DNA of 64,000 nucleotides, taken from NCBI RefSeq assembly GCF_036379615.1, contig NZ_DASVGJ010000060.1, forward strand, positions 105,310-169,309. The letters run 5' to 3'. The stretch's first letter is position 1, and every line of letters starts with the position of its first letter. This document shows, piece by piece, positions 1-64,000 of this stretch. Origin of the DNA: Brachybacterium sp. (lineage in GTDB: Bacteria > Actinomycetota > Actinomycetes > Actinomycetales > Dermabacteraceae). The position numbers were made by a program, and so were the translations under genes. Below the pieces are notes generated by a model. That model made no database searches. It was not told where the DNA came from and saw only the letters and a program-made list of their open reading frames with translations.

Positions 1-2
1 TC

Positions 3-326
<324 letters not shown>

Positions 327-356
327 TCCGCCGCCGGTCGACGTGCTGCGAGCTAG

Positions 357-465
357 CGAGCGGCAGGAGACCGGTACAGGGATTCCCGCCTCACGGCTGA
401 CTCCTGCCGCTCGTACCCGAGCGCATGACGGGCCCCGATCCTCTCCGGAGGGTCGGGGCCCGTCG
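357..465 (+). terminator. Double hairpin after groEL (also repeat copy 1)
   Basis: 13-bp stem 357-369/401-413, then 17-bp stem 427-443/448-464 (one G-U pair, loop TCCG); lies between convergent groEL and tetR. Confidence 0.8.
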
Positions 466-1104
466 TCATGTCCGGGGGATCGGGGGTCCGGCCGGCCGTT
501 CGTGACGCGCCTGCGCCGTCCAGCCCGCCGCGCGGTCCATGACCGTGCGGTGCAGGTCCTCGAAGGCGGCATCGGCGTGCTCCTCGTCCCCCGTCACGAG
601 CAGCTCGGCCATGAGGCCGCGGAGCGCGCTGAGCACCCAAGCGGACATCGCGGCGGCCTCGTCCGCCGGGCAGCCCGCGCGCGCGACCCCTGCCGCGAGA
701 GCCTGCGCGCGTTCGCCCATCGAGCGCGCGACGGCGGCCCGGACCGCGGTCTCGGAGTACATCGAGATGCCGGTGAGCTCGACGAAGAGCCGCACGTGCT
801 GCCGGCCGTGCGGGGTGCGGGCCCGCTCCCAGATGTCTCGCAGGGGATCGGGGCGATTGTCTGCCTCGAGGTCGGGCAGGCTCAGGGCGCGGGCGATCGC
901 CGCGTCGACGACCTCCGCCACGAGCGCCTCCCGATTCGAGAAGTGGTGCAGCAGCGTCGCATGGCTGATCCCCACCGATCGGGCGAGGGTGCGCAGGGAC
1001 AGCGATCCGACGCCGTGCTCGAGGACGTGTGCGGTCGCCGCGGCGACGATCTCGCCGCGACGGTGCTCGAAACGGCGACGTCGGCCGTCGATGTGATCGG
1101 TCAT
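466..1104 (-). CDS. TetR/AcrR-family transcriptional regulator
   Basis: MTDHIDGRRRRFEHRRGEIVAAATAHVLEHGVGSLSLRTLARSVGISHATLLHHFSNREAL is a TetR N-terminal HTH; ATG at 1104 within track ORF 466..2268. Confidence 0.9.
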   Translation of the reverse strand: MTDHIDGRRRRFEHRRGEIVAAATAHVLEHGVGSLSLRTLARSVGISHATLLHHFSNREALVAEVVDAAIARALSLPDLEADNRPDPLRDIWERARTPHGRQHVRLFVELTGISMYSETAVRAAVARSMGERAQALAAGVARAGCPADEAAAMSAWVLSALRGLMAELLVTGDEEHADAAFEDLHRTVMDRAAGWTAQARHERPAGPPIPRT

Positions 1105-1157
1105 GTCCCCCGTATACCACCGGATGCCGATCGCGGGACACCCCTGGCATCTGCCTA

Positions 1158-1169
1158 TACCGATCGGTA
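1158..1169. promoter_or_regulatory. Perfect 12-bp palindrome, candidate TetR operator
   Basis: TACCGATCGGTA in the divergent tetR/hydrolase intergenic region. Confidence 0.55.
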
Positions 1170-1245
1170 GAGTCACTTCTGGCGCGATGCAGCGCCCCCG
1201 GGACCGCCGGGCCATCCTCCCTCCACGAGCCACCGAGGAGACGTC

Positions 1246-2118
1246 ATGCACACACGCACCCGTCAGGTCAGCGCTCTGCTGGCAACCCTGATCGTCATGC
1301 TGGGAACCCTGTCGCTCACCCAGGCCTCGGCCCTGGCCGACAGCGGGCACCAACGGGGTCCCGATCCCACGCAGCAGAGCATCGAGGCCACGCGCGGCAG
1401 CTTCGACATCGACTCCACCAGGGTGTCCTCGCTGAGGGTCCGCGGCTTCGGCGGCGGCACCATCTATTACCCGACGTCCACGGCGGAGGGGACCTTCGGG
1501 GCGGTCGTCATCTCTCCGGGGTACACGGCGGGCCAGTCGAGCATCGCGTGGATGGGCCCCCGCTTCGCCTCCCAGGGCTTCGTGGTCTTCACGATCGACA
1601 CCAACTCCCGCTACGACCAGCCCTCCTCGCGAGGCGATCAGCTGCTGGCCGCCCTGGACTATCTCACCGACAGCAGCGCCGTCAGCGACCGCATCGACCC
1701 CCAGCGCCTGGCCGTGATCGGGCACTCCATGGGCGGGGGCGGGACCCTCGAGGCCGCGAAGGATCGGCCCGAGCTGAAGGCCGCCGTGGCGATGACCCCG
1801 TGGAACCTCGACAAGTCCTGGCCGGAGATCTCGACCCCCACCCTCGTGGTCGGCGCGCAGAACGACTCGGTCGCCTCCGTGCGCACCCACGCCGTGCCGC
1901 TGTACGAGGGGATCCCGGAATCGACCGACAAGGCCTACCTGGAGCTGCGTGGCGCCTCGCACCTGGCGCCGAACCGTTCGAACACGAGCATCGCGAGCAC
2001 CAGCATCGCCTGGCTCAAGCGATTCGTGGATGACGACGTCCGCTACGATCAGTTCGTCTGCCCCGGACCGCAGACGGGCCTCACCTGGAGCGATGCCAGG
2101 TCCACCTGCCCGTTCTGA
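1246..2118 (+). CDS. Secreted cutinase / PETase-like polyester hydrolase (alpha/beta hydrolase, Streptomyces lipase/Thermobifida cutinase family)
   Basis: Signal peptide; PGYT oxyanion loop; GHSMGGGG nucleophile; TPW; QNDS acid; ASHLAPN His; C-terminal CPGP...STCPF cysteine pair; RBS GAGGAG. Confidence 0.93.
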   Translation: MHTRTRQVSALLATLIVMLGTLSLTQASALADSGHQRGPDPTQQSIEATRGSFDIDSTRVSSLRVRGFGGGTIYYPTSTAEGTFGAVVISPGYTAGQSSIAWMGPRFASQGFVVFTIDTNSRYDQPSSRGDQLLAALDYLTDSSAVSDRIDPQRLAVIGHSMGGGGTLEAAKDRPELKAAVAMTPWNLDKSWPEISTPTLVVGAQNDSVASVRTHAVPLYEGIPESTDKAYLELRGASHLAPNRSNTSIASTSIAWLKRFVDDDVRYDQFVCPGPQTGLTWSDARSTCPF

Positions 2119-2144
2119 CCCCGCGTCAGCCGGCGGTGACGCGC

Positions 2145-2239
2145 GCGGCAGGAGGTGATCCCGCCTCAGGGATGACTCCTGCCGCTCGCCCCGAGCGTTC
2201 GACGGGCCCCGATCCTCTCCGGAGGGTCGGGGCCCGTCG
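2145..2239 (+). repeat. Direct-repeat copy 2 of the post-groEL double hairpin; probable terminator of the hydrolase gene
   Basis: 2201-2239 is identical to 427-465 (39 bp); the upstream GCGGCAGGAG...CTCCTGCCGC stem is also conserved. Confidence 0.85.
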
Positions 2240-2266
2240 CTGTGCTCGACCGGGCACGATGTGTTC

Positions 2267-2725
2267 ATGACCTATGAGCTCCAGGAATCGATCATCGTCC
2301 CCGCCACCACGCAGGAGGTCCACGCGCTGGTCAGCGACGTCACCCGCACGGGGGAGTGGAGTCCGCAGTGCCACCGCTGCGAGTGGGAGGACGAGCGGCG
2401 CGGGAAGGGCGCCCGCTTCGTCGGGCACAACCGCACCCCGCAGCGGGAGTGGGAGACGGTCTCCGAGGTGATCGCGGACGTCCCCGGTGAGCACTTCGCG
2501 TGGTCCGTCGGCCCGGGCCGCGCCGAGTGGGGGTACCGGATGCGTCCGGTCGACGGCGGCACCGAGCTCACCGAGTACACGCGCACCACGCCGTCCTTCG
2601 AGGCGGTCTTCGCCGAGCGGTACGGAGATCGCGCGGAGGAGGAGATCCAGGTGCGCCACGAGGCCGCGCGCACCGGGATCCCCGCCACGCTCGAGGCGAT
2701 CCGGGGCGTGCTCGCGAACGGCTGA
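2267..2725 (+). CDS. SRPBCC (START/polyketide cyclase-like) family protein
   Basis: IIVPATTQEVHALVSDVTRTGEWSPQC...GARFVGHN...FAW...WGY pattern typical of actinobacterial SRPBCC proteins. Confidence 0.85.
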   Translation: MTYELQESIIVPATTQEVHALVSDVTRTGEWSPQCHRCEWEDERRGKGARFVGHNRTPQREWETVSEVIADVPGEHFAWSVGPGRAEWGYRMRPVDGGTELTEYTRTTPSFEAVFAERYGDRAEEEIQVRHEAARTGIPATLEAIRGVLANG

Positions 2726-2993
2726 GTGGCCGCACCCACCCGAGGCCGCCGAGCAGCCGACGACGCCCGTCCACCATGGCTGGACATCTGGATCTACGTA
2801 TTCCGTGAGGGGAGACGGAAGTGGAATGTGGGGCCGCCCTGGGGCGGCGTCGTCGGCGAGGCTTGCGCGTCGACGCGCAGGGAAATCGGCAGTCATTGCA
2901 AAGAGTCGGCTGTCACCTGCGGCGATGGTCGAGAACTGCAGAGGGCGCCCAGGGTTCGACGGTGCTCAAGGATAGTTTCCAGGGCGTCCGGCA

Positions 2994-3022
2994 TTGAGTC
3001 GGAAGGTGACCTGGGTTAGTGT
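2994..3022 (+). promoter_or_regulatory. Sigma-A-type promoter of the hisD-like 1 operon
   Basis: TTGAGT (2994-2999), 17 bp, TAGTGT (3017-3022); an ATG follows at 3029, suggesting a leaderless start. Confidence 0.5.
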
Positions 3023-3033
3023 ATGCGTATGCA
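3020..3033. promoter_or_regulatory. LacI-type operator, site 1
   Basis: TGTATGCGTATGCA matches palindromic consensus TGYATRCGYATRCA fully; overlaps the -10 and start. Confidence 0.7.
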
Positions 3034-4351
3034 CATGAGTTCACTGGACAAAGAGCTGCTCGGAGCGCGCGTCCGCGTCGTCAAGGAATCCGGCGTCCCG
3101 GATCGTTCGGCGCAGTCGGATCCCGAGGTGGAGGCGACCGTCTCCCGGATGCTCTCCGAGATCGAGGCCGAGGGCATGGATGCCGTGCGCCGCTACGCGC
3201 GCGAGCTCGACGGCGACCGCTCCGACAGCTTCCTGATCAGCTCCCCGCAGCTCGAAGCGGCGGGCGAGGAGCTCCCCGAGAGCCTCCGCGAGGCCCTCCG
3301 TGCGGGGGCCGAGCGCACCGGACGGTTCGCGACGTTGCAGCGTGAGCGGCTGCTCGACTTCGAAGAGGAGGTCGTCCCCGGGGTGGTCTGCGGTCAGCGG
3401 CACATCCCGGTCCAGAGCGTGGGCGCGTACCTGCCAGCGGGCCGTTTCCCACTGCTGGCCAGTGCCTTCATGACTGTCGGCGTGGCGGGCGTCGCCGGGG
3501 TGCCGAACCTCGTGGCCTGCACGCCGCCGAGCCGGGACGGCGTTGCGCACCCCGCGGTGCTCTACGCCGCGCACCTCTCCGGGGCCGAGCAGGTCTACGC
3601 GCTCGGAGGGGTCCAGGCGCTCGCCTCGATGGCCTTCGGTCTGCTCGACGCACCGCCGTCGGACCTGATCGTCGGCGCCGGCAACGCCTATGTCGCCGCC
3701 GCGAAGCGGCAGTTGTTCGGCCAGGTCGGGATCGACGTGCTCGCCGGTCCCTCCGAGGTGGCGGTCATCGCCGACGACTCCGCCCCCACCGAGATGGTCG
3801 CCGCCGATCTCCTCGGACAGGCCGAGCACGGACCGACCTCGCCCGCGTGTCTGGTGACCACCTCGGAGCGGATCGCCGCGGAGATCGAGGAGGAGATCGC
3901 ACGCCAGCTGGAGGGGCTCGACACCGCGAGCATCGCCGGTGCCGCCTGGCGGGACTTCGGCTCCGTTTACCTCGCCGAGGACCGGCGTGCCGCCGTCGAC
4001 ATCATGAACCTGCTCGCTCCGGAGCACCTCGAGGTGCTCGCCGAGGACCTCGACTGGTATCTGGAGAACCTCACGAGCTACGGCTCCCTCTTCCTCGGGC
4101 CCTGGTCCACGGTCGCCTATGCGGACAAGGGGATGTCCGGGACCAATCACGTCCTGCCCACCGGCCGCAACGCGCGCTTCACCGGCGGGCTGTCCGTGGC
4201 GGGCTTCATGAAGTGCGTGACCTACCAGCGCGCGACGAAGGAGGCCACGGCGACACAGGCCGAGCCCGTCGTGACCATCTCGGAGTTCGAGGGGATGCCC
4301 GCGCACCGGGACTCCGCCGCGCTCCGCCTCCGCATGCTCCGCTCCGGCTGA
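3029..4351 (+). CDS. Histidinol-dehydrogenase-family NAD-dependent dehydrogenase 1 (HpsN-like, probably non-biosynthetic)
   Basis: GAYLPAG, GAGNAYV, AGPSE, DLLGQAEHG, PEHL, ADKGMSGTNHVLPT motifs; start could be 3023, 3029 or 3035. Confidence 0.9.
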   Translation: MHMSSLDKELLGARVRVVKESGVPDRSAQSDPEVEATVSRMLSEIEAEGMDAVRRYARELDGDRSDSFLISSPQLEAAGEELPESLREALRAGAERTGRFATLQRERLLDFEEEVVPGVVCGQRHIPVQSVGAYLPAGRFPLLASAFMTVGVAGVAGVPNLVACTPPSRDGVAHPAVLYAAHLSGAEQVYALGGVQALASMAFGLLDAPPSDLIVGAGNAYVAAAKRQLFGQVGIDVLAGPSEVAVIADDSAPTEMVAADLLGQAEHGPTSPACLVTTSERIAAEIEEEIARQLEGLDTASIAGAAWRDFGSVYLAEDRRAAVDIMNLLAPEHLEVLAEDLDWYLENLTSYGSLFLGPWSTVAYADKGMSGTNHVLPTGRNARFTGGLSVAGFMKCVTYQRATKEATATQAEPVVTISEFEGMPAHRDSAALRLRMLRSG

Positions 4352-4421
4352 CCGCCGGGCACTCGATGTTCCGGGCCGCACCCGCGGTTCGCCGTCTCAC
4401 AACGCAGTGAAGGACAGCGAC

Positions 4422-5756
4422 ATGACAGTGCACTCCATCCTCCCCTCCGCCACCCGCCGCGCCGCTCTGGCGGGGCTAGGCCTGGCAGGGCTCGCGGGCC
4501 TCACGGCCTGCGGGGCCGGCTCCCGCAACCCTGCCGAGCAGGCGGCGAAGGTCGCCTGCGAGGTGCCGCAGCCGGACTCGGCCGTCACCATCAACGTGCT
4601 CGCCTACAACTCCTCGTCGATCGACCCGTTCACCAATACGCTGGTAAACAGTTGCACGTCGGGGAACATCACGCTTCGGCACGAGCCGATCGACTTCGCG
4701 GGACAAGTGCAGCGCACCCAGGCGACGCTCGCGGGCGAGACAGGCACGTACGACATCATTGAGACGTACAGCTTCGTGATCCCCCAGTTCGGGGACGAGG
4801 GCACTGTCGTCGGCCTGAACCAGTACCTGGAGGAGTTCGGCGAGGCGTACGGTCTCGACGCGCTGAGCGACGCGATGCTCGAGGCGATGACCTACGACGG
4901 CGAGCTCTACGCCCTGCCGATGCAGGCGCAGATGCACCTCATGGCGTACCGCCAGGACATCTTCGATGAGCTGGGCCTCGAGGCGCCCGCCACCTTCGAG
5001 GAGCTGAGAGCGGCGGCAAAGGCGATCCAGGAGGCGGGGGAGATCGAGCACCCGATCGCCATGCCGCTCAAGGCCGATGCCGATCTCGCCACCGCCTACG
5101 ACATGGCGCTGGGCAGCCTTGGGGTGGATATGACCGACGCGGAGGGGACGACGGGGAACTTCGACGCCCCCGAGGCCGCGCAGGCCTTCGAGGAGCTGAT
5201 GTCGCTCATCCCCTACATGGATCCGGAGGTCACGACCTTCGACCAGCCGTCCGTTCAGCAGCAGATGTACAACGGCACAGCCGCCATCGCGATCATGTTC
5301 TCGGGGCGCATGAACGACCTCACCATGGAGTCGAACACCGAGCTCGCTCCGCAGTTCGCGTTTGCCCCGCCGCCCACCGTCGTCGAGGGCGGGCACTACT
5401 TCGCCTCGCTCTCCGTGGACGGCTGGTCGATCCCGACCAACGCGTCGACTGACAAGGCCTCGCTGTTCCAGATGATCGCCTCATCGCTGAGCGAGGAGGC
5501 GTCCCGGGAGGCCGTTCCGGCCGCGTACCCCGCCCGCGAGGGCATGGTCGACGAGGACTCGAGTCCGTACGCCGTCGCCGCGAACACGACGATCGAGGAC
5601 GTCCCGCCCTCGGAGCCGTACCCCTGGACGGCAGAGCTCACGAACGCGATCACGCCGCTCATCGCGAGCGTCTTCCTCGAGCAGGTCTCCGTCGAGGACG
5701 GCCTGTCCCAGATGCAGACCACGAGCGCGGACCTGCTGGCCGCGTACTCGGGCTGA
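4422..5756 (+). CDS. Carbohydrate (CUT1) ABC transporter substrate-binding lipoprotein, Tat-type signal
   Basis: TRRAAL twin-Arg, lipobox LTAC, YALPMQAQMHLMAYRQDIF and APATFEEL motifs. Confidence 0.9.
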   Translation: MTVHSILPSATRRAALAGLGLAGLAGLTACGAGSRNPAEQAAKVACEVPQPDSAVTINVLAYNSSSIDPFTNTLVNSCTSGNITLRHEPIDFAGQVQRTQATLAGETGTYDIIETYSFVIPQFGDEGTVVGLNQYLEEFGEAYGLDALSDAMLEAMTYDGELYALPMQAQMHLMAYRQDIFDELGLEAPATFEELRAAAKAIQEAGEIEHPIAMPLKADADLATAYDMALGSLGVDMTDAEGTTGNFDAPEAAQAFEELMSLIPYMDPEVTTFDQPSVQQQMYNGTAAIAIMFSGRMNDLTMESNTELAPQFAFAPPPTVVEGGHYFASLSVDGWSIPTNASTDKASLFQMIASSLSEEASREAVPAAYPAREGMVDEDSSPYAVAANTTIEDVPPSEPYPWTAELTNAITPLIASVFLEQVSVEDGLSQMQTTSADLLAAYSG

Positions 5757-5792
5757 GCGCCGGAGCGCGACGATGGCGAAGGAAGGTGACGC

Positions 5793-6662
5793 ATGAGGCG
5801 TCGGGAGTACGCAGTGCTCGTCGCACCCAGCATGATCGTAATGTTCGGCCTCCTGGCCCTCCCGCTGCTGCGCACGCTCCAATGGAGCTTCCAGCGCGTG
5901 GACTACGGGCAGCCGGGCACCTGGGTCGGGCTGACGAACTACACCTCCGCGCTGGGGGATCCCCGGTTCCTCCGGGCGATCGGTTTCACGATCGGGCTCA
6001 CGGCGGCCACGTTCGTGGTGGTGGTGCTGATCGCATACGTGCTGGCGGTGCTGGTGAATCAGCTCGGTCGGATCCGTCCGCTGGTGCTGGGAACGCTGCT
6101 GGTGAGCTACGTGGTCCCCCAGGTGATCGGGGCGACGATGTTCGGATGGCTGTTCAACCCCAGCTTCGGCGGGGTCGCGAACCATCTGCTCACGCTGGTG
6201 ACCGGCGAGGACGTCCTATGGCTCACCGAGGCCTGGCCCAACCGTCTGCTGCTGCTCCTGTCCGTGGCCTGGGGCCTGATCCCTTTCGCGATGCTCGTCA
6301 TACTCGCAGGTCTGCAAGGAGTCCCAGAGGAGATGCTCGAGGCCGCGGAGCTCGACGGCGTCTCCACCCTCCAGCTCCATCTGAAAGTCATCGTCCCGAC
6401 CATCCGGGGCGTGCTCGGCTTCGTCTCGCTGATCCTGATCATGGATGTGCTGCGAGTCTTCGATCAGCTCATTCCCCTGTCCCCGCAGGCGGTCCAGATC
6501 GGGAACGAGTCCGCGATGCTTTACATCTACAACATCGCCTTCCGCGACGGCGGCCAGCAGCTGGGGCTGGGCAGCGCCGTCAACATCCTCCTGATCGTCG
6601 TCATCTTCATCCTCCTGCTCCCGTTCCTGCGCGGAACGGCGAAGGAAGGGGCCCGCGCATGA
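5793..6662 (+). CDS. Sugar ABC transporter permease (MalF-like)
   Basis: Multiple TM segments; EAA loop LQGVPEEMLEAAELDG. Confidence 0.93.
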   Translation: MRRREYAVLVAPSMIVMFGLLALPLLRTLQWSFQRVDYGQPGTWVGLTNYTSALGDPRFLRAIGFTIGLTAATFVVVVLIAYVLAVLVNQLGRIRPLVLGTLLVSYVVPQVIGATMFGWLFNPSFGGVANHLLTLVTGEDVLWLTEAWPNRLLLLLSVAWGLIPFAMLVILAGLQGVPEEMLEAAELDGVSTLQLHLKVIVPTIRGVLGFVSLILIMDVLRVFDQLIPLSPQAVQIGNESAMLYIYNIAFRDGGQQLGLGSAVNILLIVVIFILLLPFLRGTAKEGARA

Positions 6663-7543
6663 GCTCGACCCGTCCCGCGAGGCAGAGGAACGCGGCCTCA
6701 GGGCGCCGACGGCGCGCAGGCGGCGCAGGAGGAGTGAAGCGCCTGCTGATCGGCATGTTCCTGCTGCTGTTCTGCCTGATGATGCTGTCCCCGGTGCTGT
6801 GGACGCTGGCGTCGGTCACCAAGCCGACCAACGTCGCCTTCCTGAACCCACCCGTCTTCACCTGGATTCCCACCCTGCAGGCGTTCGTCGACCTGTGGCA
6901 GACGACGAACTTCTACCTCGACCTCCTCAACACCGTCATCGTGGCGGTCGCCTCGACGATCGCCGCGCTGGTGCTCGGGATCCCGGCGGCGTACGCGCTC
7001 TCGCGCTTCCCCGGCTGGATCTCCGCCCTGCTCCTGGTGGTCGCCCTGATCTTCCGCGCGCTGCCGCGGTTCTCGATCCTGCTGCCGATGTATGACCTCG
7101 CACAGCAGCTGGGCATCTACGACACCCGCTTCGCGGTGGGGGCGGCGCTGGTCGCGATCAACCAGCCGTTCTCCATCTGGCTGCTGCGCAACTTCTTCGC
7201 CGAGATCCCGAGCTCCCTCGACGAGGCGGCGATGATCGACGGATGCAGTCGCTTCCAGACCCTGCTGCGCGTGATGATCCCGCTCATGGGGCCGGGGATC
7301 CTCACCGCCGGGATCTTTATGTTCCTGTTCGCGTTCCAGGAGTACCTCACGGCCGTCATCCTCAGCAACGTCGACGCCCGGACCGTCCCGGTGTTCATCG
7401 CGACTCAGCTGGGCCAGACTCTGCCCATGCTCCAGCAGGCGGGGGCGGCGTCGGTGCTGCTCACGCTGCCCGTGATCGCCTTCGCACTGATCGCGCAGAA
7501 GTACATGGTCGCCGGCCTCAACGCCGGATCGGTGAAGGGATGA
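6659..7543 (+). CDS. Sugar ABC transporter permease (MalG-like)
   Basis: ATG 6659 overlaps the previous stop (ATGA); EAA loop FFAEIPSSLDEAAMIDG. Confidence 0.93.
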   Translation: MSSTRPARQRNAASGRRRRAGGAGGVKRLLIGMFLLLFCLMMLSPVLWTLASVTKPTNVAFLNPPVFTWIPTLQAFVDLWQTTNFYLDLLNTVIVAVASTIAALVLGIPAAYALSRFPGWISALLLVVALIFRALPRFSILLPMYDLAQQLGIYDTRFAVGAALVAINQPFSIWLLRNFFAEIPSSLDEAAMIDGCSRFQTLLRVMIPLMGPGILTAGIFMFLFAFQEYLTAVILSNVDARTVPVFIATQLGQTLPMLQQAGAASVLLTLPVIAFALIAQKYMVAGLNAGSVKG

Positions 7544-7568
7544 GGCGTCAGCGGGGGAGGAGCCGACG

Positions 7569-8261
7569 GTGACCGCGGAGATCCCCGTCGTCCTCCTGCC
7601 GGGGATGAACTGCACCCCACGGCTCTGGGCGCCCGTCCTGCCCGCGCTGCGGGGGCGCACCGTCCACCACGGCGAGCTCCTCGGTGCCTCGCTCGAGCAG
7701 TGCGTGGAGAACCTGCTGGCCGTGCTCCCGGAGCGCTTCGCCCTGGCGGGGCTGAGCCTCGGAGGGATCGTCGCCATGGCGCTGCTGCGCACGGCGCCGG
7801 AGCGCGTCGACAGGCTCTGCCTGCTGGACACGAACGCTCGCGCGCCCGAACCCGTGCAGCTCGCGGCCTTCGCGCGTCAGCGCCGGAGGCTGGCGACCGG
7901 CGCCAGCGCTCAGGAGGTGCAGAGGGAGCTGCTGGACGTGCTCGTCCATCCTCGGCATCTGTCCCGGCTCGGGCGCGAGGTGGTCCGGATGGGGGAGGAG
8001 ACCGGCGTCGACAGCCTCGCCCAGCAGTACGCGATCCAGGGCACGCGCCGGGACGAGCGCGATCATCTGCCCGGCATCGGGGTTCCGGTCTCCGTCGTTG
8101 CGGGCCGGGACGATGCGCTCTGTCCGCCGGAGCGGCACGAGGAGATCACGGCCCTGGTGCCCGACGCCACCCTCCGGCTCATCCCGCGCACCGGGCACCT
8201 GTCCCCCCTGGAGAGCCCGACCGAGGTCGCGAAGTCGCTGGTGGCCTGGTTGGAGCGCTGA
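7569..8261 (+). CDS. Alpha/beta-fold hydrolase
   Basis: LLPGMNC, GLSLGG nucleophile elbow, GRDD, GHLSPLE; RBS GGGGAGG. Confidence 0.9.
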   Translation: MTAEIPVVLLPGMNCTPRLWAPVLPALRGRTVHHGELLGASLEQCVENLLAVLPERFALAGLSLGGIVAMALLRTAPERVDRLCLLDTNARAPEPVQLAAFARQRRRLATGASAQEVQRELLDVLVHPRHLSRLGREVVRMGEETGVDSLAQQYAIQGTRRDERDHLPGIGVPVSVVAGRDDALCPPERHEEITALVPDATLRLIPRTGHLSPLESPTEVAKSLVAWLER

Positions 8262-8296
8262 GAGCACCCCTCCGGGCGGCGCTGCCCGCCCTGTTC

Positions 8297-9034
8297 TCAG
8301 CGATCTGACCTGGCCAGTCGGGAGAAGCTCGCCATCATGTGTGCTGCGAGGTTGTGGACGATCAGGCGGCAGCCCTGGGCAGAGGCAGCGTCAGCGCCGC
8401 CGAGGGTGGAGACGATGTCGGTCCGGACCGCGCCGGCCTCCCGACCGGCCCGATGCACCGCGTCCGTCAGCTGCGCGAGCGTACGGGTCTCCGCCTCGTC
8501 GTGGGCCAGGGCGAAGGCGAGGTCCCCGGGCCCGATCATGTACCCGTCGACCCCGGGGGTGGCGAGGATCGCCGGAGCGGCGTCCACGGCGGCGGGGGAC
8601 TCGAGCATCACCAGCAGGAGATGGTCCTCGGCGGCGGCGGCGTGCTCCTCGGCCGAACGGGTGCCGAACCGCCCGGCGCGCGTGTAGGTGGCGATGCCCC
8701 TCTCGCCCTGCGGGGGATAACGGGCCCAGCGCACCGCCTCCGCCGCGCCGGCCGGGTCGTCGATGTGCGGGACCACCGCACCGGCGGCGCCGAGGTCGAG
8801 AGCGCGCTGGATGACGTGGGGGTCGCGCTCACCGGGCCGGACCAGCACCGGCAGGCCGTGCACCTGTGCCAGGGCGAGGTGGTGCTTGAGCGCCGTGGCG
8901 TCGTGCGGGCCGTGCTCGAGGTCCAGCACCAGGAAGTCCAGGCCGGCCACCGCGAGCATCTCCACGGTGTCCTCCGCGGGCATCCTCAGCAGTGCTCCGT
9001 GCAGCGAGGAGGAGATGCTCACCAGCTCCCTCAT
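8297..9034 (-). CDS. HpcH/HpaI-family aldolase
   Basis: DFLVLDLEHG, ALDLGAAGAVVPHI, RYPPQGERG, MLES, IGPGDL; ATG at 9034 coupled to the SDR stop. Confidence 0.9.
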   Translation of the reverse strand: MRELVSISSSLHGALLRMPAEDTVEMLAVAGLDFLVLDLEHGPHDATALKHHLALAQVHGLPVLVRPGERDPHVIQRALDLGAAGAVVPHIDDPAGAAEAVRWARYPPQGERGIATYTRAGRFGTRSAEEHAAAAEDHLLLVMLESPAAVDAAPAILATPGVDGYMIGPGDLAFALAHDEAETRTLAQLTDAVHRAGREAGAVRTDIVSTLGGADAASAQGCRLIVHNLAAHMMASFSRLARSDR

Positions 9035-9825
9035 GCGACCATCCCCGCGGAGAGGTCCACGTCCGCCCCCGTCATCCCAGGCATGCCGAGGATCGAGTGC
9101 ACCGCGCCGGCGACCTCCTCCGGGGTGACCATGCGCCCCAGAGCGGCACGCCCGACGAAGGCCTGACGGGCCTCCTCCGGCGTGATGCCGCGGCGTCTCG
9201 CCTCGGCCCGGTAGTTGTGCTCCATGCGCTCGCTCTCCACGGGGCCGGGGGACAGTGCGTTCACGCGCACACCCCCGCGCCCCGCCTCGAAGGCGAGCGT
9301 GGAGGTCAGGCCCAGCACGGCCATCTTGGAGGCGCAGTACGGGGTGCGACCCTCGAGAGGGCGCTTGCCGGAGACGGAGGCCAGGTTGATGATGTCGCCC
9401 GCGCCGCGGCGCATCATCCCGGGGAGCAGGGCACGGCACATGAGGAACGTGCCCCGCACGTTGACGGCGAAGACCTCGTCCCACTCCTCCGGATCGATGT
9501 CGACGAGATCTGCGACGGGGCCGCCGATCCCGGCGTTGTTGACGAGGATCGAGACGTCCTCGTCCCTGAGCCGCTCGGCAAGCGCTGTGACGTCCTCCGG
9601 GGAGGAGACGTCGCAGGGGGCGGGGAGCACGGCGCCGGGGTGCACGGCGGCGAGCTCTTCGAGCGGTGCCGGCCGACGGCCGACGGCGATCACGCGAGCG
9701 CCCGAGCGCACCAGGCGCGCGGCGATCGCCCGTCCCAGCCCGGTGCCGGCGCCGGTCACCACGGCCGTCCGGTCGGCGAGGTCCTCGGTGCCTGCGTGCT
9801 CGCCCGAATCCGTGCCTGTGACCAT
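9031..9825 (-). CDS. Short-chain dehydrogenase/reductase (SDR)
   Basis: TGAGTGLG Rossmann motif, NNAG, NLAS, YCASK catalytic YxxxK. Confidence 0.95.
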   Translation of the reverse strand: MVTGTDSGEHAGTEDLADRTAVVTGAGTGLGRAIAARLVRSGARVIAVGRRPAPLEELAAVHPGAVLPAPCDVSSPEDVTALAERLRDEDVSILVNNAGIGGPVADLVDIDPEEWDEVFAVNVRGTFLMCRALLPGMMRRGAGDIINLASVSGKRPLEGRTPYCASKMAVLGLTSTLAFEAGRGGVRVNALSPGPVESERMEHNYRAEARRRGITPEEARQAFVGRAALGRMVTPEEVAGAVHSILGMPGMTGADVDLSAGMVA

Positions 9826-9828
9826 GCC

Positions 9829-11148
9829 TCAGCCCTCGGCCTTCGCCGCGGTGATCCAGTCGACGGGGTCTCCGCCGTGCAGGTGGGCGCGCAGGTCCCC
9901 GGAGCGTGCATGGCCCTCGAACCGCTCGACGCGCGCGGCGCGCCCGCACAGCCGTCCGAGCTCGGCGCTGGTCCGCGGAGAGGTGACCTCCTGGTACGTG
10001 ACCGTCTTGAGGTACTTCCCGACCCACAGGCCGCCGGTGTAGCGGGCGGCGCCGCGGGTGGGCAGCACATGGTTGGTGCCGATGACCTTGTCCCCGTAGG
10101 AGACGCACGTGTTCTCACCGAGGAACAGCGCACCGTAGTCGTGCAGGCGCTCCAGTGCCTGTCGCGGCTCGGCGGTCATGACCTGGACGTGCTCGGCGGC
10201 GTTCTGGTCCGCGAGATGCCACAGCTCGTCCATGTCCTCGGCGATCTCGATGCGCCCGTGGTCGCGCCAGGCCGGGCCGGCCATGTCGCGGGTGGGCATG
10301 TCCACCAGGAGCCGCTCGACGATCTCGAGCACCTCTGCGGCCTGGGCCTCGTCCGTGGTGATCAGGACGGCAGGGGAGTCGGGGCCATGCTCTGCCTGGG
10401 AGAGGAGGTCGACGGCGATGGTGAACGGGTCCGCCGTGCCGTCGGCGAGGATGAGCACCTCTGTCGGGCCGGCGAAGAGGTCGATGCCCACCTCGCCGAA
10501 CAGGAGGCGCTTCGCCTCGGCGACGAAGGCGTTCCCGGGGCCCGCCAGCAGATTCACCGGCGCGATGGTCTCGGTGCCCACGGCGAGGGCGGCCACCGCC
10601 TGCACGCCGCCCAGGACGTAGATCTCGTCGGCACCGGCGCTGCGCATGGCGGCGATCGTCGCCGCCGGGATCTCGCCCATGATCGGAGGGGTCGCCGCAG
10701 CCACCCGCTCGACGCCGGCGACCTTCGCGGTCACGATCGTCATGTGCGCGGAGGCGGTGAGCGGATAACGACCTCCCGGGACGTAGGAGCCGGCGCTCCG
10801 GATCGGAACGTGCGTGTGTCCGAGGAGCACCCCGGGCTGGGTCTCGATCTCGAGGTCCGTGAGCGTCCCGCGCTGCGCCTGCGCGAACTGCCTGACGGAG
10901 GCCTGCACAGTGCCGATGTCCTCGAGCGTCTGCGCGCTCAGCGGCGCGATGATCCGCTCGATTTCCTCGTCCCCCAGGCGGAACGAGTCGGGGGACCACG
11001 AATCGAACCGCTCCGAGTACCGGCGGACCGCCTCGTCTCCGTTGCTGCGGATGTCCTCGATGATCTCCTGGACGCGACCGGAGAGCTCGCGGGCCTCCGT
11101 GCGGCCGCTCCCACCCTCACCCGTGGCGGCCTTGAGCACCTTCACCAT
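9829..11148 (-). CDS. Histidinol-dehydrogenase-family dehydrogenase 2 (HpsN-like)
   Basis: YVPGGRYP, GPGNAFV, AGPTE, DLLSQAEHG, AEHV, YGDKVIGTNHVLPT, EGH; RBS AAGGAGG. Confidence 0.92.
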   Translation of the reverse strand: MVKVLKAATGEGGSGRTEARELSGRVQEIIEDIRSNGDEAVRRYSERFDSWSPDSFRLGDEEIERIIAPLSAQTLEDIGTVQASVRQFAQAQRGTLTDLEIETQPGVLLGHTHVPIRSAGSYVPGGRYPLTASAHMTIVTAKVAGVERVAAATPPIMGEIPAATIAAMRSAGADEIYVLGGVQAVAALAVGTETIAPVNLLAGPGNAFVAEAKRLLFGEVGIDLFAGPTEVLILADGTADPFTIAVDLLSQAEHGPDSPAVLITTDEAQAAEVLEIVERLLVDMPTRDMAGPAWRDHGRIEIAEDMDELWHLADQNAAEHVQVMTAEPRQALERLHDYGALFLGENTCVSYGDKVIGTNHVLPTRGAARYTGGLWVGKYLKTVTYQEVTSPRTSAELGRLCGRAARVERFEGHARSGDLRAHLHGGDPVDWITAAKAEG

Positions 11149-11165
11149 CAGTACACTCCTCCTTT

Positions 11166-11179
11166 GGCATGCGCATGCA
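11166..11179. promoter_or_regulatory. LacI-type operator, site 2 (between divergent hisD-like 2 and lacI)
   Basis: GGCATGCGCATGCA, 13/14 match to TGYATRCGYATRCA; core GCATGCGCATGC is a perfect palindrome. Confidence 0.65.
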
Positions 11180-11257
11180 TGAAGTGCGGCAAGTGTGCCC
11201 GAGGTAGGCTCGGGGCGTCAAGGGGGCGGAGGCCTCTCGTTGCGAGGAGCAGGGGTG

Positions 11258-12271
11258 ATGATGGTCAGCAGCAAGGATGTCGCGCGCCTCGCAGGGGTCT
11301 CCCAGCCCACCGTCTCCCGGGCCCTGCGCGGAGACCCTCGCCTGACCGAGGCCACGAAGCAGAAGGTGCGCAGCGCGGCCGAGCAGCTCGGGTACTCGCC
11401 CAACGCCTTCGGTCGCGCCCTGGCGACCGGGCGCTCCACGCGCGTGGGCCTGCTCGTCACGGATCTCGACAACCACTTCTTCATCAACGTCCTCGCGGCG
11501 ATCCATGACGAGCTGGGTGGGAGTGGCCACGAGATGATCCTGCTGACGGAGTCCTCCGGGGCGGACGGGATCGAGGCGCGGGTCTCCTCCTTGGGGCTCG
11601 GTGGCGTCATCCTGGCGACCACGACGACCGCCTCGCTGCTGCCGATCCGGCTCGCGGACCGATCGATCCCGTTCGTCTACTTCAACCGCGTCTCGGAGCT
11701 GGTGGCCGCGGATTCTGTGCAGGTGGATCCCGAGGTCGGCCTCGGCGAGCTCGCGGCCGCCCTGGCGGAGCTCGGGCACGAGCAGGTCGGGGCGGTGCTC
11801 GGCCCCAGCAACACGAGCACGGGCGTGGCCCGGGAGTTCGCGCTGCGGCGGGCGCTCGCCGCTCATGGCCTGACGCTCCGCGATGAGAGCACCCGTCGCG
11901 GCGACTTCTCCGTGGAGTGCGGGAACCTCCTCGCCGGGGAGCTGCTCGACGCAGAGCGGCGCCCGTCGGTGATCGTCTGCGGGAACGACGACGTCGCCCT
12001 GGGGGCCCTGAACGCCGCGGCGGCCCGGGGTCTGAGGGTGCCCGAGGACGTGTCCGTGGTGGGCTTCGATGATCTGCCGACGGCGAGCTGGCCGATCGTG
12101 CAGCTGACGACCGTCCGCTACGACCTCGAGGGGATGGCCCGGGCGGCGGCTCGGGCGATGGTGCGACGGATGGAGAGTGTGCCGGGCGCCGAGGTTGAGC
12201 TCGAAGCCGTCGTGCTTCCCAGCTCGCTGGTGCGCCGACGCAGCCTCGGCGTCGCGCCCACCCGTTCCTGA
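11258..12271 (+). CDS. LacI-family transcriptional regulator
   Basis: SSKDVARLAGVSQPTVSRAL HTH, LGYSPN hinge, CGNDDVALG, SVVGFDD; start 11258 or 11261. Confidence 0.95.
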   Translation: MMVSSKDVARLAGVSQPTVSRALRGDPRLTEATKQKVRSAAEQLGYSPNAFGRALATGRSTRVGLLVTDLDNHFFINVLAAIHDELGGSGHEMILLTESSGADGIEARVSSLGLGGVILATTTTASLLPIRLADRSIPFVYFNRVSELVAADSVQVDPEVGLGELAAALAELGHEQVGAVLGPSNTSTGVAREFALRRALAAHGLTLRDESTRRGDFSVECGNLLAGELLDAERRPSVIVCGNDDVALGALNAAAARGLRVPEDVSVVGFDDLPTASWPIVQLTTVRYDLEGMARAAARAMVRRMESVPGAEVELEAVVLPSSLVRRRSLGVAPTRS

Positions 12272-12378
12272 CCGCGCATCGGCGAGAGTCCCCGTCCGCG
12301 CCCCTGCGCGGCACCCCGGGCGGCCCCCGTGCCCGCTCGACCGTCCGGCCGGCCCCTGCGAGATGAGCTGTCGACATG

Positions 12379-12407
12379 TTGACGAACCGTGTGCATACGC
12401 ATACCCT
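12379..12407 (+). promoter_or_regulatory. Sigma-A-type promoter overlapped by LacI operator site 3
   Basis: TTGACG (12379-12384), 17 bp, TACCCT (12402-12407); operator TGCATACGCATACC at 12392-12405; 12390-12404 is the exact reverse complement of 3021-3035. Confidence 0.7.
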
Positions 12408-12445
12408 CGTGACGAAGCACAGTCGCGACGAGGAGGAGCGAGTCC

Positions 12446-13447
12446 GTGAGTCTGGACCCGATTGCATATCAGCCGTACAGCGATCCCGATGAGTTCATCC
12501 GCGAGGTGACCGACCGGATCTGGGTCGGTCGGGACATCGACCACATCATTGAGAACTACGAAGAGGATTCGATCGTCCACGGGAGCCTGGGGACGACCGT
12601 CGGCCGCCAGGGCGTCATCGACGGCACCACGATGAGGATCGCGACCGTCCCGCAGCACGTCGGGGTCGCCGAGGACGTCATCTGGGAGCAGAGGGGAGAG
12701 GACGCCTTCCTCAGCTCGCACCTGGTCTTCTCCAGTGACGAGCACATCGTCGACGGTCGCCTGCGCCGGGTGCGCTCCCGCACCGTCGCCAACTGCCTCT
12801 ATCGGCGGGGGCGGATGGTGGAGGAGTGGGTGGTCCGCGACTCGCTCGCGGACTGCCTCCAGCGGGGGATCCCTCCGGAGGAGGCCGCTGCGGAGATGCG
12901 ATTCGTCGGCCACGAGGGCTCCTGGACGCAGCAGTCGCCCGCGGACCCGCTGCGCAGCGGCGAGAGCGGACCGCGGCCCAGCACCGCGAACGCCAGCTGC
13001 GCGATGGTGCTGGACATGATCGAGGAGGTGTGGAACAAGCGGCGCCTAGATCAGGTCCACGAGTACATGGTCCGGGACCTCTTCCTCCACACCGTCGGCG
13101 ACTCCACCGTCCTGCGCCCCGAGGGATATCAGAAGGACCTGCTCTCGCTCATCGCCCCGTTCACCGACTGCCGGTTCTCGGTGCGGGACGTCCAGGCCCA
13201 CGACCATCCGGACTACGCGGGCCTGCGGGTCGCCGTGCTCTGGCAGATGACGGGCGTCTACGCCGGCGTCCCCTCGTTCGGCCCGCTCACGAACGCGCCG
13301 GTCGATCTGATGGGCGTCTCCCAGTTCCTTATCCAGAACGGACGGATCGTTCGAGAGATCCGGGTCTATGACGAGATCGCCCTGCGCGCGCAGATCGCCG
13401 TCCACCAGGACGAGAACTCCTCGATGATCGGCACCAACATCTACTGA
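12446..13447 (+). CDS. Tandem SnoaL/NTF2-like (ester cyclase-like) domain protein
   Basis: Two repeated units (..DRIWVGRDIDHIIENY.. and ..EEVWNKRRLDQVHEY..) each ending in MVEEWVVRD / IVREIRVYDE strands; RBS GAGGAGG. Confidence 0.75.
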   Translation: MSLDPIAYQPYSDPDEFIREVTDRIWVGRDIDHIIENYEEDSIVHGSLGTTVGRQGVIDGTTMRIATVPQHVGVAEDVIWEQRGEDAFLSSHLVFSSDEHIVDGRLRRVRSRTVANCLYRRGRMVEEWVVRDSLADCLQRGIPPEEAAAEMRFVGHEGSWTQQSPADPLRSGESGPRPSTANASCAMVLDMIEEVWNKRRLDQVHEYMVRDLFLHTVGDSTVLRPEGYQKDLLSLIAPFTDCRFSVRDVQAHDHPDYAGLRVAVLWQMTGVYAGVPSFGPLTNAPVDLMGVSQFLIQNGRIVREIRVYDEIALRAQIAVHQDENSSMIGTNIY

Positions 13448-13549
13448 CGCCCCACCGGCAGGCCTCCGCCGGCACGCCGCCGGTGGCCCATCGGCCGCAG
13501 CGCCGCACCCCCGCATCCGCACCTCGACACCCGCCACAGGAGCAACGCC

Positions 13550-14698
13550 ATGACCACGACCGCCCCCTCCGGCACCGACGCCGCGAGCCGCACCATCCTC
13601 CGCACCGACTGGGTCCCCTGCAAGACGGCCTTCATCGACACCAGGACGCCGGGCTCGGACCAGAAGGACAACTACTCCTTCATCGGCCCCGGGGTCAGCC
13701 AGAACTCCGACCAGTTCGTGAACATCGCCGAACCCCACGGCTTCAACATGGGCGCCGCCGGCATGCCGCACGGTCTCGTCAACAGCCTTCACCTGCACTT
13801 CACCGCCGAGGTGTTCATCAACTTCGACGGCGACTACCTGCTGCGCTGGGGAGCCGAGGGGGAGCAGGGGACGTACCGGTCCCTGGACGGCGACATCATC
13901 TCGGTGCCGCCGTGGGTCTTCCGCGGCTTCACCAACGAGGGCTCCGGCGACGGCGTCCTGCTCACCGTCCTCGGCCAGGACCGCACCGGAGGCATCATCT
14001 GGGGGCCCAAGGTCATCGAGGAGGCAGGGAAGCACGGCCTGTACCTGTCCTCGGACAACCAGCTCGTGGACACGACACAGGGTGACTCGCTTGAGGGGGT
14101 CGAGCTCATCGAGCCGATGCCGCAGGCGGAGATCGATCGGCTCGACGTCGTGACCGAGGAGCAGTTCGCGACGCGGGTCACCAGGCCGCAGGACCGTGTC
14201 TGGCAGGAGCGGCCGTTCCTCTGCTCGGTGCTGCCGGGCGGTCGTGCCGAGCTGTCCCTCATCATCGGGTACGGCCTCACCGAGCAGGTCCGTGACGTCC
14301 CGCGCCTGCACGATCCGCACTCCTTCACCGTGGCGTGGCTGCGGGCGGCGCAGGGGGAGGGCATGCTCGAGCACACGATCGACCGTCACCAGGTGCTGGT
14401 TGCACGGACCGGGAGCTGGGAGGTCGCCTTCGAGACAGAGGAGGGCCTGCAGACTGTGGAGCTGAACCGGCTCGACGCGGTCTCGATCCCCCCGGGCGCG
14501 CGTCGTTCCCTGAAGGCCCTGGCGGCGGGCGAGGACGGCACCTCTGAGATCCTCGTCGTCGTCGAGGGCGACGGCCGAGCGCATCAGCGGTGGAGCGATG
14601 AGGTGGTCGCCGCGGCGCAGGATGCCGGTTGGGTGCTCGATCCCAACGGTTACGTCGCGCCCTCGGCGCTGCTCGCGAACTCGCCGACCCCGCGCTGA
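13550..14698 (+). CDS. Uncharacterised bicupin-like protein
   Basis: SLHLHFTAEVF (HxH..E cupin motif 1), GDIISVPPWVFRGFTN (motif 2 variant), second degenerate cupin DAVSIPPGARRSL; RBS AGGAG. Confidence 0.65.
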   Translation: MTTTAPSGTDAASRTILRTDWVPCKTAFIDTRTPGSDQKDNYSFIGPGVSQNSDQFVNIAEPHGFNMGAAGMPHGLVNSLHLHFTAEVFINFDGDYLLRWGAEGEQGTYRSLDGDIISVPPWVFRGFTNEGSGDGVLLTVLGQDRTGGIIWGPKVIEEAGKHGLYLSSDNQLVDTTQGDSLEGVELIEPMPQAEIDRLDVVTEEQFATRVTRPQDRVWQERPFLCSVLPGGRAELSLIIGYGLTEQVRDVPRLHDPHSFTVAWLRAAQGEGMLEHTIDRHQVLVARTGSWEVAFETEEGLQTVELNRLDAVSIPPGARRSLKALAAGEDGTSEILVVVEGDGRAHQRWSDEVVAAAQDAGWVLDPNGYVAPSALLANSPTPR

Positions 14699-14705
14699 GC
14701 GCATC

Positions 14706-15548
14706 GTGGACGGTGACCCCGTGCTGCGCGCGGCGGCCTGCCAGCTGCGCATCGACATCGACGCGCCGACACCGTTGGAGGAGATCGAACGGACCGTCGC
14801 GGACGCGGCCGGCGCCGGAGCGCGGCTGATCGTCCTCCCCGAGCTCGCACTGAGCGGATACGTGTTCCGCTCGGGTGACGAGCTGGAGGAGCTCGCGGAG
14901 CGGCCCGACGGACGCACCGCGGCGTTCGCTGCGCGGGTCAGCGCCGAGCACGGCTGCGTCCTCGTCGCGGGGTTCCCGGAGCGGGACGGCGCCCACGTGT
15001 GCAACAGCGCCGTGATCGCCGATCGGGGCGAGGTGCGCGGGATCTACCGGAAGGTGCATCTCTGGGACGAGGAGAAGCTCCTCTTCACGCCCGGGGACGG
15101 GCCGCCCCTGGTGGTGGACACGAGCCTCGGGCGGGTGGGCGTGATGATCTGCTACGACGCGGAGTTCCCCGAATGGGTGCGACGCGCGGCCCAGGATCGG
15201 GTCGACGTCCTCGCCGTGCCGGTCAACTGGCCGCTGATGCCCAGACCGGACGGCCAGGTCGCGGTGGAGGTCGCCAAGATCAGGGCGGCGGCCGCCGCCT
15301 ACCGGGTGCCGATGGTCGTCGCCGACCGCTGCGGCCGCGAGCGCGGCACCGACTGGGTGGGCGGGAGCCTGGTCGCCGACGCCGGCGGATACCTGCTGGC
15401 GGGTCCCGCGACCACTGACGGGACGGCGGCGGCGGCGACGGTCATCGCCGACATCGATCTGCGCGACGGGCGGTGCAAGGCCCTCACGCGGCAGGCGCAC
15501 GTCTGGGGCGACCGGCGGCCGGCGCTCTATGGGGACGACGACCGGTGA
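14706..15548 (+). CDS. Nitrilase-superfamily carbon-nitrogen hydrolase
   Basis: Triad motifs VLPEL (Glu), YRKVHL (Lys), MICYD (Cys); GTG start at 14706 inferred. Confidence 0.9.
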   Translation: MDGDPVLRAAACQLRIDIDAPTPLEEIERTVADAAGAGARLIVLPELALSGYVFRSGDELEELAERPDGRTAAFAARVSAEHGCVLVAGFPERDGAHVCNSAVIADRGEVRGIYRKVHLWDEEKLLFTPGDGPPLVVDTSLGRVGVMICYDAEFPEWVRRAAQDRVDVLAVPVNWPLMPRPDGQVAVEVAKIRAAAAAYRVPMVVADRCGRERGTDWVGGSLVADAGGYLLAGPATTDGTAAAATVIADIDLRDGRCKALTRQAHVWGDRRPALYGDDDR

Positions 15549-15741
15549 CCCGACGACGTCGCGGGAGGACGGGCTCAGCGGGGCGACCTCCGCGGCGGGG
15601 CGTGCTCGCCGGTCGCTGACGATCGGCCGGGAAACCTCCGGCAAGAGCAGGCGCCCTCCCTCCTCCGCGGACATCATGGCTGGTGAAACCCGTCGAGGAG
15701 GCCGCGTGCCGACTCCTCGACGCCTTGAGGAGGAGGAGCGA

Positions 15742-16815
15742 ATGAGGTCGAGGACGACCCCGAGACCACCAGGCCCACGACTCGGACGGCGCACGCTGCT
15801 GACGGGGATCCCGCTGCTCGGCGCCGGAGCGCTCGCGATGGCGGGCTGTGCACCGTCGGACGCCGGCGCGGCCACCGACGTCGAGAACATCCTGACGGTC
15901 TCCCTGAACCAGACCGAGACCCACCCCAGCTATCTCGCGCTGACCTACTTCGGCGAGCAGCTCGCCGAGGCGACGGGCGGCCGCTGGGGCGCCCGCATCT
16001 ACGCCAATGAGGCGCTCGGCGCCCAGCAGGAGGTCGTCCAGCTCGTCTCCGACGGCAGCGTCGACATGGCGATCATCTCCGCTCCGCAGGTCGAGAACCT
16101 CTCGATGGCGTTCCGCCCGCTGAACCTGCCCGGCGCCTTCGTGGACATCGAGCACCAGACCGCCGTGCTGCAGGACGAGTCGATCGTGGGGGAGCTGTTC
16201 TCCTCCCTCGAGGACGAGCGGCGCCTGCGCGTGCTCGGCGGATTCACCCAGGGGTCCCGCCACGTCTACACCGACCGCGGCCCGATCGAGAGCCCCGAGG
16301 ACCTCGCCGGGCTGAAGGTCCGCGTCCAGGAGTCCGACGTGTTCATGGCGCTGACCCGCGCGCTCGGCGCGTCACCCACCCCGATGGCCTACGGCGAGGT
16401 GTACACCGCGCTGCAGGCCGGGGTGCTCAACGGCGCCGAGAACAACGAGGTCAGCTACGTGACCCAGCGCCACTACGAGATCGCTCCGCACTTCACCCTC
16501 ACCAACCACCTGGTGGGGCTCGACTACGTGATGGCGAACGTGGACCGGATCGGGGAGATGGACGGCGCGGACCAGGAGGCCTTCTCTCAGTGCTTCACCG
16601 CCGCGCAGGAGGAGTTCGTGCGCCTGTGGGCGCAGGAGACCGAGTCCAGCACGCAGGCGATGCTCGATGCGGGGGTCGAGATCACCGAACCCGATCCTGA
16701 GGCGTTCACCCCGGCGATCGAGGAGGTGGGGCGCTCCTTCCTGGGCAGCCCTGAGGACGAGGACCTGTACGAGCGCGTGCGCGCGCTCGCTGAGGACATG
16801 GGGGTTCAGCGATGA
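15742..16815 (+). CDS. dctP: TRAP transporter substrate-binding protein (DctP family)
   Basis: Tat/lipoprotein signal (GRRTLL...AGC), GLKVRVQ with conserved Arg, PMAYGEVYTALQAGVLNGAENN; RBS GAGGAGG. Confidence 0.92.
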   Translation: MRSRTTPRPPGPRLGRRTLLTGIPLLGAGALAMAGCAPSDAGAATDVENILTVSLNQTETHPSYLALTYFGEQLAEATGGRWGARIYANEALGAQQEVVQLVSDGSVDMAIISAPQVENLSMAFRPLNLPGAFVDIEHQTAVLQDESIVGELFSSLEDERRLRVLGGFTQGSRHVYTDRGPIESPEDLAGLKVRVQESDVFMALTRALGASPTPMAYGEVYTALQAGVLNGAENNEVSYVTQRHYEIAPHFTLTNHLVGLDYVMANVDRIGEMDGADQEAFSQCFTAAQEEFVRLWAQETESSTQAMLDAGVEITEPDPEAFTPAIEEVGRSFLGSPEDEDLYERVRALAEDMGVQR

Positions 16816-17387
16816 GCGCGCCGCGCAGAAGGATCGTCCAGGGCCTGACCTGGATCAGCATCGCGCTGTTCGTGGTGCTCGTGCTGGTGGTGATGTGGCA
16901 GGTGTTCACCCGCCAAGTGCTGCAGGCCCCGAGCGCCTGGACCACCACCGTCTCCCAGTACCTGTTCATCTGGCTGGTGCTCTTCGCGGTCGCGATGGTG
17001 TTCGGAGAGCGGGGCCATGTGGCGGTGGACTTCCTCGCCCGCCTGCTGCCGCGGCCCGCGCAGCGCGGCACGGCGATGCTCGTCGAGGTCGCGATCCTCG
17101 CCTTCGCCCTCCTGGGCCTGGTCTGGGGAGGGATCCGAGGCATGTCGATCTCCTTCGACCAGGCGATCCCGGGCCTGCCGGTCACGGTCGGGCAGATGTA
17201 CCTGGCCCTGCCGGTAGCGGGCGTGCTCATCGCCCTGTTCGCGCTCGAGGACCTCGTGCGCGCCGCGCGCGGCGAGGACATGCTCGGCGGCGACGACGCC
17301 CAGGCCGAGGCGGCGCTCGAGGCCGCCGGTGCGGACACGACCGACGGCACCTCCCCGACCGGCCCGACCACGCAGAAGGGAGCCTGA
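16812..17387 (+). CDS. dctQ: TRAP transporter small permease
   Basis: 4 TM; QVFTR, WL, HVAVDF motif. Confidence 0.92.
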   Translation: MSAPRRRIVQGLTWISIALFVVLVLVVMWQVFTRQVLQAPSAWTTTVSQYLFIWLVLFAVAMVFGERGHVAVDFLARLLPRPAQRGTAMLVEVAILAFALLGLVWGGIRGMSISFDQAIPGLPVTVGQMYLALPVAGVLIALFALEDLVRAARGEDMLGGDDAQAEAALEAAGADTTDGTSPTGPTTQKGA

Positions 17388-17390
17388 GCC

Positions 17391-18710
17391 GTGGACCCCG
17401 CAACTCTCGCAGGCATCATCCTCATCTCCGGCGTCGTCGTGCTCATCGGCATCGGCGCCCCGATCGCCGTCGCGATCGGCCTGCCCTCGATCGTGGCGCT
17501 CGCCGCGGTGGTAGGCACCGAGCAGGCGGTGTTCGTCGCCTCCCAGCGCATGTTCACGGGGGCGAGCTCCTTCACGCTGCTGGCGATCCCGTTCTTCGTG
17601 CTCGCCGGTTCGCTGATGAACACCGGCGGCATCGCCGAGCGCCTCATCGACGCCGCCAAGGTGCTCGTGGGCCGGATGCCCGGCTCCCTCGCCCAGACGA
17701 ACGTCGTGGGCAACGCCCTGTTCAGCTCCGTCTCCGGGGCGGCCGTGGCCTCGGCCGCGGCGATGGGCTCCACCCTCGGCCCCCGCATGCGCAAGGAGGG
17801 CTACGACCCGGCGTTCTCCGCCGCCGTCAACGCCGCCTCCGCGCCGGCGGGCATGATGATCCCGCCGTCGAACACCCTGATCGTGTACTCACTGGTTTCC
17901 TCGACCTCGGTGGCGACGCTGTTCATGGCGGGCTACGGTCCCGGCATCGTCTGGGTGCTCGCCTGCCTGATCGTCGTCGCGCTCATCGCCCGGCGCCGGC
18001 CCGACATGTTGACGCGCGGCGAGCGCATCCCGCTGGGCCTCGCGCTGCGGACCCTGCTCAAGGCGGTGCCCGCGATCTTCATGATCGTGGTCGTGGTCGG
18101 CGGCCTGCTGGCCGGCTTCTTCACCGCGACCGAGTCCGCGGTGATCGCCGTCGCGTACTCCTTCGTGCTGGGGCTCGTCTACCGGCAGCTCACGCTGAAG
18201 AACCTGCCCTCGGTGGTCGCGGGCGCCGCCCGCACGACCGCGGTCGTGATGCTGCTGGTGGCCGTCTCCTCGGCGCTGAGCTGGGTGCTGTCCTACGCGA
18301 TGATCCCGCAGTCGATCTCCACGGCGCTGCTGGGGCTCGCGGACTCCACGACGGTCATCCTGCTGCTGATGATGCTGATCCTGCTGGCCGTGGGCGCCTT
18401 CATGGACCCCACCCCGGCGATCCTCATCTTCACGCCGATCTTCCTGCCGATCGCCCTCGAGCTCGGGGTGGATCCGATCCACTTCGGCATGATGATCACC
18501 TTCAACCTGTCGCTGGGCACGATCACCCCGCCCGTGGGGAACATCCTGTTCATCAGCGCGAAGGTGGGCGGGGTGCAGGTCGAGCCCGTCATCAAGGCGA
18601 TGCTGCCGTTCTTCCTCGCCCTGTTCATCGGCCTGGTGCTGGTGGTGTTCATCCCGCAGATCTCGATGTTCCTGCCCGATCTGCTGGGCATGACCGGCGA
18701 GGCGGGCTGA
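17391..18710 (+). CDS. dctM: TRAP transporter large permease
   Basis: LLAIPFFVLAG, SGAAVASAAAMG, IPPS, TPPVG motifs. Confidence 0.95.
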   Translation: MDPATLAGIILISGVVVLIGIGAPIAVAIGLPSIVALAAVVGTEQAVFVASQRMFTGASSFTLLAIPFFVLAGSLMNTGGIAERLIDAAKVLVGRMPGSLAQTNVVGNALFSSVSGAAVASAAAMGSTLGPRMRKEGYDPAFSAAVNAASAPAGMMIPPSNTLIVYSLVSSTSVATLFMAGYGPGIVWVLACLIVVALIARRRPDMLTRGERIPLGLALRTLLKAVPAIFMIVVVVGGLLAGFFTATESAVIAVAYSFVLGLVYRQLTLKNLPSVVAGAARTTAVVMLLVAVSSALSWVLSYAMIPQSISTALLGLADSTTVILLLMMLILLAVGAFMDPTPAILIFTPIFLPIALELGVDPIHFGMMITFNLSLGTITPPVGNILFISAKVGGVQVEPVIKAMLPFFLALFIGLVLVVFIPQISMFLPDLLGMTGEAG

Positions 18711-18753
18711 CCCGCCGGCGCGGTCTCACGGCGCGGCCGTTCCGCGCGACCAC

Positions 18754-18796
18754 CGATCCCCGCATCCCTCTGCGGCGCAGAGGGATGCGGGGATCG
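18754..18796. terminator. Bidirectional hairpin terminator between dctM and ecfT
   Basis: Perfect 20-bp inverted repeat 18754-18773/18777-18796 between convergent genes. Confidence 0.8.
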
Positions 18797-18820
18797 TCGT
18801 GCCCGGGGCCTGCACGATGC

Positions 18821-19651
18821 TCAGACGAAGGGGTTCCAGAACCGCCCGCCGTTGACCACCAGCAGCATGAGCGGGATCACCACCAGCACCACGGCGACCG
18901 CGATCAGCACCAGGTCCCGGGCCCGCAGCGACGTGCTGACCAGCCAGGTGCGCCGCCTCCCACGCCCGAAGCCACGCAGCTCCATCGCGGCCGAGACCGA
19001 CTCGATGCGGTCGAAGGTTCCCAGCAGCAGCGGCATCAGCACCGAGGCGAGGTTCCGCACCCGGGTGGAGAGACCGACGCCGCGGCTGGTGTCGAGGCCG
19101 CGCGCCTGCTGCGCCTGGGAGATCGTGCGGAACTCCCGCTGCAGGTCGGGGATGTACCGCAGCGCGAGCGACACGGCGTACGCGATCCGATAGGGCACGC
19201 CGATCCGCGCCAGGGAGGAGGCGAACTCCGGGGGGCGGGTGGTGGCCACGAAGAGGAGCACCGCCGGCAGCACTGCGACGTACTTCAGGGTGACCGCGAG
19301 CTGGTAGAACAGCTGCTCGGCGGTCACATCCCACTGCCAGGGGCCATCGAGCAGCAGGTGCCGGGTGCCGAACAGCTCCGTGCCGTAGCCGGGGGCGAAC
19401 AGGAAGATCCCGATGTTGTTCAGCACCATGAACACCAGGATCAGCCACAGCACCACGGCAAGATCCCGCGGGCGCACCCGCGAGAACCCCCACAGCACGA
19501 GCGAGCCCAGCGACACCGCGGCGAGGTAGCGCACGTCGAAGCCGATCATCGCGCCGAGCACCACCCCGAGGGCGAGCATCAGCTTGGAGACGCCGGCGAG
19601 GGAGTGCAGGGGGCCCGGGCGGTCGATGTAGCCGAGGACGGGAGCGGTCAT
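18821..19651 (-). CDS. ECF transporter transmembrane (T) component
   Basis: ALRYIP, AQQARG and AMELRGF coupling motifs. Confidence 0.92.
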   Translation of the reverse strand: MTAPVLGYIDRPGPLHSLAGVSKLMLALGVVLGAMIGFDVRYLAAVSLGSLVLWGFSRVRPRDLAVVLWLILVFMVLNNIGIFLFAPGYGTELFGTRHLLLDGPWQWDVTAEQLFYQLAVTLKYVAVLPAVLLFVATTRPPEFASSLARIGVPYRIAYAVSLALRYIPDLQREFRTISQAQQARGLDTSRGVGLSTRVRNLASVLMPLLLGTFDRIESVSAAMELRGFGRGRRRTWLVSTSLRARDLVLIAVAVVLVVIPLMLLVVNGGRFWNPFV

Positions 19652-21432
19652 GGCGCCACCTCGCGCGCGGCCCGGTCCACCGCGACGAAGCGGCGGACGA
19701 GCCGGTGGGGTTCCGTGATGCCGCAGCGCCTGGCGAGGTCGTAGAGTCCCGTCGTCACCAGGTCGGCGCGTCGGGTGAGCTCCGGATCGGTGAGCACCAC
19801 GGCCGGATCGTCGTCGGCCAGCAGGTCCCCGCCGGAGAGGACCAGCACCCGATCGGTGTATTCGAGGGCGAGGTGCATGTCGTGGGTGATCAGCACGACG
19901 GTGGTGCCGGCGTCGTTGACCCGGCGCAGGAACTCCATGAACTCGGTGTAGTGGGCGTGGTCCTGCCCGGCCGTGGGCTCGTCCAGGAGCAGCACCTCCG
20001 GCTCCAGGGCGAGGATCGCGGCGATGCTGACGCGCTTCTTCTGGCCGTGGCTGAGCGCCGAGAGCGGCCAGGTGCGGAACGGACGCAGCCCGCAGACCTC
20101 GAGCACGGCGGTCGTGCGCCGTGCGATCTCCTCCGCGTCGAGACCGCGGGTGCGCATCCCGAGCGCGATCTCGTCGGCCACCCGGGGCTGGGAGATCGAC
20201 TGCCCGGGCTCCTGCAGCACGAAGCCCACCCGACGGCCGCGCTCGGCGAGGCTCCAGGAGGCGGCATCGGCCCCTCCGATCAGCACCTGACCGTCGGTCG
20301 TCCTCTCGAACCCGCAGATCACACGGGCGAGGGTCGACTTCCCGGCGCCGTTGGAGCCGAGCACCCCGATCATCTCGCCTCGCGCGATGCGGGCGTCGAC
20401 ACGGGACAGGGCGAGGGTGCTGCGTCCGGGGCCGACGGAGATCTCGCTGCGGACGCCGCGGAGCTCGAGCGCCGCCTCCGCAGCGTCCGGGCCCGCTTCT
20501 GCAGCATCCGTCCCCGCCGCCTCGGGCGCGTCGTCGACCGCCGCGTCCAGGACCCAGGCACGGACGGCGGCGATCTGCTGCGGGGTGAGGTGGATGTCGC
20601 TGCTGCGGGAGGGGCGCTGGCCGGCATGGGCCGGGACCCCGGCGTGGCGCAGGGCCGCGACGTGCAGCGGCGGGCGGATGCCGTGCTGCTCGAGCAGGCC
20701 GGAGGCGATGACCTCGTCCGGGGAGGCGTCGGCGATGATGCGTCCGCGGTCCATGAGCACGATGCGGTCCACGTCCCGGTGCAGGACGTCCTCGAGGCGG
20801 TGCTCGACGATCAGCACAGTGGTGCCGTGGTCCCGGTGCAGTGCGTCCACGAGCTCGACGGCGGCGCGACCGGTTGCCGGGTCGAGGTTCGCCAGCGGCT
20901 CGTCCAGCAGCAGCACCTCGACCTCGTCGACCAGCACGCCCGCGATCGCGACGCGCTGCTTCTGCCCGCCCGAGAGATCGTGCGGGGAGGACTCCAGACG
21001 GTCCTCGATGCCGGCGAGTCGTGCGGCGCTCTCGATCCGGGCGGGCATCTCCTCCCGGGGGACCTGCCGGTTCTCGAGGCTGAAGGCGATGTCCTCGACC
21101 ACCGAGAGGCCCACGAACTGGCTGCTGCTGTCCTGCAGCACCGTGCCGACCACGCCCGAGGTCTCCACCAGCGGGATGCGAGCGGGGTCCTTCCCCTGCA
21201 CGCGCACGGTGCCCGTGGCGGTGCCGCGGTGATGGTGCGGGATCAGTCCGTTCAGGGCGCGCAGCAGCGTGGACTTCCCGGAGCCGGAGGCGCCGACGAC
21301 GGCGACCTTCTCCCCGCGCCGCACCACCAGGTCGATGTCGTGCAGGGTCGGGGCGGACTGCGCCCGGTACTGGAACGAGTACGCGGACAGCTCGATCAGC
21401 GGTTCCCCGGCAGGGCCGCGAGCATCCGGCAT
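19648..21432 (-). CDS. ECF transporter double-NBD ATPase
   Basis: Two Walker A (GASGSGKST, GSNGAGKST), LSGGQ and LSHGQ signatures, two LLLDEP; alternative start GTG 21438. Confidence 0.93.
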   Translation of the reverse strand: MPDARGPAGEPLIELSAYSFQYRAQSAPTLHDIDLVVRRGEKVAVVGASGSGKSTLLRALNGLIPHHHRGTATGTVRVQGKDPARIPLVETSGVVGTVLQDSSSQFVGLSVVEDIAFSLENRQVPREEMPARIESAARLAGIEDRLESSPHDLSGGQKQRVAIAGVLVDEVEVLLLDEPLANLDPATGRAAVELVDALHRDHGTTVLIVEHRLEDVLHRDVDRIVLMDRGRIIADASPDEVIASGLLEQHGIRPPLHVAALRHAGVPAHAGQRPSRSSDIHLTPQQIAAVRAWVLDAAVDDAPEAAGTDAAEAGPDAAEAALELRGVRSEISVGPGRSTLALSRVDARIARGEMIGVLGSNGAGKSTLARVICGFERTTDGQVLIGGADAASWSLAERGRRVGFVLQEPGQSISQPRVADEIALGMRTRGLDAEEIARRTTAVLEVCGLRPFRTWPLSALSHGQKKRVSIAAILALEPEVLLLDEPTAGQDHAHYTEFMEFLRRVNDAGTTVVLITHDMHLALEYTDRVLVLSGGDLLADDDPAVVLTDPELTRRADLVTTGLYDLARRCGITEPHRLVRRFVAVDRAAREVAP

Positions 21433-21434
21433 CG

Positions 21435-21986
21435 TCACTGGTCGTGGCTCAGCGACCCGGTCCTGGTGCGGGTGCGGGCGTAGAGGGAGAGGATCAGCAG
21501 GCCCAGCACCACGGCGGTCACCGAGTTCGACACGAAGGCGAGGGCGCCCTGGGTCCACACCTTGTTCGCCGGCTCCGAGTAGATCAGCACGTCGCCCAGC
21601 GGGGCGATCACCAGCCAGGCCACCAGGTTCGCGAGGACCACGGCCCCCGAGAACCGCAGCGCCGATCCCCGGCCGAACTCTCCGTCTGCCAGAGCATTGC
21701 GCAGCAGGAGCACCCCGACGAGCAGCCCGAAGACCCCGGAGGCCAGCTCCCAGCTGAGCCAGATCCCGTAGCCGGTGGCGTCGATGAGCAGATGGCCGAT
21801 GAACCCGGCCAGCGCACCGACCAGCGGTCCGTAGAGCACGGCGAACACGGCGAGGATCGCGTACTGGATGCTGATCGAGGTGTTCGGGATCGGGGTCGGG
21901 ATCGCGACGAAGCGTCCGAGCACGAAGAAGAGCGCGGCGCCGATGCCGATGGCGACCACCTGGGTCACGGGAGAGGTGCGGGTCAT
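21435..21986 (-). CDS. ECF S-component (UPF0397-like)
   Basis: QVVAIGIGAALFFVLGRFVAIPTPIPNTSISIQYA...IWLSW hydrophobic pattern. Confidence 0.85.
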   Translation of the reverse strand: MTRTSPVTQVVAIGIGAALFFVLGRFVAIPTPIPNTSISIQYAILAVFAVLYGPLVGALAGFIGHLLIDATGYGIWLSWELASGVFGLLVGVLLLRNALADGEFGRGSALRFSGAVVLANLVAWLVIAPLGDVLIYSEPANKVWTQGALAFVSNSVTAVVLGLLILSLYARTRTRTGSLSHDQ

Positions 21987-22016
21987 GACGGGTCCTTGTC
22001 GAGAGGTGGGGGAGGG

Positions 22017-22856
22017 TCAGCGCACGGGGTCGAGGGTCACGTGCCAGGACGCGCCGGTGCCGAGGGAGAAGGCGCGAGCGTAGTGACCACGATTGATCGC
22101 GATCGCCATCCTGTCCAGCGAGTTCACGTACAGCAGCGACTCGCCGATCTCGACGGAGGCGAAGCTGTGGGCATAGGTCACCTGCGCGGCGTGCACGACC
22201 GTGTCGTGGTGATGGACCCGCACCCTCACCCGGTCACCCGGGGCGACGGCGAGCTCGCGGAACAGCTCGCGAGGGATGGAGGTCCACAGGGAGCCGTAGC
22301 GCACGTCGAGGGTGTCGATGATCCCGCGGATCGAGCCGTCGCGCAGTGTCGGTGCGGTGATCGGCAGGCGCACCAGCTCACCGAGGTCCACGGTGCGGCC
22401 GACGTCCTCGAAAGAGGTCGCTGCGGAGGCCAGACGAGCGCCGGTGAAGGCGTAGATGTCCCGGCCGTGGAAGGTGTAGGACTCCTCGGAGCCGGGGCGG
22501 CGGTTGCGGGTCTCGTCGATCTCCCGCAGCTCGGTGATGCCGAAGATGTCCTCGAGGTGGGTGAGGGTGCCGTTGTCGGGGGTGACCACGTAGTGCCCGG
22601 TCGCGGTGCGGGCCACGACCGACAGCCGGTCCGAGCCCACCCCGGGGTCGACCACGGAGACGAACACGGTGCCCTCGGGCCAGTAGGTGAGCACCTGGGC
22701 GAGCCGGTAGGAGCCCTCCCAGATGTCATAGGGCGGGATGTTGTGGGTGACGTCGTGGATCCGCAGGGTGGGGTCGACGCCGACGGCCACGCCGTACATG
22801 GCGCTGACGGCGCCGTCGTCGAGGCCGAAATCTGACTGCAGGACGAGGGAGCTCAT
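22017..22856 (-). CDS. SAM hydroxide adenosyltransferase / SAM hydrolase (DUF62)
   Basis: LQSDFG, DVTH, VVDPGVGS, TFHGRDIY, DVRYGSLWT; ATG at 22856 preceded by a CATACT -10 six nt upstream. Confidence 0.9.
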   Translation of the reverse strand: MSSLVLQSDFGLDDGAVSAMYGVAVGVDPTLRIHDVTHNIPPYDIWEGSYRLAQVLTYWPEGTVFVSVVDPGVGSDRLSVVARTATGHYVVTPDNGTLTHLEDIFGITELREIDETRNRRPGSEESYTFHGRDIYAFTGARLASAATSFEDVGRTVDLGELVRLPITAPTLRDGSIRGIIDTLDVRYGSLWTSIPRELFRELAVAPGDRVRVRVHHHDTVVHAAQVTYAHSFASVEIGESLLYVNSLDRMAIAINRGHYARAFSLGTGASWHVTLDPVR

Positions 22857-22938
22857 GGGGGAAGTATGGGTTCTCCGGCCACGGCCTGCACAGCTGTGAG
22901 ACGCCATGAGACGCCGCCGAGCTCGGCGAGCCCTGTGC

Positions 22939-23805
22939 TCAGACCAGGAAGATCGGGATCAGCCCGGGGTTGTGCGCGTGGACGATCGCGAGGAAGACCA
23001 CCACGTCGAACAGCAGGTGCACGATCAGCACGTACAGCAGGGACCCGGTGCGGGTGAAGAGCCAGCCCTGCAGCAGTGCGAACGGAGCGGTGAGCAGGGG
23101 CCCCCATTCCTGGTAGCCGAGCTCCCACAGGAAGGACACGAAGATGGTCGCCTGCAGGAGGTTGGCCGTCCAGAGCCCGAAGTGGCGGCGCAGCAGCGCG
23201 AAGCAGGTGCAGATGAAGAACAGCTCGTCCCACGTGCCCACGAAGTTCACGCCCACGAAGAAGCGACCCAGCGCCCCGGCGTCGGTGATGTGGGGCCAGT
23301 TCTCGTAGGCGCCCGAGGTGATGAAGTAGTAGGGCAGCAGCAGCCAGCCCAGCACCGGGACGGCGATGAGATATCCCCACTGCCAGCGGTTCCACGGCTG
23401 CCCGGAGAGCCACGGGAAGCGGATCGCCCGGCGTCGCAGGAGCAGGCGGTCCACCAGCAGCGGCAGGGTGACGGCGAGGATCAGCACGGTGCCGATGGTG
23501 AAGAACCGGTCCCAGTCCACGTCCGCCTTCACCGAGGTGACCGAGACGACGGCGATGCCGAGGCCGATCAGGGACAGGTCCTTGCCCAGCTCCCGCGAGA
23601 CCAGGAACGCGCCGAGCAGGCTGAGCGCGAGCAGGCCGTGCCCCCAGCCGGCGAGCTGGAGCCCGAACAGCAGGAAGGCAGAGAGGGACACACCGAGGGC
23701 TGGCAGCAGACCGATCCGCGGGGTGGGCTGCGGAGCGGACGGCGCGGAGGACTGCGGCGGGGTCGATGCGGTCGGTTCAGCGGCGGGAGGGGGCGGCGTC
23801 GCCAT
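22939..23805 (-). CDS. CPBP/Abi-family intramembrane protease-like protein
   Basis: Multi-TM; variant motifs WDELFF, QATIFVSFLWE, HLLFD. Confidence 0.7.
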   Translation of the reverse strand: MATPPPPAAEPTASTPPQSSAPSAPQPTPRIGLLPALGVSLSAFLLFGLQLAGWGHGLLALSLLGAFLVSRELGKDLSLIGLGIAVVSVTSVKADVDWDRFFTIGTVLILAVTLPLLVDRLLLRRRAIRFPWLSGQPWNRWQWGYLIAVPVLGWLLLPYYFITSGAYENWPHITDAGALGRFFVGVNFVGTWDELFFICTCFALLRRHFGLWTANLLQATIFVSFLWELGYQEWGPLLTAPFALLQGWLFTRTGSLLYVLIVHLLFDVVVFLAIVHAHNPGLIPIFLV

Positions 23806-23915
23806 GGGCACAGCATGCCATCCCGGCCGGCCGGTCGTGCGCACTCACATGTCGTTCGCGGCGATCACCAGCTCGGCGGTGTCCTCGCAGAGCACCGCGG
23901 GCGAGGACCTCATCG

Positions 23916-24938
23916 TCAGCGCACCGCCGCTCCGTCCAGCCCCCAGGCCTCGGCCAGCAGCTCGAGTCCGCGCAGCCGGTCCGCGGGATCGAAGTAGTAG
24001 GCGGTGAGGATGAGCTCGTCGGCCTCGGTGGCGGCGACGATCTCCTCGAGCTGGCGCACCACGGTGGCGGGGGAGCCGACGGCCCTGATCGACAGAGTCT
24101 AATCGACCTGGGAGAGCAGGTGCGGGTCGGCGACCTCCTCGATCGGGCGCGGCGGCTGGATCTTCTGTCGCTGACCGGTGACGACCCCCAGGAACATCTG
24201 CTGGAGCGTGGTGAACTGGCGCTGCGCCTCCTCGTCGGTCTCCGAGATCACCAGGTTCACGCCGACCATGGTGCGGGGTGCGGAGATCTGCGCCGAGGGG
24301 GCGCCGGCGTCGAAGTTGTCCCGGTAGGTGTGCAGGGCGTGCAGGTACTGGAAGGGCGCGAAGTGCGAGGCGACGGAGAACGGCATGCCCAGCTGGGCGG
24401 CCAGCCGTGCCCCGTTGGCGGTCGAGCCGAGGATCCACATCGGCACCTCGGTGCCGCGGGCGACGTCCGCCGTGATCGGCATCCCGCCGCTGGTCTCCTC
24501 GCGGGACCAGTCGCGCATCTGCTCGACCGCGGCGATGAACGCCGACGGCTCCGCGGAGGTGCGGGCCAGCAGCTGCGCGGTGAGCTGGTCGGTGCCCGGT
24601 GCGCGCCCCAGGCCCAGGTCGATCCGGTCGCCGTGGAACTGGACCAGGGTGCCGAACTGCTCGATGACGGAGAGCGGGGAGTGGTTGGGCAGCATGATGC
24701 CGCCGGAGCCGACGCGGATCCGCTCGGTGAGCGAGGCGGCGCGATCGATCAGCAGCGCCGTCGCGCTCGAGGCGAGGCTGTTCGTGTTGTGGTGCTCGGC
24801 GTACCAGAGCCGCTCATAGCCGAGGCGATCCGCGGCGCGGGCCCCCTCCATCGACGCGGCGATGGCCTCCCGCGTGGTCATGCCCTCCGAGATGGGGACG
24901 AGATCGAGCAGGGACAGCGGCACGTGAGGAGCGTTCAT
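23916..24938 (-). pseudogene. LLM-class (luciferase-like) flavin-dependent oxidoreductase with one in-frame amber stop
   Basis: WYAEHHN, RVGSGGIMLPNHSP, GLGRAPG; TAG at 24099-24101, then the same frame continues TLSIRAVGSPATVVRQLEEIVAATEADELIL...LELLAEAW to TGA at 23916. Confidence 0.85.
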
Positions 24939-25009
24939 GCGTCTCAGGCTATCCAGGGACCGGTCGCAGCGGACGGCTCGAGGATGAGACCTTGTCGTCC
25001 TCGTCCCGG

Positions 25010-25036
25010 GGAAGGTCTCCGGGCTCTCCCGCGTTG
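25010..25036 (+). promoter_or_regulatory. Candidate SigH/SigR-type promoter
   Basis: GGAAG, 18 bp, GTTG; ATG at 25045 follows with no SD. Confidence 0.45.
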
Positions 25037-25044
25037 ATCACAGC

Positions 25045-26016
25045 ATGAGGCTCTCCCTGCTCGACCGCTCCCGCACGCGCCATGGGCAGGCGGAGACCGC
25101 CGCTCTCACCCACTCCGTGGAGCGGGCCGTCGAGGTCGAAGCCCTGGGCTACGAGCGATTCTGGGTGGCCGAGCACCATACGGTGCCCGGCATCGCCAGC
25201 GGCTCCCCGGCGGTGCTGCTCGCCGCGATCGGGGTCCGCACCGCCCGGATCCGTCTCGGCTCCGGCGGCATCATGCTCCCCAACCATCGTCCGCTCGTGG
25301 TCGCCGAGCAGTTCCGGATGCTGGCGGCGCTGCATCCGGACCGCATCGACCTGGGGCTGGGCCGCTCGCTGGGCTTCACCGAACCGGTGCGGGCCGCTCT
25401 GGGCCGACTCGAGGCGGATCCGGCGTCCTTCGCCCGTGAGATCGCGGAGGTGCGCGGCTACCTCGAGAACTCGGCTCCGCTCACCGCCCGGCCCGCCGAC
25501 GCCGGTGAGGTGCCGCTGTTCGTGCTCGCGACCGGCAGCGGGATCGACACCGCCGCCGAGCTGGGCCTGCCGGTGGTGCTCGGTGGCCAGTTCCTGGACT
25601 CCCCGGAGCTGCCGGAGCGGCTCGACGCCTATCGTCGAGCGTTCCGCCCGCATCGGGGCAGCGCCCCGCAGGTCATCGTCTCCGTGGACGCCCTGGTCGC
25701 GGACACCGACGCCGAGGCCCGGGAGCTCGCGCTGCCGGAGGTCTGGGCGATGGTGCGCTCGCGCACGACGGGGGAGTTCGGACCGCTCGAGCCGGTGGAG
25801 CGGATCCGCGCCGCGGAGATCAGCGAGCGGGAAGGCCGACGGCTCGAGCGCGGCCTCGCCGCGACCGTGGCGGGCTCGGCCTCCACGGTGCGCCTCCGGA
25901 TCGAGCAGCTGCTCGAACGCACCGGTGCTGAGGAGATCCTCGCGACCGGCGCGACCTACGACCGCCGGGCGCTCGCCGCCTCGGATCGCGAGCTCGGACG
26001 ACTGCTGCTGGGGTGA
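25045..26016 (+). CDS. LLM-class flavin-dependent oxidoreductase (second, divergent paralogue)
   Basis: FWVAEHH, RLGSGGIMLPNHRP, DLGLGRS. Confidence 0.92.
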   Translation: MRLSLLDRSRTRHGQAETAALTHSVERAVEVEALGYERFWVAEHHTVPGIASGSPAVLLAAIGVRTARIRLGSGGIMLPNHRPLVVAEQFRMLAALHPDRIDLGLGRSLGFTEPVRAALGRLEADPASFAREIAEVRGYLENSAPLTARPADAGEVPLFVLATGSGIDTAAELGLPVVLGGQFLDSPELPERLDAYRRAFRPHRGSAPQVIVSVDALVADTDAEARELALPEVWAMVRSRTTGEFGPLEPVERIRAAEISEREGRRLERGLAATVAGSASTVRLRIEQLLERTGAEEILATGATYDRRALAASDRELGRLLLG

Positions 26017-26052
26017 GCTGCGGTGACGCCGACGGTCTGCGCCGCCGTCCGC

Positions 26053-26703
26053 TCAGCCGACCTCCACCCCGAGGCTGAGCAGGATGTTCCCCAGCACCAT
26101 GAGGGCGAGCACCACCAGAGCGCCGACCGGCACGGCACGCAGGCGCAGCGGCTCATGGGGCACCTCGGCGACGCTGCGCGCGAAGAGGTGGGACATCGGC
26201 GCGAACACCAGGAGCGCCCTCCCCGCCGCCAGGACCGCGATCTGGGCCGTGGCCGGGATGTCGGCCGGACTGATCGCGAGATACAGGACGCTCAGCAGCA
26301 CCGAGATGATCATCCCGCAGAGCCAGGGGAACAGCGTCATGGCGTTGCGAGGTCGTGCCTCCGCCCCGGCATGGCGCGCCATGTGCGGGGCGAAGGCGCG
26401 CGCATTGAGGAACATCCCGCCCACGCCGGCCGCGAGGGCCACGAACTGGAGCGCGAAGGGGGGCCCGAGCAGCTGGGCCGCCATCCCCGTGTCCCCAGCG
26501 CCGAACGGGGTCAGGCACAGGTACATGATCCCCTCCTGCACCGAGACGAAGGCGAACCACAGCCACACCAGATGCAGGAGGTCACCGCGCGTGCGCAGCG
26601 GGGTCCACAGCTGCATGGCCATGCCCGTGACCAGGCTGAAGGCGGGGCCGGCGAGGAGCATCACCACCTGGTCCGCGTCAGAGGGCGAGTCCAGAGGGGT
26701 CAC
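26053..26703 (-). pseudogene. Multi-TM membrane protein, probably 5'-truncated
   Basis: Hydrophobic helices, LAGPAFSL motif; first usable start GTG 26703 has no RBS, and coding-like frame extends to the upstream gene's stop. Confidence 0.45.
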
Positions 26704-26759
26704 GCCGAAGGAGTACAGGCGATGCGCACGGAGTCCCGCCGACTCCCCGCGGCCTGCTC

Positions 26760-28178
26760 CTACAGGGCGCGGCCCGGGTTCATCAGCCCGTGCGGGTCGA
26801 AGGCCGCCTTCACCCGGCGTTGGAGCTCCCGCGAGACGGGGGAGAGCTCGAGGTCCAGCCATCGCTGCTTCGCGGTCCCGATGCCGTGCTCCCCGCTGAT
26901 GGTGCCGCCGAGGTCGAGCGCCGCACGCACGACCTCGTCGGCGGCTGCGAGGATCTGTGCCGGCAGCGTGCCGGAGGGGTCCTCGGGGACGCCGGGCAGC
27001 GAGAGGGAGGGGTGCAGGTTGCCGTCCCCCGCGTGGGCGACGGCCGAGGTGGCCACGCCGTGGCGTCGGCCGATCTCCTCGATCCGGTCGACCATCTCCG
27101 CCAGGCGGGACTTCGGCACCGCCACGTCCTCGCCGAGCCGGGCCCGACCTCCGCCCGCGGCGCGGCTGGAGCGACGCAGCTCCCACAGGTGCGCCGCCTC
27201 CGCCTCGTCGTCGACGACCCGCACGTCGGCCCCCACCTCCCGGAGCGCGCGGGTGAGATCCGCGGCCTGCTCCTCGATGCCGTACCCGTCGAGCTCGATG
27301 AGCAGCACTGCGCCGGTGGAGCTCGGCACGCCGAGCTCCGGGTCCGCACCGAGGGAGGAGCCGTTGTGGGCGTCGATGTCCGTGACCGCGCCGACGTCCA
27401 GCAGCTCGGTCGCCGCCGGGCGCACCGGGGAGCGCGAGATCGCGTTCACTCCGCCGGTGGCCTGGGCGGTGGTGGTGAAGCGGGCCAGCACCGTGCGGCG
27501 CGCGACCGGCAGCGGCCGGATCCGCACGGTGGCGGCGACGATCACGGCGAGCGTGCCCTCGGAGCCGATCAGCAGCTGGGTGAGGTCGAGCCCGGTGACG
27601 CCCTTGAGGGAGCGGTGGCCGGTGCGCAGCAGTGTCCCGTCGGCCAGCACGACCTCGAGGCCGAGCACCGACTCCCGGGTCACGCCGTACTTCGCGCAGT
27701 GCAGGCCGCCGGCGTTGGTGGCGATGGTGCCCCCGATCGTCGAGATCGCGGCGCTCGCCGGGTCCGGGGCGTAGAAGAAGCCCTGCGGGGACAGGGCTGC
27801 GGAGATGTCGGCGGTGATCACTCCGGCCTCGACCACGGCCACCTCGTCGAGCACGTCGATCTCGCGGATCGCGCTCAGCCGCTCCAGGCCCAGCACGATC
27901 CCGCCGTCGATCGCCACCGCGCCGCCGGAGAGCCCGGAACCGGCGCCGCGCGGCACCACCGGCACGACCGCCTCGTGCGCGATCCGCATCGCGGCCTGCA
28001 CGCCCTCGACGTCGTGGGGGAGCACCAGCACGAATCGCGTTCCCGCGGCGCCGGGGTCGGCCTGGTCGCCTCGGTAGTGCGGCCCGGGCGCCACCACCAC
28101 CGCGTCCTCGCCGAGCGCCTCGCGCAGTCGGGCGGCAAGGGGTTCGAGGTCGCCGTCGGACGGGTCGGTGCCGGTCAT
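26760..28178 (-). CDS. FAD-linked oxidase (GlcD / D-lactate dehydrogenase family)
   Basis: PRGAGSGLSGGA, APDPAS, TNAGG, HAGDGNLH, GEHGIG. Confidence 0.93.
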   Translation of the reverse strand: MTGTDPSDGDLEPLAARLREALGEDAVVVAPGPHYRGDQADPGAAGTRFVLVLPHDVEGVQAAMRIAHEAVVPVVPRGAGSGLSGGAVAIDGGIVLGLERLSAIREIDVLDEVAVVEAGVITADISAALSPQGFFYAPDPASAAISTIGGTIATNAGGLHCAKYGVTRESVLGLEVVLADGTLLRTGHRSLKGVTGLDLTQLLIGSEGTLAVIVAATVRIRPLPVARRTVLARFTTTAQATGGVNAISRSPVRPAATELLDVGAVTDIDAHNGSSLGADPELGVPSSTGAVLLIELDGYGIEEQAADLTRALREVGADVRVVDDEAEAAHLWELRRSSRAAGGGRARLGEDVAVPKSRLAEMVDRIEEIGRRHGVATSAVAHAGDGNLHPSLSLPGVPEDPSGTLPAQILAAADEVVRAALDLGGTISGEHGIGTAKQRWLDLELSPVSRELQRRVKAAFDPHGLMNPGRAL

Positions 28179-28251
28179 GGGGTGCTCCTCGGAGAGGTGG
28201 TGCGCGTTCCGCGGGGGCGAGCCGTCCCCGCGATGTCAGATCCCTGCAGCC

Positions 28252-28833
28252 TCAGAACCCCGCGGGGCCGAATCCCTGTGCGCTCGCCTGCTGCGCGCCG
28301 TACTGCGCGTGCGCGGCGCCGTGCTGCGCGTACTGCCGCTGCACGCGGTCGTTGTGGCCGGAGGCGGCCAGGCAGGACCAGATCATGCTCGCGATCCAGA
28401 TCGGGAGCCCCACCAGCGGAGCCAGCACCACCAGGAGCGCGCCCAGGCCGAAGGTCGCCAGCGAGATCAGCCCGACGAACACGCCGGCTATCACCGAGAC
28501 CACGGCGGTGATGCCCAGCATGACCAGGGCTCCGGTGACGGTCGAGTAGAGCATGCCCAGAGGGCCGAAGAGGAACGTGAGCAGGAAGGCCAGCCCCACG
28601 CTCTTCCGGGGTGGGGGCGGCAGCGGTGCCGGCGCGGCCGCACGCCACGGGTCGTGGGGTGCGGTGCGGAGCTGGACCTCGGCGGGGCGGTGCGGGGGTG
28701 CCGTGCCCGGCCCGGCCAGCGGGTCGTAGCTGCGTCCCCCGGGGGCGACCATCCCGGTCCCGACGAGCTCTCCGGGAATCGTGTGCCCGTCGTCCCTCGC
28801 CGTCGTCCCGCTGTCGTGCGGCCAGTGAACCAT
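28252..28833 (-). CDS. Proline-rich membrane protein of unknown function
   Basis: Pro-rich N-terminus, then KSVGLAFLLTFLFGPLGMLY and further TM helices; ATG 28833 with GGGGG SD. Confidence 0.65.
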   Translation of the reverse strand: MVHWPHDSGTTARDDGHTIPGELVGTGMVAPGGRSYDPLAGPGTAPPHRPAEVQLRTAPHDPWRAAAPAPLPPPPRKSVGLAFLLTFLFGPLGMLYSTVTGALVMLGITAVVSVIAGVFVGLISLATFGLGALLVVLAPLVGLPIWIASMIWSCLAASGHNDRVQRQYAQHGAAHAQYGAQQASAQGFGPAGF

Positions 28834-28924
28834 CGTTCCCCCAGAGCGTTCGTGGTCGATCTGCTCATCGTAGGCAGTGTGCAGACCATCGTGCACGGAC
28901 CTGTGGACGGTCACCGCGGTGGGC

Positions 28925-29887
28925 TCATCCTTCCGGCGGCCGCGTCGGGTCGTGGTCGTCGCCGTGGATCGGAACGTGCTGTTCCGGGATGTCCGCATAG
29001 GAGGCCGGGTCGGAGATCGGCTCGAGGTGGGTGAGCACGGTGAGGTCCGGCAGGCAGCCGCGCAGCTCCTCCTCGAGGCCCTCGATGTAGTCGTGGCCCC
29101 GCTTGACGGTCCATTCATCCGGCACCAGGACGTGCACGTTCATGTACTTCTGCTGCCCGGCCTCGCGGGTCTGCAGCCCGTGGAAGGTGACGGTGCCGTC
29201 GGTGCGGCGGCGCAGCACCTCGGTGATGATCTCGTGGTCCTCGTCCGGCAGCGCCTTGTCCAGCAGGCCGCCGGCGGACTCCTTCAGCAGTCCGATGCCG
29301 GTGACGATGATGTTCACGCCGACCGCGAAGGCCACCAGCGCATCCAGCCGCTCCCAGCCGGTCAGCGCCACCAGGCCCACGCCGATGAGGATCCCCGCGC
29401 TGGTGACCACATCGGTCATCAGGTGCTTGCCGTCGGCGCGCAGGGTGATCGAGTTGTGGGTCCTGCCCGCACGCAGCAGCACGATCGCCACGCCGCCGTT
29501 GATCAGCGAGGCGATCACCACGATGAGCAGCCCGATGCCGAGGTTCTCGAGCGGCCGTGGATTGATGAAGCGCTCGACCGCGGTGATCATGATGACCGCC
29601 GCGGCCACGAAGATCATCAGCCCCTCGACCGCGGCGGAGAAGTACTCGGCCTTCGCGCGGCCGTAGAGGAAGCGCTCGGTCGCGGGCCGGGCGGCGACGG
29701 TCAGCGCGATCAGGGCGACCACCGCGGCGACCAGGTTCACGGTCGACTCGGCCGCGTCGGAGAGCAGGCCGACGGAGCCCGTCATCGCCCAGGCGCCCGT
29801 CTTCAGGGCGATGGTGAGGATCGCGGCGACGATCGACAGCCACGCGAACTTGCGCAGATCGACGCGCTGGTCGGCAGGGGTGCTCAT
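28925..29887 (-). CDS. Cation diffusion facilitator (CDF) metal exporter
   Basis: GSVGLLSDAAES, GRAKAEY, ADGKHLMTDV, HLEP. Confidence 0.93.
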   Translation of the reverse strand: MSTPADQRVDLRKFAWLSIVAAILTIALKTGAWAMTGSVGLLSDAAESTVNLVAAVVALIALTVAARPATERFLYGRAKAEYFSAAVEGLMIFVAAAVIMITAVERFINPRPLENLGIGLLIVVIASLINGGVAIVLLRAGRTHNSITLRADGKHLMTDVVTSAGILIGVGLVALTGWERLDALVAFAVGVNIIVTGIGLLKESAGGLLDKALPDEDHEIITEVLRRRTDGTVTFHGLQTREAGQQKYMNVHVLVPDEWTVKRGHDYIEGLEEELRGCLPDLTVLTHLEPISDPASYADIPEQHVPIHGDDHDPTRPPEG

Positions 29888-30246
29888 GCGGGGGAGTCCT
29901 TCGTGGGGGAGGGTCGGGGCGGATCGGGGGCGAGGGAGCCGTCGGCTGCGATGTGCTCGAAGATCTGCTCCACCAGCTGGACCACGTGCGGATCCTCGAC
30001 GGTGTAGTAGCTGTGCCGTCCCTCCCGGGTCGCCGAGACGATGCCCGTCAGGCGGAGCTTGCGCAGGTGCTGGCTGGTGGTGGGCAGGCTCAGCCCCACC
30101 CGCTCGGCCAGCTCGCCCACGTCGAAGCGGCCCGAGCTCATCAGCCACACCAGCTGGAGCCGTGCGGGGCTGGCGAGCATGGAGAAGGTGTCCGCCGCGG
30201 CGGCGAGCTGCGGCTCGGTGGGCGGCTGGTGAGGGGGTGAGGTCAT
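29884..30246 (-). CDS. ArsR/SmtB-family metalloregulator
   Basis: FSMLASPARLQLV, VGELAERVGLSLPTTSQHLRKLR, REGRHSYY, DPH; alternative start 30255. Confidence 0.9.
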   Translation of the reverse strand: MTSPPHQPPTEPQLAAAADTFSMLASPARLQLVWLMSSGRFDVGELAERVGLSLPTTSQHLRKLRLTGIVSATREGRHSYYTVEDPHVVQLVEQIFEHIAADGSLAPDPPRPSPTKDSPA

Positions 30247-30258
30247 GGGCGGCATCCT

Positions 30259-30300
30259 CCCCCACGATTCGTCATTCGCGCAATCAACGAAGTGTGGGAG
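30259..30300. promoter_or_regulatory. Imperfect inverted repeat, candidate ArsR operator
   Basis: Arms 30259-30272 and 30287-30300 match at 11/14 positions, directly upstream of arsR. Confidence 0.4.
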
Positions 30301-30384
30301 GTGAGGTGGCCGACAGGGGGTCTCTCGGGTCGGAGCGGCTCTATCCTGTGTCCCCCGAGACACCGTCGTCCGGAAAGGACACGC

Positions 30385-31941
30385 ATGTACAACCTCGCCG
30401 TGGTGCTGGAGGACAGCGCCCGTACCGTCCCCGACAGGCCCGCCCTGGTGCTGGGGGAGACCATCCTGACCTACGCCCAGGTGGACGCCGCCGCGAATCG
30501 GGTGGCGCACCTCCTGGTCTCCCTCGGCGTCGAGCCCGGGGACCGGGTCGCGCTGAGCTGCCCCAACCTGCCGCAGTTCCCGATCGTCTACTTCGGGATC
30601 CTCAAGGCCGGAGCGGTGGTGGTGCCGCTGAACGTGCTGAACAAGTCCCGGGAGGTGACCTACTATCTCGAGGACGCCGAGGCCTCTGTGGTCTTCGCCT
30701 TCGAGGGCACCGAGGAGCTCCCCATCGGGCGCTTCGTGGTCGAAGGGGCGCAGGCCGCGGCCCGGCCCCCGCAGGTCGTGCTCATGACGGCCGACCCGCA
30801 GGCCGAGAGCCCCTACGAGGGCGTGCTCACGCTGGCCCGAGCCGTCGCGGAGCTCCCCGACACCTTCGAGACCGTCCTGCGCCGGGAGACGGACACCGCC
30901 GTGGTGCTCTACACCTCCGGCACCACCGGTCACCCCAAGGGTGCCGAGCTCAGCCATTCCAACCAGGTCATGAACGCCCTGACCTGCAACCGCCTGTTCG
31001 GCTCCCTGCCCGGGGAGGACGTCCATCTGGTCGCCCTGCCGCTGTTCCACACCTTCGGCGCCACGGTGAACCTCAACGCCGGCTTCTCCATGGGCGCCAC
31101 CCTCGTGCTGCTGCCGCGCTTCGAACCCCGCCAGGCCCTGGATCTGCTGCTGGCCCACCGGGTGACCCTCTTCGCCGGGGTCCCCACCATGTGGTGGGCT
31201 CTGCTGCGGCTGCTCTCCGAGGGCGGGGCCGAGGTGGGGGACCTCGCCGAGCACCTGCGGCTGGGCGTCTCCGGCGGTTCGGCGCTGCCGATGGAGATCC
31301 TCCGCGGCGTGCACGAGACGCTCGGCATCTCGATCATGGAGGGCTACGGCCTCTCCGAGACCTCACCGGTGGCGAGCTTCTCACGACCCGAGCGGCCGCG
31401 GCCGGGCTCCATCGGCCTGCCGGTCTGGGGCGTCGAGATGGACCTCATCGACCCCACCGACCCGGACTGGGCGCGAGTGCGCGAGCCCGGCGCGATCGGG
31501 GAGATCGTGGTGCGCGGGCACAACATCATGACCGGCTACCTCCGCCGCCCCGAGGAGACCGCCGCCGTGATCCGGGACGGCTGGTTCCGCACCGGCGACC
31601 TGGGGCGCCGGGACGAGGACGGCTTCTACTTCGTGGTGGACCGCTCCAAGGACATGATCGTGCGCGGCGGCTACAACGTGTATCCGCGGGAGGTGGAGGA
31701 GGTGCTGCTCACCCATGAGCAGGTCTCCCTCGCCGCCGTGATCGGGGTGCCGCACGAGCGCCTCGGTGAGGAGATCACTGCCCATGTGATCCTCGAGAAG
31801 GGCGCCACGATCACCGTCGAGGAGCTGCGGGACTGGGCCAAGGAGCAGATGGCGGACTACAAGTACCCGCGGACGATCGTCATCGACGAGGAGCTGCCGA
31901 TGACCTCCACCGGCAAGATCCTCAAGCGCGAGCTGCGCTGA
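30385..31941 (+). CDS. Long-chain fatty-acid--CoA ligase (AMP-binding family)
   Basis: YTSGTTGHPKG, EGYGLSET, WFRTGDLG, DRSKDMI, TGKILK. Confidence 0.95.
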   Translation: MYNLAVVLEDSARTVPDRPALVLGETILTYAQVDAAANRVAHLLVSLGVEPGDRVALSCPNLPQFPIVYFGILKAGAVVVPLNVLNKSREVTYYLEDAEASVVFAFEGTEELPIGRFVVEGAQAAARPPQVVLMTADPQAESPYEGVLTLARAVAELPDTFETVLRRETDTAVVLYTSGTTGHPKGAELSHSNQVMNALTCNRLFGSLPGEDVHLVALPLFHTFGATVNLNAGFSMGATLVLLPRFEPRQALDLLLAHRVTLFAGVPTMWWALLRLLSEGGAEVGDLAEHLRLGVSGGSALPMEILRGVHETLGISIMEGYGLSETSPVASFSRPERPRPGSIGLPVWGVEMDLIDPTDPDWARVREPGAIGEIVVRGHNIMTGYLRRPEETAAVIRDGWFRTGDLGRRDEDGFYFVVDRSKDMIVRGGYNVYPREVEEVLLTHEQVSLAAVIGVPHERLGEEITAHVILEKGATITVEELRDWAKEQMADYKYPRTIVIDEELPMTSTGKILKRELR

Positions 31942-31970
31942 GGGACCCGCTCCGGGTCCACCCGGATCGC

Positions 31971-32387
31971 TCAGTCCACGTATCGCGTGGGGGCTCCCGC
32001 GACCGGCAGGCCCAGCCGGTGGTACGCGCGGAACCCGCCGCGCAGGTCCGTCGCGCGGTGGAAGCCGAGGTCGCGCAGGTCGCGGGCGGCGAGCGTGGAG
32101 TGGTAGCCCTCGTTGCACAGCACGACCACCTCGTCGTCGAGCGCGGGGCCGTCCTCCATGCGCCAGGGGGCGCTCGGGTCCAGTCGCCACTCCAGCACCA
32201 GGCGTTCGATCACCACTGCGCCGGGCACGTGCCCTTCGACGTCGCGGGTGACGGCCGAGCGCACGTCGATCAGGTGCGCACCGCGGGCGAGGGCCGCCGG
32301 CACCTCGGCCGGTTCCAGCTGGGCCACGCCGTCCCGGGCCTGCGCGAGGATCTCGTCGATGCGGGGTGAGGGCGGGGGAGCGGACAT
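31971..32387 (-). CDS. Rhodanese-like domain protein
   Basis: LIDVRS, HVPGA, active loop CNEGYHS, DLRGGF. Confidence 0.9.
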   Translation of the reverse strand: MSAPPPSPRIDEILAQARDGVAQLEPAEVPAALARGAHLIDVRSAVTRDVEGHVPGAVVIERLVLEWRLDPSAPWRMEDGPALDDEVVVLCNEGYHSTLAARDLRDLGFHRATDLRGGFRAYHRLGLPVAGAPTRYVD

Positions 32388-32479
32388 GGTCCCAGTATGG
32401 CGCGCTGGTCCGTCGACGGGACGGCCCCGCCGGACGTGATGTCCGTCGGGGCCGCCCCGGTGCTCGCGAGGAGCGCTGC

Positions 32480-34018
32480 TCAGCGGCCGCGCCCCGAGGA
32501 GAACGCGGCGAGACCGCCCGAGCGGCCGTCCGAGCTCGAGGTCGAGTAGCTGGTGGAGGAGCCGCCCTGGCGACCGCCGGAACGGCCCTGGCCGGAGCGT
32601 CCGCGGCCGCCGGAGCGGGAACCGCCGCCGGCGCCACCCTGCTCGCGACGACCCGACTGGCCGTCCTGGCCGCCACGACGCCCGCCGCGGGAGCCCTGGC
32701 CCTCGCCGCCCTGGCTGTCACGACCGCCCTGGCCGCCGCGACCCTGTCCGCCGCGACCCTGGCCACCGCGCCCGCGGCCGCCGCCGCGCTCACCCTTCAG
32801 CCGCGCCTCGTCGAGCGGGGCCTCGGGCTGCTTCGGCTCGTGGGTCTCGACCCGCTCGCCGGGGGCGAGCTCGGCGAGCACCGGGCTCAGCGCCGTCACC
32901 GAGGCGTGGTGCGTGGCCGTGATCCCGGCCTTGCGCATCAGGTCGCTGACGTCGCGCTTCTGGTCCGGGGTCTGCACGGTGATCACGGTGCCGGACTCGC
33001 CGGCGCGGGCGGTGCGGCCGCTGCGGTGCAGGTACGCCTTGTGCTCGACGGGCGGATCGGCGTGGACCACCAGGGCCACCTCGTCGACGTGGATGCCGCG
33101 CGCGGCGATGTCGGTGCAGACCATGGTGGTCGCGGTCCCGGAGCCGAAGGCCTCGAGGTTCCGGGTGCGGGCGTTCTGGGAGAGGTTGCCGTGGAGGTCC
33201 ACCGCGTCCACGCCGCGGGCGGAGAGCTTGCGGGCCAGGTTCTTCGCGCCGTACTTGGTGCGGGTGAACATGATCGTGCGCCCCGGTGCGGCGGCCAGGT
33301 CGCGCAGCACGTCGAAGCGGGCTGCGGAGTGCACCTCGAGCACGTGGTGCTCCATGGTGCCCACGGGGCTCGTGGCCGGATCCGCCGAGTGGGTGACGGG
33401 CTCGTGCAGGAACTCCTTGACGAGCTTGTTCACCCCGGAGTCGAGGGTTGCGGAGAAGAGCATCCGCTGGCCCTTGGGCGGGGTCTTCACGAGGATCTTG
33501 CGCACCATCGGCAGGAAGCCCATGTCGGCCATGTGGTCGGCCTCGTCGATGACGGTGATCTCGATCGCGCTGAGATCCACATGGCCCTGGTTCATGAGGT
33601 CCAGGAGTCGGCCGGGGCAGGCCACGAGCACGTCGACGCCCCGTGCCAGGGCATTCACCTGCGGGTTCTGGCCCACGCCGCCGAACACCACGGTGCTGCG
33701 CAGTCCTGCGGCGGCCTCCAGCGGCTTCAGCGACTCGGCGATCTGCGAGGCCAGCTCGCGGGTGGGGGCGAGCACCAGGGAACGGGGCCGACGGGCCACG
33801 CGCTTGCGCGGCTGCTCGATGAGGCGGGCCACCAGCGGCAGCAGGAAGGCGAAGGTCTTCCCCGAGCCGGTGCGGCCCCGGCCCAGCACGTCCCGGCCGG
33901 ACAGCGAGTCCGGCAGGGTGGCGGCCTGGATGGGGGTGGGCTCGGTGATGCCCATCGGCGCGAGCGCGTCGGTCAGGGCGGACGGCACGCCGAGGCGTGC
34001 GAAGTCAGGGGTGGTCAC
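32480..34018 (-). CDS. DEAD-box RNA helicase with RGG-rich C-terminal tail
   Basis: PTPIQ, GRTGSGKT, PTRELA, DEAD, FSAT, ARGIH, HRSGRTARAG. Confidence 0.97.
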   Translation of the reverse strand: MTTPDFARLGVPSALTDALAPMGITEPTPIQAATLPDSLSGRDVLGRGRTGSGKTFAFLLPLVARLIEQPRKRVARRPRSLVLAPTRELASQIAESLKPLEAAAGLRSTVVFGGVGQNPQVNALARGVDVLVACPGRLLDLMNQGHVDLSAIEITVIDEADHMADMGFLPMVRKILVKTPPKGQRMLFSATLDSGVNKLVKEFLHEPVTHSADPATSPVGTMEHHVLEVHSAARFDVLRDLAAAPGRTIMFTRTKYGAKNLARKLSARGVDAVDLHGNLSQNARTRNLEAFGSGTATTMVCTDIAARGIHVDEVALVVHADPPVEHKAYLHRSGRTARAGESGTVITVQTPDQKRDVSDLMRKAGITATHHASVTALSPVLAELAPGERVETHEPKQPEAPLDEARLKGERGGGRGRGGQGRGGQGRGGQGGRDSQGGEGQGSRGGRRGGQDGQSGRREQGGAGGGSRSGGRGRSGQGRSGGRQGGSSTSYSTSSSDGRSGGLAAFSSGRGR

Positions 34019-34330
34019 GTGAGGTGATCCGTTCTGTGTGGTGCAATCCCGCCCGGGGCGTCGTCATGCGGCGCTGCGCGGAGCAGCGATCCTCGGCCGA
34101 AGCTGTCACCGGGACGGAGCCTGCCGATCTCGGGGTCCGACGCGGGGCGTCGGACCGGATCGGGGCTGTCCGTCCGGGACCTGTGCCGCGGCGGGAGGAC
34201 GGCACTGCTGCTCACAGTACGCGCCGGTCACCTGCGTGGCGATGAACCGGCACGTCGGTGTGAGATACCACCGCCCGGCCGGGGCCGCTCGGGCGCTCAC
34301 CCGGGGAGGTCCGGGAGGCGGGGCCGATGT

Positions 34331-34342
34331 TCCCACGTGGGA
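34331..34342. promoter_or_regulatory. LacI-type operator upstream of the second lacI
   Basis: Perfect palindrome TCCCACGTGGGA with central CG. Confidence 0.5.
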
Positions 34343-34414
34343 GGAGGGGTGGTCCCGTATCCTCGTCCCCACCGGCCGCTGTGCCGGCCCCGAGACCGAC
34401 CTGAGGAAGGGCCC

Positions 34415-35458
34415 ATGGCGCGACGTGTGAGCATCAAGGACGTCGCCCTGCGGGCCGGGGTCTCCTGGAAGACCGTCTCCAACGTGGTCAACGACCGGCC
34501 GGTGGTGCGGGAGGAGACGCGGGTCCGCGTGGAGCAGGCGATCGAGGAGCTCGGCTACGTGCCCAACCGTGCCGGCCGCGAGCTGCGAGGCGGACCCACC
34601 CACGCCCTGGCACTGGTGGTGCCGGAGCTGCAGAACCCCTACTTCGCCCGCCTCGCCGAGCGCATGCAGGTCGCCGCTCGGGAGCGCGGGTACATGGTGA
34701 GCGTCGAGGTCTCGCTCGGCGTCGCGGAGACCGAGCGCGCCCATCTGCGCGGGAACACCCCGCGCCCCGTCGACGCGGTGATCATCTCGCCCTCGGCGCT
34801 GACCCCGCCGGACCTCCAGGTCTCCGGGGGGCCGCGGGTGGTCCTGCTGGGCGAGATGCTGCCGGCCGCACCGGAGATCTCCCATGTGGCGATCGACAAC
34901 GTCGCCTCCGCGGCGGACGTGGTGCGCCTCCTGGTCGCCCAGGGGCGGAGGCACCCGCTGTTCCTGGGAGGCGACGGGGCCGTGCGCTCGACCGCCACCG
35001 ATCGACTGGCCGGCATCCGGGCGGCGCTGCGCTTCGCCGACCTCCCCCTCGAGGCGCAGCGGGTGCGCACCGTCGCGGGCTGGGACCGGGAATCCGGCCG
35101 CGAGGAGATGGAGCAGGTGCTCGCCTCGGGTCTCGAGGTCGACGCCGTGGTGGCCGGGAACGACCTGCTCGCCCTCGGTGCGATGTCTGCGCTGATCGAG
35201 CACGGGGTGGACGTTCCCGGAGAGGTGGCGGTGGTGGGCTGGGACGACATCCCCGAGGCGGCCTGGTCGCGGCCCGGGCTGACCACCATCGCCCCGGACC
35301 TCGAGGCCCTGGTCGCGGCCGCGCTGGACGCCGCCCTCGCGGACTCGACGCGGAAGGCCGGTGGTGACGGCGGCGCCTCCGTCGTCGGCGGGGTCGAGAC
35401 AGTCGTCGGCCACCGACTCATCGAGCGCGGATCGACGTCCGCGGCCGCCGACCGCTGA
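34415..35458 (+). CDS. LacI-family transcriptional regulator
   Basis: VSIKDVALRAGVSWKTVSNVVN, LGYVPN, GNDLLALG, VVGWDD; RBS GAGGAAGG. Confidence 0.95.
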   Translation: MARRVSIKDVALRAGVSWKTVSNVVNDRPVVREETRVRVEQAIEELGYVPNRAGRELRGGPTHALALVVPELQNPYFARLAERMQVAARERGYMVSVEVSLGVAETERAHLRGNTPRPVDAVIISPSALTPPDLQVSGGPRVVLLGEMLPAAPEISHVAIDNVASAADVVRLLVAQGRRHPLFLGGDGAVRSTATDRLAGIRAALRFADLPLEAQRVRTVAGWDRESGREEMEQVLASGLEVDAVVAGNDLLALGAMSALIEHGVDVPGEVAVVGWDDIPEAAWSRPGLTTIAPDLEALVAAALDAALADSTRKAGGDGGASVVGGVETVVGHRLIERGSTSAAADR

Positions 35459-35490
35459 GGGCAGGCGGTCCGGGCGGACCGCCGGCGTGA

Positions 35491-35504
35491 TTCCCACGTT
35501 GCAA
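35491..35504. promoter_or_regulatory. LacI-type operator upstream of GH2
   Basis: TTCCCACGTTGCAA shares TTCCCACGT with the site at 34330. Confidence 0.5.
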
Positions 35505-35571
35505 TGCTGGCCGGGATGCGATGGAATGGTGCTGTCCGATCAGCGCAGATCCCGATCACAGGAGCCGCCCC

Positions 35572-37539
35572 GTGGCCTCACCCTCAGCCGACCACTCTGC
35601 AGACCATCTCCCCGCGAGCCTCTCGGCCCTCTTCGCCCGGGCCGGTGAGCTCGCCGACCTCCTCGATGCCCCGCTGTCGGCCGTCGCCGACGTGCCCCGG
35701 CCCGAGCACCCGCGCCCTCAGCTGCACCGGCCCACATGGCTCACCCTCAACGGGACCTGGCAGTTCGAGATCGACCAGGGCGACTCGGGCCGCGACCGCG
35801 GCCTGCTCGAGCGCGAGCTCGGCTCCGAGATCCTGGTGCCCTTCGCGCCGGAGACCGAGGCCTCCGGGATCGGCAACCGCGACTATCTCGAGGCCGTCTG
35901 GTACCGGCGCACCCCCACGATCCCTGCCGACTGGGAGGGCCTGCGCCCGATCCTGCGCTTCGAAGCCGTGGACCAGGATGCGACCGTCTGGGTGAACGGT
36001 CAGGAGGTCGCCCGTCACCGAGGCGGCTTCACCCCGTTCGCCGCCGATCTCTCGGGCGTCCCCGGCACCGGCCCCGGCGAGGAGGTCGAGATCGTCGTGC
36101 GCGCCCGGGACCCCCACGGCGTCCCGCAGGCCCGCGGCAAGCAGTCGCACGAGTTCCGACCCACCGCCGCGAACTACCACCGCACCACCGGGATCTGGCA
36201 GAGCGTCTGGCTCGAGGGGGTCCCCGCCGACGAGATCCGCTCGCTGCGGATCCTGCCCTCGCTGGGCGGGCGGTCCTTCGCGCTCGACGTGCCGCTGTCC
36301 CGGGCCACGCCGGGCACCCGTCTCGAGGTCGTCGCCTCCGTGCCGGGAGGCGAGGAGGTGGCGCGGGCCGCGGTGCGCGCCGATATCGACCTCGCCCCGC
36401 ACCTCGAGCTCGTGATCCCCGAGGACGCGGTGCGGGTATGGGGCCCCGGCGCGCCCGAGCTCTACGCCCTCACTGTGCGCCTGCTCGACGGCGCGGGCGC
36501 GGTGCTCGACGAGGTGCGCTCCTACGCGGGGCTCCGCTCGACCTCCCTGCGGGACCACGAGTTCCGGATCAACGGCGAGAAGGTCTTCCAGCGGCTCGTC
36601 CTCGACCAGGGGTACTGGGAGGAGTCGTTCATGACCGCCCCCACGGATGCGGCGATCACCACCGACATCCGTCTCGCTCTCGAGGCCGGCTTCAACGGCG
36701 CCCGCCTGCACCAGAAGGTCTTCGAGCAGCGCATGCACTTCTGGTCGGACCTGCACGGCTACCTCACCTGGGGGGAGTTCGGCGACTGGGGCGTCCACGG
36801 CTTCGGCCCGGACGGGGACAACCAGCAGCCGCCGGCGACGTTCGTCGGCCAATGGATCGAGGCGGTCCAGCGCGATCTGAACCACCCCTCGATCGTCGGC
36901 TGGTGCCCGCTGAACGAGACCCACCAGCTCCTGCACGACCGCATCACACAGCTCGATGCGGTGACCCAGGCGATGTACGACGCGACCAAGCTCGCCGATC
37001 CCACCCGGCCGGTGCTGGATGCCTCGGGGTACTCCCATCGGGTGCGCGGGGCGGACATCTACGACTCCCACTCCTACGAGCAGGATCCGGAGCGCTTCCG
37101 CGAGGAGCAGTCCGGCCTCGCCGCCGGCGAGCCCTTCGTGAACCGTCGGGATCTGGGCCCCGACGACTTCCCCTTCGCCGACGGCGCCTTCTCCCTGCCC
37201 TTCGCCGGCCAGCCCTACTTCGTCTCGGAGTACGGCGGTATCTGGTGGAACGAGGAGGAGGCGCGCCGAGCCGAGGAGGCCGACCGCGCCGGCAACAACG
37301 CCGCCGAGTCCTGGGGCTACGGCCAGCGGATCCGCAGTGAGGAGGAGCTCTACGAGCGCTTCGAGGGCCTCACCCGGGTGCTGCTCGAGGACCCGCTGAT
37401 GTTCGCCTACTGCTACACCCAGATGACGGACGTCTTCCAGGAGAAGAACGGCGTGGTCGACTTCGCGCGCGGTCGCAAGCTCGATCTCGCCCGCCTGCGC
37501 GCCGTGCAGGAGCGCACCGCCGCCTACGAACAGGACTGA
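35572..37539 (+). CDS. Glycoside hydrolase family 2 (beta-galactosidase/glucuronidase-like), cytoplasmic
   Basis: PRPEHPRPQ, LNGTWQF, FEAVD, HRGGFTPF, GFNGARLHQK, acid/base PLNE, nucleophile VSEYGG; GTG 35572 has an AGGAG SD (track start 35521). Confidence 0.92.
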   Translation: MASPSADHSADHLPASLSALFARAGELADLLDAPLSAVADVPRPEHPRPQLHRPTWLTLNGTWQFEIDQGDSGRDRGLLERELGSEILVPFAPETEASGIGNRDYLEAVWYRRTPTIPADWEGLRPILRFEAVDQDATVWVNGQEVARHRGGFTPFAADLSGVPGTGPGEEVEIVVRARDPHGVPQARGKQSHEFRPTAANYHRTTGIWQSVWLEGVPADEIRSLRILPSLGGRSFALDVPLSRATPGTRLEVVASVPGGEEVARAAVRADIDLAPHLELVIPEDAVRVWGPGAPELYALTVRLLDGAGAVLDEVRSYAGLRSTSLRDHEFRINGEKVFQRLVLDQGYWEESFMTAPTDAAITTDIRLALEAGFNGARLHQKVFEQRMHFWSDLHGYLTWGEFGDWGVHGFGPDGDNQQPPATFVGQWIEAVQRDLNHPSIVGWCPLNETHQLLHDRITQLDAVTQAMYDATKLADPTRPVLDASGYSHRVRGADIYDSHSYEQDPERFREEQSGLAAGEPFVNRRDLGPDDFPFADGAFSLPFAGQPYFVSEYGGIWWNEEEARRAEEADRAGNNAAESWGYGQRIRSEEELYERFEGLTRVLLEDPLMFAYCYTQMTDVFQEKNGVVDFARGRKLDLARLRAVQERTAAYEQD

Positions 37540-37618
37540 GCGCGGGCCTGAGCGCGAGGGCCCGGCCGGCGAGGAGTAATCGCTGGCCGGGCCCTCGCCA
37601 TGGAGGCACGATGAGCCC

Positions 37619-38371
37619 ATGGTCGATCAATCGCGCCTCTGGGACGCCCACGCCGCCGCCGAGTACGACACCCCCGGGCAGGGGATGTTCGCCCCCGAGG
37701 TGCTCGGGCCGACGGTCGAGGTCCTGGCCGGACTCGCCGCCGGCGGCCGCGCCCTCGAGCTCGCGATCGGCACCGGGCGGGTCGCGCTCCCGCTGCGCGA
37801 GGCGGGAGTCGCGGTGAGCGGCATCGAGCTCTCGGAGCCGATGCTCGCGCGCCTGCGGGAGAAGGCGGGGGCCGACGAGATCCCCGTCGTGCACGGGGAC
37901 ATGACCACCGCGAGCGCGGGGGAGGGGTTCTCGCTCGCCTATCTGGTGTTCAACACGATCAGCAATCTGCTCACCCAGGAGGAGCAGGTCGAGTGCTTCC
38001 GCAATGCGGCTCGGCACCTCGCGCCGGGCGGCTGCTTCGTCATCGAGCTGTGGGTGCCGCAGCTGCGGGCGCTCGCCCCCGGTCATGGCGGCACGGTCGA
38101 GGTCTCCGAGCCGGGCTATCTGCTCGTGGACACCTATGATCTCCTCCGCCAGCAGGTCGTCTCCCATCACGTGCGCTTCGAGGCCCGGGTGGACGGGGCC
38201 CGCGGGGCGCGTCTGAATCGCACCCCGCACCGCTTCATCTGGCCCGCCGAGCTGGATCTCATGGCGCAGCTCGCCGGCTTCCAGCTGGAGAGCCGCTGGG
38301 CGGACTGGGACCGCTCGGAGTTCACCGCGGACTCCGCCAGCCATGTGAGCGTCTACCGGCTCCCTCGCTGA
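37619..38371 (+). CDS. Class I SAM-dependent methyltransferase
   Basis: ALELAIGTGRV motif I, GIELS, GDMT, HLAPGG. Confidence 0.9.
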   Translation: MVDQSRLWDAHAAAEYDTPGQGMFAPEVLGPTVEVLAGLAAGGRALELAIGTGRVALPLREAGVAVSGIELSEPMLARLREKAGADEIPVVHGDMTTASAGEGFSLAYLVFNTISNLLTQEEQVECFRNAARHLAPGGCFVIELWVPQLRALAPGHGGTVEVSEPGYLLVDTYDLLRQQVVSHHVRFEARVDGARGARLNRTPHRFIWPAELDLMAQLAGFQLESRWADWDRSEFTADSASHVSVYRLPR

Positions 38372-38418
38372 GCCAGTCTCCGCAGAGCCCGTCCCCGGGA
38401 TCCGATTACGCTGGTGCG

Positions 38419-39444
38419 GTGACCTCCACCGACACCACGCACGCCGGCACGGCGACAGCCCGTCCTCCCCTGACCCTCGACGACGTCCCCGCCGTCACCG
38501 CGCTGCTGAACCGCATCGATGCGGCCGACGATCTCGGCGAACCCGCCGAGGAGCCCAGCATCCGCGAAGCGCTCGGCATGCCGGGGCTCGACCTGGAGCG
38601 CGACACCCTCGCAGTCCGTGCGGGGGAGGAGCTGCTCGGCTTCTCCGTGGTCGACGTCCACGACTCCCTGGATCGCGATGGCCGGGTGCGCTGTCAGCTG
38701 ATGGGTGGGGTGGATCCCGACCACCGCCGCCGGGGATTGGGGACGGGCCTGTTCGACTGGGCCGAGGCCCGCGCCGCGCAGCTCGCCGCCGAGCGCCACC
38801 AGGAGGAGGTCGACGCCGTCTTCCGCGCCTCCGGCGGCCGCGACCCGGACCTCGACGCGGCGGAGGACGCCCCGCTGACCGGCGGCGCCGACGTGCGCCC
38901 CCTGCTGGAGCGGCGCGGCTACTCCCGGGCCCGCAGCTGGCTGGTGATGCGCCGCGAGCTGCCCGGTGCCGCACTCCCCGAGATCGCTCGTGACGGGGTG
39001 CAGGTGATCGCCCCCGAGGACTCCCGGGCCGAGCCCACTCGCCTCGCCCATCTCGCCGCCTTCGCCGACCATTGGGGCTCGGCGCCGGTCCCGCCCGAGC
39101 GCTGGGCGATCTGGTGGTCCTCCCACACCTCGCGTCGCGCACTCTCCAGCATCGCGCTCGACGCGGACGGCACCGTCCTCGCCTACGTGCTCACCTCGGA
39201 GGACAAGCCCGGCGTGCTCCACATCGCCCTGGTGGGCACCCGCCCGGAGGCCCGCGGTCGGGGGCTGGCGCGCGCCGTCATCGCCCGCAGCCTCGCCGCC
39301 GCCGCGGAGGCAGGGTATGCGAGCGCCGAGCTCGAGGTCGACGCCGAGTCCCTCACCGGTGCGACGCGGCTGTACGAAGCGCTCGGCTTCGCCCGTGAGG
39401 CCGTCTACGGCACCTACGAGAAGCCCGTCGGCCGACTGGTCTGA
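38419..39444 (+). CDS. Tandem-GNAT N-acetyltransferase
   Basis: Two acetyl-CoA motifs VDPDHRRRGLG and TRPEARGRGLA; LYEALGF. Confidence 0.9.
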   Translation: MTSTDTTHAGTATARPPLTLDDVPAVTALLNRIDAADDLGEPAEEPSIREALGMPGLDLERDTLAVRAGEELLGFSVVDVHDSLDRDGRVRCQLMGGVDPDHRRRGLGTGLFDWAEARAAQLAAERHQEEVDAVFRASGGRDPDLDAAEDAPLTGGADVRPLLERRGYSRARSWLVMRRELPGAALPEIARDGVQVIAPEDSRAEPTRLAHLAAFADHWGSAPVPPERWAIWWSSHTSRRALSSIALDADGTVLAYVLTSEDKPGVLHIALVGTRPEARGRGLARAVIARSLAAAAEAGYASAELEVDAESLTGATRLYEALGFAREAVYGTYEKPVGRLV

Positions 39445-39454
39445 GGGGCAGCCG

Positions 39455-40489
39455 ATGAGAGCAGTGCGCTTCGCGTCCTTCGGGACCCCGCCCGAGATGG
39501 TCGAGATGCCGGCCCCGGCGTGCCCGCCCCGGGGCGCGGTCGTCACCGTGCATGCCACCGGGGTGTGCCGCAGCGACTGGCACGCCTGGCAGGGGCACGA
39601 CGACTCGGTGACGCTGCCGCACGTGCCTGGGCACGAGTTCGCAGGTGTCGTCGCGGAGGTGGGGGAGGAGGTCACAGGGTTCTCCGTGGGGGACCGGGTC
39701 ACCGCACCGTTCATCCTGGCCTGCGGTCGCTGCGCGCAGTGCCTCGCAGGAGCTCCGCAGGTGTGCCCCGATCAGCAGCAGCCCGGCTTCGACCAGCAGG
39801 GCGCCTGGGCGGAGCAGGTGGTCGTGACGGAGGCCGCCCACAACCTCGTGGCGCTGCCGGACGGGATCGACATGACCCTCGCAGCGGGGCTCGGCTGCCG
39901 CGTGGGCACCGCGCACCATGCCGTGCGTGCGCAGGCCGCGGTGCTCCCCGGTGAGACCGTGGCGGTGTTCGGCTGCGGTGGGCTGGGGCTGGCCTGCGTG
40001 ATGATCGCGCTGGCCGCCGGTGCCGAGGTGCTGGCGATCGACGTCTCCCCGACCGCCCTCGCCGCCGCCGAGGCGCTCGGCGCGCGAGCACTCCTCTCCG
40101 CGCCGGACATCGCGGAGCGGGTGGCCGAGACGACCGGCGGCGGCGCCCACGTCACCGTCGATGCGCTCGGCGCGGCGGCGACCGCGCGCGCCGCGATCTC
40201 CTCGCTGCGCCCCCGCGGCCGGCACGTGCAGGTGGGGCTGCTGCTCGGGGAGGATGCTGACCCGGCCCTGCCGATGGGGCGCGTGATCGCCCAGGAGCTC
40301 CAGATCCTGGGCAGCCATGGACTCGCCGTCGCCGAGTACGCCGAGCTGCTGGCGGACATCGCGGCGGGGCGACTGGACCTGGCACGGACCGTCGGCCGCA
40401 TCATCGATGCGGACGATCTGCCCGCCGCGATGCTCGCGATGGATCACCCGCCCACCGCTGCCGGGATGACGGTGGCCCGCTGGGTCTGA
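39455..40489 (+). CDS. Zinc-dependent medium-chain alcohol dehydrogenase
   Basis: GVCRSDWH, GHEFAG, CGRCAQC..C structural Zn, FGCGGLG. Confidence 0.95.
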   Translation: MRAVRFASFGTPPEMVEMPAPACPPRGAVVTVHATGVCRSDWHAWQGHDDSVTLPHVPGHEFAGVVAEVGEEVTGFSVGDRVTAPFILACGRCAQCLAGAPQVCPDQQQPGFDQQGAWAEQVVVTEAAHNLVALPDGIDMTLAAGLGCRVGTAHHAVRAQAAVLPGETVAVFGCGGLGLACVMIALAAGAEVLAIDVSPTALAAAEALGARALLSAPDIAERVAETTGGGAHVTVDALGAAATARAAISSLRPRGRHVQVGLLLGEDADPALPMGRVIAQELQILGSHGLAVAEYAELLADIAAGRLDLARTVGRIIDADDLPAAMLAMDHPPTAAGMTVARWV

Positions 40490-40535
40490 ACTGACCGGTC
40501 CGGTGCGCGCCTTCTGCTGTGGAAGCATTGAGCCC

Positions 40536-41546
40536 ATGAGCATCACTGCAGCGGCCGACGGCTCCGCCCTCGGCAACCCCGGCCCGGCCGGCTGGGCCTG
40601 GTACATCGATGAGGACACCTGGCGCGCGGGCGGCTGGCCCCACGGCACCAACAACATGGGCGAGCTGAAGGCCGTGCTCGACCTACTCGAGGCCACAGCC
40701 GTCGACGCCGATCAGCACCTGCACATCCTGTGCGACAGCCAGTACGTCATCAACTCGGTCACCAAGTGGATGCCGGGATGGAAGCGCAAGGGCTGGCGCA
40801 AGAAGGACGGCAAGCCGGTGCTGAACGTCGAGCTGCTGAAGGACATCGATCGCGCGCTCGCCGGGCGCAGCGTCGAGTTCGAGTGGGTCAAGGGGCATTC
40901 CGGCCACGCGATGAATGAGGCGGCGGACAAGCGCGCCAACGCCGCCGCCACCGCCTTCCAGAGGAAGCAGGACCCGGACGTGGGGCCCGGCTATCGAGGG
41001 CGCGGGGGAGCGGTCGCAGCGCCTCCAGCCACCACGGCCACCGCCACCACAGCGCCCGCCGCTGCGGCTCCCGGCGTCGCGGCTCCCGGCCCAGCCTCCG
41101 AGTCGGCCGACGACCTCTTCAGCATGTTCGACCAGGTCGAGGAGGCTTCCGCTGCGAGCTGCAGCACCGCCGTGGAGGAGACCGCTCTGGTGGCCGATGG
41201 CCCGGGGACCACCGACTTCGAGCAGGTCACGGCCCGTGAGCAGGCGCTGCTGGGAGACCGTCTGCGCGCCGATCCGCCGAGCGCCGCCGAGCTGCTGCAT
41301 CCCGCGTTCACCGAGATCGGCGCGAGCGGCCGACGCTATGACCGCGAGGAGATCCTCGCCCATCTCGCCCCGCTGGGGGACCTCGATGCCGCGGAGTTCG
41401 TCGCCGATGAGGTCGCGCCCGGTGTGGTGCTGCTGCGGTATGTGACCACAGGTCCCGCGGGGGCGGCCGAGCGCTCCTCTCTCTGGGTGCGCGAGAACGG
41501 CCGTTGGCTGCTGCGCCACCACCAGGGCACTCCGCTCGGCAGCTGA
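40536..41546 (+). CDS. rnhA: Ribonuclease HI fused to a C-terminal NTF2-like (DUF4440-type) domain
   Basis: AADGSALGNPGPAGW, TNNMGEL, CDSQY, WVKGHSGHAMNEAAD; Ala/Pro linker; LLHPAFTEIGASGR...SSLW...WLLRHHQGT. Confidence 0.88.
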   Translation: MSITAAADGSALGNPGPAGWAWYIDEDTWRAGGWPHGTNNMGELKAVLDLLEATAVDADQHLHILCDSQYVINSVTKWMPGWKRKGWRKKDGKPVLNVELLKDIDRALAGRSVEFEWVKGHSGHAMNEAADKRANAAATAFQRKQDPDVGPGYRGRGGAVAAPPATTATATTAPAAAAPGVAAPGPASESADDLFSMFDQVEEASAASCSTAVEETALVADGPGTTDFEQVTAREQALLGDRLRADPPSAAELLHPAFTEIGASGRRYDREEILAHLAPLGDLDAAEFVADEVAPGVVLLRYVTTGPAGAAERSSLWVRENGRWLLRHHQGTPLGS

Positions 41547-41640
41547 CGCTGTCGCTCTCGCTGACGTGTGGGCGGGAGCTGGTCAAGGCGCCGGCCAGGG
41601 TGTCGAGGGGACCTCGGCAGGGCTGCGCGCCTCGAGAGGG

Positions 41641-43314
41641 CTACGGGGCGGATGATTCCCCTGGTGGCGCCAGATCTTCGTGGCCTTCCGCTGCGGGCGG
41701 CGGATCCGACGGCGCGGGCGGTGACTCCGTCGGCCCTGGCGGTGGATCCGGCCAAGGATTGATGAGCGGAGGAGTGGGGGATGCGCCGAGGGCTCCGTGC
41801 GGACTCACCCAGAGCCATCCCGCCGGCGGGATCGAGGAGTCGGAGGGTGACTGGTCGGTGCTGTCTGCTCTCGATCCCTGGTGCGACGCGGCATCCTCAC
41901 CACGGGTCCGCGAGCGGCTCAGCGGACTGAGGATCCACAGTCCGTGCTCCTTGAGCAGGTTGCAGCGCGCGCACAGCCCTTGGCCATTCGCGAGGCTGGT
42001 CTCTCCGCCTCGATGGTGAGGGACGACGTGATCGCTGTGGCGGATCCTCGCATTGCACCAGGGGGTGCGACAGGTGGTGTCGCGCCAGAGGATCATCCGC
42101 GCCAGCCCCGCGGGGAAGGCGCGGGCCCGGGACTCCATCGCGACCAGCTCGCCGGTGCGCGGGCTCCGGTACAGCCGACGGAAGAACGCTGAGACCTCCT
42201 GGTCAGGGTGCATCTCCTCGTCGGCCCTCAGGTGGCCCGGCGGACTGCCGAGCAGGTTGTCGCGGACGATGTGCGCGGGAATCGTGCCGTAGCCCGCGAG
42301 CTCGGCGGTCTCGGCGTCGTCGTCCCGTCCCAGCAGCGCCGTGTCGGTGAGGACGATCCCGATGTCCAGGCCGGGGCGGAGGCGAGGCCGATCGGGACTC
42401 GGTGTCGCCTCGCCTGCGCCCCGGAGGACGTCCTCGACGAGCAGGTCCGCCTCCAGGGCGGGAAGGGAGGTCTTCGCGCCGGCGGCGCGGAGCGACTCGG
42501 CGCGCGTGTGCAGGGATTGCATCAGAGCGACGGCGTCGATCCCGCGCAGCACGGCGGTCATCCGGGCCATGCCGTCGGCCAGAGGGGTCATCCTCACGTG
42601 CCGGGCACGGGCGGCGCGCTCCGCTCGCTCGCGGGACGTCTCGGGTTCGAGCTTCTGGACCAGGTCCCGGACATCGGCCTGCAGACGCCTGCTGCCCTTG
42701 CCCTCGAAGAACTCGGGGTGCTCACGGAGGTGGTCGTCGATCCTGCGACAGGTGTCCGCACCGGCACCGTCGAGCGCGCCGGAGATCGCGGAGGCCTGGT
42801 GATCCGTCATGGCACCGGACCAGAGGCCGTCCACCGCACCGGGCATGTTCTGCACGAGCCGACGAGCCTTCGCCTGGGAGAGAGAGGAGGCGGACGGGGA
42901 GATCCGGCGCGCGAGCGCGATCTCCTGCCCGGCGCCGCGGCCCTGCCGGGAGGACGGCACGCCCTGCGCGGAATCATCGCGGCGGATCCGATCCTCGGCC
43001 GTGACCTGCCAGATCGCGCCGACCGCGGCGAGGGAGGCGCGCAGATGGTCGATCCCGGCGAGGACGGCGAGAGCCTCCTCGGCGCTCCCGGGGGTGGTGT
43101 CCGGCAGCGGATCGCGCACCGAGCGGGTCTGGGTGAACGCCAGCAGGGTTGCGGCGAGGACCTGAGCGAGCAGCGCGCGGGCCGGGGGACCGGCCTCGAC
43201 CTCGCCGAAGCGAGCCAGCACCTCTTCGAGGACGTCCCCCGACGGAGCGATCACGTCCCGGCGAGGAGCGTCCTCGCCGGGGCGGTCCCCGCTGTGCATC
43301 GGTGTCGACATCAT
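41641..43314 (-). CDS. DUF222 / HNH endonuclease (13E12-repeat-like) protein
   Basis: RDTTCRTPWC...DHVVPHHRGGETSLANGQGLCARCN HNH module; ATG 43314 or 43311. Confidence 0.9.
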   Translation of the reverse strand: MMSTPMHSGDRPGEDAPRRDVIAPSGDVLEEVLARFGEVEAGPPARALLAQVLAATLLAFTQTRSVRDPLPDTTPGSAEEALAVLAGIDHLRASLAAVGAIWQVTAEDRIRRDDSAQGVPSSRQGRGAGQEIALARRISPSASSLSQAKARRLVQNMPGAVDGLWSGAMTDHQASAISGALDGAGADTCRRIDDHLREHPEFFEGKGSRRLQADVRDLVQKLEPETSRERAERAARARHVRMTPLADGMARMTAVLRGIDAVALMQSLHTRAESLRAAGAKTSLPALEADLLVEDVLRGAGEATPSPDRPRLRPGLDIGIVLTDTALLGRDDDAETAELAGYGTIPAHIVRDNLLGSPPGHLRADEEMHPDQEVSAFFRRLYRSPRTGELVAMESRARAFPAGLARMILWRDTTCRTPWCNARIRHSDHVVPHHRGGETSLANGQGLCARCNLLKEHGLWILSPLSRSRTRGEDAASHQGSRADSTDQSPSDSSIPPAGWLWVSPHGALGASPTPPLINPWPDPPPGPTESPPAPSDPPPAAEGHEDLAPPGESSAP

Positions 43315-43321
43315 GCCGTCA

Positions 43322-43337
43322 TCGTATGCAGGTTCGA
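43322..43337. promoter_or_regulatory. Candidate actinobacterial LexA (SOS) box overlapping a -10
   Basis: TCGTATGCAGGTTCGA vs TCGAAC-N4-GTTCGA (2 mismatches); minus-strand TACGAT lies 6 nt before the ATG. Confidence 0.5.
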
Positions 43338-43490
43338 AACAGGTCGCCACCCCGTGGGGAAATCTGTGGATGACACCCTGAGAATGTGGATGAAAATGTG
43401 CATGAGTGGTCACTGTGGAGGAAAGGTCGTCAACTCATGGCTCGCAGCCTCCGATGGCTCGTCGCCTGAGGCCCGCGATCCGCAAGGAGT

Positions 43491-43538
43491 GCAGAAATAC
43501 AGAAACTCAGAAATGCAGAAATGCAGAAATGTCGAAAA
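43491..43538 (+). repeat. Tandem 8-bp repeat array (NCAGAAAT)
   Basis: GCAGAAAT ACAGAAAC TCAGAAAT GCAGAAAT GCAGAAAT GTCGAAAA. Confidence 0.85.
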
Positions 43539-43685
43539 GGCGGGAAGCGGCGAGGGGAAGAAGGGGGATGTGTCAAGGTCGCCCGGAGAATGTGGACGAA
43601 TACCGCACCCTGTGTACTGAGCAGTCCCGAGCGCCAGCTTGGGTGAAGGGTGTCGCCGCCCCGAGTGTTGACGCCGTCGGACCCC

Positions 43686-43712
43686 TACTGTCTATGCTGT
43701 CTATAGACAGTA
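43686..43712. promoter_or_regulatory. YtrA/GntR operator palindrome
   Basis: TACTGTCTAT-N7-ATAGACAGTA; also a perfect 14-mer CTGTCTATAGACAG at 43697-43710. Confidence 0.7.
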
Positions 43713-43749
43713 AGTTCACTCGGTGGGGAAGCGCGAAGGAGGGGGAGCG

Positions 43750-44127
43750 ATGCACATCCCGATCGACCCCTCCGCCTCCGCGCCGATCTACGAGCAGATC
43801 CGCGAAGGCATCACCGCCGCGATCCTCACCGGTGACCTCGCCCCGGGCCAGGCACTCCCCTCGATCCGCTCCCTCGCCCGTGACCTGCGGGTCAGCGTCA
43901 TCACCACCACCCGTGCCTACAACGAACTGGTCGCCGACGACCTCGTCGACGCCGTGCGGGGCAAGGGCGTGTTCGTCCGTGCCCAGGACCCGGACCAGCT
44001 GCGCCACCGGGCACTCGAGCAGATCGACGAAGCGCTCGATGCGGCGGTGCGCGTCGCCCGCAGCGCGGGGATCGAGGACCGGGAGCTGAGCAGCCGCCTC
44101 ACGCAGAGACTCGAGGGGGAACGATGA
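43750..44127 (+). CDS. GntR-family regulator, YtrA subfamily
   Basis: PIYEQI, LPSIRSLARDLRVSVITTTRAYNEL, RGKGVFV; short C-domain; precedes ABC genes. Confidence 0.92.
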   Translation: MHIPIDPSASAPIYEQIREGITAAILTGDLAPGQALPSIRSLARDLRVSVITTTRAYNELVADDLVDAVRGKGVFVRAQDPDQLRHRALEQIDEALDAAVRVARSAGIEDRELSSRLTQRLEGER

Positions 44128-45050
44128 ACCACCACCGCAGCGACGCCGTGATCGTCCGCGGCCTGGACGTGCGCCTCCCTCCAGGGGAGCGGCCCTACGC
44201 CGAGGCGCTGCCCGCCGTGCGCGGGCTGGACCTCACGGTCCCGAGCGGCCAGGTCACCGTGATGGTCGGCGCCAACGGCGCCGGCAAGAGCACCACCCTG
44301 CGGGCGATCACCGGAGCGCATCCGTTCTCGGCCGGGTCGATCGAGGTGCTCGGCACCGCGCTCGGCCCGGCACGCGTCCCACCCCCGCAGGGCGTCGCCA
44401 GCGTCCCGGGTCTTTCCGCTCATCCGCGGCGTTGGACCCCGCGGCACGTGGCCCGACTGCGCCAGGACGCGCTCCCCGGCTTCGACACCGCGCGCTTCGA
44501 GGAGCTCCTGACCGCCTTCCGCGTCCCGCACGGGCAGGAGCTGAGGCGCCTGTCCCAGGGACAGGCCACCCAGCTGGGTCTCGCCGCCGCCCTGGCGCAG
44601 GACCCCCAGCTGCTCCTCCTCGACGAGCCCTTCGCCCCTCTCGATCCGCTGGCCCGCACCGAGCTCGTCGACGTGCTGCGGGACTTCATGACCGGTGAGG
44701 AGCGCACACTGCTGCTGGCCACCCACGACCTCGACGGCATCGAGCGCTTCGCGGACCATCTTGTGGTTCTCGCCCGGGGTGCCGATGTGCTCAGCGGTGA
44801 TGTCGAGTCGCTGCGCGACGAGTTCCTGCTGTGCGAGCTCGAGCGGTCCGAGACCGTCGACCCGACAGATCAGGCCCTCGTGGGCGCGGTCACCACGGGG
44901 ACGGGCACACGTGCCCTGATCGCCGTCGATGACGCCGTCGGCCTGCCGAGAATCGCCTCGCTGCGCCGGCCCGACGTGCATGAGATCGTCACCCACCTGC
45001 TGCGCGCCGCCCGCCACGAGGCCGAGCCTCCGAGGAGGACCGCACGATGA
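44124..45050 (+). CDS. ABC exporter ATP-binding protein 1
   Basis: GANGAGKST, LSQGQ, LLLLDEP, ATHD. Confidence 0.9.
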   Translation: MNHHRSDAVIVRGLDVRLPPGERPYAEALPAVRGLDLTVPSGQVTVMVGANGAGKSTTLRAITGAHPFSAGSIEVLGTALGPARVPPPQGVASVPGLSAHPRRWTPRHVARLRQDALPGFDTARFEELLTAFRVPHGQELRRLSQGQATQLGLAAALAQDPQLLLLDEPFAPLDPLARTELVDVLRDFMTGEERTLLLATHDLDGIERFADHLVVLARGADVLSGDVESLRDEFLLCELERSETVDPTDQALVGAVTTGTGTRALIAVDDAVGLPRIASLRRPDVHEIVTHLLRAARHEAEPPRRTAR

Positions 45051-45808
45051 CCAGCACCGACACCTCCCGCGCCTCTGCCATGCGGCCCGGTGACGTACAG
45101 CGGCCGGGCCTCGCCCTCCGCACCGAGCTGCGGCTGAACGCCGGCCGGGCAGCCATCACGCTTCTCGCCTGCGCCGTTGCGCTGGTCTGGGCGGCGATCT
45201 CCACCGACCAGTTCTCGGGGGTCCTCACCCTGTGGGCGGCGGTCGCCTGGTACCGCTACGGCCGCGCCGACACCATCGAGCGCGAGGAGCTGCGCGCGAG
45301 CCTCGGACTCAGCCGCGCGGACCGGGTGCGGGCCCGGGTGGTGCTGGTCCTCGCGGAGCAGGCCACGGTGGTCACCACGGTCGCCGCGTGCGCCGTGCTC
45401 TCCGTACGTCTGGGCAGGGCGAGCACCGGGGGAGCGGCCCCGTTCTCCTTCAGCGGCGACCCGTCGGGCCCGCAGCTGTGGATCGTCCTCGCCGGGGCGC
45501 TGTTCTCGGCGATCTCTCTGCTCGGTACGGGCATCGTGGTGGGCGGCGACTGCACGACGCGCCGACCCGCCCGGAGCATGGCGGTGCTGAGCCTTCTGAC
45601 CTACTTCCTCGTCGGGCTGCTGCTGACGATCCCCCTGCTGCTCGTGACGATCGTGATGAACATCGACCCCTGGGACGGCACGCTCGGCACCCCGGTGGTC
45701 GCGGGTCTGCTCGCGGTGGCGGTCGTCGCGCTCGTGCTCGCGCTGCGCGCCAGGGCGCGCCGCTGGATCCGCGAGCTGGACTCCTCGCCGGAGGCGGTCG
45801 GCCGATGA
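45047..45808 (+). CDS. ABC-2-type permease 1
   Basis: About 6 TM; SLGLSRADRVRAR motif; coupled to ATPase. Confidence 0.7.
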   Translation: MTSTDTSRASAMRPGDVQRPGLALRTELRLNAGRAAITLLACAVALVWAAISTDQFSGVLTLWAAVAWYRYGRADTIEREELRASLGLSRADRVRARVVLVLAEQATVVTTVAACAVLSVRLGRASTGGAAPFSFSGDPSGPQLWIVLAGALFSAISLLGTGIVVGGDCTTRRPARSMAVLSLLTYFLVGLLLTIPLLLVTIVMNIDPWDGTLGTPVVAGLLAVAVVALVLALRARARRWIRELDSSPEAVGR

Positions 45809-46719
45809 CTCCCCTCGACAGCGCCCTCGAGTCCTCCCTCGACACAGCCGTCTCCGTGCGCGGGCTCGAGGTGGATCTCCCCGACCCGAAGCGCTGGACC
45901 CGGCCGCTGCGCCACGTGCTGCGGGGCATCTCCTTCGACGTGCACCGCGGGCAGGTCACCGCCCTCGTCGGCACCAACGGCGCGGGCAAGACCACCCTGC
46001 TGCGCACCCTCTCCGGAGCGCTCGCGCCGAGCTCAGGAAGGGTCGAGGTCGAGGGAGCACCGATCGGCGGCCCCGAGGACGCCCTGCCCGCCGGGATCGG
46101 CATCGTGCCGGATGCCCCCTTCCAGCCCGAGCACTGGAGCGCCGACGACCTCGTGATCGCCCAGCGCCGGGCCGAACCCGACTACGACGCGCGCCTGGTC
46201 GGTCGCCTGCTGCGACAGGGCCGCATCACACCGTCGGCGCAGCTGCGCCGCCTCTCCGCGGGGCAGCGCACCCGGTTGCTGCTCGCCGTCGCCCTCGGCA
46301 TCCGGCCCACTCTCCTGATGCTCGACGAGCCCTTCGCCCATCTGGACCCTCTTGCCCGCAGCGAGGTTCTCGATCAGCTGCGCGAGCACCTCGCCGGCGG
46401 TGAGGACCGCACGATCCTGCTGTCCACCCACGACCTCGGCGAGATCGACCGCTTCGTCGACCACGTCGTGCTCCTGCACGAGGGGAGAGTGGTGCTCGAG
46501 GGCAGTGCGCTCGACCTGCTCGAGGACCACGTGTTGGTCACCATAGAAGCCTCCGCCGCCCCGCCTGCCGCGATGCTGCAGGGCGCCCGCCGCAGCGGGG
46601 AGCTGCTCGAGGCGCTGGTCCGGGCCGAGGACGCCGTGGGGCTGGCAGGACTGATGGACCTGCGCCGCCCCACGCTCCAGGACGTCCTCACCTTCACCCT
46701 CCGGGAGGTCTCACGATGA
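45805..46719 (+). CDS. ABC exporter ATP-binding protein 2
   Basis: GTNGAGKTT, LSAGQ, LLMLDEP, STHD; ATG 45805 overlaps the previous stop. Confidence 0.9.
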   Translation: MTPLDSALESSLDTAVSVRGLEVDLPDPKRWTRPLRHVLRGISFDVHRGQVTALVGTNGAGKTTLLRTLSGALAPSSGRVEVEGAPIGGPEDALPAGIGIVPDAPFQPEHWSADDLVIAQRRAEPDYDARLVGRLLRQGRITPSAQLRRLSAGQRTRLLLAVALGIRPTLLMLDEPFAHLDPLARSEVLDQLREHLAGGEDRTILLSTHDLGEIDRFVDHVVLLHEGRVVLEGSALDLLEDHVLVTIEASAAPPAAMLQGARRSGELLEALVRAEDAVGLAGLMDLRRPTLQDVLTFTLREVSR

Positions 46720-47495
46720 CCGGACGCACCGCGAACACCGTGCCGCAGCGCCCGTCGACCCCGCAGCGCCCTTCGACCCCGCTGCGCCGCGCGCTCGGCC
46801 ATGAGCTGCGACGGCACCGGGACCTGTTCGCCGTGTACGGCACGTTCATGACGGTGACCCTGCTGTGTGCGGACCTCCTCGATCTGCGGCTCGGGTTCGT
46901 GCTGATCCTGCTCGCCGTGCGGCTCCCGGCCGATCTCGCCGATCCGGTGCTCGAGAACGGTGCACAGCTGCGCAGCGCCCTGGGGATCTCCCGCGCCGAC
47001 GCAGTGCGGGCGCGCACTGTGCTGATCAGCGCCGGACAGCTGCTGCTCGTCCTGGGCACGGCCGGGGTGATCCTGCTCAGCGACTGGGCGCCCGGCACGC
47101 AGCACTGGAGCACGATTCAGGTGGCCACCTCGCAGAACCCCGGCCCCACATCCCCCACCCTGCGGGACCACCTCGTGGACATCGGGATGTTCAGCGGGGC
47201 GATCGCCTGGACCCATGCACTCATCGGCGGGGACGCGTTCCGGCCCGGGGCGGGACTGACCGGGCGCAGGGCGGTCTCGGTCTACCTCGGAGTCTGCCTC
47301 CTCCTCGGCATCGTGCTCTCCCTGAGCGGGATGCTGGCCGCTGAACTGCAGCTGCGCAGCGGCGCCGACGACGACCCCTACGCCCACCTCCGGTTCAGCA
47401 AGGATGCCGCGCAAGCGATCGCCCTGAGCCTCGCCCTCGGCGGCGGGATCACCGCCCTGGTGCTCCGCTGCCGGCGCTGGGTGCGCCGCGCCTGA
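46716..47495 (+). CDS. ABC-2-type permease 2
   Basis: Multi-TM; ALGISRADAVRAR, paralogous to permease 1. Confidence 0.7.
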   Translation: MTGRTANTVPQRPSTPQRPSTPLRRALGHELRRHRDLFAVYGTFMTVTLLCADLLDLRLGFVLILLAVRLPADLADPVLENGAQLRSALGISRADAVRARTVLISAGQLLLVLGTAGVILLSDWAPGTQHWSTIQVATSQNPGPTSPTLRDHLVDIGMFSGAIAWTHALIGGDAFRPGAGLTGRRAVSVYLGVCLLLGIVLSLSGMLAAELQLRSGADDDPYAHLRFSKDAAQAIALSLALGGGITALVLRCRRWVRRA

Positions 47496-47575
47496 CCTGC
47501 ACCCTGTGGGACCATGGCGCGCATGAGCCCCCGCCCTGCCGGCAGCGCCGCGCACCCCCTGCCGCGGCGGGCGCG

Positions 47576-48814
47576 GTGATGAGCTCCGTCCCCCTCGCGC
47601 AGCGCGCCGGTGGCCCGGATCTCGCCCGCGGGCTCTCGCTGCTGGGCATCGCCCTGGCCAACATGGTGGGCTGGCTGCACGGGCGGGAGTGGACCGTGCT
47701 GCTGAAGCAGCGCGAGGGAACGGGCCTGGATCGCACGGTCGACGTGCTCATCGCCCTGCTGGCCGACAACCGTGGCTTCCCGCTGTTCGCGCTGCTGTTC
47801 GGCTACGGCATCGGGGTGCTGTACCGCCGGTCCCGGGAGCGCGGGGAGGACGCACGACGGTTCATCCTGCGGATGGGCCGACGCCATCTGGTGCTGCTCG
47901 GCATCGGCCTCGCCCACGCGATCCTGCTGTTCTCCGGGGACATCCTGGTCGCCTACGCCATCATCGGCATGGTCGTGGTGCTGCTGGTCCCCCGGCACCG
48001 CGTCGCGCTGCCGCTGGCCGGGGTGATCGCCCTGCCAGCGCTCGGGGTGTGGGGCTGGACGGACGGCGTCATCGCTCTGAGCGGGCAGAGCGGGTACGCC
48101 GAAGCCTCCGCCCCCAGCTATCTCGCCGGAGTCGGGATCCGCTCGGGAGGTGTCCTGCGTGAGCTCGCCCTCGCGGTCCTCTACGACGCGGCTCTGCTCG
48201 CCCCGATGGCGCTCGGTGCTCTGCTGGCGCGCATCCATCTGCTCGAACGGGTCGAGGCGCACCGTGACCTGCTGCTGCCGCTGGCCCGCTGGGGGCTGGG
48301 GATCGGCCTGCTCGGGGCGGTGCCCCTCGCCTCCGTGCTCGTGCTCGATCCCGGCCACGCCCACCTCGACAGCCCGACGCTGCTGGGCGTGCTGGGCCTG
48401 CTGCATCAGTACTCGGGCCTGGCCGGTGCGCTCGGCCTCGCCGCGGCCGCGGCCCTGCTGGCCGAGCGGGTGCGCGGCGGCGGGACCCGCCCGACGAGGG
48501 CAGCCGGCGCCGCCGTGCGCGGCATCAAGGCGCTGGGCACCGTCTCGCTGAGCGCCTACCTCGCCCAGTCGGTGCTGTACATGGCGCTGTTCCCGCCGTA
48601 CACGCTCGACCTCGGCGCACGGCTCGGCAGCGCCGGCACGGCCGTCATCGTGGTCGCGGGCTGGCTGGCCATGATCCCGCTCGCATCTCTGCTGCACCGT
48701 CGGGGCCGTCGCGGACCGCTCGAGGTGCTGCTGCGGCGCCTGGCCGGCCCCACCACCGCGGATCCGCGCCGAGCGCGCCCCTCAGTCCCCACCCCGAAGG
48801 GATCCCGATCGTGA
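47576..48814 (+). CDS. DUF418 (YeiB-like) membrane protein
   Basis: DLARGLSLLGI, FALLFGYG, SLSAYLAQS, RGPLE. Confidence 0.85.
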   Translation: MMSSVPLAQRAGGPDLARGLSLLGIALANMVGWLHGREWTVLLKQREGTGLDRTVDVLIALLADNRGFPLFALLFGYGIGVLYRRSRERGEDARRFILRMGRRHLVLLGIGLAHAILLFSGDILVAYAIIGMVVVLLVPRHRVALPLAGVIALPALGVWGWTDGVIALSGQSGYAEASAPSYLAGVGIRSGGVLRELALAVLYDAALLAPMALGALLARIHLLERVEAHRDLLLPLARWGLGIGLLGAVPLASVLVLDPGHAHLDSPTLLGVLGLLHQYSGLAGALGLAAAAALLAERVRGGGTRPTRAAGAAVRGIKALGTVSLSAYLAQSVLYMALFPPYTLDLGARLGSAGTAVIVVAGWLAMIPLASLLHRRGRRGPLEVLLRRLAGPTTADPRRARPSVPTPKGSRS

Positions 48815-49365
48815 CCGTCTTCGCCGACACCCCGCGCTGGCCCCGCCACGGACTGCTGTGGGGGCATCTGATCTCCGACACCTCGCTCGAGGAGCTGCAC
48901 GAGGTCGCCGACCGGGCGGGCCTGCCCCCGCGCTCCTTCGACCTGGACCATTACGACTGGCCCACCTCCGCGCGGGACGCCCTGGCGGCGGTGGGCGTGA
49001 GGTTCGTGGCCGACGGGGAGCTCACCCGGATCCTCATCGCCTCCGGCCTGCGGATCAGGCTCCGGGACCGCGCGGCGGCCCGTGCCCGGCGCAGCGCCGA
49101 GCATGCCGCCTCGCTCGGTGTGGAGCCGGTGCCGCGGGACCTCATCGTCGGCCTGCGCGGCCATGTCGATCCGCTGCCCGACGAGCCCGGCGCGTTCCGG
49201 CTCACGCGGGACCACCCGGAGGGTGCCCCGCGGATCGAAGCGCATGACGCGGACGGCCGCCGCGCAGCCGCAGCGCTGCTGGCCCGGCTCGAGGACCTCG
49301 CTCGCGCTCGCACCGGGTCCGGCTTCGTGGGCCAGGTGATGGACGGCCCGACGCCGGCCCCCTGA
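48811..49365 (+). CDS. DUF4031-domain protein with C-terminal extension
   Basis: WGHLISDTSLEELHEVA..G...FD.DHYD N-terminal pattern. Confidence 0.75.
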   Translation: MTVFADTPRWPRHGLLWGHLISDTSLEELHEVADRAGLPPRSFDLDHYDWPTSARDALAAVGVRFVADGELTRILIASGLRIRLRDRAAARARRSAEHAASLGVEPVPRDLIVGLRGHVDPLPDEPGAFRLTRDHPEGAPRIEAHDADGRRAAAALLARLEDLARARTGSGFVGQVMDGPTPAP

Positions 49366-49368
49366 CGC

Positions 49369-50934
49369 TCACGGCTCCCCAGGGGTGGTCTCCTCGCCCA
49401 GGGCCCGGCGCTGATCGGGCTCGACCTGCTGCTCCGGGGTGATCTCGGTGCCCTGCAGCTCGACCCAGAAGGTGGCGCCCCCGCCCGTGGTCCCGGTCAC
49501 CCCGATCTCGCCGCGGTGCTGCTGCACGATCGAGGCGGCGATCGAGAGGCCGAGCCCTGCCCCGCCGCCCTGGCTCGCCGAGCGCACCCGGGAGGAGTCG
49601 GTGCGGTAGAAGCGCTCGAACACCTTCTCGCGCTGGTCGTCGTCGATGCCCTCGCCGTGATCGCGGACCTCGATGCGCACGGTCTCTGCGGAGGTGTAGC
49701 CCACCGCGATCTCGACCGGGGAGCCCTTGGGGGTGTGTCGGCTGGCGTTGCCCACCAGGTTCAGGATCACCTGGCGCAGCGAGGCCTCATCGCCCAGCAC
49801 CCCGATCGCGAGGTGCGGCTGCACCGACAGCGGGGTCCCGGACAGCGAGGTCACCATCACCTGACGCCCCGGATCCAGGGCCCGCAGGTCCTGGGCCGCG
49901 TCGAAGAGGGCATCGGTGAAGTCCACCGGTTCGAGATCCAGCTCCGGCTTCTCGTCCAGCCGGGCCAGTCGCAGCAGGTTCTCCACCAGGGAGCCCATCC
50001 GTCGGGACTCGTCCTCGATGCGCCGCATCGCGGAGGCGACGTCCTCGTCATGGGGCAGCGCCCCCATCCGGTACAGCTCGCCGAAGCCGCGGATCGCCGC
50101 CAGCGGGGTGCGCAGCTCGTGCGAGGCGTCGCCCACGAAGCGCCGCATCCTCGCCTCGGACCGCGTGGCCCTCTCCTCCGAGGCGGACTGGGCGGCGAAG
50201 GACTGCTCGATGCGCACCAGCATCTCGTTCAGGGACAGCGCGAGCTCCTGCACCTCGAGGCTGGTCTCCGTCACCGGGACACGGCGCGAGAGATCGCCGC
50301 CGGCGATCTGGGAGGCGGTGGATTCGACATCCCGCAGCGGCTCGAGCGCCCGATGGGTGACGTATCCGCCGAGCCCCATCCCCACCAGCACCACGAGCGT
50401 GCCGACCAGCACGATGATCAGTGCCATCTCGTGCATCGTGCGGTCCACCCCGGTCAGCGGGAGGGCGACGAAGACGCTGCCGCCCTCCGGGGCGGAGTTC
50501 ACCATCGCGACCACGCGCCAGCGGTTCTCCGAGGAGTCCAGCACGGTGAAGGGCCGGCCGCCGCGCTGGAGGATCTGCTCGTCGGTGAGGTCGGGGAAGG
50601 GGAGGGTGACGTGCCCGGGCCCGTAGTGCACCACCGCGTTCTCGATCGTGCGGCCGTGTCGATCCCGGACCTCGACCGCGTACTCGACCGGGGTGTAGGT
50701 GCTGTTCTGGATCGCTGCGTCGTCCCCCGCCAGCTCATGCTGGGCCAGGCTCAGCATGTCGCCCATCCCGGACTGCAGGTTGTTGTCGACCGACTGGATC
50801 AGGGTGCGGTTCAGCAGGAACAGCGACAGGCTCCCGGTGACGACGGTGCCGAGCACCAGCAGCAGCGAGATGAGGGCGACGATCCGTGTCCACAGCGACA
50901 CGGGCCGTTCTGCTCGCAGGCTCGGCAGGGCCAA
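49369..50934 (-). CDS. HAMP sensor histidine kinase (mycobacterial PhoR-like)
   Basis: Two TM, HAMP, ASHELRTP, NLVGNA, DHGEG, FERFYR, GLGLSI. Confidence 0.95.
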   Translation of the reverse strand: MALPSLRAERPVSLWTRIVALISLLLVLGTVVTGSLSLFLLNRTLIQSVDNNLQSGMGDMLSLAQHELAGDDAAIQNSTYTPVEYAVEVRDRHGRTIENAVVHYGPGHVTLPFPDLTDEQILQRGGRPFTVLDSSENRWRVVAMVNSAPEGGSVFVALPLTGVDRTMHEMALIIVLVGTLVVLVGMGLGGYVTHRALEPLRDVESTASQIAGGDLSRRVPVTETSLEVQELALSLNEMLVRIEQSFAAQSASEERATRSEARMRRFVGDASHELRTPLAAIRGFGELYRMGALPHDEDVASAMRRIEDESRRMGSLVENLLRLARLDEKPELDLEPVDFTDALFDAAQDLRALDPGRQVMVTSLSGTPLSVQPHLAIGVLGDEASLRQVILNLVGNASRHTPKGSPVEIAVGYTSAETVRIEVRDHGEGIDDDQREKVFERFYRTDSSRVRSASQGGGAGLGLSIAASIVQQHRGEIGVTGTTGGGATFWVELQGTEITPEQQVEPDQRRALGEETTPGEP

Positions 50935-50937
50935 TCC

Positions 50938-51657
50938 TCAGGAGCCTTCGGGAGCGCGCAGCACGTAGCCGATGCCTCGCTTGGTGTGGATCATCGGGTC
51001 GCCGATCACGTCGATCTTGCGCCGCAGGTAGGAGATGTAGGACTCCACGATCCCCACCTCGCCGGACCAGTCGTAGTCCCAGACGTGATCGAGGATCTGC
51101 GTCTTGGAGACCACACGACCGGCGTTGAGCATCAGGTACCGCAGCAGCTTGAACTCGGTGGGGGACAGCTCGATGTTCACGTCCGCACGGTGGACCTCGT
51201 GCGAGTCCTCGTCCAGGCGCAGGTCCGCGACCACCAGGGCGCTGTCCACCGTGGACTCCGTCCCGCCGTGTGTGCGGCGCAGCACGGCGCGGATGCGGGC
51301 CACGACCTCCTCGAGGCTGAACGGCTTGGTGACATAGTCGTCGCCGCCGACGGTGAGGCCGGCGACCTTGTCCTGGGTCTCGTCCTTGGCGGTGAGGAAG
51401 AGGATCGGGTACTGCTCGCCCCGGTCGCGCAGGCGGCGGGTGACGGTGAAGCCGTCCATGTCCGGCAGCATCACGTCCAGCACCACCAGATCGGGCTGGT
51501 TCTCGGTGGCCTCCCGGATCGCCTCGTTGCCGGTCGAGGCGGTGAACACCTCGAAGCCGGCGAAGCGGAGCGAGGTGGCGAGCAGGTCGCGGATGTTGGG
51601 TTCGTCGTCGACGACGAGGAGTCGTGCCTCGAAGTCCTGTTCCTCATGCGAAGTCAT
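50938..51657 (-). CDS. OmpR-family response regulator, closely resembling mycobacterial PhoP
   Basis: VVDDEPN, LDVMLP, FLTAK, GGDDYVTKPFSLEEV, LSPTEF, VESYISYLRRKID. Confidence 0.95.
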   Translation of the reverse strand: MTSHEEQDFEARLLVVDDEPNIRDLLATSLRFAGFEVFTASTGNEAIREATENQPDLVVLDVMLPDMDGFTVTRRLRDRGEQYPILFLTAKDETQDKVAGLTVGGDDYVTKPFSLEEVVARIRAVLRRTHGGTESTVDSALVVADLRLDEDSHEVHRADVNIELSPTEFKLLRYLMLNAGRVVSKTQILDHVWDYDWSGEVGIVESYISYLRRKIDVIGDPMIHTKRGIGYVLRAPEGS

Positions 51658-51711
51658 GCGACCACCGTCCTCCTCGAGGTTGGGAATCTGCTGGACGTCT
51701 GCTGGACGGGT

Positions 51712-52212
51712 TCAGCGGGTGGCGCGGTGGATCCTCTCCTGCTGCTTGCGCAGCTTGCGGATCGTGAGGCTCATCTGGAGCATCCGCACCGACCCGACCA
51801 GCGCCATCACCAGAGCGCCGGCGATCGCGGCGAGCAGCATCGCCACCCCGAGCGGGAGATCGAACTGTGCGCCGAAGTACTGGAACCCGGCGGTCACGTT
51901 GTTCTGGATCACGAAGATGAGCAGCAGCACGAGGATGATCGCGCCGAGGATCAGGCCGATCCACATGCCGGCCGTCTTGCCGCCGCTCGAGGTGTCCGGG
52001 ACGTCCGCGGCGGGGTCGTCCTTCCGGGGCCGGTCCGTCCCGCGCCGGTCCGTCATGTGCCCGTCGGGATCGCGCCGGTCGGCGTCGGTCCGGCCGACCT
52101 CGCCGGGAGCCGTCGTGCTGCGGCGGTCGGTCGCCGGGGTCTCGAGGCGCTCGCCCGCGCGCTTCGCGTCGTCGCCTGCGGTGGGACGGGTGGGATCGTC
52201 GGATGAGCTCAT
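51712..52212 (-). CDS. LapA/DUF1049-like small membrane protein
   Basis: Charged N-terminus; LLLIFVIQN...LPLGVAMLLAAIAG; C-terminal coiled segment. Confidence 0.75.
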   Translation of the reverse strand: MSSSDDPTRPTAGDDAKRAGERLETPATDRRSTTAPGEVGRTDADRRDPDGHMTDRRGTDRPRKDDPAADVPDTSSGGKTAGMWIGLILGAIILVLLLIFVIQNNVTAGFQYFGAQFDLPLGVAMLLAAIAGALVMALVGSVRMLQMSLTIRKLRKQQERIHRATR

Positions 52213-52305
52213 GTCGATCTCCTGAGGGGATGGCCGACGGTGCGGCGGGGAGGGGTGTGCAGCGCCCACTCTAGCCAGGGCGGTGCGGCTCGGCGCGGAC
52301 CGGCC

Positions 52306-53970
52306 TCAGCGCTCGTCGGCCGGACGCTCCTGCTGCGTGAGCTCCTCGGCGTCCACGATCGTGTACGCATACCCCTGCTCGGCGAGGAAGCGCTGGCGAT
52401 GCGCCGCGTAGTCCTGGTCCTGGGTGTCCCGCATGACCACGGTGTAGAAGTGGGCGCTGCGGCCGTCGGTCTTCGGCCGCAGCAGCCGACCCAGACGCTG
52501 CGCCTCCTCCTGGCGGGAGCCGAACGCGCCGCTCACCTGCACCGCGACCGAGGCCTCCGGCAGATCGATGGAGAAGTTCGCGACCTTGGAGACGACCAGC
52601 CGGTCGATGGTGCCGGCGCGGAAGGCGTCGAACAGCTCCTGGCGGCGCCTGACCGGCGTCTGGCCGGTGATGAGATCCGCGCCGAGCCGCTCCGCGATCT
52701 CCTCGAGCTGATCGATGTACTGGCCGATCACGAGCATCGGCTCGCCCTGATGGCGCTGCGTGATCTTCTGGACCACGTCGATCTTGGCGGGATGGGCGGC
52801 GCCCAGGCGGGGCCGGTCCGAGGCCTCCGCCATCGCATAGGCCATGCGGTCCGAGGCCGGCATGGTCGCGCGCACCTCCGTGCAGACGGCGGGCGCGATG
52901 TAGCCCTGGGCCTCGATGTCCTTCCACGGGGCGTCGTAGCGCTTGGGGCCGATCAGGGAGAACACCTCGCCCTCGCGGCCGTCCTCGCGCACCAGGGTGG
53001 CCGTCAGCCCCAGCCGGCGCCTGGCCTGCAGGTCCGCGGTCATGCGGAACACCGGGGCGGGCAGCAGGTGCACCTCGTCGTAGACGATCAGGCCCCAGTC
53101 CCGGGCGCTCATCAGCTCCAGGTGGGGATGGACCCCGCCGCGCTTCATGGTGAGCACCTGGTAGGTCGCGATCGTCACCGGGCGCACCTCCTTGGAGGCG
53201 CCGGAGTACTCGCCGATCTCCTCCTCGGTGAGCGTGGTGCGGGCCAGCAGCTCGGTCTTCCACTGCCGCGCCGAGACCGTCGAGGTCACCAGGATCAGCG
53301 TGGTGCGCTGCATCGCGGCCATCGCCCCGGCGCCGACGAGGGTCTTGCCCGCGCCGCAGGGCAGCACCACCACTCCGCTGCCGCCGTGGCGGAAGCCGTC
53401 GACCGCCTCCTGCTGGTAGGGCCGCAGGGACCAGCCGTCCTCGGCGAGCGTGATCGGGTGCGCCTCGCCGTCGACGTAGCCGGCGTGGTCCTCGGCGGGC
53501 CAGCCGAGCTTCAGCAGCGCCTGCTTGAGGGCGCCGCGCTCGGAGGGGTGGACGGCGACCGTCGACTCGTCGATCCGGGCGCCGAGCATGCCCTGGATCC
53601 GCTTGGCCCGGGAGACCTCCTCGAGCACCGGCCGGTCCAGGGCGTGCAGCACCAGGCCGTGGGTGGGGTCCGAGCGCAGCTGCAAGCGGCCATAGCGGTC
53701 CATGGTGTCCGCGACGTCGATCAGCAGGGAGTGGGGGACCGGATAGCGGGAGTGGTCCACCAGCGCGGCGACCACGCTCTCGGCGTCGTAGCCGGCGGCC
53801 CGGGCGTTCCACAGGCCCAGATCGGTGATGCGGTAGGTGTGCACGTGCTCCGGGGCGCGCTCGAGCTCCGCGAAGGCGGCGATCGCGATCCGCGCGGTCT
53901 GCGCGGCCGGGTGGTCGACCTCGAGCAGGAGGGACTTGTCGCTCTGGACGATGAGAGGGCCGTCGGTCAT
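52306..53970 (-). CDS. XPB/Rad25 (ERCC3-like) DNA repair helicase
   Basis: LRPYQ, LPCGAGKT, YDEVH, LGLTAT, QRLGRLLR. Confidence 0.95.
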   Translation of the reverse strand: MTDGPLIVQSDKSLLLEVDHPAAQTARIAIAAFAELERAPEHVHTYRITDLGLWNARAAGYDAESVVAALVDHSRYPVPHSLLIDVADTMDRYGRLQLRSDPTHGLVLHALDRPVLEEVSRAKRIQGMLGARIDESTVAVHPSERGALKQALLKLGWPAEDHAGYVDGEAHPITLAEDGWSLRPYQQEAVDGFRHGGSGVVVLPCGAGKTLVGAGAMAAMQRTTLILVTSTVSARQWKTELLARTTLTEEEIGEYSGASKEVRPVTIATYQVLTMKRGGVHPHLELMSARDWGLIVYDEVHLLPAPVFRMTADLQARRRLGLTATLVREDGREGEVFSLIGPKRYDAPWKDIEAQGYIAPAVCTEVRATMPASDRMAYAMAEASDRPRLGAAHPAKIDVVQKITQRHQGEPMLVIGQYIDQLEEIAERLGADLITGQTPVRRRQELFDAFRAGTIDRLVVSKVANFSIDLPEASVAVQVSGAFGSRQEEAQRLGRLLRPKTDGRSAHFYTVVMRDTQDQDYAAHRQRFLAEQGYAYTIVDAEELTQQERPADER

Positions 53971-53991
53971 CCCCTCAGGCTACGTCCCCGC

Positions 53992-54693
53992 TCAGGCCTC
54001 GGCGGGCTCGACGAGCGCGTTCCCCGTCACCCGCTGGTGCACGCCGAGCACCAGCAGCTGCACGATCGGGATCACGGCGACAGCGAGGATCGGGAGGATC
54101 AGGGTCAGACAGATCGCGACGGCGAGCAGCGTGGTGACGATGACCGTCCCGATGTTCTTCCCCACGAGACGCGCGCTGGCGGAGATCGCCTCACCGAAGC
54201 CTGCGTTGCGGGCGGCCTCGACGGTGGCGAAGTAGAGCAGGAAGGAGACGGCGATCGCCGGGAGATGGAACACGAAGCTCACGCCCTGTCCGAGCTGGTT
54301 CAGGACGCTGCTGAGGAGCGCGACCACGAACGCCATGGCGATGGTGGTCCCGTTGCCGAGGAAGCCCTCCTTGATCGTCGGCCGACGGCCGGCGAGGACT
54401 GCGGTGCCGGCACGGAGGATGCCCGAGGCCCACAGGGCGCCGACGAGCGCCATGAGGACCGAGATGATCAGGCCGCCGACGGTGACCGCCGGCGCCTCGG
54501 CGCCGTATGCCGGGGCTCCGCCGGTGCGGTAGGAGGTCATCGCGACCATGACGCTGATGGACACGAAGACGATGATCCCTGCGATCATCACCGCGCCGTA
54601 GACCAGCGCCGGCACCAGGAAGGCGCCGAGGTTGCGGGTGAGGGCGCTCCAGGCCCAGCGGATGGCGGCGGCCACCGGGCCGCCGGCGATCAT
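53992..54693 (-). CDS. Integral membrane protein (paralogue of the next gene)
   Basis: AAIRWAWSALTRN...SARLVGKN; multi-TM. Confidence 0.7.
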   Translation of the reverse strand: MIAGGPVAAAIRWAWSALTRNLGAFLVPALVYGAVMIAGIIVFVSISVMVAMTSYRTGGAPAYGAEAPAVTVGGLIISVLMALVGALWASGILRAGTAVLAGRRPTIKEGFLGNGTTIAMAFVVALLSSVLNQLGQGVSFVFHLPAIAVSFLLYFATVEAARNAGFGEAISASARLVGKNIGTVIVTTLLAVAICLTLILPILAVAVIPIVQLLVLGVHQRVTGNALVEPAEA

Positions 54694-54742
54694 CGGGGCG
54701 TTCGGGGAGGAGGACGGGCCGCCCTCGCGGGGCGCAGCGAGC

Positions 54743-55552
54743 TCAGGCCCGGGCCGGCTCCGGCAGCTCGCGGCCGTTGAGCCGTTCGAACATGCCGAGC
54801 TCGAAGAGCAGCAGGAAGGGGACCAGGGCGAGGACGGTGACGACGAGCGATCCGGCGATCGAGCCGATGATGCCGATCACGAGGTAGGTCACGATCGAGT
54901 TCGCGAGGTTGTTCCTGACCAGCGAGACGCTCTGCCGGAGCGCGGCGACCGGGGAGGCCCCGCGGGCGGCGGCCGGGACCGCGAAGATCAGCAGCACGGA
55001 GGCGATGAGGCCCGGGATGTACAGCAGCAGCATGCCCACCAGCGTGATCGCTCCGACCAGGAGGGCGGTGAGGATGATGCGCAGCGGTCCCACGAAGGCC
55101 TGGCCGAGGCGCGGGCGACCTCCCTCGAGGACCACCTCGGCCGCGCGGGCGGACCCGGACTGCCACAGCAGGAAGAAGGGGGCGCTGAGCAGAGCCGCAC
55201 CGTAGAAGATCGCGAGGAACAGCAGCGTCGCCTCCAGCGGGGGCTCCTCGGAGGGGCCCAGCTCGGCGAGCATCGGGAACATCGCGACGACGCCGCCCAC
55301 GAAGCCGCCGACCAGGAGCACGGTGATGACGAGGCAGTAGACGAGGCCGACGACCAGGAAGGACACCCAGTTGCGCAGCAGGGCGCTGCCGGCGAACCGG
55401 AGGGCGGCACCGAGATCCGCGCCCAGATCCTGGCCGGGCCCGGGACGGGGCGGGGTCGCGCCGACGGGCCCTGGCATGCCGGAGCCGTCGGGAACAGGGG
55501 TGCCGTCGGGAACAGGGGCCGAAGCCGGGTACGGCGACGGGGGAACGGTCAT
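54743..55552 (-). CDS. Pro/Gly-rich integral membrane protein
   Basis: Pro-rich N-terminus; AALRFAGSALLRN...SVSLVRNN; multi-TM. Confidence 0.75.
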   Translation of the reverse strand: MTVPPSPYPASAPVPDGTPVPDGSGMPGPVGATPPRPGPGQDLGADLGAALRFAGSALLRNWVSFLVVGLVYCLVITVLLVGGFVGGVVAMFPMLAELGPSEEPPLEATLLFLAIFYGAALLSAPFFLLWQSGSARAAEVVLEGGRPRLGQAFVGPLRIILTALLVGAITLVGMLLLYIPGLIASVLLIFAVPAAARGASPVAALRQSVSLVRNNLANSIVTYLVIGIIGSIAGSLVVTVLALVPFLLLFELGMFERLNGRELPEPARA

Positions 55553-55818
55553 CGGGAGGGCTCTCTCGTGGCGCGTGAGCCGGTGCGTGCCGGCGGTCCT
55601 GGGCTGTCCCGCCCACAGTACGTGCCCGGAACCGTGGGACGGTGTCGTCCCACAGGAGGTGAGCGGTGCGCCACGGCAAGGCTCGGCACTCCGACGCAGT
55701 GTCGGGCCGAGGTCCCTAAGATGGACGCCGAAGGACCGGGACGCCCAGCGCCGCCGACCACCCCGTCGGCCGCCGCGGTCCCGCCCGGCTCGACTGTCAC
55801 CCGACCTGAGGAGAACAC

Positions 55819-57279
55819 ATGGCTAGCTTCGCTCCGTCCCCCGCCGATGTCGCGGACATCGGCGTCACCGGAATGGCGGTGATGGGCTCCAACCTGGCCC
55901 GCAACTTCGCCCGGAACGGCTTCAAGGTCGCGATCCACAACCGCTCCGTCCCCAAGACCGAGAAGGTCATCGCCGATCACGGCACGGACGGCGAGTTCTA
56001 CCCCTCGGAGTCCATGGCCGACTTCGTCGCCTCGCTGCAGAAGCCGCGCGTCGCGATCATCATGGTCAAGGCCGGCAAGCCCACCGACGCCGTCATCGAC
56101 GAGCTCGCCTCCCTCATGGAGGAGGGGGACATCATCGTCGACGCCGGCAATGCGCTGTTCGGCGACACCCGCCGCCGCGAGGCCGCGCTGCGCGAGAAGG
56201 GCCTGCACTTCGTGGGCTCCGGCGTCTCCGGTGGTGAGGAGGGCGCGCTGAACGGCCCCTCGATCATGCCCGGCGGCACCAAGGAGTCCTACGACCGCCT
56301 CGGCCCGATGTTCGAGAAGATCTCCGCCCATGTCGACGGCGTGCCCTGCTGCACCCACGTCGGCGCCGATGGTGCCGGCCACTTCGTGAAGATGGTCCAC
56401 AACGGCATCGAGTACGCGGACATGCAGGTCATCTCCGAGGCGTACGACCTGATGTCGAAGGCCCTCGGCATGGACGCCCCGGCCATCGGCGACGTCTTCG
56501 CCGAGTGGAACAAGGGCGACCTGGAGTCCTTCCTCATCGAGATCACCGCGGAGGTGCTCCACCACACCGACGCCACCTCCGGCAAGCCGTTCGTGGACGT
56601 CATCCTCGACCGCGCCGCCCAGAAGGGCACCGGCGCCTGGACCGTCCAGACGGCCCTGGACCTCGGCGTCCCGGTCACCGGTATCGCCGAGGCGACCTTC
56701 GCCCGCTCCACCTCGGGCTCGACCCCGCAGCGCGAGGCCGGCCGCAAGGTCCTGCCGGCCGAGGCGCAGACCCTCGAGATCGCCGACCCGGCGCAGTTCA
56801 TCGACGACCTCCAGAAGGCGCTCTACGCCGCGAAGCTGGTCTCGTACTCGCAGGGCTTCGACGAGATCGCCGCCGGTGCGGAGGAGTTCGGCTGGGACAT
56901 CGACCTGGGTGCGATGGCTCGGATCTGGCGCGGCGGCTGCATCATCCGCGCCCGCTTCCTCAACCGCATCACGGAGGCCTACGAGCGCGACGCGAAGCTC
57001 CCGCTGCTGCTGGCGGACGAGTACTTCACCACCGAGATCGCCAAGTGCATCCCGGCCTGGCGTCGGATCGTGGCCTTCGCCGCCTCGAGCGGCTACCCGG
57101 TCCCGGTGTTCTCCTCGACCCTGTCTTACTACGACGCGGTCCGCGCCGAGCGCCTCCCGGCCGCCCTGGTCCAGGCGCAGCGCGACTACTTCGGTGCGCA
57201 CACCTACCAGCGCGTCGACGCCGAGGGCACCTTCCACGTGGAGTGGAGCGAGGACCGCCGCGAGACCACGCAGGACTGA
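55819..57279 (+). CDS. gnd: NADP-dependent 6-phosphogluconate dehydrogenase (decarboxylating)
   Basis: GMAVMG, GVSGGEEGA, VKMVHNGIEY, QKGTG, QAQRDYFGAHTY; RBS GAGGAG. Confidence 0.97.
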   Translation: MASFAPSPADVADIGVTGMAVMGSNLARNFARNGFKVAIHNRSVPKTEKVIADHGTDGEFYPSESMADFVASLQKPRVAIIMVKAGKPTDAVIDELASLMEEGDIIVDAGNALFGDTRRREAALREKGLHFVGSGVSGGEEGALNGPSIMPGGTKESYDRLGPMFEKISAHVDGVPCCTHVGADGAGHFVKMVHNGIEYADMQVISEAYDLMSKALGMDAPAIGDVFAEWNKGDLESFLIEITAEVLHHTDATSGKPFVDVILDRAAQKGTGAWTVQTALDLGVPVTGIAEATFARSTSGSTPQREAGRKVLPAEAQTLEIADPAQFIDDLQKALYAAKLVSYSQGFDEIAAGAEEFGWDIDLGAMARIWRGGCIIRARFLNRITEAYERDAKLPLLLADEYFTTEIAKCIPAWRRIVAFAASSGYPVPVFSSTLSYYDAVRAERLPAALVQAQRDYFGAHTYQRVDAEGTFHVEWSEDRRETTQD

Positions 57280-57286
57280 TCGCTCA

Positions 57287-57362
57287 GGGCGGGGTGCTCG
57301 CCCGCACCCCGCCCCGCGGACGACGAAGGCCCCGGACCAGCAGGTCCGGGGCCTTCGCCGTC
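57287..57362. terminator. Double hairpin terminator after gnd
   Basis: Stems 57287-57297/57304-57314 (11 bp) and 57324-57338/57343-57357 (15 bp). Confidence 0.8.
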
Positions 57363-57374
57363 TGGAGCGGCTCG

Positions 57375-57638
57375 TCACATACCGCTGGACGCGGCGACGC
57401 CGATGAGCACTGCGTAGAGGATGCCGACGATCACGTACAGCACGACGACGACGATCGTGATGATCATGGCGATCTTGGTGAACTTCTTCGCCGTCTCCGG
57501 CTCCTGGTCCGCCTTGAGGTAGCCGAGCAGGCCGAACACGCCGGCGATGACGCCACCGCAGATGAAGCCGACGATCGTCCAGATCAGTGCCTTCTTCTTG
57601 ATGGCCTCGATGTCGTGGCCCGAGGTGGGTACGGTCAT
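57375..57638 (-). CDS. Small two-TM membrane protein (DUF4190/CD225-like)
   Basis: 87 aa; IWTIVGFICGGVIAGVFG...AKKFTKIAMII; SD GAAGGGGA. Confidence 0.7.
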   Translation of the reverse strand: MTVPTSGHDIEAIKKKALIWTIVGFICGGVIAGVFGLLGYLKADQEPETAKKFTKIAMIITIVVVVLYVIVGILYAVLIGVAASSGM

Positions 57639-57801
57639 GGGAATCCCCTTCTTCCTGATGATCGAGCTCCGAGGGCGCTGGTGCCCCCGAACCCAGGTCG
57701 GGTGTTCTCGTGTGTCCGGTCCTGGCGTGCCGAATCATATCCCGATCCAGGGGGATCCACGCCATGGGGAGCACTCCCCATGACCGATGTGCATCAAGAG
57801 G

Positions 57802-59961
57802 TCAGCCCAGCGTCACCCGGTGGACCAGCACGGTGAACTCCTCGTCGCCCGCGGCGTCGCGGGCGCGCAGCCGCCCGCCCTCGAGGGAGAGGGGAAGGGC
57901 CCGCTTGACCACCACGCCTCCGCGACCGTCGACGATCCCCAGCGGGATCTCCTCGCCACGGGCGATCGCGTCGAGCAGGCGGTCGGTGACGGAGAGGTCG
58001 GCCCCGCCCTCCTCGGCGGCGCGCAGTCGAGCGACGGCCTCGGCGGCGGGTACGCGCAGCTCCGGCCCGTCGATGGTGACCAGGTCGGGCTCCACGGGAC
58101 CGCCGCGCAGCGCATGGGTGAGCTCCTCCGCGACTGGCTTCCCGTCGGCTCCCACCGCCTGCGGGGACAGCCCGGCCAGGCGGGCGGTCTGGAGGGCGAA
58201 GCCGGGATCGGTGAGGGTGACGGCGACGGTGGGGGCCAGGCGGTGCAGGCCCAGAGCGGCCGCCTCGGGGGCGGCCTGCAGCAGATCGAGGACCTCGGCC
58301 TCGGCAGTCAGCACGGTGGTGGCACGGGAGACCTGGACCCGGCCGTGGCGTCGCTGCTCATCCCGCAGCAGATAGGTGAGCGACTGCGGGACGGGGGAGC
58401 GGGAGACCTCCGCCAGCAGGGACAGCAGCGCTTCGCCGTCACGTCCGTCGGCCAGGGCGCGGCGCACCGAGGCCGCGGTGAAGCGCAGGGTGAGCGCCCC
58501 GCCGCGGGAGACCGGCTCCGTCCAGTCCAGCAGCACCAGCAGGCGCTCCGCGGGCCGGCCGGGGATCACCACCGTGAGGTCCGCATCCAGCAGCACCTCC
58601 TGGACCGGTGGCGGGGCGGCCGCCTCGAGCGCGGCCGCGAGACGGTCATCGGCACTGGTGACATCCTCGTCCAGGGCGAGCACCAGCTCCTGGCCGAGCA
58701 CGCTGAGAGCCCCGCCGTCGAGCACTCCCAGCACCTCGCCCTCGGCGAGCAGCGCGGAGGTCTCCTCCTGGATCACCTCCGCCGGGACCAGGGGAAACGC
58801 CCAGGCGAGCGCCGCAGCGAGGGAGTCCTCGGTGGCGTCGACGGAGGGGGAGGTGCGCAGCACGCGCAGCAGGCTGCCGCGGCGGGTGCGCACCCCGTCC
58901 CGGCGGGTGAGGTCCGAGAGCAGGGAACGGCCGGCGCCGGAGGAGTCCGGGGTGCCGACCACCGCGGCCAGGTGGTGCCCGCGCGCCCAGGCGAGGACGA
59001 GCTCCGCCCAGCGTCTCTCCGCGGGCAGCCGACGATGCGAGTCCCAGTCCCGGGTGGGGCGCCACTCCTGGCCGTCGTGCCCGATCAGCCCCGCCTGCCA
59101 GGCGGACTGCAGCACGGTCGCCAGGGAGATCACGGGGGTGCCGGCACGGTCGGCCATCCGCCGCAGATCCCGCTGGGGCAGCCCGCCGCGGCGCAGCACC
59201 CCGGGCGGGTCCTCGTCGAACCCCCGGACGGTGCCCAGCAGGCGCAGCGCCTCGAAGGCGCGCTCGACCGCCTGGGCGGTGCGCGAGCCGGGGATCCGCT
59301 CGGTGCGGTCGGGACCGGTGGGGAGCGGCCGCTGGGCCGCGTGGCTCCGCCGCACCCGTCCATCGCGCAGGGCGAGGTGGAGCGGGCGGGGGAGGTGCAG
59401 CGCCTCGCCGTCGGCCACCACGATCCCGGCGTCCAGCAGCTCCGCGGCGAGCCGGCCGGTGCCGGTGACCGTCGCGGGCCCCCAGGTGAGCGCCTCGAGC
59501 GCCTCCGCATGCGTGCGGCGGGCTCGCTCCACACGGCGGGCGGACTCCTCGGCCGACGGGTCCTCGGGGGAGGGTGCGGCCAGGCCCGCCGGGGTGCGCA
59601 GCCCGTCCCGCAGCGGACGGATCAGGGACATCTCGTCCTCGCCCCACACCAGGGCGAGGGTGATCAGACGTTCGAGCGCCGGAGCGATCGTGGCCGGGTC
59701 GGAGGAGACGGCGGCCGCCAGCTGAGCGGGGGAGCTGCGATCCTCGAGCACCGCGAGGGCCTCCACGAGGTGCAGCTCGGGCAGGGTCAGCGCCTCCAGG
59801 GCCCGCCGGGCGGAGGTGGCACCGCCGGCGCGGGCCGCGAGCGGTCCGATCCCGCGGGGCAGGGGCGAGGCGAGGTCCGGTCGGGCGACGAACAGGGCCT
59901 CGAGCCGGTCGTCGCCGAACCGTCGCAGGGAGTCCGCGAGGGACCGGATCACAGCGGTCAT
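57802..59961 (-). CDS. XPB-associated helicase-domain protein (Rv0862c-like)
   Basis: LFVARPDL, GVLRRGGL, LLDADLTVVIPG, FTAASVRRAL, VPQSLTYLLRDEQRRHG; start could be 59976. Confidence 0.85.
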   Translation of the reverse strand: MTAVIRSLADSLRRFGDDRLEALFVARPDLASPLPRGIGPLAARAGGATSARRALEALTLPELHLVEALAVLEDRSSPAQLAAAVSSDPATIAPALERLITLALVWGEDEMSLIRPLRDGLRTPAGLAAPSPEDPSAEESARRVERARRTHAEALEALTWGPATVTGTGRLAAELLDAGIVVADGEALHLPRPLHLALRDGRVRRSHAAQRPLPTGPDRTERIPGSRTAQAVERAFEALRLLGTVRGFDEDPPGVLRRGGLPQRDLRRMADRAGTPVISLATVLQSAWQAGLIGHDGQEWRPTRDWDSHRRLPAERRWAELVLAWARGHHLAAVVGTPDSSGAGRSLLSDLTRRDGVRTRRGSLLRVLRTSPSVDATEDSLAAALAWAFPLVPAEVIQEETSALLAEGEVLGVLDGGALSVLGQELVLALDEDVTSADDRLAAALEAAAPPPVQEVLLDADLTVVIPGRPAERLLVLLDWTEPVSRGGALTLRFTAASVRRALADGRDGEALLSLLAEVSRSPVPQSLTYLLRDEQRRHGRVQVSRATTVLTAEAEVLDLLQAAPEAAALGLHRLAPTVAVTLTDPGFALQTARLAGLSPQAVGADGKPVAEELTHALRGGPVEPDLVTIDGPELRVPAAEAVARLRAAEEGGADLSVTDRLLDAIARGEEIPLGIVDGRGGVVVKRALPLSLEGGRLRARDAAGDEEFTVLVHRVTLG

Positions 59962-60022
59962 GATGCCTTCCAGCATAGGGTGATCCGCTGTGAGGTCCCG
60001 GAGCGCATCCGCCCCGCTCCTC

Positions 60023-60096
60023 GCCCCCATAGCCCAATCGGCAGAGGCGGCCGACTTAAAATCGGCACAGTCCGGGTTCGAGTCCCGGTGGGGGCA
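60023..60096 (+). tRNA. tRNA-Leu (anticodon UAA), 74 nt, short variable loop, CCA not encoded
   Basis: Acceptor GCCCCCA/TGGGGGC plus discriminator A; anticodon stem GCCGA/TCGGC with loop CTTAAAA; T-arm CCGGG-TTCGAGT-CCCGG. Confidence 0.93.
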
Positions 60097-60124
60097 CGGC
60101 GGCAGGTCGGCCACAATGGTGGCC

Positions 60125-60919
60125 ATGACCTCCTCCGCCGACGACACGATCCCGATGAGCTCTGATGGCTCGACCGGCCCAGCCGGCCCAGCTGCTGACC
60201 CGCGCCCGCAGCTCGCCGCCCGACTCGACGAGGTGCTCGCCCGACTCGATGCCGCCGCCGAGCGCGTCGGCCGAGACAGCCGGGAGATCGCCGTGCTGCT
60301 GGCCACCAAGACCCGCACCCCGGAGGAGATCGCCGCGGCGGTGGAGCTGCTGCGCGCGCGGGATCGACGGATCGCGGTCGGCGAGAACCGGGCTCAGGAG
60401 ATCGCCAAGCACGCCGATCCGCTGCTGGTGGACAACGGCGTGCCCCGCCACTTCATCGGCCGGCTGCAGACTAACAAGGCCCGAGACGTGGTCGCCTTCG
60501 CCGAGATGATCCAGAGCGTGGATCGTGAGGGGATCGCCGACGCGCTCGAGCGCCGCGCCGAGGCGGCGGGCGTGCGGCGGGACGTGCTGGTCCAGGTCAA
60601 CACCTCCGGCGAGGAGTCCAAAGGCGGATTCGCTCCCACCGTGGAGGAGCTCGCCCCGATCGTGGAGCGGCTGCGGGGCAGCGAGGTGCTGCGGCCCGTC
60701 GGCCTGATGACGATCGGCGCCAACACCAGCGACGCCACCGCCGTGCGCGCCTCCCTGCGCCGGCTGCGGGAGCTGCGTGACGCCCTGCGCGAGCAGCTCG
60801 GGGCTCCCGAGCTCACCGAGCTGTCGATGGGCATGAGCGGAGACCTCGAGATTGCGGTGGAGGAGGGAGCGAGCATCGTCCGGCTCGGCTCGGCCGTCTT
60901 CGGCGCCCGCCCCAGCTGA
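60125..60919 (+). CDS. yggS: YggS-family pyridoxal phosphate homeostasis protein (PLPBP)
   Basis: LLATKT, GENRAQE, HFIGRLQTNK, QVNTSGEESKGG, GLMTI, LSMGMSGD, VRLGSAVFG. Confidence 0.95.
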   Translation: MTSSADDTIPMSSDGSTGPAGPAADPRPQLAARLDEVLARLDAAAERVGRDSREIAVLLATKTRTPEEIAAAVELLRARDRRIAVGENRAQEIAKHADPLLVDNGVPRHFIGRLQTNKARDVVAFAEMIQSVDREGIADALERRAEAAGVRRDVLVQVNTSGEESKGGFAPTVEELAPIVERLRGSEVLRPVGLMTIGANTSDATAVRASLRRLRELRDALREQLGAPELTELSMGMSGDLEIAVEEGASIVRLGSAVFGARPS

Positions 60920-60933
60920 GCTCTGCCCGAGGC

Positions 60934-62043
60934 CTATCCCGCGCCGGGGCCCACCAGCGCGGTCGGCAGGCCGTATTCGTCCTCGAGCACCTGGCAGGCG
61001 GCGCCGGCGGCGATCAGGTCCACGCCGCGGGTGGACAGCAGCACCTCGACGTGCCCCCGTGCCTCGGCCCGCAGGCCGTCGTCCAGCGCCCGGCGCACAG
61101 CCTCCATCGTCACCTGATGGTGGGCGTAGACGGAACGGCCGCCGAGCACCACCCGATCCACGTCGACCAGGCGCACCAGGTCCAGCACCACGGTGGCGAG
61201 CACCCTCGCGGCGCGCTCGGGGTCCTCATGGGCGAGCGCGGCGAGGTACTCGCTCTGCGCGCAGCCTCGCCGGCCGCACTCGCAGGGCAGGCCGTCCATC
61301 TGCACGACCATGTGCCCGGCCTCCCCGGCCTGGGCGTGCGCGCCCCGCACGATCGACCCGTCCAGGCGCAGGCTCGCCCCCAGCCCCTCCTCGGCGAGCA
61401 CCAGAGCGGCGTTGTCGAGCAGCCCCGGCTGGGACCAGCTCTCGCCCACCAGCGCCGCCCGGGAGTCGTGGTCCAGGTGCACGGGCAGGCCGAGCTCCTC
61501 GAGCAGCAGATCGCGCAGCGGAGCCCCGCGCCAGGCGGTGACGGGGGAGAGGGACCCCAGGTAGACGCCCTCGACGGGATCGACGGGTCCCGGCATCCCG
61601 ACCCCCACGCCCAGCAGCTCCCCGGGCCCGTGCCGGGAGAGCTCCCGGGCGGAGCGTGCGAGGGTGGTGATGAGGCTCGGCACCGGCTGCTCGTGGTCGA
61701 TCTCCACGGTGTGCCGTGCGAGCACCTGGCCCGTGAGGTCGGCCACCACCCCGTGCAGTCGGGAGCGGGTCAGATGCAGTCCGATCGCACGGCGCGACTC
61801 GGGGACGATCCGGTACAGGGTGGTGGGCTTGCCCGGCCCGGAGGAGAAGGACCCGACCTCCGCCATCAGACCGCGGTCGATCAGCCGGGTGAGGATCTTC
61901 GAGATCGCCTGGGGCGTGACCTGCAGGGCTGCGGCGAGGCCCGTGCGTGCCACCGGCTCCCCGCGACGGGCGACGGCGAGCAGAGCGGCGTCATGGGCGC
62001 CTGCCACGCGGTCGAGGGGTCCGGTCGGTCTCACGGCGCTCAT
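60934..62043 (-). CDS. ROK-family transcriptional repressor
   Basis: N-terminal HTH, GVGMPG, GEAGHM, CECGRRGC; SD GGGAGG. Confidence 0.92.
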   Translation of the reverse strand: MSAVRPTGPLDRVAGAHDAALLAVARRGEPVARTGLAAALQVTPQAISKILTRLIDRGLMAEVGSFSSGPGKPTTLYRIVPESRRAIGLHLTRSRLHGVVADLTGQVLARHTVEIDHEQPVPSLITTLARSARELSRHGPGELLGVGVGMPGPVDPVEGVYLGSLSPVTAWRGAPLRDLLLEELGLPVHLDHDSRAALVGESWSQPGLLDNAALVLAEEGLGASLRLDGSIVRGAHAQAGEAGHMVVQMDGLPCECGRRGCAQSEYLAALAHEDPERAARVLATVVLDLVRLVDVDRVVLGGRSVYAHHQVTMEAVRRALDDGLRAEARGHVEVLLSTRGVDLIAAGAACQVLEDEYGLPTALVGPGAG

Positions 62044-62203
62044 CCTCCCACGGCCGCCCACGGCCGCTCGCTCAGCAGCGCATGCTCCCTGTGACACGGA
62101 TCGTCCCACCCGCCCTTGACGTATCGCAACAGCGTTGTCTTATCGTGGTCCCTCGGTCGATGACGCCCTCCTGACACTGACTCCCGATCATCGAGGACCC
62201 TTC

Positions 62204-63625
62204 ATGATCCGCACCGTCCGATTCCGCCCGCTCCCGCCCCCGGAGCCGGCCGCCGCCGCGGCCGACGACTCCGCGCCCCACCAGCTCTCCGCGCGCCGCC
62301 GCACCTTCGCCCTGCTCGCTCTCGCCCTCGGCGGCATGGGCATCGGCGCCTCCGAGTTCGCGACCATGGGCCTGCTGCCGGGCATCGCGGACGGACTGCT
62401 CAGCACCCAGATGGACACCGATCCGGAAGCAGGCATCGCCCGCGCCGGTGGGCTGATCACCGCCTACGCGCTCGGCGTGGTGGTCGGAGCACCCGTCCTC
62501 GCCCTGCTGTCGGTGCGCTGGAGCCGCACCACGATGATCACGGCCCTGGCCATCGCCCTCGCGGCCGGGACCGTGCTGTCCGCGGCGATGCCCACCTTCG
62601 AGCTCACCGTGCTCGCCCGCTTCCTCGCCGGAGTGCCCCACGGCGCCTACTTCGGGGTCGCCTCGTTGCTGGCCGCCTCCCTCATGGGACCGGGCAGTCA
62701 GGGCAAGGGCGTCGCCGTGGCGCTGTCGGGGCTGACCGTCGCGAACCTCGTCGGCGTGCCGCTCATGACGGCGCTCGGGCAGGTCGCCGGCTGGCGCGTG
62801 GTCTACCTGGTGATCGCCGGGATCTTCCTGGTCACCGTGTTCGCCCTCCGCTGGGCCGTCCCTGCCCAGCCCGCGGTCCCCGGCCGTCGTGCCGTCGACG
62901 AGATCGTGGCCCTGCGCCGGGTGCAGCTGTGGGTGGTCATGGGCATCGCGGCGGTGGGATTCGCCGGCGGTTTCGCCGTGTTCAGCTACGTCGCCGACAT
63001 CACCACCCAGGTCTCCGGCGCCTCCGCCTCCCTGGTCCCGTGGGTGCTCGCCTCGGCGGGCCTCGGCATGACCCTGGGCAACATCCTGGGCGGCGTGACC
63101 ACCGACCGCTCCCTGCGCGGCACCCTGCTGGTGGGCTTCCCGCTCTACATCGCGGCGCTGGTGGGCCTGTTCCTCGCCGCTCCGGGATCGCTGGCCGGCC
63201 TGCTGATCGGCTTCTTCGCGGTCAACGTCGGCAGCTCCGCGCTCGGCCCCGCGCTGCAGACCTGGCTGATCCGAGTGGCCCATCGCTCCGAGGTGCTCGG
63301 CGCCTCGCTGAACCATGCCGCGTTCAACGTCGCCAACGCGCTCGGCGCGGCCCTCGGCGGGGCTGTGATCGCCGGCGGGCTCGGCTTCCGGGCGCCGATG
63401 GTGGTCGCGATCATGCTGGCGAGCATGGGCTTCCTCCTCGTCGTCGGGGCTCTGCTGGCGCTGCAGCTGCGCGCACGGCGCACCCGGGCCGTGCTGCGCG
63501 AGCACGAGGAGACCTACACCGGGCAGATCCCCGCGGTCGACCCGGAGCTGGCCGAGGCTGATCGCACCACTTCCGCCCCCAGCACCAGCACCACCGGCTC
63601 GATGCCCGTGCTGATCGTCTCCTGA
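62204..63625 (+). CDS. MFS transporter (DHA1 / arabinose-efflux-like)
   Basis: GASEF..MGLLP, TAYALG, ARFLAG, AFNVANALG; ATG 62204 with GAGGA SD. Confidence 0.93.
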   Translation: MIRTVRFRPLPPPEPAAAAADDSAPHQLSARRRTFALLALALGGMGIGASEFATMGLLPGIADGLLSTQMDTDPEAGIARAGGLITAYALGVVVGAPVLALLSVRWSRTTMITALAIALAAGTVLSAAMPTFELTVLARFLAGVPHGAYFGVASLLAASLMGPGSQGKGVAVALSGLTVANLVGVPLMTALGQVAGWRVVYLVIAGIFLVTVFALRWAVPAQPAVPGRRAVDEIVALRRVQLWVVMGIAAVGFAGGFAVFSYVADITTQVSGASASLVPWVLASAGLGMTLGNILGGVTTDRSLRGTLLVGFPLYIAALVGLFLAAPGSLAGLLIGFFAVNVGSSALGPALQTWLIRVAHRSEVLGASLNHAAFNVANALGAALGGAVIAGGLGFRAPMVVAIMLASMGFLLVVGALLALQLRARRTRAVLREHEETYTGQIPAVDPELAEADRTTSAPSTSTTGSMPVLIVS

Positions 63626-63745
63626 GTCCCGGGCGGGTCGGTCGCGCCGCGTGAGCCGCCGCCGTCATAAACGGTCATGGGCCTTCGGGGTACGGCGTGG
63701 GGCGGTCCTACTGTGGTGGGGACGCCACCGACCCCAGGAGAGCCC

Positions 63746-64000
63746 GTGCACATCCAGACCGCCGCCGTGCATACCCTGAAGGACCTCGCGCACGGCGCCG
63801 TGGTCCCTCCGGTGCACCTCTCCTCGACCTTCGAGCTGGACCGCGCGAGCGAGGACGGTCAGTACGCCTATCAGCGCGGCGCCAATCCCACCCGTGCGCA
63901 GCTCGAGACGGTGCTCGCCGCCCTCGAGGGCGCCGCGCACGGTTTCGCCTTCGCCTCCGGGATGGCCGCGACCGCCGCCTCGCTGTCCACCCTGAGCGTC
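63746..64000 (+). CDS. PLP-dependent trans-sulfuration enzyme (cystathionine gamma-synthase/lyase), 5' part
   Basis: Manual translation from GTG 63746 (SD AGGAG): MHIQTAAVH...PPVHLSSTF...YQRGANPTRAQLE..LAALEG...FASGMAA; absent from the ORF track because it runs off the window. Confidence 0.9.
   Translation, partial: MHIQTAAVHTLKDLAHGAVVPPVHLSSTFELDRASEDGQYAYQRGANPTRAQLETVLAALEGAAHGFAFASGMAATAASLSTLSV

Follow-up and report, generated by a model that had tools for sequence, protein, structure and literature searches.

HpsN is an (R)-DHPS 3-dehydrogenase and L-cysteinolate dehydrogenase of known structure (PDB 8V35 and 8WWE; PMC11382572, PMC11131964, PMC12814064). Two dehydrogenases encoded in the stretch of Brachybacterium sp. 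DNA analyzed here (64 kb, referred to as the window) share the PF00815 fold of HpsN and have it as their best sequence match (348 to 384 bits). The Zn ligands and the Glu-His pair are identical, the specificity loop keeps its Arg-Tyr/Phe, the Asp-Lys pair is retained as well, and the presumed chemistry is the same four-electron conversion of CH2OH to COO-. However, the final His of the HpsN motif G-R-Y-A/S-H, which binds Zn and then sulfonate, is replaced in the cluster copies by a Leu after Pro. Furthermore, the cluster has neither the hpsO/hpsP epimerase pair nor desulfonation genes, and its enzymes come from Actinobacteria, a group for which the HpsN survey reported no examples.

In the route from DHPS through sulfolactate to sulfopyruvate, HpsN is followed by SlcD/ComC. 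The cluster resembles this route in gene order (a hisD-like gene, then a dehydrogenase) and in logic, in which a primary alcohol becomes an acid before the 2-hydroxyl becomes a 2-oxo group. On the other hand, the anion handled by the cluster is probably not a sulfonate, and its 2-oxo acid would go to an aldolase instead of a decarboxylase, aminotransferase or sulfolyase. L-Histidinol dehydrogenase (HisD, EC 1.1.1.23; PDB 1K75 and 4G07) belongs to the same family as the two cluster enzymes and agrees with them in metal residues, catalytic residues and the P-L of the motif. The cluster enzymes, however, lie outside a his operon and are predicted to be LacI-controlled together with importers and an aldolase.

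The terminal cleavage to pyruvate and an aldehyde is also the logic of the nonphosphorylative sugar-acid pathways. GarL (of glucarate and galactarate catabolism), YfaU and HpaI cleave 2-keto-3-deoxy (di)acids. The best structural-database match of the cluster aldolase was GarL (1dxe), followed by YfaU and HpaI, and inspection of its translation found D-x-E-H and the equivalents of the catalytic residues Arg70, Glu149 and Asp175. However, the match to GarL reached only ~100 bits, far under the equivalog cut-offs, and the cluster has no enolase-superfamily or IlvD-type dehydratase, kinase or tartronate-semialdehyde reductase. We know of no precedent for sugar-acid carboxylates made by HisD-family enzymes. 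Searches of described pathways, curated families and papers gave no fit to the gene set, and the original prediction had likewise matched it to no described pathway.

Gene content of the cluster

Genes in the window were recovered by third-position GC frame analysis combined with Pfam and NCBIfam scans (Table 1). All 12 genes of the original prediction, an inventory of three transcription units, were found at the predicted coordinates and in the predicted families. The exception concerned one start only: for the C-N hydrolase, gene and family held, but the start given at 14598 probably lies some 100 nt too far upstream. As had been proposed, no other his genes were found in the window, and a search for a third hisD copy there was negative. 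A TRAP transporter that had not been mentioned lies directly downstream (15742-18710). Because it carries no operator and is not conserved with the gene set, the right-hand boundary drawn earlier is correct.

Table 1. Genes and operator sites of the cluster (positions in the window)
Feature	Positions	Strand	Evidence or remark
Operator O1, GTATGCGTATGC	3021-3032	+	exact site at hisD-like1 start
hisD-like1 (HpsN-like branch)	3023-4351	+	PF00815, E 1e-130
SBP lipoprotein, CUT1-type ABC importer	4422-5756	+	SBP_bac_1 and SBP_bac_8
ABC permease 1	5793-6662	+	BPD_transp_1
ABC permease 2	6659-7543	+	BPD_transp_1
Alpha/beta-hydrolase, esterase or lactonase type	7569-8261	+	Abhydrolase_6/1
Class II HpcH/HpaI pyruvate aldolase	8297-9034	-	PF03328
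SDR	9031-9825	-	adh_short, E 4e-52
hisD-like2 (second HpsN-like)	9829-11148	-	PF00815, E 3e-134
Operator O2, GCATGCGCATGC	11167-11178	.	perfect palindrome, divergent hisD-like2/lacI promoter region
LacI-family repressor	11255-12271	+	LacI HTH plus Peripla_BP_1/3
Operator O3, GTATGCGTATGC	12393-12404	-	exact site, 42 nt upstream of SnoaL gene
Tandem SnoaL/NTF2-like protein	12446-13447	+	Pfam SnoaL, C-terminal half only
Bicupin	13550-14698	+	AF2 model, Foldseek; motif conservation
C-N hydrolase, nitrilase superfamily (amidase or nitrilase type)	14706-15548	+	CN_hydrolase, E 1e-41

The tandem SnoaL protein and the bicupin matched nothing in the PDB or NCBIfam by sequence, and no characterized close relatives of either were found. 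The AF2 model of the SnoaL protein contains two NTF2 domains, and its Foldseek neighbors were generic SnoaL-like proteins only, the best being the polyketide tailoring enzymes AclR, SnoaL2, KstA15 and ChaU. The bicupin model (pLDDT 84) resembled the generic bicupins oxalate decarboxylase (OxdC), MncA and quercetinase, with a whole-chain TM of ~0.45. Although the folds are shared (Foldseek probability 1.0), the cluster SnoaL is a fused two-domain protein in a catabolic context rather than a polyketide one, and neither protein has a detectable sequence relationship to any solved structure. The N-terminal cupin domain keeps the metal motif of known bicupins (H81-x-H83...E87) but has an invariant Arg125 where the fourth His ligand usually sits, and the C-terminal domain of the bicupin has no canonical motif. 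The two folds carry no information at the level of the reaction.

The remaining enzymes gave more familiar matches. The SDR was closest in the PDB to hydroxyacyl and 3-hydroxybutyrate dehydrogenases, and its gene overlaps or adjoins hisD-like2 and the HpcH gene in every architecture. The alpha/beta-hydrolase, present in nearly all related loci, has the nucleophile motif GLSLGG, weak PcaD/enol-lactonase-like NCBIfam matches, and the esterase 4uhc as its best PDB match. The C-N hydrolase has the motifs of the Glu, Lys and Cys triad and was closest to Pyrococcus PH0642 and the nitrilase 3ivz.

The two HisD-family dehydrogenases

The best PDB match of hisD-like1 was CpHpsN at 384 bits, compared with 264 bits for true HisD, and hisD-like2 scored 348 to 355 bits with HpsN versus 242 to 262 bits with HisD. 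Both proteins are 45 to 50% identical to HpsN and 35 to 39% identical to Brucella HisD, and in the tree both fall in clades separate from HpsN. The hisD-like1 proteins form a clade of their own, and the hisD-like2 clade, whose orthologues are ~70% identical across Actinobacteria, takes in Gram-negative members.

In the 104 HisD-like copies examined, G-R/K-Y/F-P-L stands in the specificity loop (G-R-F-P-L in hisD-like1, G-R-Y-P-L in hisD-like2). The residue that defines HpsN, the sulfonate- and Zn-binding His126 (PMC11382572), is Leu in 104/104 copies. Both dehydrogenases keep Gln/His/Asp/His as Zn ligands, the catalytic Glu and His, the G-R-Y Arg and Lys353, which contacts the anion (residue roles after PMC11382572). 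Judged by these sequence features, both proteins fall within PF00815 in the branch of HpsN, the DHPS dehydrogenase, where they represent two new lineages, and are not enzymes of histidine biosynthesis, in agreement with the earlier view of them as catabolic dehydrogenases. Their chemistry is presumed to be a Zn- and NAD-dependent four-electron oxidation of an alcohol to a carboxylate. Databases name the orthologues histidinol dehydrogenase (NCBI) or sulfopropanediol 3-dehydrogenase (JGI).

Operators, synteny and transporters

The promoters of the cluster share a 12-bp operator, GYATGCGYATGC, with the consensus palindrome GCATAC|GTATGC. Three exact sites occur in the window, all at cluster promoters, where 0.03 would be expected by chance. 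O1 overlaps the first two ATGs at which hisD-like1 could begin, and translation may therefore start only at the ATG at 3035, which would make the transcript near-leaderless; in other genera, too, this 12-mer is located where hisD1 begins. O2 lies 19 nt upstream of the hisD-like2 ATG, and O3 sits between TTGACG (-35-like) and TACCCT (-10-like) hexamers. Among related loci, 49 of 84 SnoaL orthologues have the motif upstream, compared with 5 background hits in 1.5 Mb, and the LacI-divergent regions equivalent to O2 have it at ≤1 mismatch in 27 of 83 loci. The LacI gene itself is present in 80/83 loci. The occurrence of the operator at all three promoters only, and its conservation at orthologous positions across genera, point to a single predicted LacI-type regulon.

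The genes were found together in at least 232 genomes of actinobacterial species, with synteny across Micrococcales, Propionibacteriales, Pseudonocardiales and Streptomyces. The co-occurrence anticipated originally holds between orders and even between phyla. Streptomyces has the genes reordered into one operon (bicupin-abh-hisD2-SDR-HpcH-MFS-SnoaL). The same module was found in two Gram-negative genomes (loci L089 and L095/L096) with the motif G-K-Y-P-L, and one of them also has the single-operon arrangement. The tandem SnoaL is the most constant member of this wider module. Clustering of all open reading frames of 83 loci yielded no further recurrent enzyme, and the gene set is therefore closed. 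The flanking TetR, PETase-like, SRPBCC and TRAP genes never accompanied the set in the 83 fetched loci, which come from many genera. Since the set recurs without its flanks and one operator is common to the three promoter regions, the grouping of the 12 genes is far beyond chance. In 7 of the 83 loci, hisD2 is missing while hisD1 is kept; the two oxidations may therefore be redundant and not sequential.

The transporter and the nitrogen-removing enzymes vary. The SBP has a signal peptide with the lipobox LTAC and matches sugar or polyol binders weakly (5iai and 4rya). Permease 1 is conserved alongside it in window-type clusters, where permease 2 is 76 to 89% identical. Between lineages, CUT1 ABC, MHS-type MFS, GABA-permease-like APC, and SSF with a TonB receptor are exchanged. 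Streptomyces and Amycolatopsis have a ProP/ShiA-type MFS (metabolite:H+ symporter) and a GABA-permease-like APC instead of the sugar-type ABC system, which hints at a small acid or zwitterion as substrate. The sugar-type SBP and the LacI regulator, in contrast, point to a carbohydrate-like molecule, and the "sugar-like polyol" proposed originally is thus uncertain. The suggestion that the substrate may contain nitrogen gains indirect support from related clusters, in which the C-N hydrolase, asparaginase/asparagine amidase, DAO oxidase, class-III aminotransferase and serine dehydratase are interchanged. However, the C-N hydrolase is an accessory that accompanies the ABC-importer version; most Streptomyces-type clusters lack it, and removal of nitrogen is therefore not an obligatory step.

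Proposed pathway and alternative explanations

We propose that the cluster forms one catabolic regulon, repressed by LacI and serving a small polar compound, and assign this explanation as a whole a probability of about 0.6. Binding of an inducer would free the repressor from the three GCATAC|GTATGC-type operators, and the CUT1 ABC system would bring the compound in. The C-N hydrolase and the alpha/beta-hydrolase would then remove an amide or ester/lactone linkage, and the tandem SnoaL and metal bicupin may perform a non-redox rearrangement (dehydration, isomerization or decarboxylation). The two HpsN-like Zn enzymes would each oxidize a terminal CH2OH to COO- (4 electrons, 2 NAD+), the SDR is proposed to convert the resulting 2-hydroxy acid to the 2-oxo acid, and the HpcH aldolase would cleave a 4-hydroxy-2-oxo acid to pyruvate and a short aldehyde. 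We infer the order of the steps and the roles of the SnoaL protein, the bicupin and the hydrolases.

The cluster might instead degrade a sulfonate, either through DHPS, cysteinolate or sulfolactaldehyde dehydrogenases of the HpsN type or by sulfo-ED-like sulfoquinovose breakdown with the SDR as SQ dehydrogenase, the hydrolase as lactonase and HpcH as KDSG aldolase. HpsN is the best PDB match of both dehydrogenases, the JGI label agrees, G-R-Y and Lys353 are kept, the SDR adjoins hisD2 as hpsO adjoins hpsN, SQ 1-dehydrogenase is among the SDR matches, and the SBP weakly matches the SQ-glycerol binder SmoF (32.6 bits). We nevertheless consider this unlikely, and the original suggestion of a sulfonated substrate is weakened. 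The defining His126 is gone from every copy, and the dehydrogenases form clades apart from HpsN. The top matches of the SDR do not include HpsO, and generic SDRs match it as well as SQ dehydrogenase does. Neither hpsP, SuyAB, Xsc, CuyA, a sulfite exporter, sulfoquinovosidase nor sulfogluconate dehydratase is recurrent in the 83 loci, and none of these appears in the distant loci inspected.

That one paralogue is the organism's own histidinol dehydrogenase is very improbable, even though both exceed the TIGR00069 hisD cut-off (435 bits versus 244), NCBI names the orthologues so, and P-L is common to the HisD motif G-S-A-P-L. With true HisD structures both reach scores ~100 bits below those with HpsN, and they share only 35 to 39% identity with Brucella HisD, have G-R-Y/F and D-K in place of G-S/T-A and D-Y, and lie behind a LacI operator beside importers with no his genes nearby; their orthologues are patchily distributed and tied to the SnoaL/bicupin module. 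Chance adjacency or shared ancestry alone of three unrelated operons, which the three units on both strands and the variable C-N hydrolase and transporter would allow, is just as improbable given the common operator, the merger into one operon in Streptomyces and a Gram-negative genome, and the unconserved flanks. Tailoring enzymes of Actinobacteria typically include SnoaL-like cyclases, cupins and SDRs, and the SnoaL neighbors are polyketide enzymes; yet a cluster that makes a small natural product is quite unlikely, since none of the 83 loci has PKS, NRPS, terpene or other scaffold genes. The transporters are of uptake type (SBP-dependent ABC, H+ symporters, TonB receptor with SSF) and occur with a LacI-type regulator and a pyruvate aldolase, and the Gram-negative module comes with serine dehydratase, amidases and oxidases.

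The lipoprotein SBP and permeases, the LacI gene with conserved operators and the aldolase with intact catalytic residues thus bear out the import-and-degrade system foreseen originally. The two retained basic residues and the analogy with HpsN suggest that the substrate is probably anionic. It would be a small, polar, probably anionic or zwitterionic and often nitrogen-bearing hydroxy compound, probably with a primary alcohol next to a hydroxyl or amino carbon, and the cluster that may degrade it is conserved in hundreds of soil bacteria.

The gene set and its predicted operators

Since the window is about 71% G+C, reading frames were chosen by third-position GC, and the window proteins were scanned with Pfam and NCBIfam. 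The scans recovered exactly the gene set of the original prediction. Annotation of the whole window also agreed with the claim that no other his genes are present: besides the two paralogues hisD-like1 (hisD1) and hisD-like2 (hisD2), the 64 kb contained neither a third hisD copy nor any other his gene. A scan of the window for sigma-70 promoters and intrinsic terminators was uninformative in 71% GC DNA. The public sequencing runs containing this DNA are soil, gut and phyllosphere metagenomes, no RNA run is among them, and the source appears to be a soil metagenome.

Predicted operators, the gene set (genes from hisD-like1 to the C-N hydrolase assigned by frame analysis with Pfam and NCBIfam scans) and components of the ECF-type transporter region
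Feature	Position	Strand	Remark
Operator 1	3021-3032		overlaps first ATGs of hisD-like1
hisD-like1	3023-4351	+	
Solute-binding lipoprotein (SBP)	4422-5756	+	
ABC permease	5793-6662	+	
ABC permease	6659-7543	+	
Alpha/beta-hydrolase	7569-8261	+	
HpcH/HpaI aldolase	8297-9034	-	
SDR	9031-9825	-	
hisD-like2	9829-11148	-	
Operator 2	11167-11178		perfect palindrome, 19 nt upstream of hisD-like2, in region divergent with lacI
LacI-family regulator	11255-12271	+	
Operator 3	12393-12404		upstream of SnoaL gene, between -35-like and -10-like hexamers
Tandem SnoaL protein	12446-13447	+	
Bicupin	13550-14698	+	
C-N hydrolase	14706-15548	+	nitrilase superfamily
CbiQ-like T component	18821-19651	-	
Fused double ATPase	19648-21558	-	
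Riboflavin-type S component	21435-21986	-	
SAM hydroxide adenosyltransferase	22017-22907	-	PF01887/PF20257
CAAX-protease-like membrane protein		-	follows the adenosyltransferase

A 12-mer, GYATGCGYATGC, was common to all three promoter regions of the gene set, and these three were its only exact matches in the 64 kb, against 0.03 expected. In the 83 related loci, with one mismatch allowed, the motif was found upstream of the SnoaL orthologue in 49 of 84 cases, in the LacI-divergent region in 27 of 83 and at the hisD1 start in 13 of 36, and the remaining sequence held 5 matches in 1.5 Mb. The consensus across genera is a palindrome of the half-sites GCATAC and GTATGC with CG at its center, as is usual for LacI-family operators. 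The window LacI protein has an HTH domain and a periplasmic-binding-protein-like effector domain in Pfam. There is strong sequence evidence for co-regulation of the three units by the predicted operators.

The apparent N-terminus of hisD-like1, M-R-M-H-M, is encoded by the operator GTATGCGTATGC (3021-3037); in-frame ATGs at 3023, 3029 and 3035 fall in or beside this operator, and a TAGTGT -10-like hexamer precedes it closely. Since the operator overlaps the first hisD1 ATGs, the real start may be the ATG at 3035. The arrangement suggests a leaderless or near-leaderless hisD1 transcript that begins near 3035, its start site covered by the operator. In some Streptomyces loci (L033, 9943-9966; L067, 9950-9967), the operator upstream of the SnoaL gene is lengthened to 3 or 4 tandem GTATGC hexamers; the 12-mer matches overlap in this extended form, which can be read in two ways, as a repeated hexamer and as a palindrome.

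The TetR, PETase-like, SRPBCC and TRAP flanks of the window were matched by tblastn in 0 of the 83 loci. The PETase-like gene (1246-2118, +), just upstream of the cluster and beside the divergent TetR gene (466-1104, -), encodes a secreted PETase/cutinase-like alpha/beta-hydrolase (PF12740 'PET hydrolase-like', 387 bits, E 7e-116) and shows no conserved association with the cluster. A complete TRAP transporter (DctP, DctQ, DctM; 15742-18710, +) directly follows the C-N hydrolase gene on the same strand. It was rejected as a cluster member, being absent from all related loci and having no operator, and is probably a lineage-specific neighbor, which could conceivably import an acid form of the cluster's substrate. 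An ECF-type vitamin transporter region occupies 18821-23844 (-). At 34337-37539 (+), a GH2 glycoside hydrolase gene comes after a second LacI-family regulator; the two form an unrelated sugar-utilization unit, with a ROK-family protein further downstream (60934-62109), and a 6-phosphogluconate dehydrogenase lies at 55819-57279. A gene fusing an RNase H domain to a DUF4440 (NTF2-like) domain (40503-41546, +) adjoins a DUF222/HNH endonuclease gene (41641-43413, -); such endonucleases are often mobile or selfish elements in actinobacteria. Two helicase-domain genes a few kb apart, one XPB/ERCC3-type (52306-53970, -) and one for a large protein with the same Helicase_C_3 domain (57802-60318, -), flank a two-component system (49369-51657) and small ORFs.

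The two HisD-family dehydrogenases

To our knowledge, the HisD family has just two known activities, histidinol oxidation and DHPS/cysteinolate oxidation. The two window paralogues are 44% identical and both lie behind predicted LacI operators. Both exceed the NCBI hisD cut-off (435 bits versus 244, NCBIfam), and databases therefore name their orthologues histidinol dehydrogenase. Among solved structures, however, both matched HpsN, the (R)-DHPS 3-dehydrogenase (8V35, 8WWE), at 348-384 bits and true HisD at 242-264 bits. The PF00815 fold, the Gln/His/Asp/His Zn site and the Glu-His catalytic pair are present in both (motifs QAEHG, E-H, D and the C-terminal His). From these sequences, the HisD-like enzymes almost certainly share the 4-electron alcohol-to-carboxylate chemistry.

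The specificity loop is G-R-Y-A/S-H in HpsN and G-S-A-P-L in HisD; His126 of HpsN is first a Zn ligand and later, with Lys353, forms hydrogen bonds to the sulfonate; Lys353, the second sulfonate contact, adjoins the Zn ligand Asp352 (PMC11382572). The window loops are G-R-F-P-L and G-R-Y-P-L. Like HpsN, the paralogues keep the Arg-Tyr/Phe of the loop and the Asp-Lys pair; unlike HpsN, they have Leu at the sulfonate-binding His126 position, as do the Gram-negative homologues. Unlike HisD, they lack G-S-A-P-L, and they score about 100 bits less against HisD structures than against HpsN. By loop residues and similarity scores, therefore, the paralogues show the defining features of neither HpsN nor HisD. 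The motifs G-R/K-Y/F-P-L and D-K were found in 104 of 104 full-length HisD-family copies in the 83 loci. Retention of two basic residues at the anion site with loss of one hydrogen-bond donor suggests that the substrate of these enzymes may bear an anionic, non-sulfonate group, for example a carboxylate.

A quick neighbor-joining sketch, rather than a rigorous phylogeny, gave three lineages: a hisD1 clade (G-R-F-P-L), a hisD2 clade (G-R/K-Y-P-L) and HpsN proper; its HpsN and HisD references were taken from alignments in print and are slightly truncated. Pairwise identity is 41-50% among the three lineages and 35-39% to a true HisD. Members in the published HpsN survey are proteobacterial and desulfobacterial only (PMC11382572). 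From the HpsN-type neighborhood (hpsO SDR and hpsP Zn-ADH with SuyAB, Xsc/ComDE or CuyA), an SDR alone adjoins the paralogues; no Zn-ADH, sulfolyase or sulfite exporter was recurrent in the 83 loci or present in the inspected contexts of Kribbella, Pseudonocardia, Microbacterium, L089 and L095/L096.

Seven loci (L014, L016, L038, L059, L074, L076 and L080) keep hisD1, SnoaL, bicupin and SDR and/or HpcH with no hisD2-type gene. This hints at partial redundancy: instead of acting strictly in sequence, the two HisD-like enzymes may in part substitute for each other.

Distribution of the module and its accessory proteins

Orthologues of hisD2 in Microbacterium, Kribbella, Pseudonocardia, Nocardioides and Streptomyces share about 70% identity, and among named relatives a Brachybacterium MAG comes closest (83%). 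Kribbella shirazensis has a 12-gene layout identical to that of the window; in Pseudonocardia and Microbacterium the units are retained but slightly rearranged. Using the tandem-SnoaL protein as an anchor for a synteny survey of species-representative genomes, we confirmed at least 232 relatives; in the 120 closest relatives the protein is always about 332 aa, with 64-87% identity. All 80 loci kept from the genome scan (80/80) were from Actinomycetota. When all window proteins were searched by tblastn against the 83 loci, LacI was matched in 80, the bicupin in 79, the SDR in 78 and HpcH in 75, and ORF clustering found at least one HisD-like copy in 80; missing genes mostly reflect loci cut at contig ends. 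The set thus recurs across genera, which bears out the co-occurrence on which the original prediction turned. Clustering of all ORFs in the 83 loci showed no further recurrent enzyme family, and the set is therefore closed.

The window-type architecture has three units with the ABC importer and C-N hydrolase. In the Streptomyces/Amycolatopsis type, bicupin-hydrolase-hisD2-SDR-HpcH-MFS-SnoaL form one co-directional block beside LacI, and hisD1 has an APC permease as its partner or, in Amycolatopsis, lies beside a LysR regulator instead. The C-N hydrolase is absent in Streptomyces, and a 43-44% identical copy is kept in a few Amycolatopsis loci. The replacement carriers of Streptomyces are a metabolite:H+ symporter (TIGR00883, 361 bits; ProP 284, ShiA 243) and a GABA-permease-like APC protein (583 bits; cut-off 678). 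The CUT1 importer parts in the window are an SBP_bac_1 lipoprotein and two BPD_transp_1 permeases, whereas the cluster itself lacks an ATPase gene; sharing of a single MsiK ATPase among importers is common in actinobacteria. All matches of the SBP were weak: the sugar-ABC binding protein 5iai, the sorbitol-annotated 4rya and other sugar binders.

The HpcH aldolase (PF03328, E 8e-27) had GarL, YfaU and HpaI as top PDB matches. Its translation shows LDLEHG, VLVRPGE, MLES and GPGDL with the catalytic residues kept; in HpaI the corresponding roles belong to the D-x-E-H motif, the catalytic Arg70 and the metal ligands Glu149 and Asp175 (HpaI numbering). Fold and catalytic motifs point to a class II HpcH/HpaI pyruvate aldolase. 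The SDR resembles hydroxyacyl and 3-hydroxybutyrate dehydrogenases, and HpsO was not among its top matches. The best match of the alpha/beta-hydrolase was a short-chain esterase and that of the C-N hydrolase was Pyrococcus nitrilases.

The tandem-SnoaL and bicupin sequences had no matches in PDB or NCBIfam, and their AlphaFold2 (AF2) models gave superfamily-level Foldseek matches only, without reaction-level insight. The tandem-SnoaL model (pLDDT 72, pTM 0.77) has two NTF2-like domains, each resembling single-domain SnoaL, AclR or ChaU-type proteins (target-normalized TM about 0.8). Unlike the SnoaL polyketide cyclase, a single NTF2 domain from a PKS cluster, the window protein is a two-domain fusion, and none of the 83 loci contains PKS genes. 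The bicupin model (pLDDT 84, pTM 0.87) reached TM of only about 0.45 against vicilins, MncA, oxalate decarboxylase and quercetinase. Its N-terminal domain has H81, H83 and E87 with an invariant Arg125 at the usual fourth-His position, and its C-terminal domain has no H-x-H motif; the bicupin therefore differs from oxalate decarboxylase and quercetinase, which have a 3-His-1-Glu site in each domain.

To look beyond the orthologue group, which was collapsed to one 50%-identity representative, we searched exhaustively for tandem-SnoaL relatives and found about 10 full-length two-domain proteins at 38-42% identity and many more at 24-34%. Their contexts are the most informative result on function. 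In L089, a Gram-negative locus (62% GC, adjacent porin gene), a single operon SnoaL-SBP-SnoaL-HisD-like-SDR-bicupin-hydrolase-HpcH is accompanied by LacI and by two permeases adjoining a MalK-like ATPase. L095 and L096, which have a TonB-dependent receptor, carry two SnoaL genes, HisD-like, LacI, an SSF symporter, hydrolase, HpcH, bicupin, SDR, Amidohydro_2 and L-serine dehydratase. L093 (76% GC) has HpcH-bicupin-hydrolase with SnoaL, SDR, Zn-ADH and a CUT1 ABC system. In L084, L085-87, L088, L091 and L092, the SnoaL partners are a DAO-family FAD oxidase (twice), a class-III aminotransferase, L-asparaginase with a class II aldolase, or a hisD1-type gene with a C-N hydrolase. The HisD-like proteins of L089 and L095 are 52-54% identical to hisD2, with G-K-Y-P-L and D-K. 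The bicupin motif H-x-H-x-T-A-E-V-F is kept in 4 of 4 distant bicupins (35-53% identity), and two of these four (L089, L093) also yielded the Arg at the position of the fourth ligand. The module therefore predates the actinobacterial orthologue group and extends beyond it, and its variable partners are transporters and nitrogen-removing enzymes. In L095/L096, a Gram-negative version of the module, the L-serine dehydratase (19567-20946) is an iron-sulfur enzyme whose gene runs in the same direction as those of the bicupin and SDR. This possibly hints at serine, or a hydroxy-amino acid resembling it (derived from serinol-type substrates, for instance), among the products of the pathway.

Proposed function, alternatives and significance

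We regard the set as an inducible catabolic cluster in which known enzyme superfamilies are represented by new subfamilies; we put the probability that it constitutes a substrate-inducible catabolic regulon at roughly 0.85. With somewhat less confidence, we favor the following mechanism overall, in an order of steps of which we are much less confident. The compound would be imported first, and the two hydrolases would remove an amide, ester or lactone linkage. SnoaL and bicupin would then carry out a non-redox rearrangement, the HisD-like enzymes would oxidize the terminal CH2OH group(s) to carboxylate, the SDR would convert 2-hydroxy to 2-oxo, and retro-aldol cleavage by HpcH would yield pyruvate and a short aldehyde. 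In every architecture hisD2, SDR and HpcH are closely linked, which supports treating the last three steps as one unit and parallels the HpsN-then-SlcD logic of DHPS catabolism.

Indirect hints, namely the basic residues retained in the HisD-like enzymes, the carrier types, the nitrogen-removing partners and the GarL-like aldolase, lead us to infer a small, polar substrate, probably anionic or zwitterionic and often with nitrogen. On chemical logic alone we weighed, and assert none of, 3,4-dihydroxybutanoate (to malate), threonate, pantoate/pantothenate, isosaccharinic and 3-deoxy-aldonic acids, pyridoxine, kojic acid, gamma-butyrolactones, glucosone/Amadori products and serinol. The odds seem about even for a broader reading: an undescribed pathway widespread in soil Actinobacteria and some Proteobacteria, in which two new HisD-family functional classes would oxidize carboxylate-bearing (or polyhydroxy/amino) primary alcohols in place of histidinol or sulfonates, and the tandem SnoaL and Arg-bicupin would catalyze new non-polyketide reactions on a common, overlooked metabolite class. 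Candidate metabolites would then be sugar- or polyol-amino-acid conjugates (Amadori- or opine-like), amino-polyols (serinol derivatives), and deoxy or branched sugar acids and lactones.

A sulfonate or sulfoquinovose pathway would account for the HpsN-like similarity, and generic analogues of the SDR, hydrolase and aldolase of the sulfo-ED pathway are present in the window. That pathway comprises SQ dehydrogenase, SGL lactonase, SG dehydratase, KDSG aldolase, SLA dehydrogenase, sulfoquinovosidase and a sulfolactate exporter. Window scans and the 83 loci, however, showed no dehydratase of known type, GH31 sulfoquinovosidase or exporter; with His126 missing and no desulfonation or sulfite-export genes either, we consider a sulfonate pathway improbable. 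A biosynthetic cluster is less probable still, as uptake systems are present and scaffold genes absent. The least credible alternatives are that one paralogue is the housekeeping HisD, despite its hisD-level score, against which sequence, gene context within the 64 kb and predicted regulation all speak, and that the units are adjacent by chance, against which stand the shared operator and their fusion into single operons elsewhere.

No curated family (NCBIfam) or solved structure (PDB) describes the set or its signature proteins, and no paper in the searchable literature on HisD with SnoaL, cupin and HpcH describes either, so the view that it matches no described pathway was upheld. A tambjamine preprint mentioning the 'histidinol dehydrogenase homologous superfamily' was set aside as irrelevant, since it concerns ALDH-type reductases.

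The interest of the cluster rests on its wide distribution, systematic mis-annotation and a repressor-operator route to the substrate. Beyond the two known activities, there are two further HisD-family lineages, each with a fixed distinctive loop and both mis-annotated genome-wide as "histidinol dehydrogenase" or "sulfopropanediol 3-dehydrogenase". The predicted closed, operator-defined regulon that contains them is found in hundreds of soil actinobacteria as well as in Gram-negative bacteria, with the tandem SnoaL and bicupin as signature enzymes without characterized relatives, and the conserved operator and repressor provide a direct experimental handle for the inducer or substrate. Knowing the substrate would give a function to four or more orphan protein families in one step, would remove a systematic misannotation through which metagenome estimates of the potential for DHPS degradation could be inflated, and would probably reveal a turnover route of a common soil or plant metabolite.

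Follow-up and report, generated by a model that had tools for sequence, protein, structure and literature searches.

In the lower pathway of protocatechuate-4,5, gallate and 3-O-methylgallate degradation, oxygenolytic ring opening is followed by ester or lactone hydrolysis and by cleavage with a class II aldolase, which yields pyruvate and a C4 keto acid; the enzymes are a ring-cleaving dioxygenase, a PDC or methyl-ester hydrolase and the LigK-type CHA aldolase, and LigI belongs to the amidohydrolase superfamily. Among two-barrel cupins, the quercetin 2,3-dioxygenase YxaG (2h0v, 1y3t) and the oxalate decarboxylase OxdC (5hi0, 1j58) bind metal in both barrels with three His and one Glu and display the motif 1 HxHxxxE, and OxdC also has an Arg beside the metal that polarises a carboxylate. 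The known NTF2-like cyclases and epoxide hydrolases, which perform cofactor-free acid/base chemistry, serve polyketide and polyether biosynthesis. OtnK, OtnC and OtnI reportedly function in an L-threonate/D-erythronate pathway (the DUF1537 kinase pathway), said to have been described by Zhang et al. in PNAS in 2016. In the HpsN/HpsO system for DHPS oxidation, a four-electron dehydrogenase of the HisD family is found next to a short-chain dehydrogenase (SDR), and the DHPS-3-dehydrogenase signature G-R-Y-A/S-H of HpsN includes the sulfonate-binding His126 (PMC11382572).

The window analysed here, a 64,000-nt stretch of Brachybacterium DNA, contains a gene cluster encoding a tandem SnoaL/NTF2-like protein of 333 residues (12446..13447, + strand), recognised by its Pfam profile, AlphaFold model and fold matches, and a bicupin of 382 residues (13550..14698, +), recognised by sequence motifs, homologue alignment and a structure model. 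Both open reading frames are those favoured by codon bias (GC3 0.91-0.92) and each gene has its own ribosome-binding site, GAGGAGGAG ahead of the GTG at 12446 and AGGAGC ahead of the ATG at 13550. A stem-loop between the two genes (13449-13487) was no better than those of shuffled sequences (z -1.4). The bicupin gene is followed by one for a carbon-nitrogen (CN) hydrolase of the nitrilase superfamily (14706..15548, +; Pfam CN_hydrolase E 2e-41) with the Cys motif ICYD and, from the junction sequence, a likely GTG start 8 nt past the cupin stop. The other enzymes of the cluster are an alpha/beta hydrolase resembling PcaD and BioH with a GLSLG nucleophile elbow (7569..8261, +), an HpcH/HpaI-type class II pyruvate aldolase (8297..9028, -), an SDR (9031..9825, -) and the HpsN-like four-electron alcohol dehydrogenase HisD2 with which the SDR pairs (9829..11148, -). 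A second paralogue, HisD1, is encoded with a CUT1-type ABC importer (binding protein, 4407-5756, and two permeases) in the first operon of the regulon (3023..7543, +). The LacI-family repressor of the cluster (11195..12271, +) was identified by the Pfam domains LacI and Peripla_BP_3, and a LacI-type operator, TGCATACGCATACC (12392..12405, strand unassigned), lies 41 nt 5' of the SnoaL gene start. The pattern TGYATRCGYATRCA, with at most one mismatch, has three matches in the window (at 3020, 11166 and 12392), where 0.01 are expected by chance and none of 100 shuffles reached three; the operator at 3020 belongs to the operon of HisD1 and the importer. The best explanation for the SnoaL protein and the bicupin is that they are enzymes of the cytoplasm and belong to a catabolic cluster that is repressed by LacI, has spread horizontally and handles a polar, oxygen-rich and partly nitrogen-bearing compound.

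The 12-gene cluster is syntenic in 81 other loci, nearly all of them actinobacterial, and no conserved cluster genes beyond the twelve were found in the related loci. The eight core genes tested (HisD1, hydrolase, HpcH, SDR, HisD2, LacI, SnoaL and cupin) were all present in 60 of the 81, and the repressor gene was found in 77 of 82 loci. Of the 79 loci with upstream room, 76 had the SnoaL gene immediately 5' of the cupin gene and in the same orientation; the two proteins of the original prediction are not inseparable outside Actinobacteria, where the SnoaL protein is accessory. The CN hydrolase gene directly followed that of the cupin in 55 of the 73 loci with downstream room, and amidase-signature amidases were seen exclusively in loci lacking it. 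A TRAP transporter (DctP/Q/M; 15529..18710, +) is appended to the operon outside the conserved cluster; it was rejected as a pathway member, being missing from all 80 related actinobacterial loci and only 26-29% identical to the TRAP binding proteins beside proteobacterial clusters, to whose systems it is not orthologous. The bicupin family yielded 2262 proteins (90%-identity clusters) with E no higher than 0.001 in the scored set of candidates, and 658 representatives of 50%-identity clusters; of the 185,579 species genomes scanned, 409 encode a member. Hosts include marine Vibrio, roseobacters and bacteria of salterns, soil crusts and plant surfaces, and marine roseobacters carry several NTF2 paralogues.

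The translation of the cupin gene contains the strings SLHLHFTAEVF, VFRGFTN and ARRSL, bearing out the HLH...E of motif 1, the Arg of motif 2 and the RRSL of the second half that had been pointed out from the sequence. In the N-terminal barrel motif 1 is canonical, G75-x5-H81-x-H83-x3-E87-x6-G94, and motif 2 is G114-x5-P120-x-W122-x2-R125-x3-N129, with Arg at the His position and Trp at the Gly position. The putative metal/substrate site residues (codons within 13790..13924, +; H81 13790-92, H83 13796-98, E87 13808-10, R125 13922-24) are invariant across 35 homologues to 26% identity, and in every homologue aligned the motif-2 metal-binding His is replaced by Arg. A facial triad of H81, H83 and E87, and the distance of R125 from the metal, are assumed from the motif positions. 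In the C-terminal barrel H275 is kept, I277 and Q281 replace the second His and the Glu so that motif 1 is lost, and R319 aligns with R125; this barrel is degenerate and probably a structural or substrate-lid domain.

The model of the bicupin (pLDDT 94.2, pTM 0.92) matched YxaG with a VIA Z of 22.3 and oxalate decarboxylase with 21.7 (Foldseek E about 1e-15, probability 1.00), and more than 20 different bicupins matched at Z 17-22 over residues about 5-357, with a structural identity of 8-15%. Two-barrel architecture and motif 1 are shared with YxaG and OxdC, whereas sequence identity to them is 10-15%, motif 2 supplies Arg, the site of the second barrel is lost and the genomic context differs. 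The structural matches listed form a flat series (Z 16-22) of dioxygenases, decarboxylases, isomerases (IolB-like, KduI and mannose-6-P isomerase) and hydrolases (ureidoglycine aminohydrolase), and with enzyme classes so mixed the fold does not select a reaction. The acireductone and beta-diketone dioxygenases ARD and Dke1 are absent from the best 50 structural matches, a set dominated by bicupins, the query being the whole two-barrel protein. Pfam Cupin_2 (PF07883) gave 22.9 bits for the protein here, below the gathering threshold of 27.2, and most homologues carry a precomputed PF07883 match. A phmmer search against all PDB sequences returned nothing at E up to 1. With a site of only His, His and Glu plus Arg, and no sequence relationship, the bicupin falls outside the quercetinases, oxalate decarboxylases and gentisate dioxygenases; no characterised cupin with two His and one Glu in motif 1 and Arg at the fourth-ligand position was matched in the searches made. 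NCBIfam has no family for either the bicupin or the SnoaL protein, the protein atlas has only unnamed cupin clusters, and no characterised relative of either was found in PDB, Pfam or NCBIfam; both are, as supposed, unannotated members of a catabolic cluster, carrying labels such as 'hypothetical', 'ester cyclase' and 'cupin'.

The SnoaL protein scored 64.4 bits with Pfam SnoaL (PF07366, cut-off 28.4) over two stretches, and its AlphaFold model (pLDDT 70, pTM 0.76) has two alpha+beta cone domains, at about residues 1-145 and, after a linker, about residues 180-320. The two NTF2-like units and the cupin fold expected in the original prediction were thus both recovered by modelling and fold searches. 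Pairwise comparison of the two halves revealed no sequence similarity (E 2.5), and the assignment of two units therefore rests on profile and fold. The single-domain SnoaL (1sjw), AknH (2f98), IdmH (6hnn) and SnoaL2 (8r2b) match one domain with a target-normalised TM of 0.75-0.82. The tandem NTF2 polyether epoxide hydrolases Lsd19 and MonBI-MonBII share the cone fold and align over both halves, but with an rmsd of 13-17 A and a TM of 0.31-0.40 to a model in which the inter-domain geometry is only moderately confident; identities to all of these proteins are 12-22%. A sequence search of the PDB gave nothing useful, and since profile matches to solved SnoaL-like proteins are marginal (E 0.007-0.6), equivalents of the SnoaL catalytic Asp and His cannot be assigned. 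Arg, Asp, Glu and Trp are frequent among the conserved residues, and a C-terminal N-I-Y is invariant. No PKS or NRPS genes occur in 80 related loci and the partners of the protein are catabolic; the PF07366 score and NTF2 fold are present and the aromatic polyketide biosynthetic context is not, in contrast to the known NTF2 enzymes, which the protein may resemble in cofactor-free acid/base chemistry.

Across phyla the constant partners of the bicupin are the alpha/beta hydrolase and a class II pyruvate aldolase, either HpcH or, in some Alphaproteobacteria, an RraA-family protein in its place. The three genes stand next to one another in Vibrio, Salinivibrio, Thioclava, Klebsiella, Pantoea, Roseomonas and Rhizorhabdus, and the tandem SnoaL protein, the amidase and a second HisD are accessory to them. 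The bicupin appears to be the signature enzyme of a three-enzyme core. That the aldolase slot is filled by HpcH or RraA (the HMG/CHA aldolase family) suggests an enzyme that releases pyruvate from a 4-substituted 4-hydroxy-2-oxo acid. Among the loci read, the trio is accompanied either by OtnK/OtnC, which belong to the route through 3-oxo-tetronate, or by an HpsN-like HisD and an SDR, and never by both. Otn genes occur only in the four fetched loci without HisD2 and SDR, the proteobacterial sample being 14 plasmid loci: OtnK, OtnC and OtnI, which pass the NCBIfam equivalog cut-offs, are co-operonic with the trio in Vibrio, Salinivibrio and Thioclava, and OtnK and OtnC in Ensifer. The minimal operons of Vibrio, Salinivibrio and Thioclava link the trio to 3-oxo-tetronate genes and lack SDR and SnoaL. 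Searches matched no Otn gene in 80 actinobacterial loci and no OtnK in the genome of this Brachybacterium. Unlike the L-threonate/D-erythronate pathway, the Otn-bearing trio clusters have no annotated threonate or erythronate dehydrogenase, the usual feeding enzymes. The SnoaL protein was considered as a stand-in for OtnI and rejected, the pattern coming from four loci alone and misfitting the HisD-type clusters. A MetE-like gene that recurs in some clusters has no role in the model proposed below.

We tentatively propose, as a possibility worth taking seriously and not yet as an expectation, that the bicupin is a 2-His-1-Glu metalloenzyme performing the committing C-C cleavage, that the hydrolase and aldolase complete the breakdown, and that the SnoaL protein prepares precursors. 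The N-terminal barrel would bind Fe(II) or Mn(II) via H81, H83 and E87, leaving the metal with open coordination positions for a substrate, a chelating enolate or alpha-keto/hydroxy acid, whose anionic oxygen could pair with R125 at the usual place of the fourth ligand. Cleavage would most likely be O2-dependent, on an enolised di-carbonyl ring, giving an ester or lactone of a 4-hydroxy-2-oxo acid for the alpha/beta hydrolase to open; the aldolase would then release pyruvate and a C4 keto acid. Were the C4 product 3-oxo-tetronate, OtnK and OtnC could convert it to DHAP and CO2; were it 4-hydroxy-3-oxobutanoate, the SDR, by reducing it, could form 3,4-dihydroxybutanoate, a carboxylate counterpart of DHPS that HisD2 could oxidise to malate. 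HpsN/HpsO is the model for the latter step. The SnoaL protein would have an accessory part, performing acid/base catalysis as ketosteroid isomerase, scytalone dehydratase or limonene epoxide hydrolase do, and would convert substituted precursors to the core substrate, either by hydrolysing off an N-substituent or by isomerising or dehydrating a cyclic enone. It may work beside the amidase and HisD1, which would process an amide-bearing amino-alcohol side chain, with amide hydrolysis by the CN hydrolase and by an amidase-signature enzyme only where the former is missing. The Otn-type cluster of Ensifer has the SnoaL protein with neither amidase nor HisD, which leaves its link to N-substituent removal weak. 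The two proteins may, as first suggested, perform new chemistry in ring-opening, isomerase or dehydratase roles. The proposed order of reactions and the aldolase products resemble those of the gallate-type pathway; however, none of its enzymes is orthologous to those here, RraA proteins of the trio clusters score only about 25 bits on LigK models, the hydrolase has the alpha/beta fold, aromatic-ring hydroxylases are absent and the transporters are of the sugar type.

A non-oxidative route for a sugar acid or cyclitol, patterned after inositol catabolism, is considered unlikely, though it deserves to be kept in view. There the SDR would oxidise a ring or chain hydroxyl, the SnoaL protein would be a scytalone-dehydratase-like dehydratase, the hydrolase would open a lactone or diketone ring, and the bicupin would be a metal-dependent aldose-ketose or keto-enol isomerase like IolB, KduI or mannose-6-P isomerase, or a new acid-sugar dehydratase, with the aldolase acting last. 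The cluster has a LacI repressor and a sugar-type CUT1 importer, and an SDR, a hydrolase and an HpcH aldolase constitute the standard non-phosphorylative sugar set of the L-rhamnose and L-fucose routes; that set otherwise needs a dehydratase, which is missing in the cluster, and NTF2-fold dehydratases exist. The cupin isomerases are indeed among the structural matches (IolB-like Z 18.9, KduI 16.3, mannose-6-P isomerases about 15.7), under the dioxygenases and decarboxylases within the flat list, and none has a sequence match to the cupin in Pfam, NCBIfam or PDB. The known ones have four protein ligands including the motif-2 His, where Arg is found here. The recurrent amidase would be left unexplained, and as the minimal Vibrio operon encodes no NAD-dependent enzyme, a non-oxidative conversion of a single imported acid to pyruvate and a tetronate in the operons without SDR and SnoaL would require an exotic C7 diacid.

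The original prediction also allowed for an anionic substrate, whether carboxylate, sulfonate or phosphate. Among solved structures, HpsN is the nearest to both HisD paralogues (for HisD2, 348-355 bits versus 262 for HisD), and the HisD beside the SDR in proteobacterial clusters is of the HisD2 type (51-56% identical). It would follow, were the cluster devoted to DHPS-like organosulfonates or phosphonates, that the HisDs are sulfopropanediol dehydrogenases and that the Arg-bearing bicupin acts on the sulfonate or phosphonate; the phosphonate bicupins HEPD and MPnS are among the fold matches (Z about 17.6), and the operon is followed by TRAP transporter genes, an arrangement shared with roseobacter hps clusters. 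This is very improbable. Alignments to 8v35 indicate that the Zn-site Asp352-Lys353 is kept in the paralogues, but that Leu stands opposite the sulfonate-binding His126 in both (GRFPL in HisD1, GRYPL in HisD2) (PMC11382572). No desulfonating, C-S or C-P cleaving gene and no sulfite exporter is among the conserved cluster genes, which together with the Leu disfavours a sulfonate; the cluster is conserved without the TRAP genes, and its linkage to tetronate genes and pyruvate aldolases speaks for carboxylates. The carboxylate part of the claim fared better: an anionic, carboxylate-type substrate fits the pyruvate aldolase, the tetronate genes and the TRAP importers of some relatives. It is scarcely credible that the bicupin binds a ligand or regulates without being a catalyst, and that the SnoaL protein is a cyclase of the polyketide type from secondary metabolism. 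In favour of this reading, binding modules are common among cupins and NTF2 proteins, the database names read 'ester cyclase' and 'polyketide cyclase', and no metal site is left in the second barrel. Against it, the complete HxH..E motif and the Arg are strictly invariant over 26-100% identity, the genes lie in an operon among enzymes, PKS and NRPS genes are lacking in 80 loci and the partners are catabolic throughout (transporters, repressor, dehydrogenases, aldolase).

Returning to C-C cleavage by the bicupin, it is conceivable, if rather doubtful, that the cluster family serves bacterial breakdown of the C7-cyclohexenone sunscreens gadusol, 4-deoxygadusol, fungal mycosporines and mycosporine-like amino acids. 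The tandem SnoaL paralogues would hydrolyse the enaminone or imine C-N bonds, and the amidase and HisD1 would handle glutaminol- or serinol-type side chains. The bicupin would be an Fe(II) dioxygenase cleaving the 2-methoxy-1,3-dicarbonyl ring with formation of an alpha-keto methyl ester, from which the alpha/beta hydrolase would release methanol before the aldolase yields pyruvate and the C4 product. Gadusol would give 3-oxo-tetronate and, via OtnK and OtnC, DHAP; the 4-deoxy core would give 4-hydroxy-3-oxobutanoate and, via the SDR and HisD2, malate. Such a substrate would account for all eight conserved enzyme types, the mutual exclusion of Otn genes and HisD2 plus SDR, the roseobacter NTF2 paralogues and the hosts. 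In the literature searched no paper was found on the cluster, on a bicupin with such a site, or on mycosporine or gadusol catabolism. Other candidates were rejected on carbon count or missing enzymes, namely L-ascorbate/diketogulonate, oxalyl-threonate, C7 aldaric acids, isosaccharinate, pyridoxine, kojic acid, pantothenate, opines and quinate/dehydroquinate.

Both proteins represent uncharacterised subfamilies of two very large superfamilies, and the operator, the repressor and the binding protein of the importer are direct experimental handles on the substrate of the cluster. Its identification would give functions to eight gene families at once and would correct the misleading annotations 'ester cyclase', 'polyketide cyclase' and 'histidinol dehydrogenase'. 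That the trio travels together and plugs into either the tetronate route or an HpsN-like dehydrogenase suggests a self-contained, widespread pathway of carbon degradation.

The coding frames of the SnoaL protein (P0001; 12446-13447, + strand) and the bicupin (P0002; 13550-14698, + strand) were picked out by a scan of third-codon-position GC in a window of approximately 71% G+C, whose nearest database matches assign it to Brachybacterium. Both genes are preceded by a Shine-Dalgarno sequence of their own and occur as a single copy in the genome. A GC-rich inverted repeat lies between them at 13449-13487; since its folding energy was no better than that of shuffled controls (z -1.4), it is probably no functional element.

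P0002 (382 residues) scored under the Pfam Cupin_2 threshold and no sequence relative was found in the PDB. The model built with 35 homologues was very confident (pLDDT 94.2, pTM 0.92) and was identified as a bicupin by two independent aligners. The structural matches formed a flat list with Z descending from 22 to 16, comprising quercetinases, oxalate decarboxylase, seed globulins, salicylate and gentisate dioxygenases, DUF861/ureidoglycine aminohydrolase, IolB-like proteins, BacB, MPnS/HEPD, pirins and KduI. The flatness of the list indicates that the fold establishes the cupin superfamily and is silent on the reaction. The original reading of HLH...E in motif 1, with Arg where motif 2 normally supplies His, was exact: in the sequence and homologue alignment motif 1 is canonical, and in motif 2 Gly is replaced by Trp and His by Arg125. 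Residues H81, H83, E87 and R125 are invariant among homologues down to 26% identity, as are D30, F28 and several glycines in the alignment. In the second barrel H275 alone is retained, and R319 aligns with R125. Since the most distant homologues still hold HxH..E and Arg in both barrels, the C-terminal site of P0002 has decayed in its lineage.

The two NTF2-like units proposed for the 333-residue P0001 were also recovered. Pfam SnoaL matched two stretches (64.4 bits), of which the C-terminal one, residues 187-317, spans the full Pfam model, and the AlphaFold model (26 homologues; pLDDT 70, pTM 0.76, moderate confidence) contains two alpha+beta cones. With Foldseek, one domain resembled the single-domain SnoaL-like structures 3f9s, IdmH, KstA15, AclR, SnoaL2, AknH and SnoaL with target-normalised TM of 0.75-0.82; Lsd19 and MonBI-MonBII, which are themselves tandem proteins, span both halves but with rmsd of 13-17 A. 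No pairwise sequence similarity was detected between the halves, indicating an old duplication or origin by fusion. The family is strongly conserved, with a mean column identity of 80% across sequences 63-87% identical. Arg, Asp, Glu and Trp are numerous among the invariant residues, to which an Asn-Ile-Tyr at the C terminus also belongs, and this composition suggests a polar substrate.

Annotation of neighboring genes by Pfam and NCBIfam revealed three operons. The first (+ strand) encodes HisD1, a CUT1 ABC binding protein, two permeases and an alpha/beta hydrolase; the second (- strand) the HpcH aldolase, an SDR and HisD2; and the third (+ strand) LacI followed by the tandem SnoaL protein, bicupin, CN hydrolase and TRAP DctPQM. 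A 14-bp palindrome occurs exactly three times in the window, once ahead of each operon, with one copy 41 nt 5' of the SnoaL start; three matches were reached in none of 100 shuffles. The TRAP genes (15529-18710) are appended to the third operon, the first overlapping the hydrolase stop. All 80 actinobacterial loci related to the cluster lack them, so that they look like a lineage-specific gain of a second importer. The DNA beyond is unrelated to the cluster, and contains an ECF-type vitamin importer (18821-21986, - strand; CbiQ-like T component, fused double ABC ATPase, riboflavin-type S component), a SAM hydroxide adenosyltransferase gene (22017-22907, - strand; DUF62, fluorinase-like fold) and two divergent genes for luciferase-like monooxygenases (24099-26016).

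The bicupin family yielded 2262 proteins at E <=0.001 among 8000 candidates scored from a 90%-identity collection, and 658 representatives of 50%-identity clusters. The gene was present in 409 of 185,579 species genomes scanned and, within Actinomycetota, in 3 of the 401 genomes sampled, and was intact in two of 55 Brachybacterium species genomes with a broken remnant in one more. Such patchy occurrence is what a mobile accessory trait shows. The remnant (G409:C1:3886647-3886997), a short fragment with an in-frame TGA, is probably the leftover of a lost cluster. Synteny was sampled in 81 other loci, 80 of them nearly all actinobacterial and one found separately. In 76 of the 79 loci with enough upstream sequence, the cupin gene is immediately preceded by the SnoaL gene in the same orientation; in 55 of the 73 that extend far enough downstream, it is directly followed by the CN hydrolase. 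All eight core genes tested are held by 60 of the 81 loci, and clustering of all ORFs in related loci revealed no additional conserved cluster gene. One locus, L077, from a record titled Planococcus sp. APC 4015 and labelled a Firmicute, matches Microbacterium loci in gene order and spacing, and represents either a recent transfer or a contaminating contig.

A tblastn search of annotated plasmids yielded 50 records at 34-45% identity, and gene content was taken from fourteen. Vibrio pelagius and Salinivibrio encode DeoR, TRAP, otnK, an otnC-type aldolase, otnI, the bicupin, HpcH aldolase and alpha/beta hydrolase. Thioclava has a sugar ABC system followed by bicupin, HpcH, hydrolase, otnK, aldolase and a TIM-barrel isomerase, and Ensifer has tandem NTF2, HpcH, hydrolase, otnK and aldolase with LacI and bicupin alongside. 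In Klebsiella michiganensis and Pantoea a single operon, differing slightly in gene order, combines the bicupin and HpcH with hydrolase, hisD, SDR and an MFS transporter; beyond these, Pantoea has two NTF2 genes, hisD and a divergent amidase. Octadecabacter, Sinorhizobium medicae, Roseibium, Ruegeria and Mesorhizobium hold hisD, SDR, LacI, a shorter bicupin, hydrolase and an RraA-family protein (unannotated in Mesorhizobium), sometimes with NTF2, of which Ruegeria has as many as four paralogues, and sometimes with a MetE-like gene. Novosphingobium repeats the set of the window, with two hisD genes, amidase, HpcH and SDR. The tandem SnoaL protein was found in some proteobacterial clusters (25-29% identity, full length) and not in others, and is therefore accessory.

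The rule that emerged is a constant core of bicupin, alpha/beta hydrolase and class II pyruvate aldolase, the last being HpcH or RraA-family by non-orthologous replacement. In the loci examined the core is linked with one of two modules, OtnK/OtnC (OtnI being optional) or a HisD2-type HisD and SDR, never with both. Otn genes occurred only in four fetched loci, all without HisD2 and SDR, and in none of the 80 actinobacterial loci; OtnK was not found in the genome of the window. The Vibrio Otn proteins score above NCBIfam equivalog cut-offs. The amide hydrolase is a CN hydrolase or, only where that is missing, an amidase-signature enzyme. In six actinobacterial loci without CN hydrolase (L051, L059, L060, L061, L063, L068) an amidase-signature amidase lies ~3.3 kb 3' of the start of the bicupin gene, an apparent non-orthologous replacement for the amide-hydrolysing step. 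Another recurrent gene within the cluster is MetE-like and standalone, and is annotated 'cobalamin-independent methionine synthase II family' (L023, L024, L028, L033-L035, L040, L042, L049, L059, L060, L062, L076, L091, L096). The Ruegeria copy shares ~60% identity with those of the eight actinobacterial loci scored, mostly Propionibacteriaceae, an unusually high value across phyla.

The minimal Vibrio operon encodes no NAD-dependent enzyme, and one imported anion would be delivered to the 3-oxo-tetronate route by the bicupin, hydrolase and pyruvate aldolase alone. A general scheme of oxygenolytic cleavage, hydrolysis and retro-aldol reaction, with funnelling of precursors, is tentatively favored. 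The bicupin would cleave oxygenolytically, ester or lactone hydrolysis would follow, and the retro-aldol step would give pyruvate and a C4 keto acid directly. Three protein ligands and the adjacent Arg would suit a bidentate enolate or alpha-keto acid plus O2, and the reaction order is that of the lower gallate/protocatechuate-4,5 pathway, where RraA-type aldolases act. That the bicupin is instead an isomerase or dehydratase is considered less likely. Non-oxidative schemes for the Vibrio operon would need implausible C7 diacids. The exclusivity of the Otn and HisD2-SDR modules would be explained if the C4 fragment has two forms. One, 3-oxo-tetronate, would pass to OtnK/OtnC; the other, its 2-deoxy form 4-hydroxy-3-oxobutanoate, would be reduced by the SDR to 3,4-dihydroxybutanoate, the carboxylate analogue of DHPS, and converted to malate by the HpsN-like HisD2 (9829-11148, - strand). 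The SnoaL protein, amidase and HisD1 may feed substituted, amide-bearing amino-alcohol precursors to the core.

Both HisD paralogues are nearer HpsN than HisD (348-384 bits against HpsN entries versus about 262). At the position of the HpsN signature G-R-Y-A/S-H (PMC11382572) they read GRFPL and GRYPL; the sulfonate-binding His126 of HpsN is Leu in both, and Asp352-Lys353 is retained. Of the anionic substrates first envisaged (carboxylate, sulfonate or phosphate), a sulfonate is thus unlikely, given this replacement and the lack of conserved desulfonation genes, and a carboxylate analogue fits better.

Gadusol or mycosporines with a 4-deoxygadusol core are a doubtful candidate substrate, proposed post hoc. 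Both cores contain a 2-methoxy-1,3-dicarbonyl ring and a C(OH)(CH2OH) center, exactly the elements that the scheme requires. If the ring were cleaved beside the methoxy carbon, an alpha-keto methyl ester would result, from which the hydrolase would free methanol. The aldolase would then yield pyruvate, accompanied by 3-oxo-tetronate in the case of gadusol or by 4-hydroxy-3-oxobutanoate in that of the deoxy core. Fungal mycosporines bear glutaminol or serinol, which the amidase and HisD1 could handle, and MAAs bear several amino-acid substituents, which would match several NTF2 paralogues. No publication on a breakdown pathway of this kind for gadusol or mycosporines was found in the literature.

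Overall, the cupin and NTF2-type folds and the motif observations are confirmed, and the interpretation is partly supported. As part of a widespread pathway, the SnoaL protein and bicupin are new variants inside known superfamilies.
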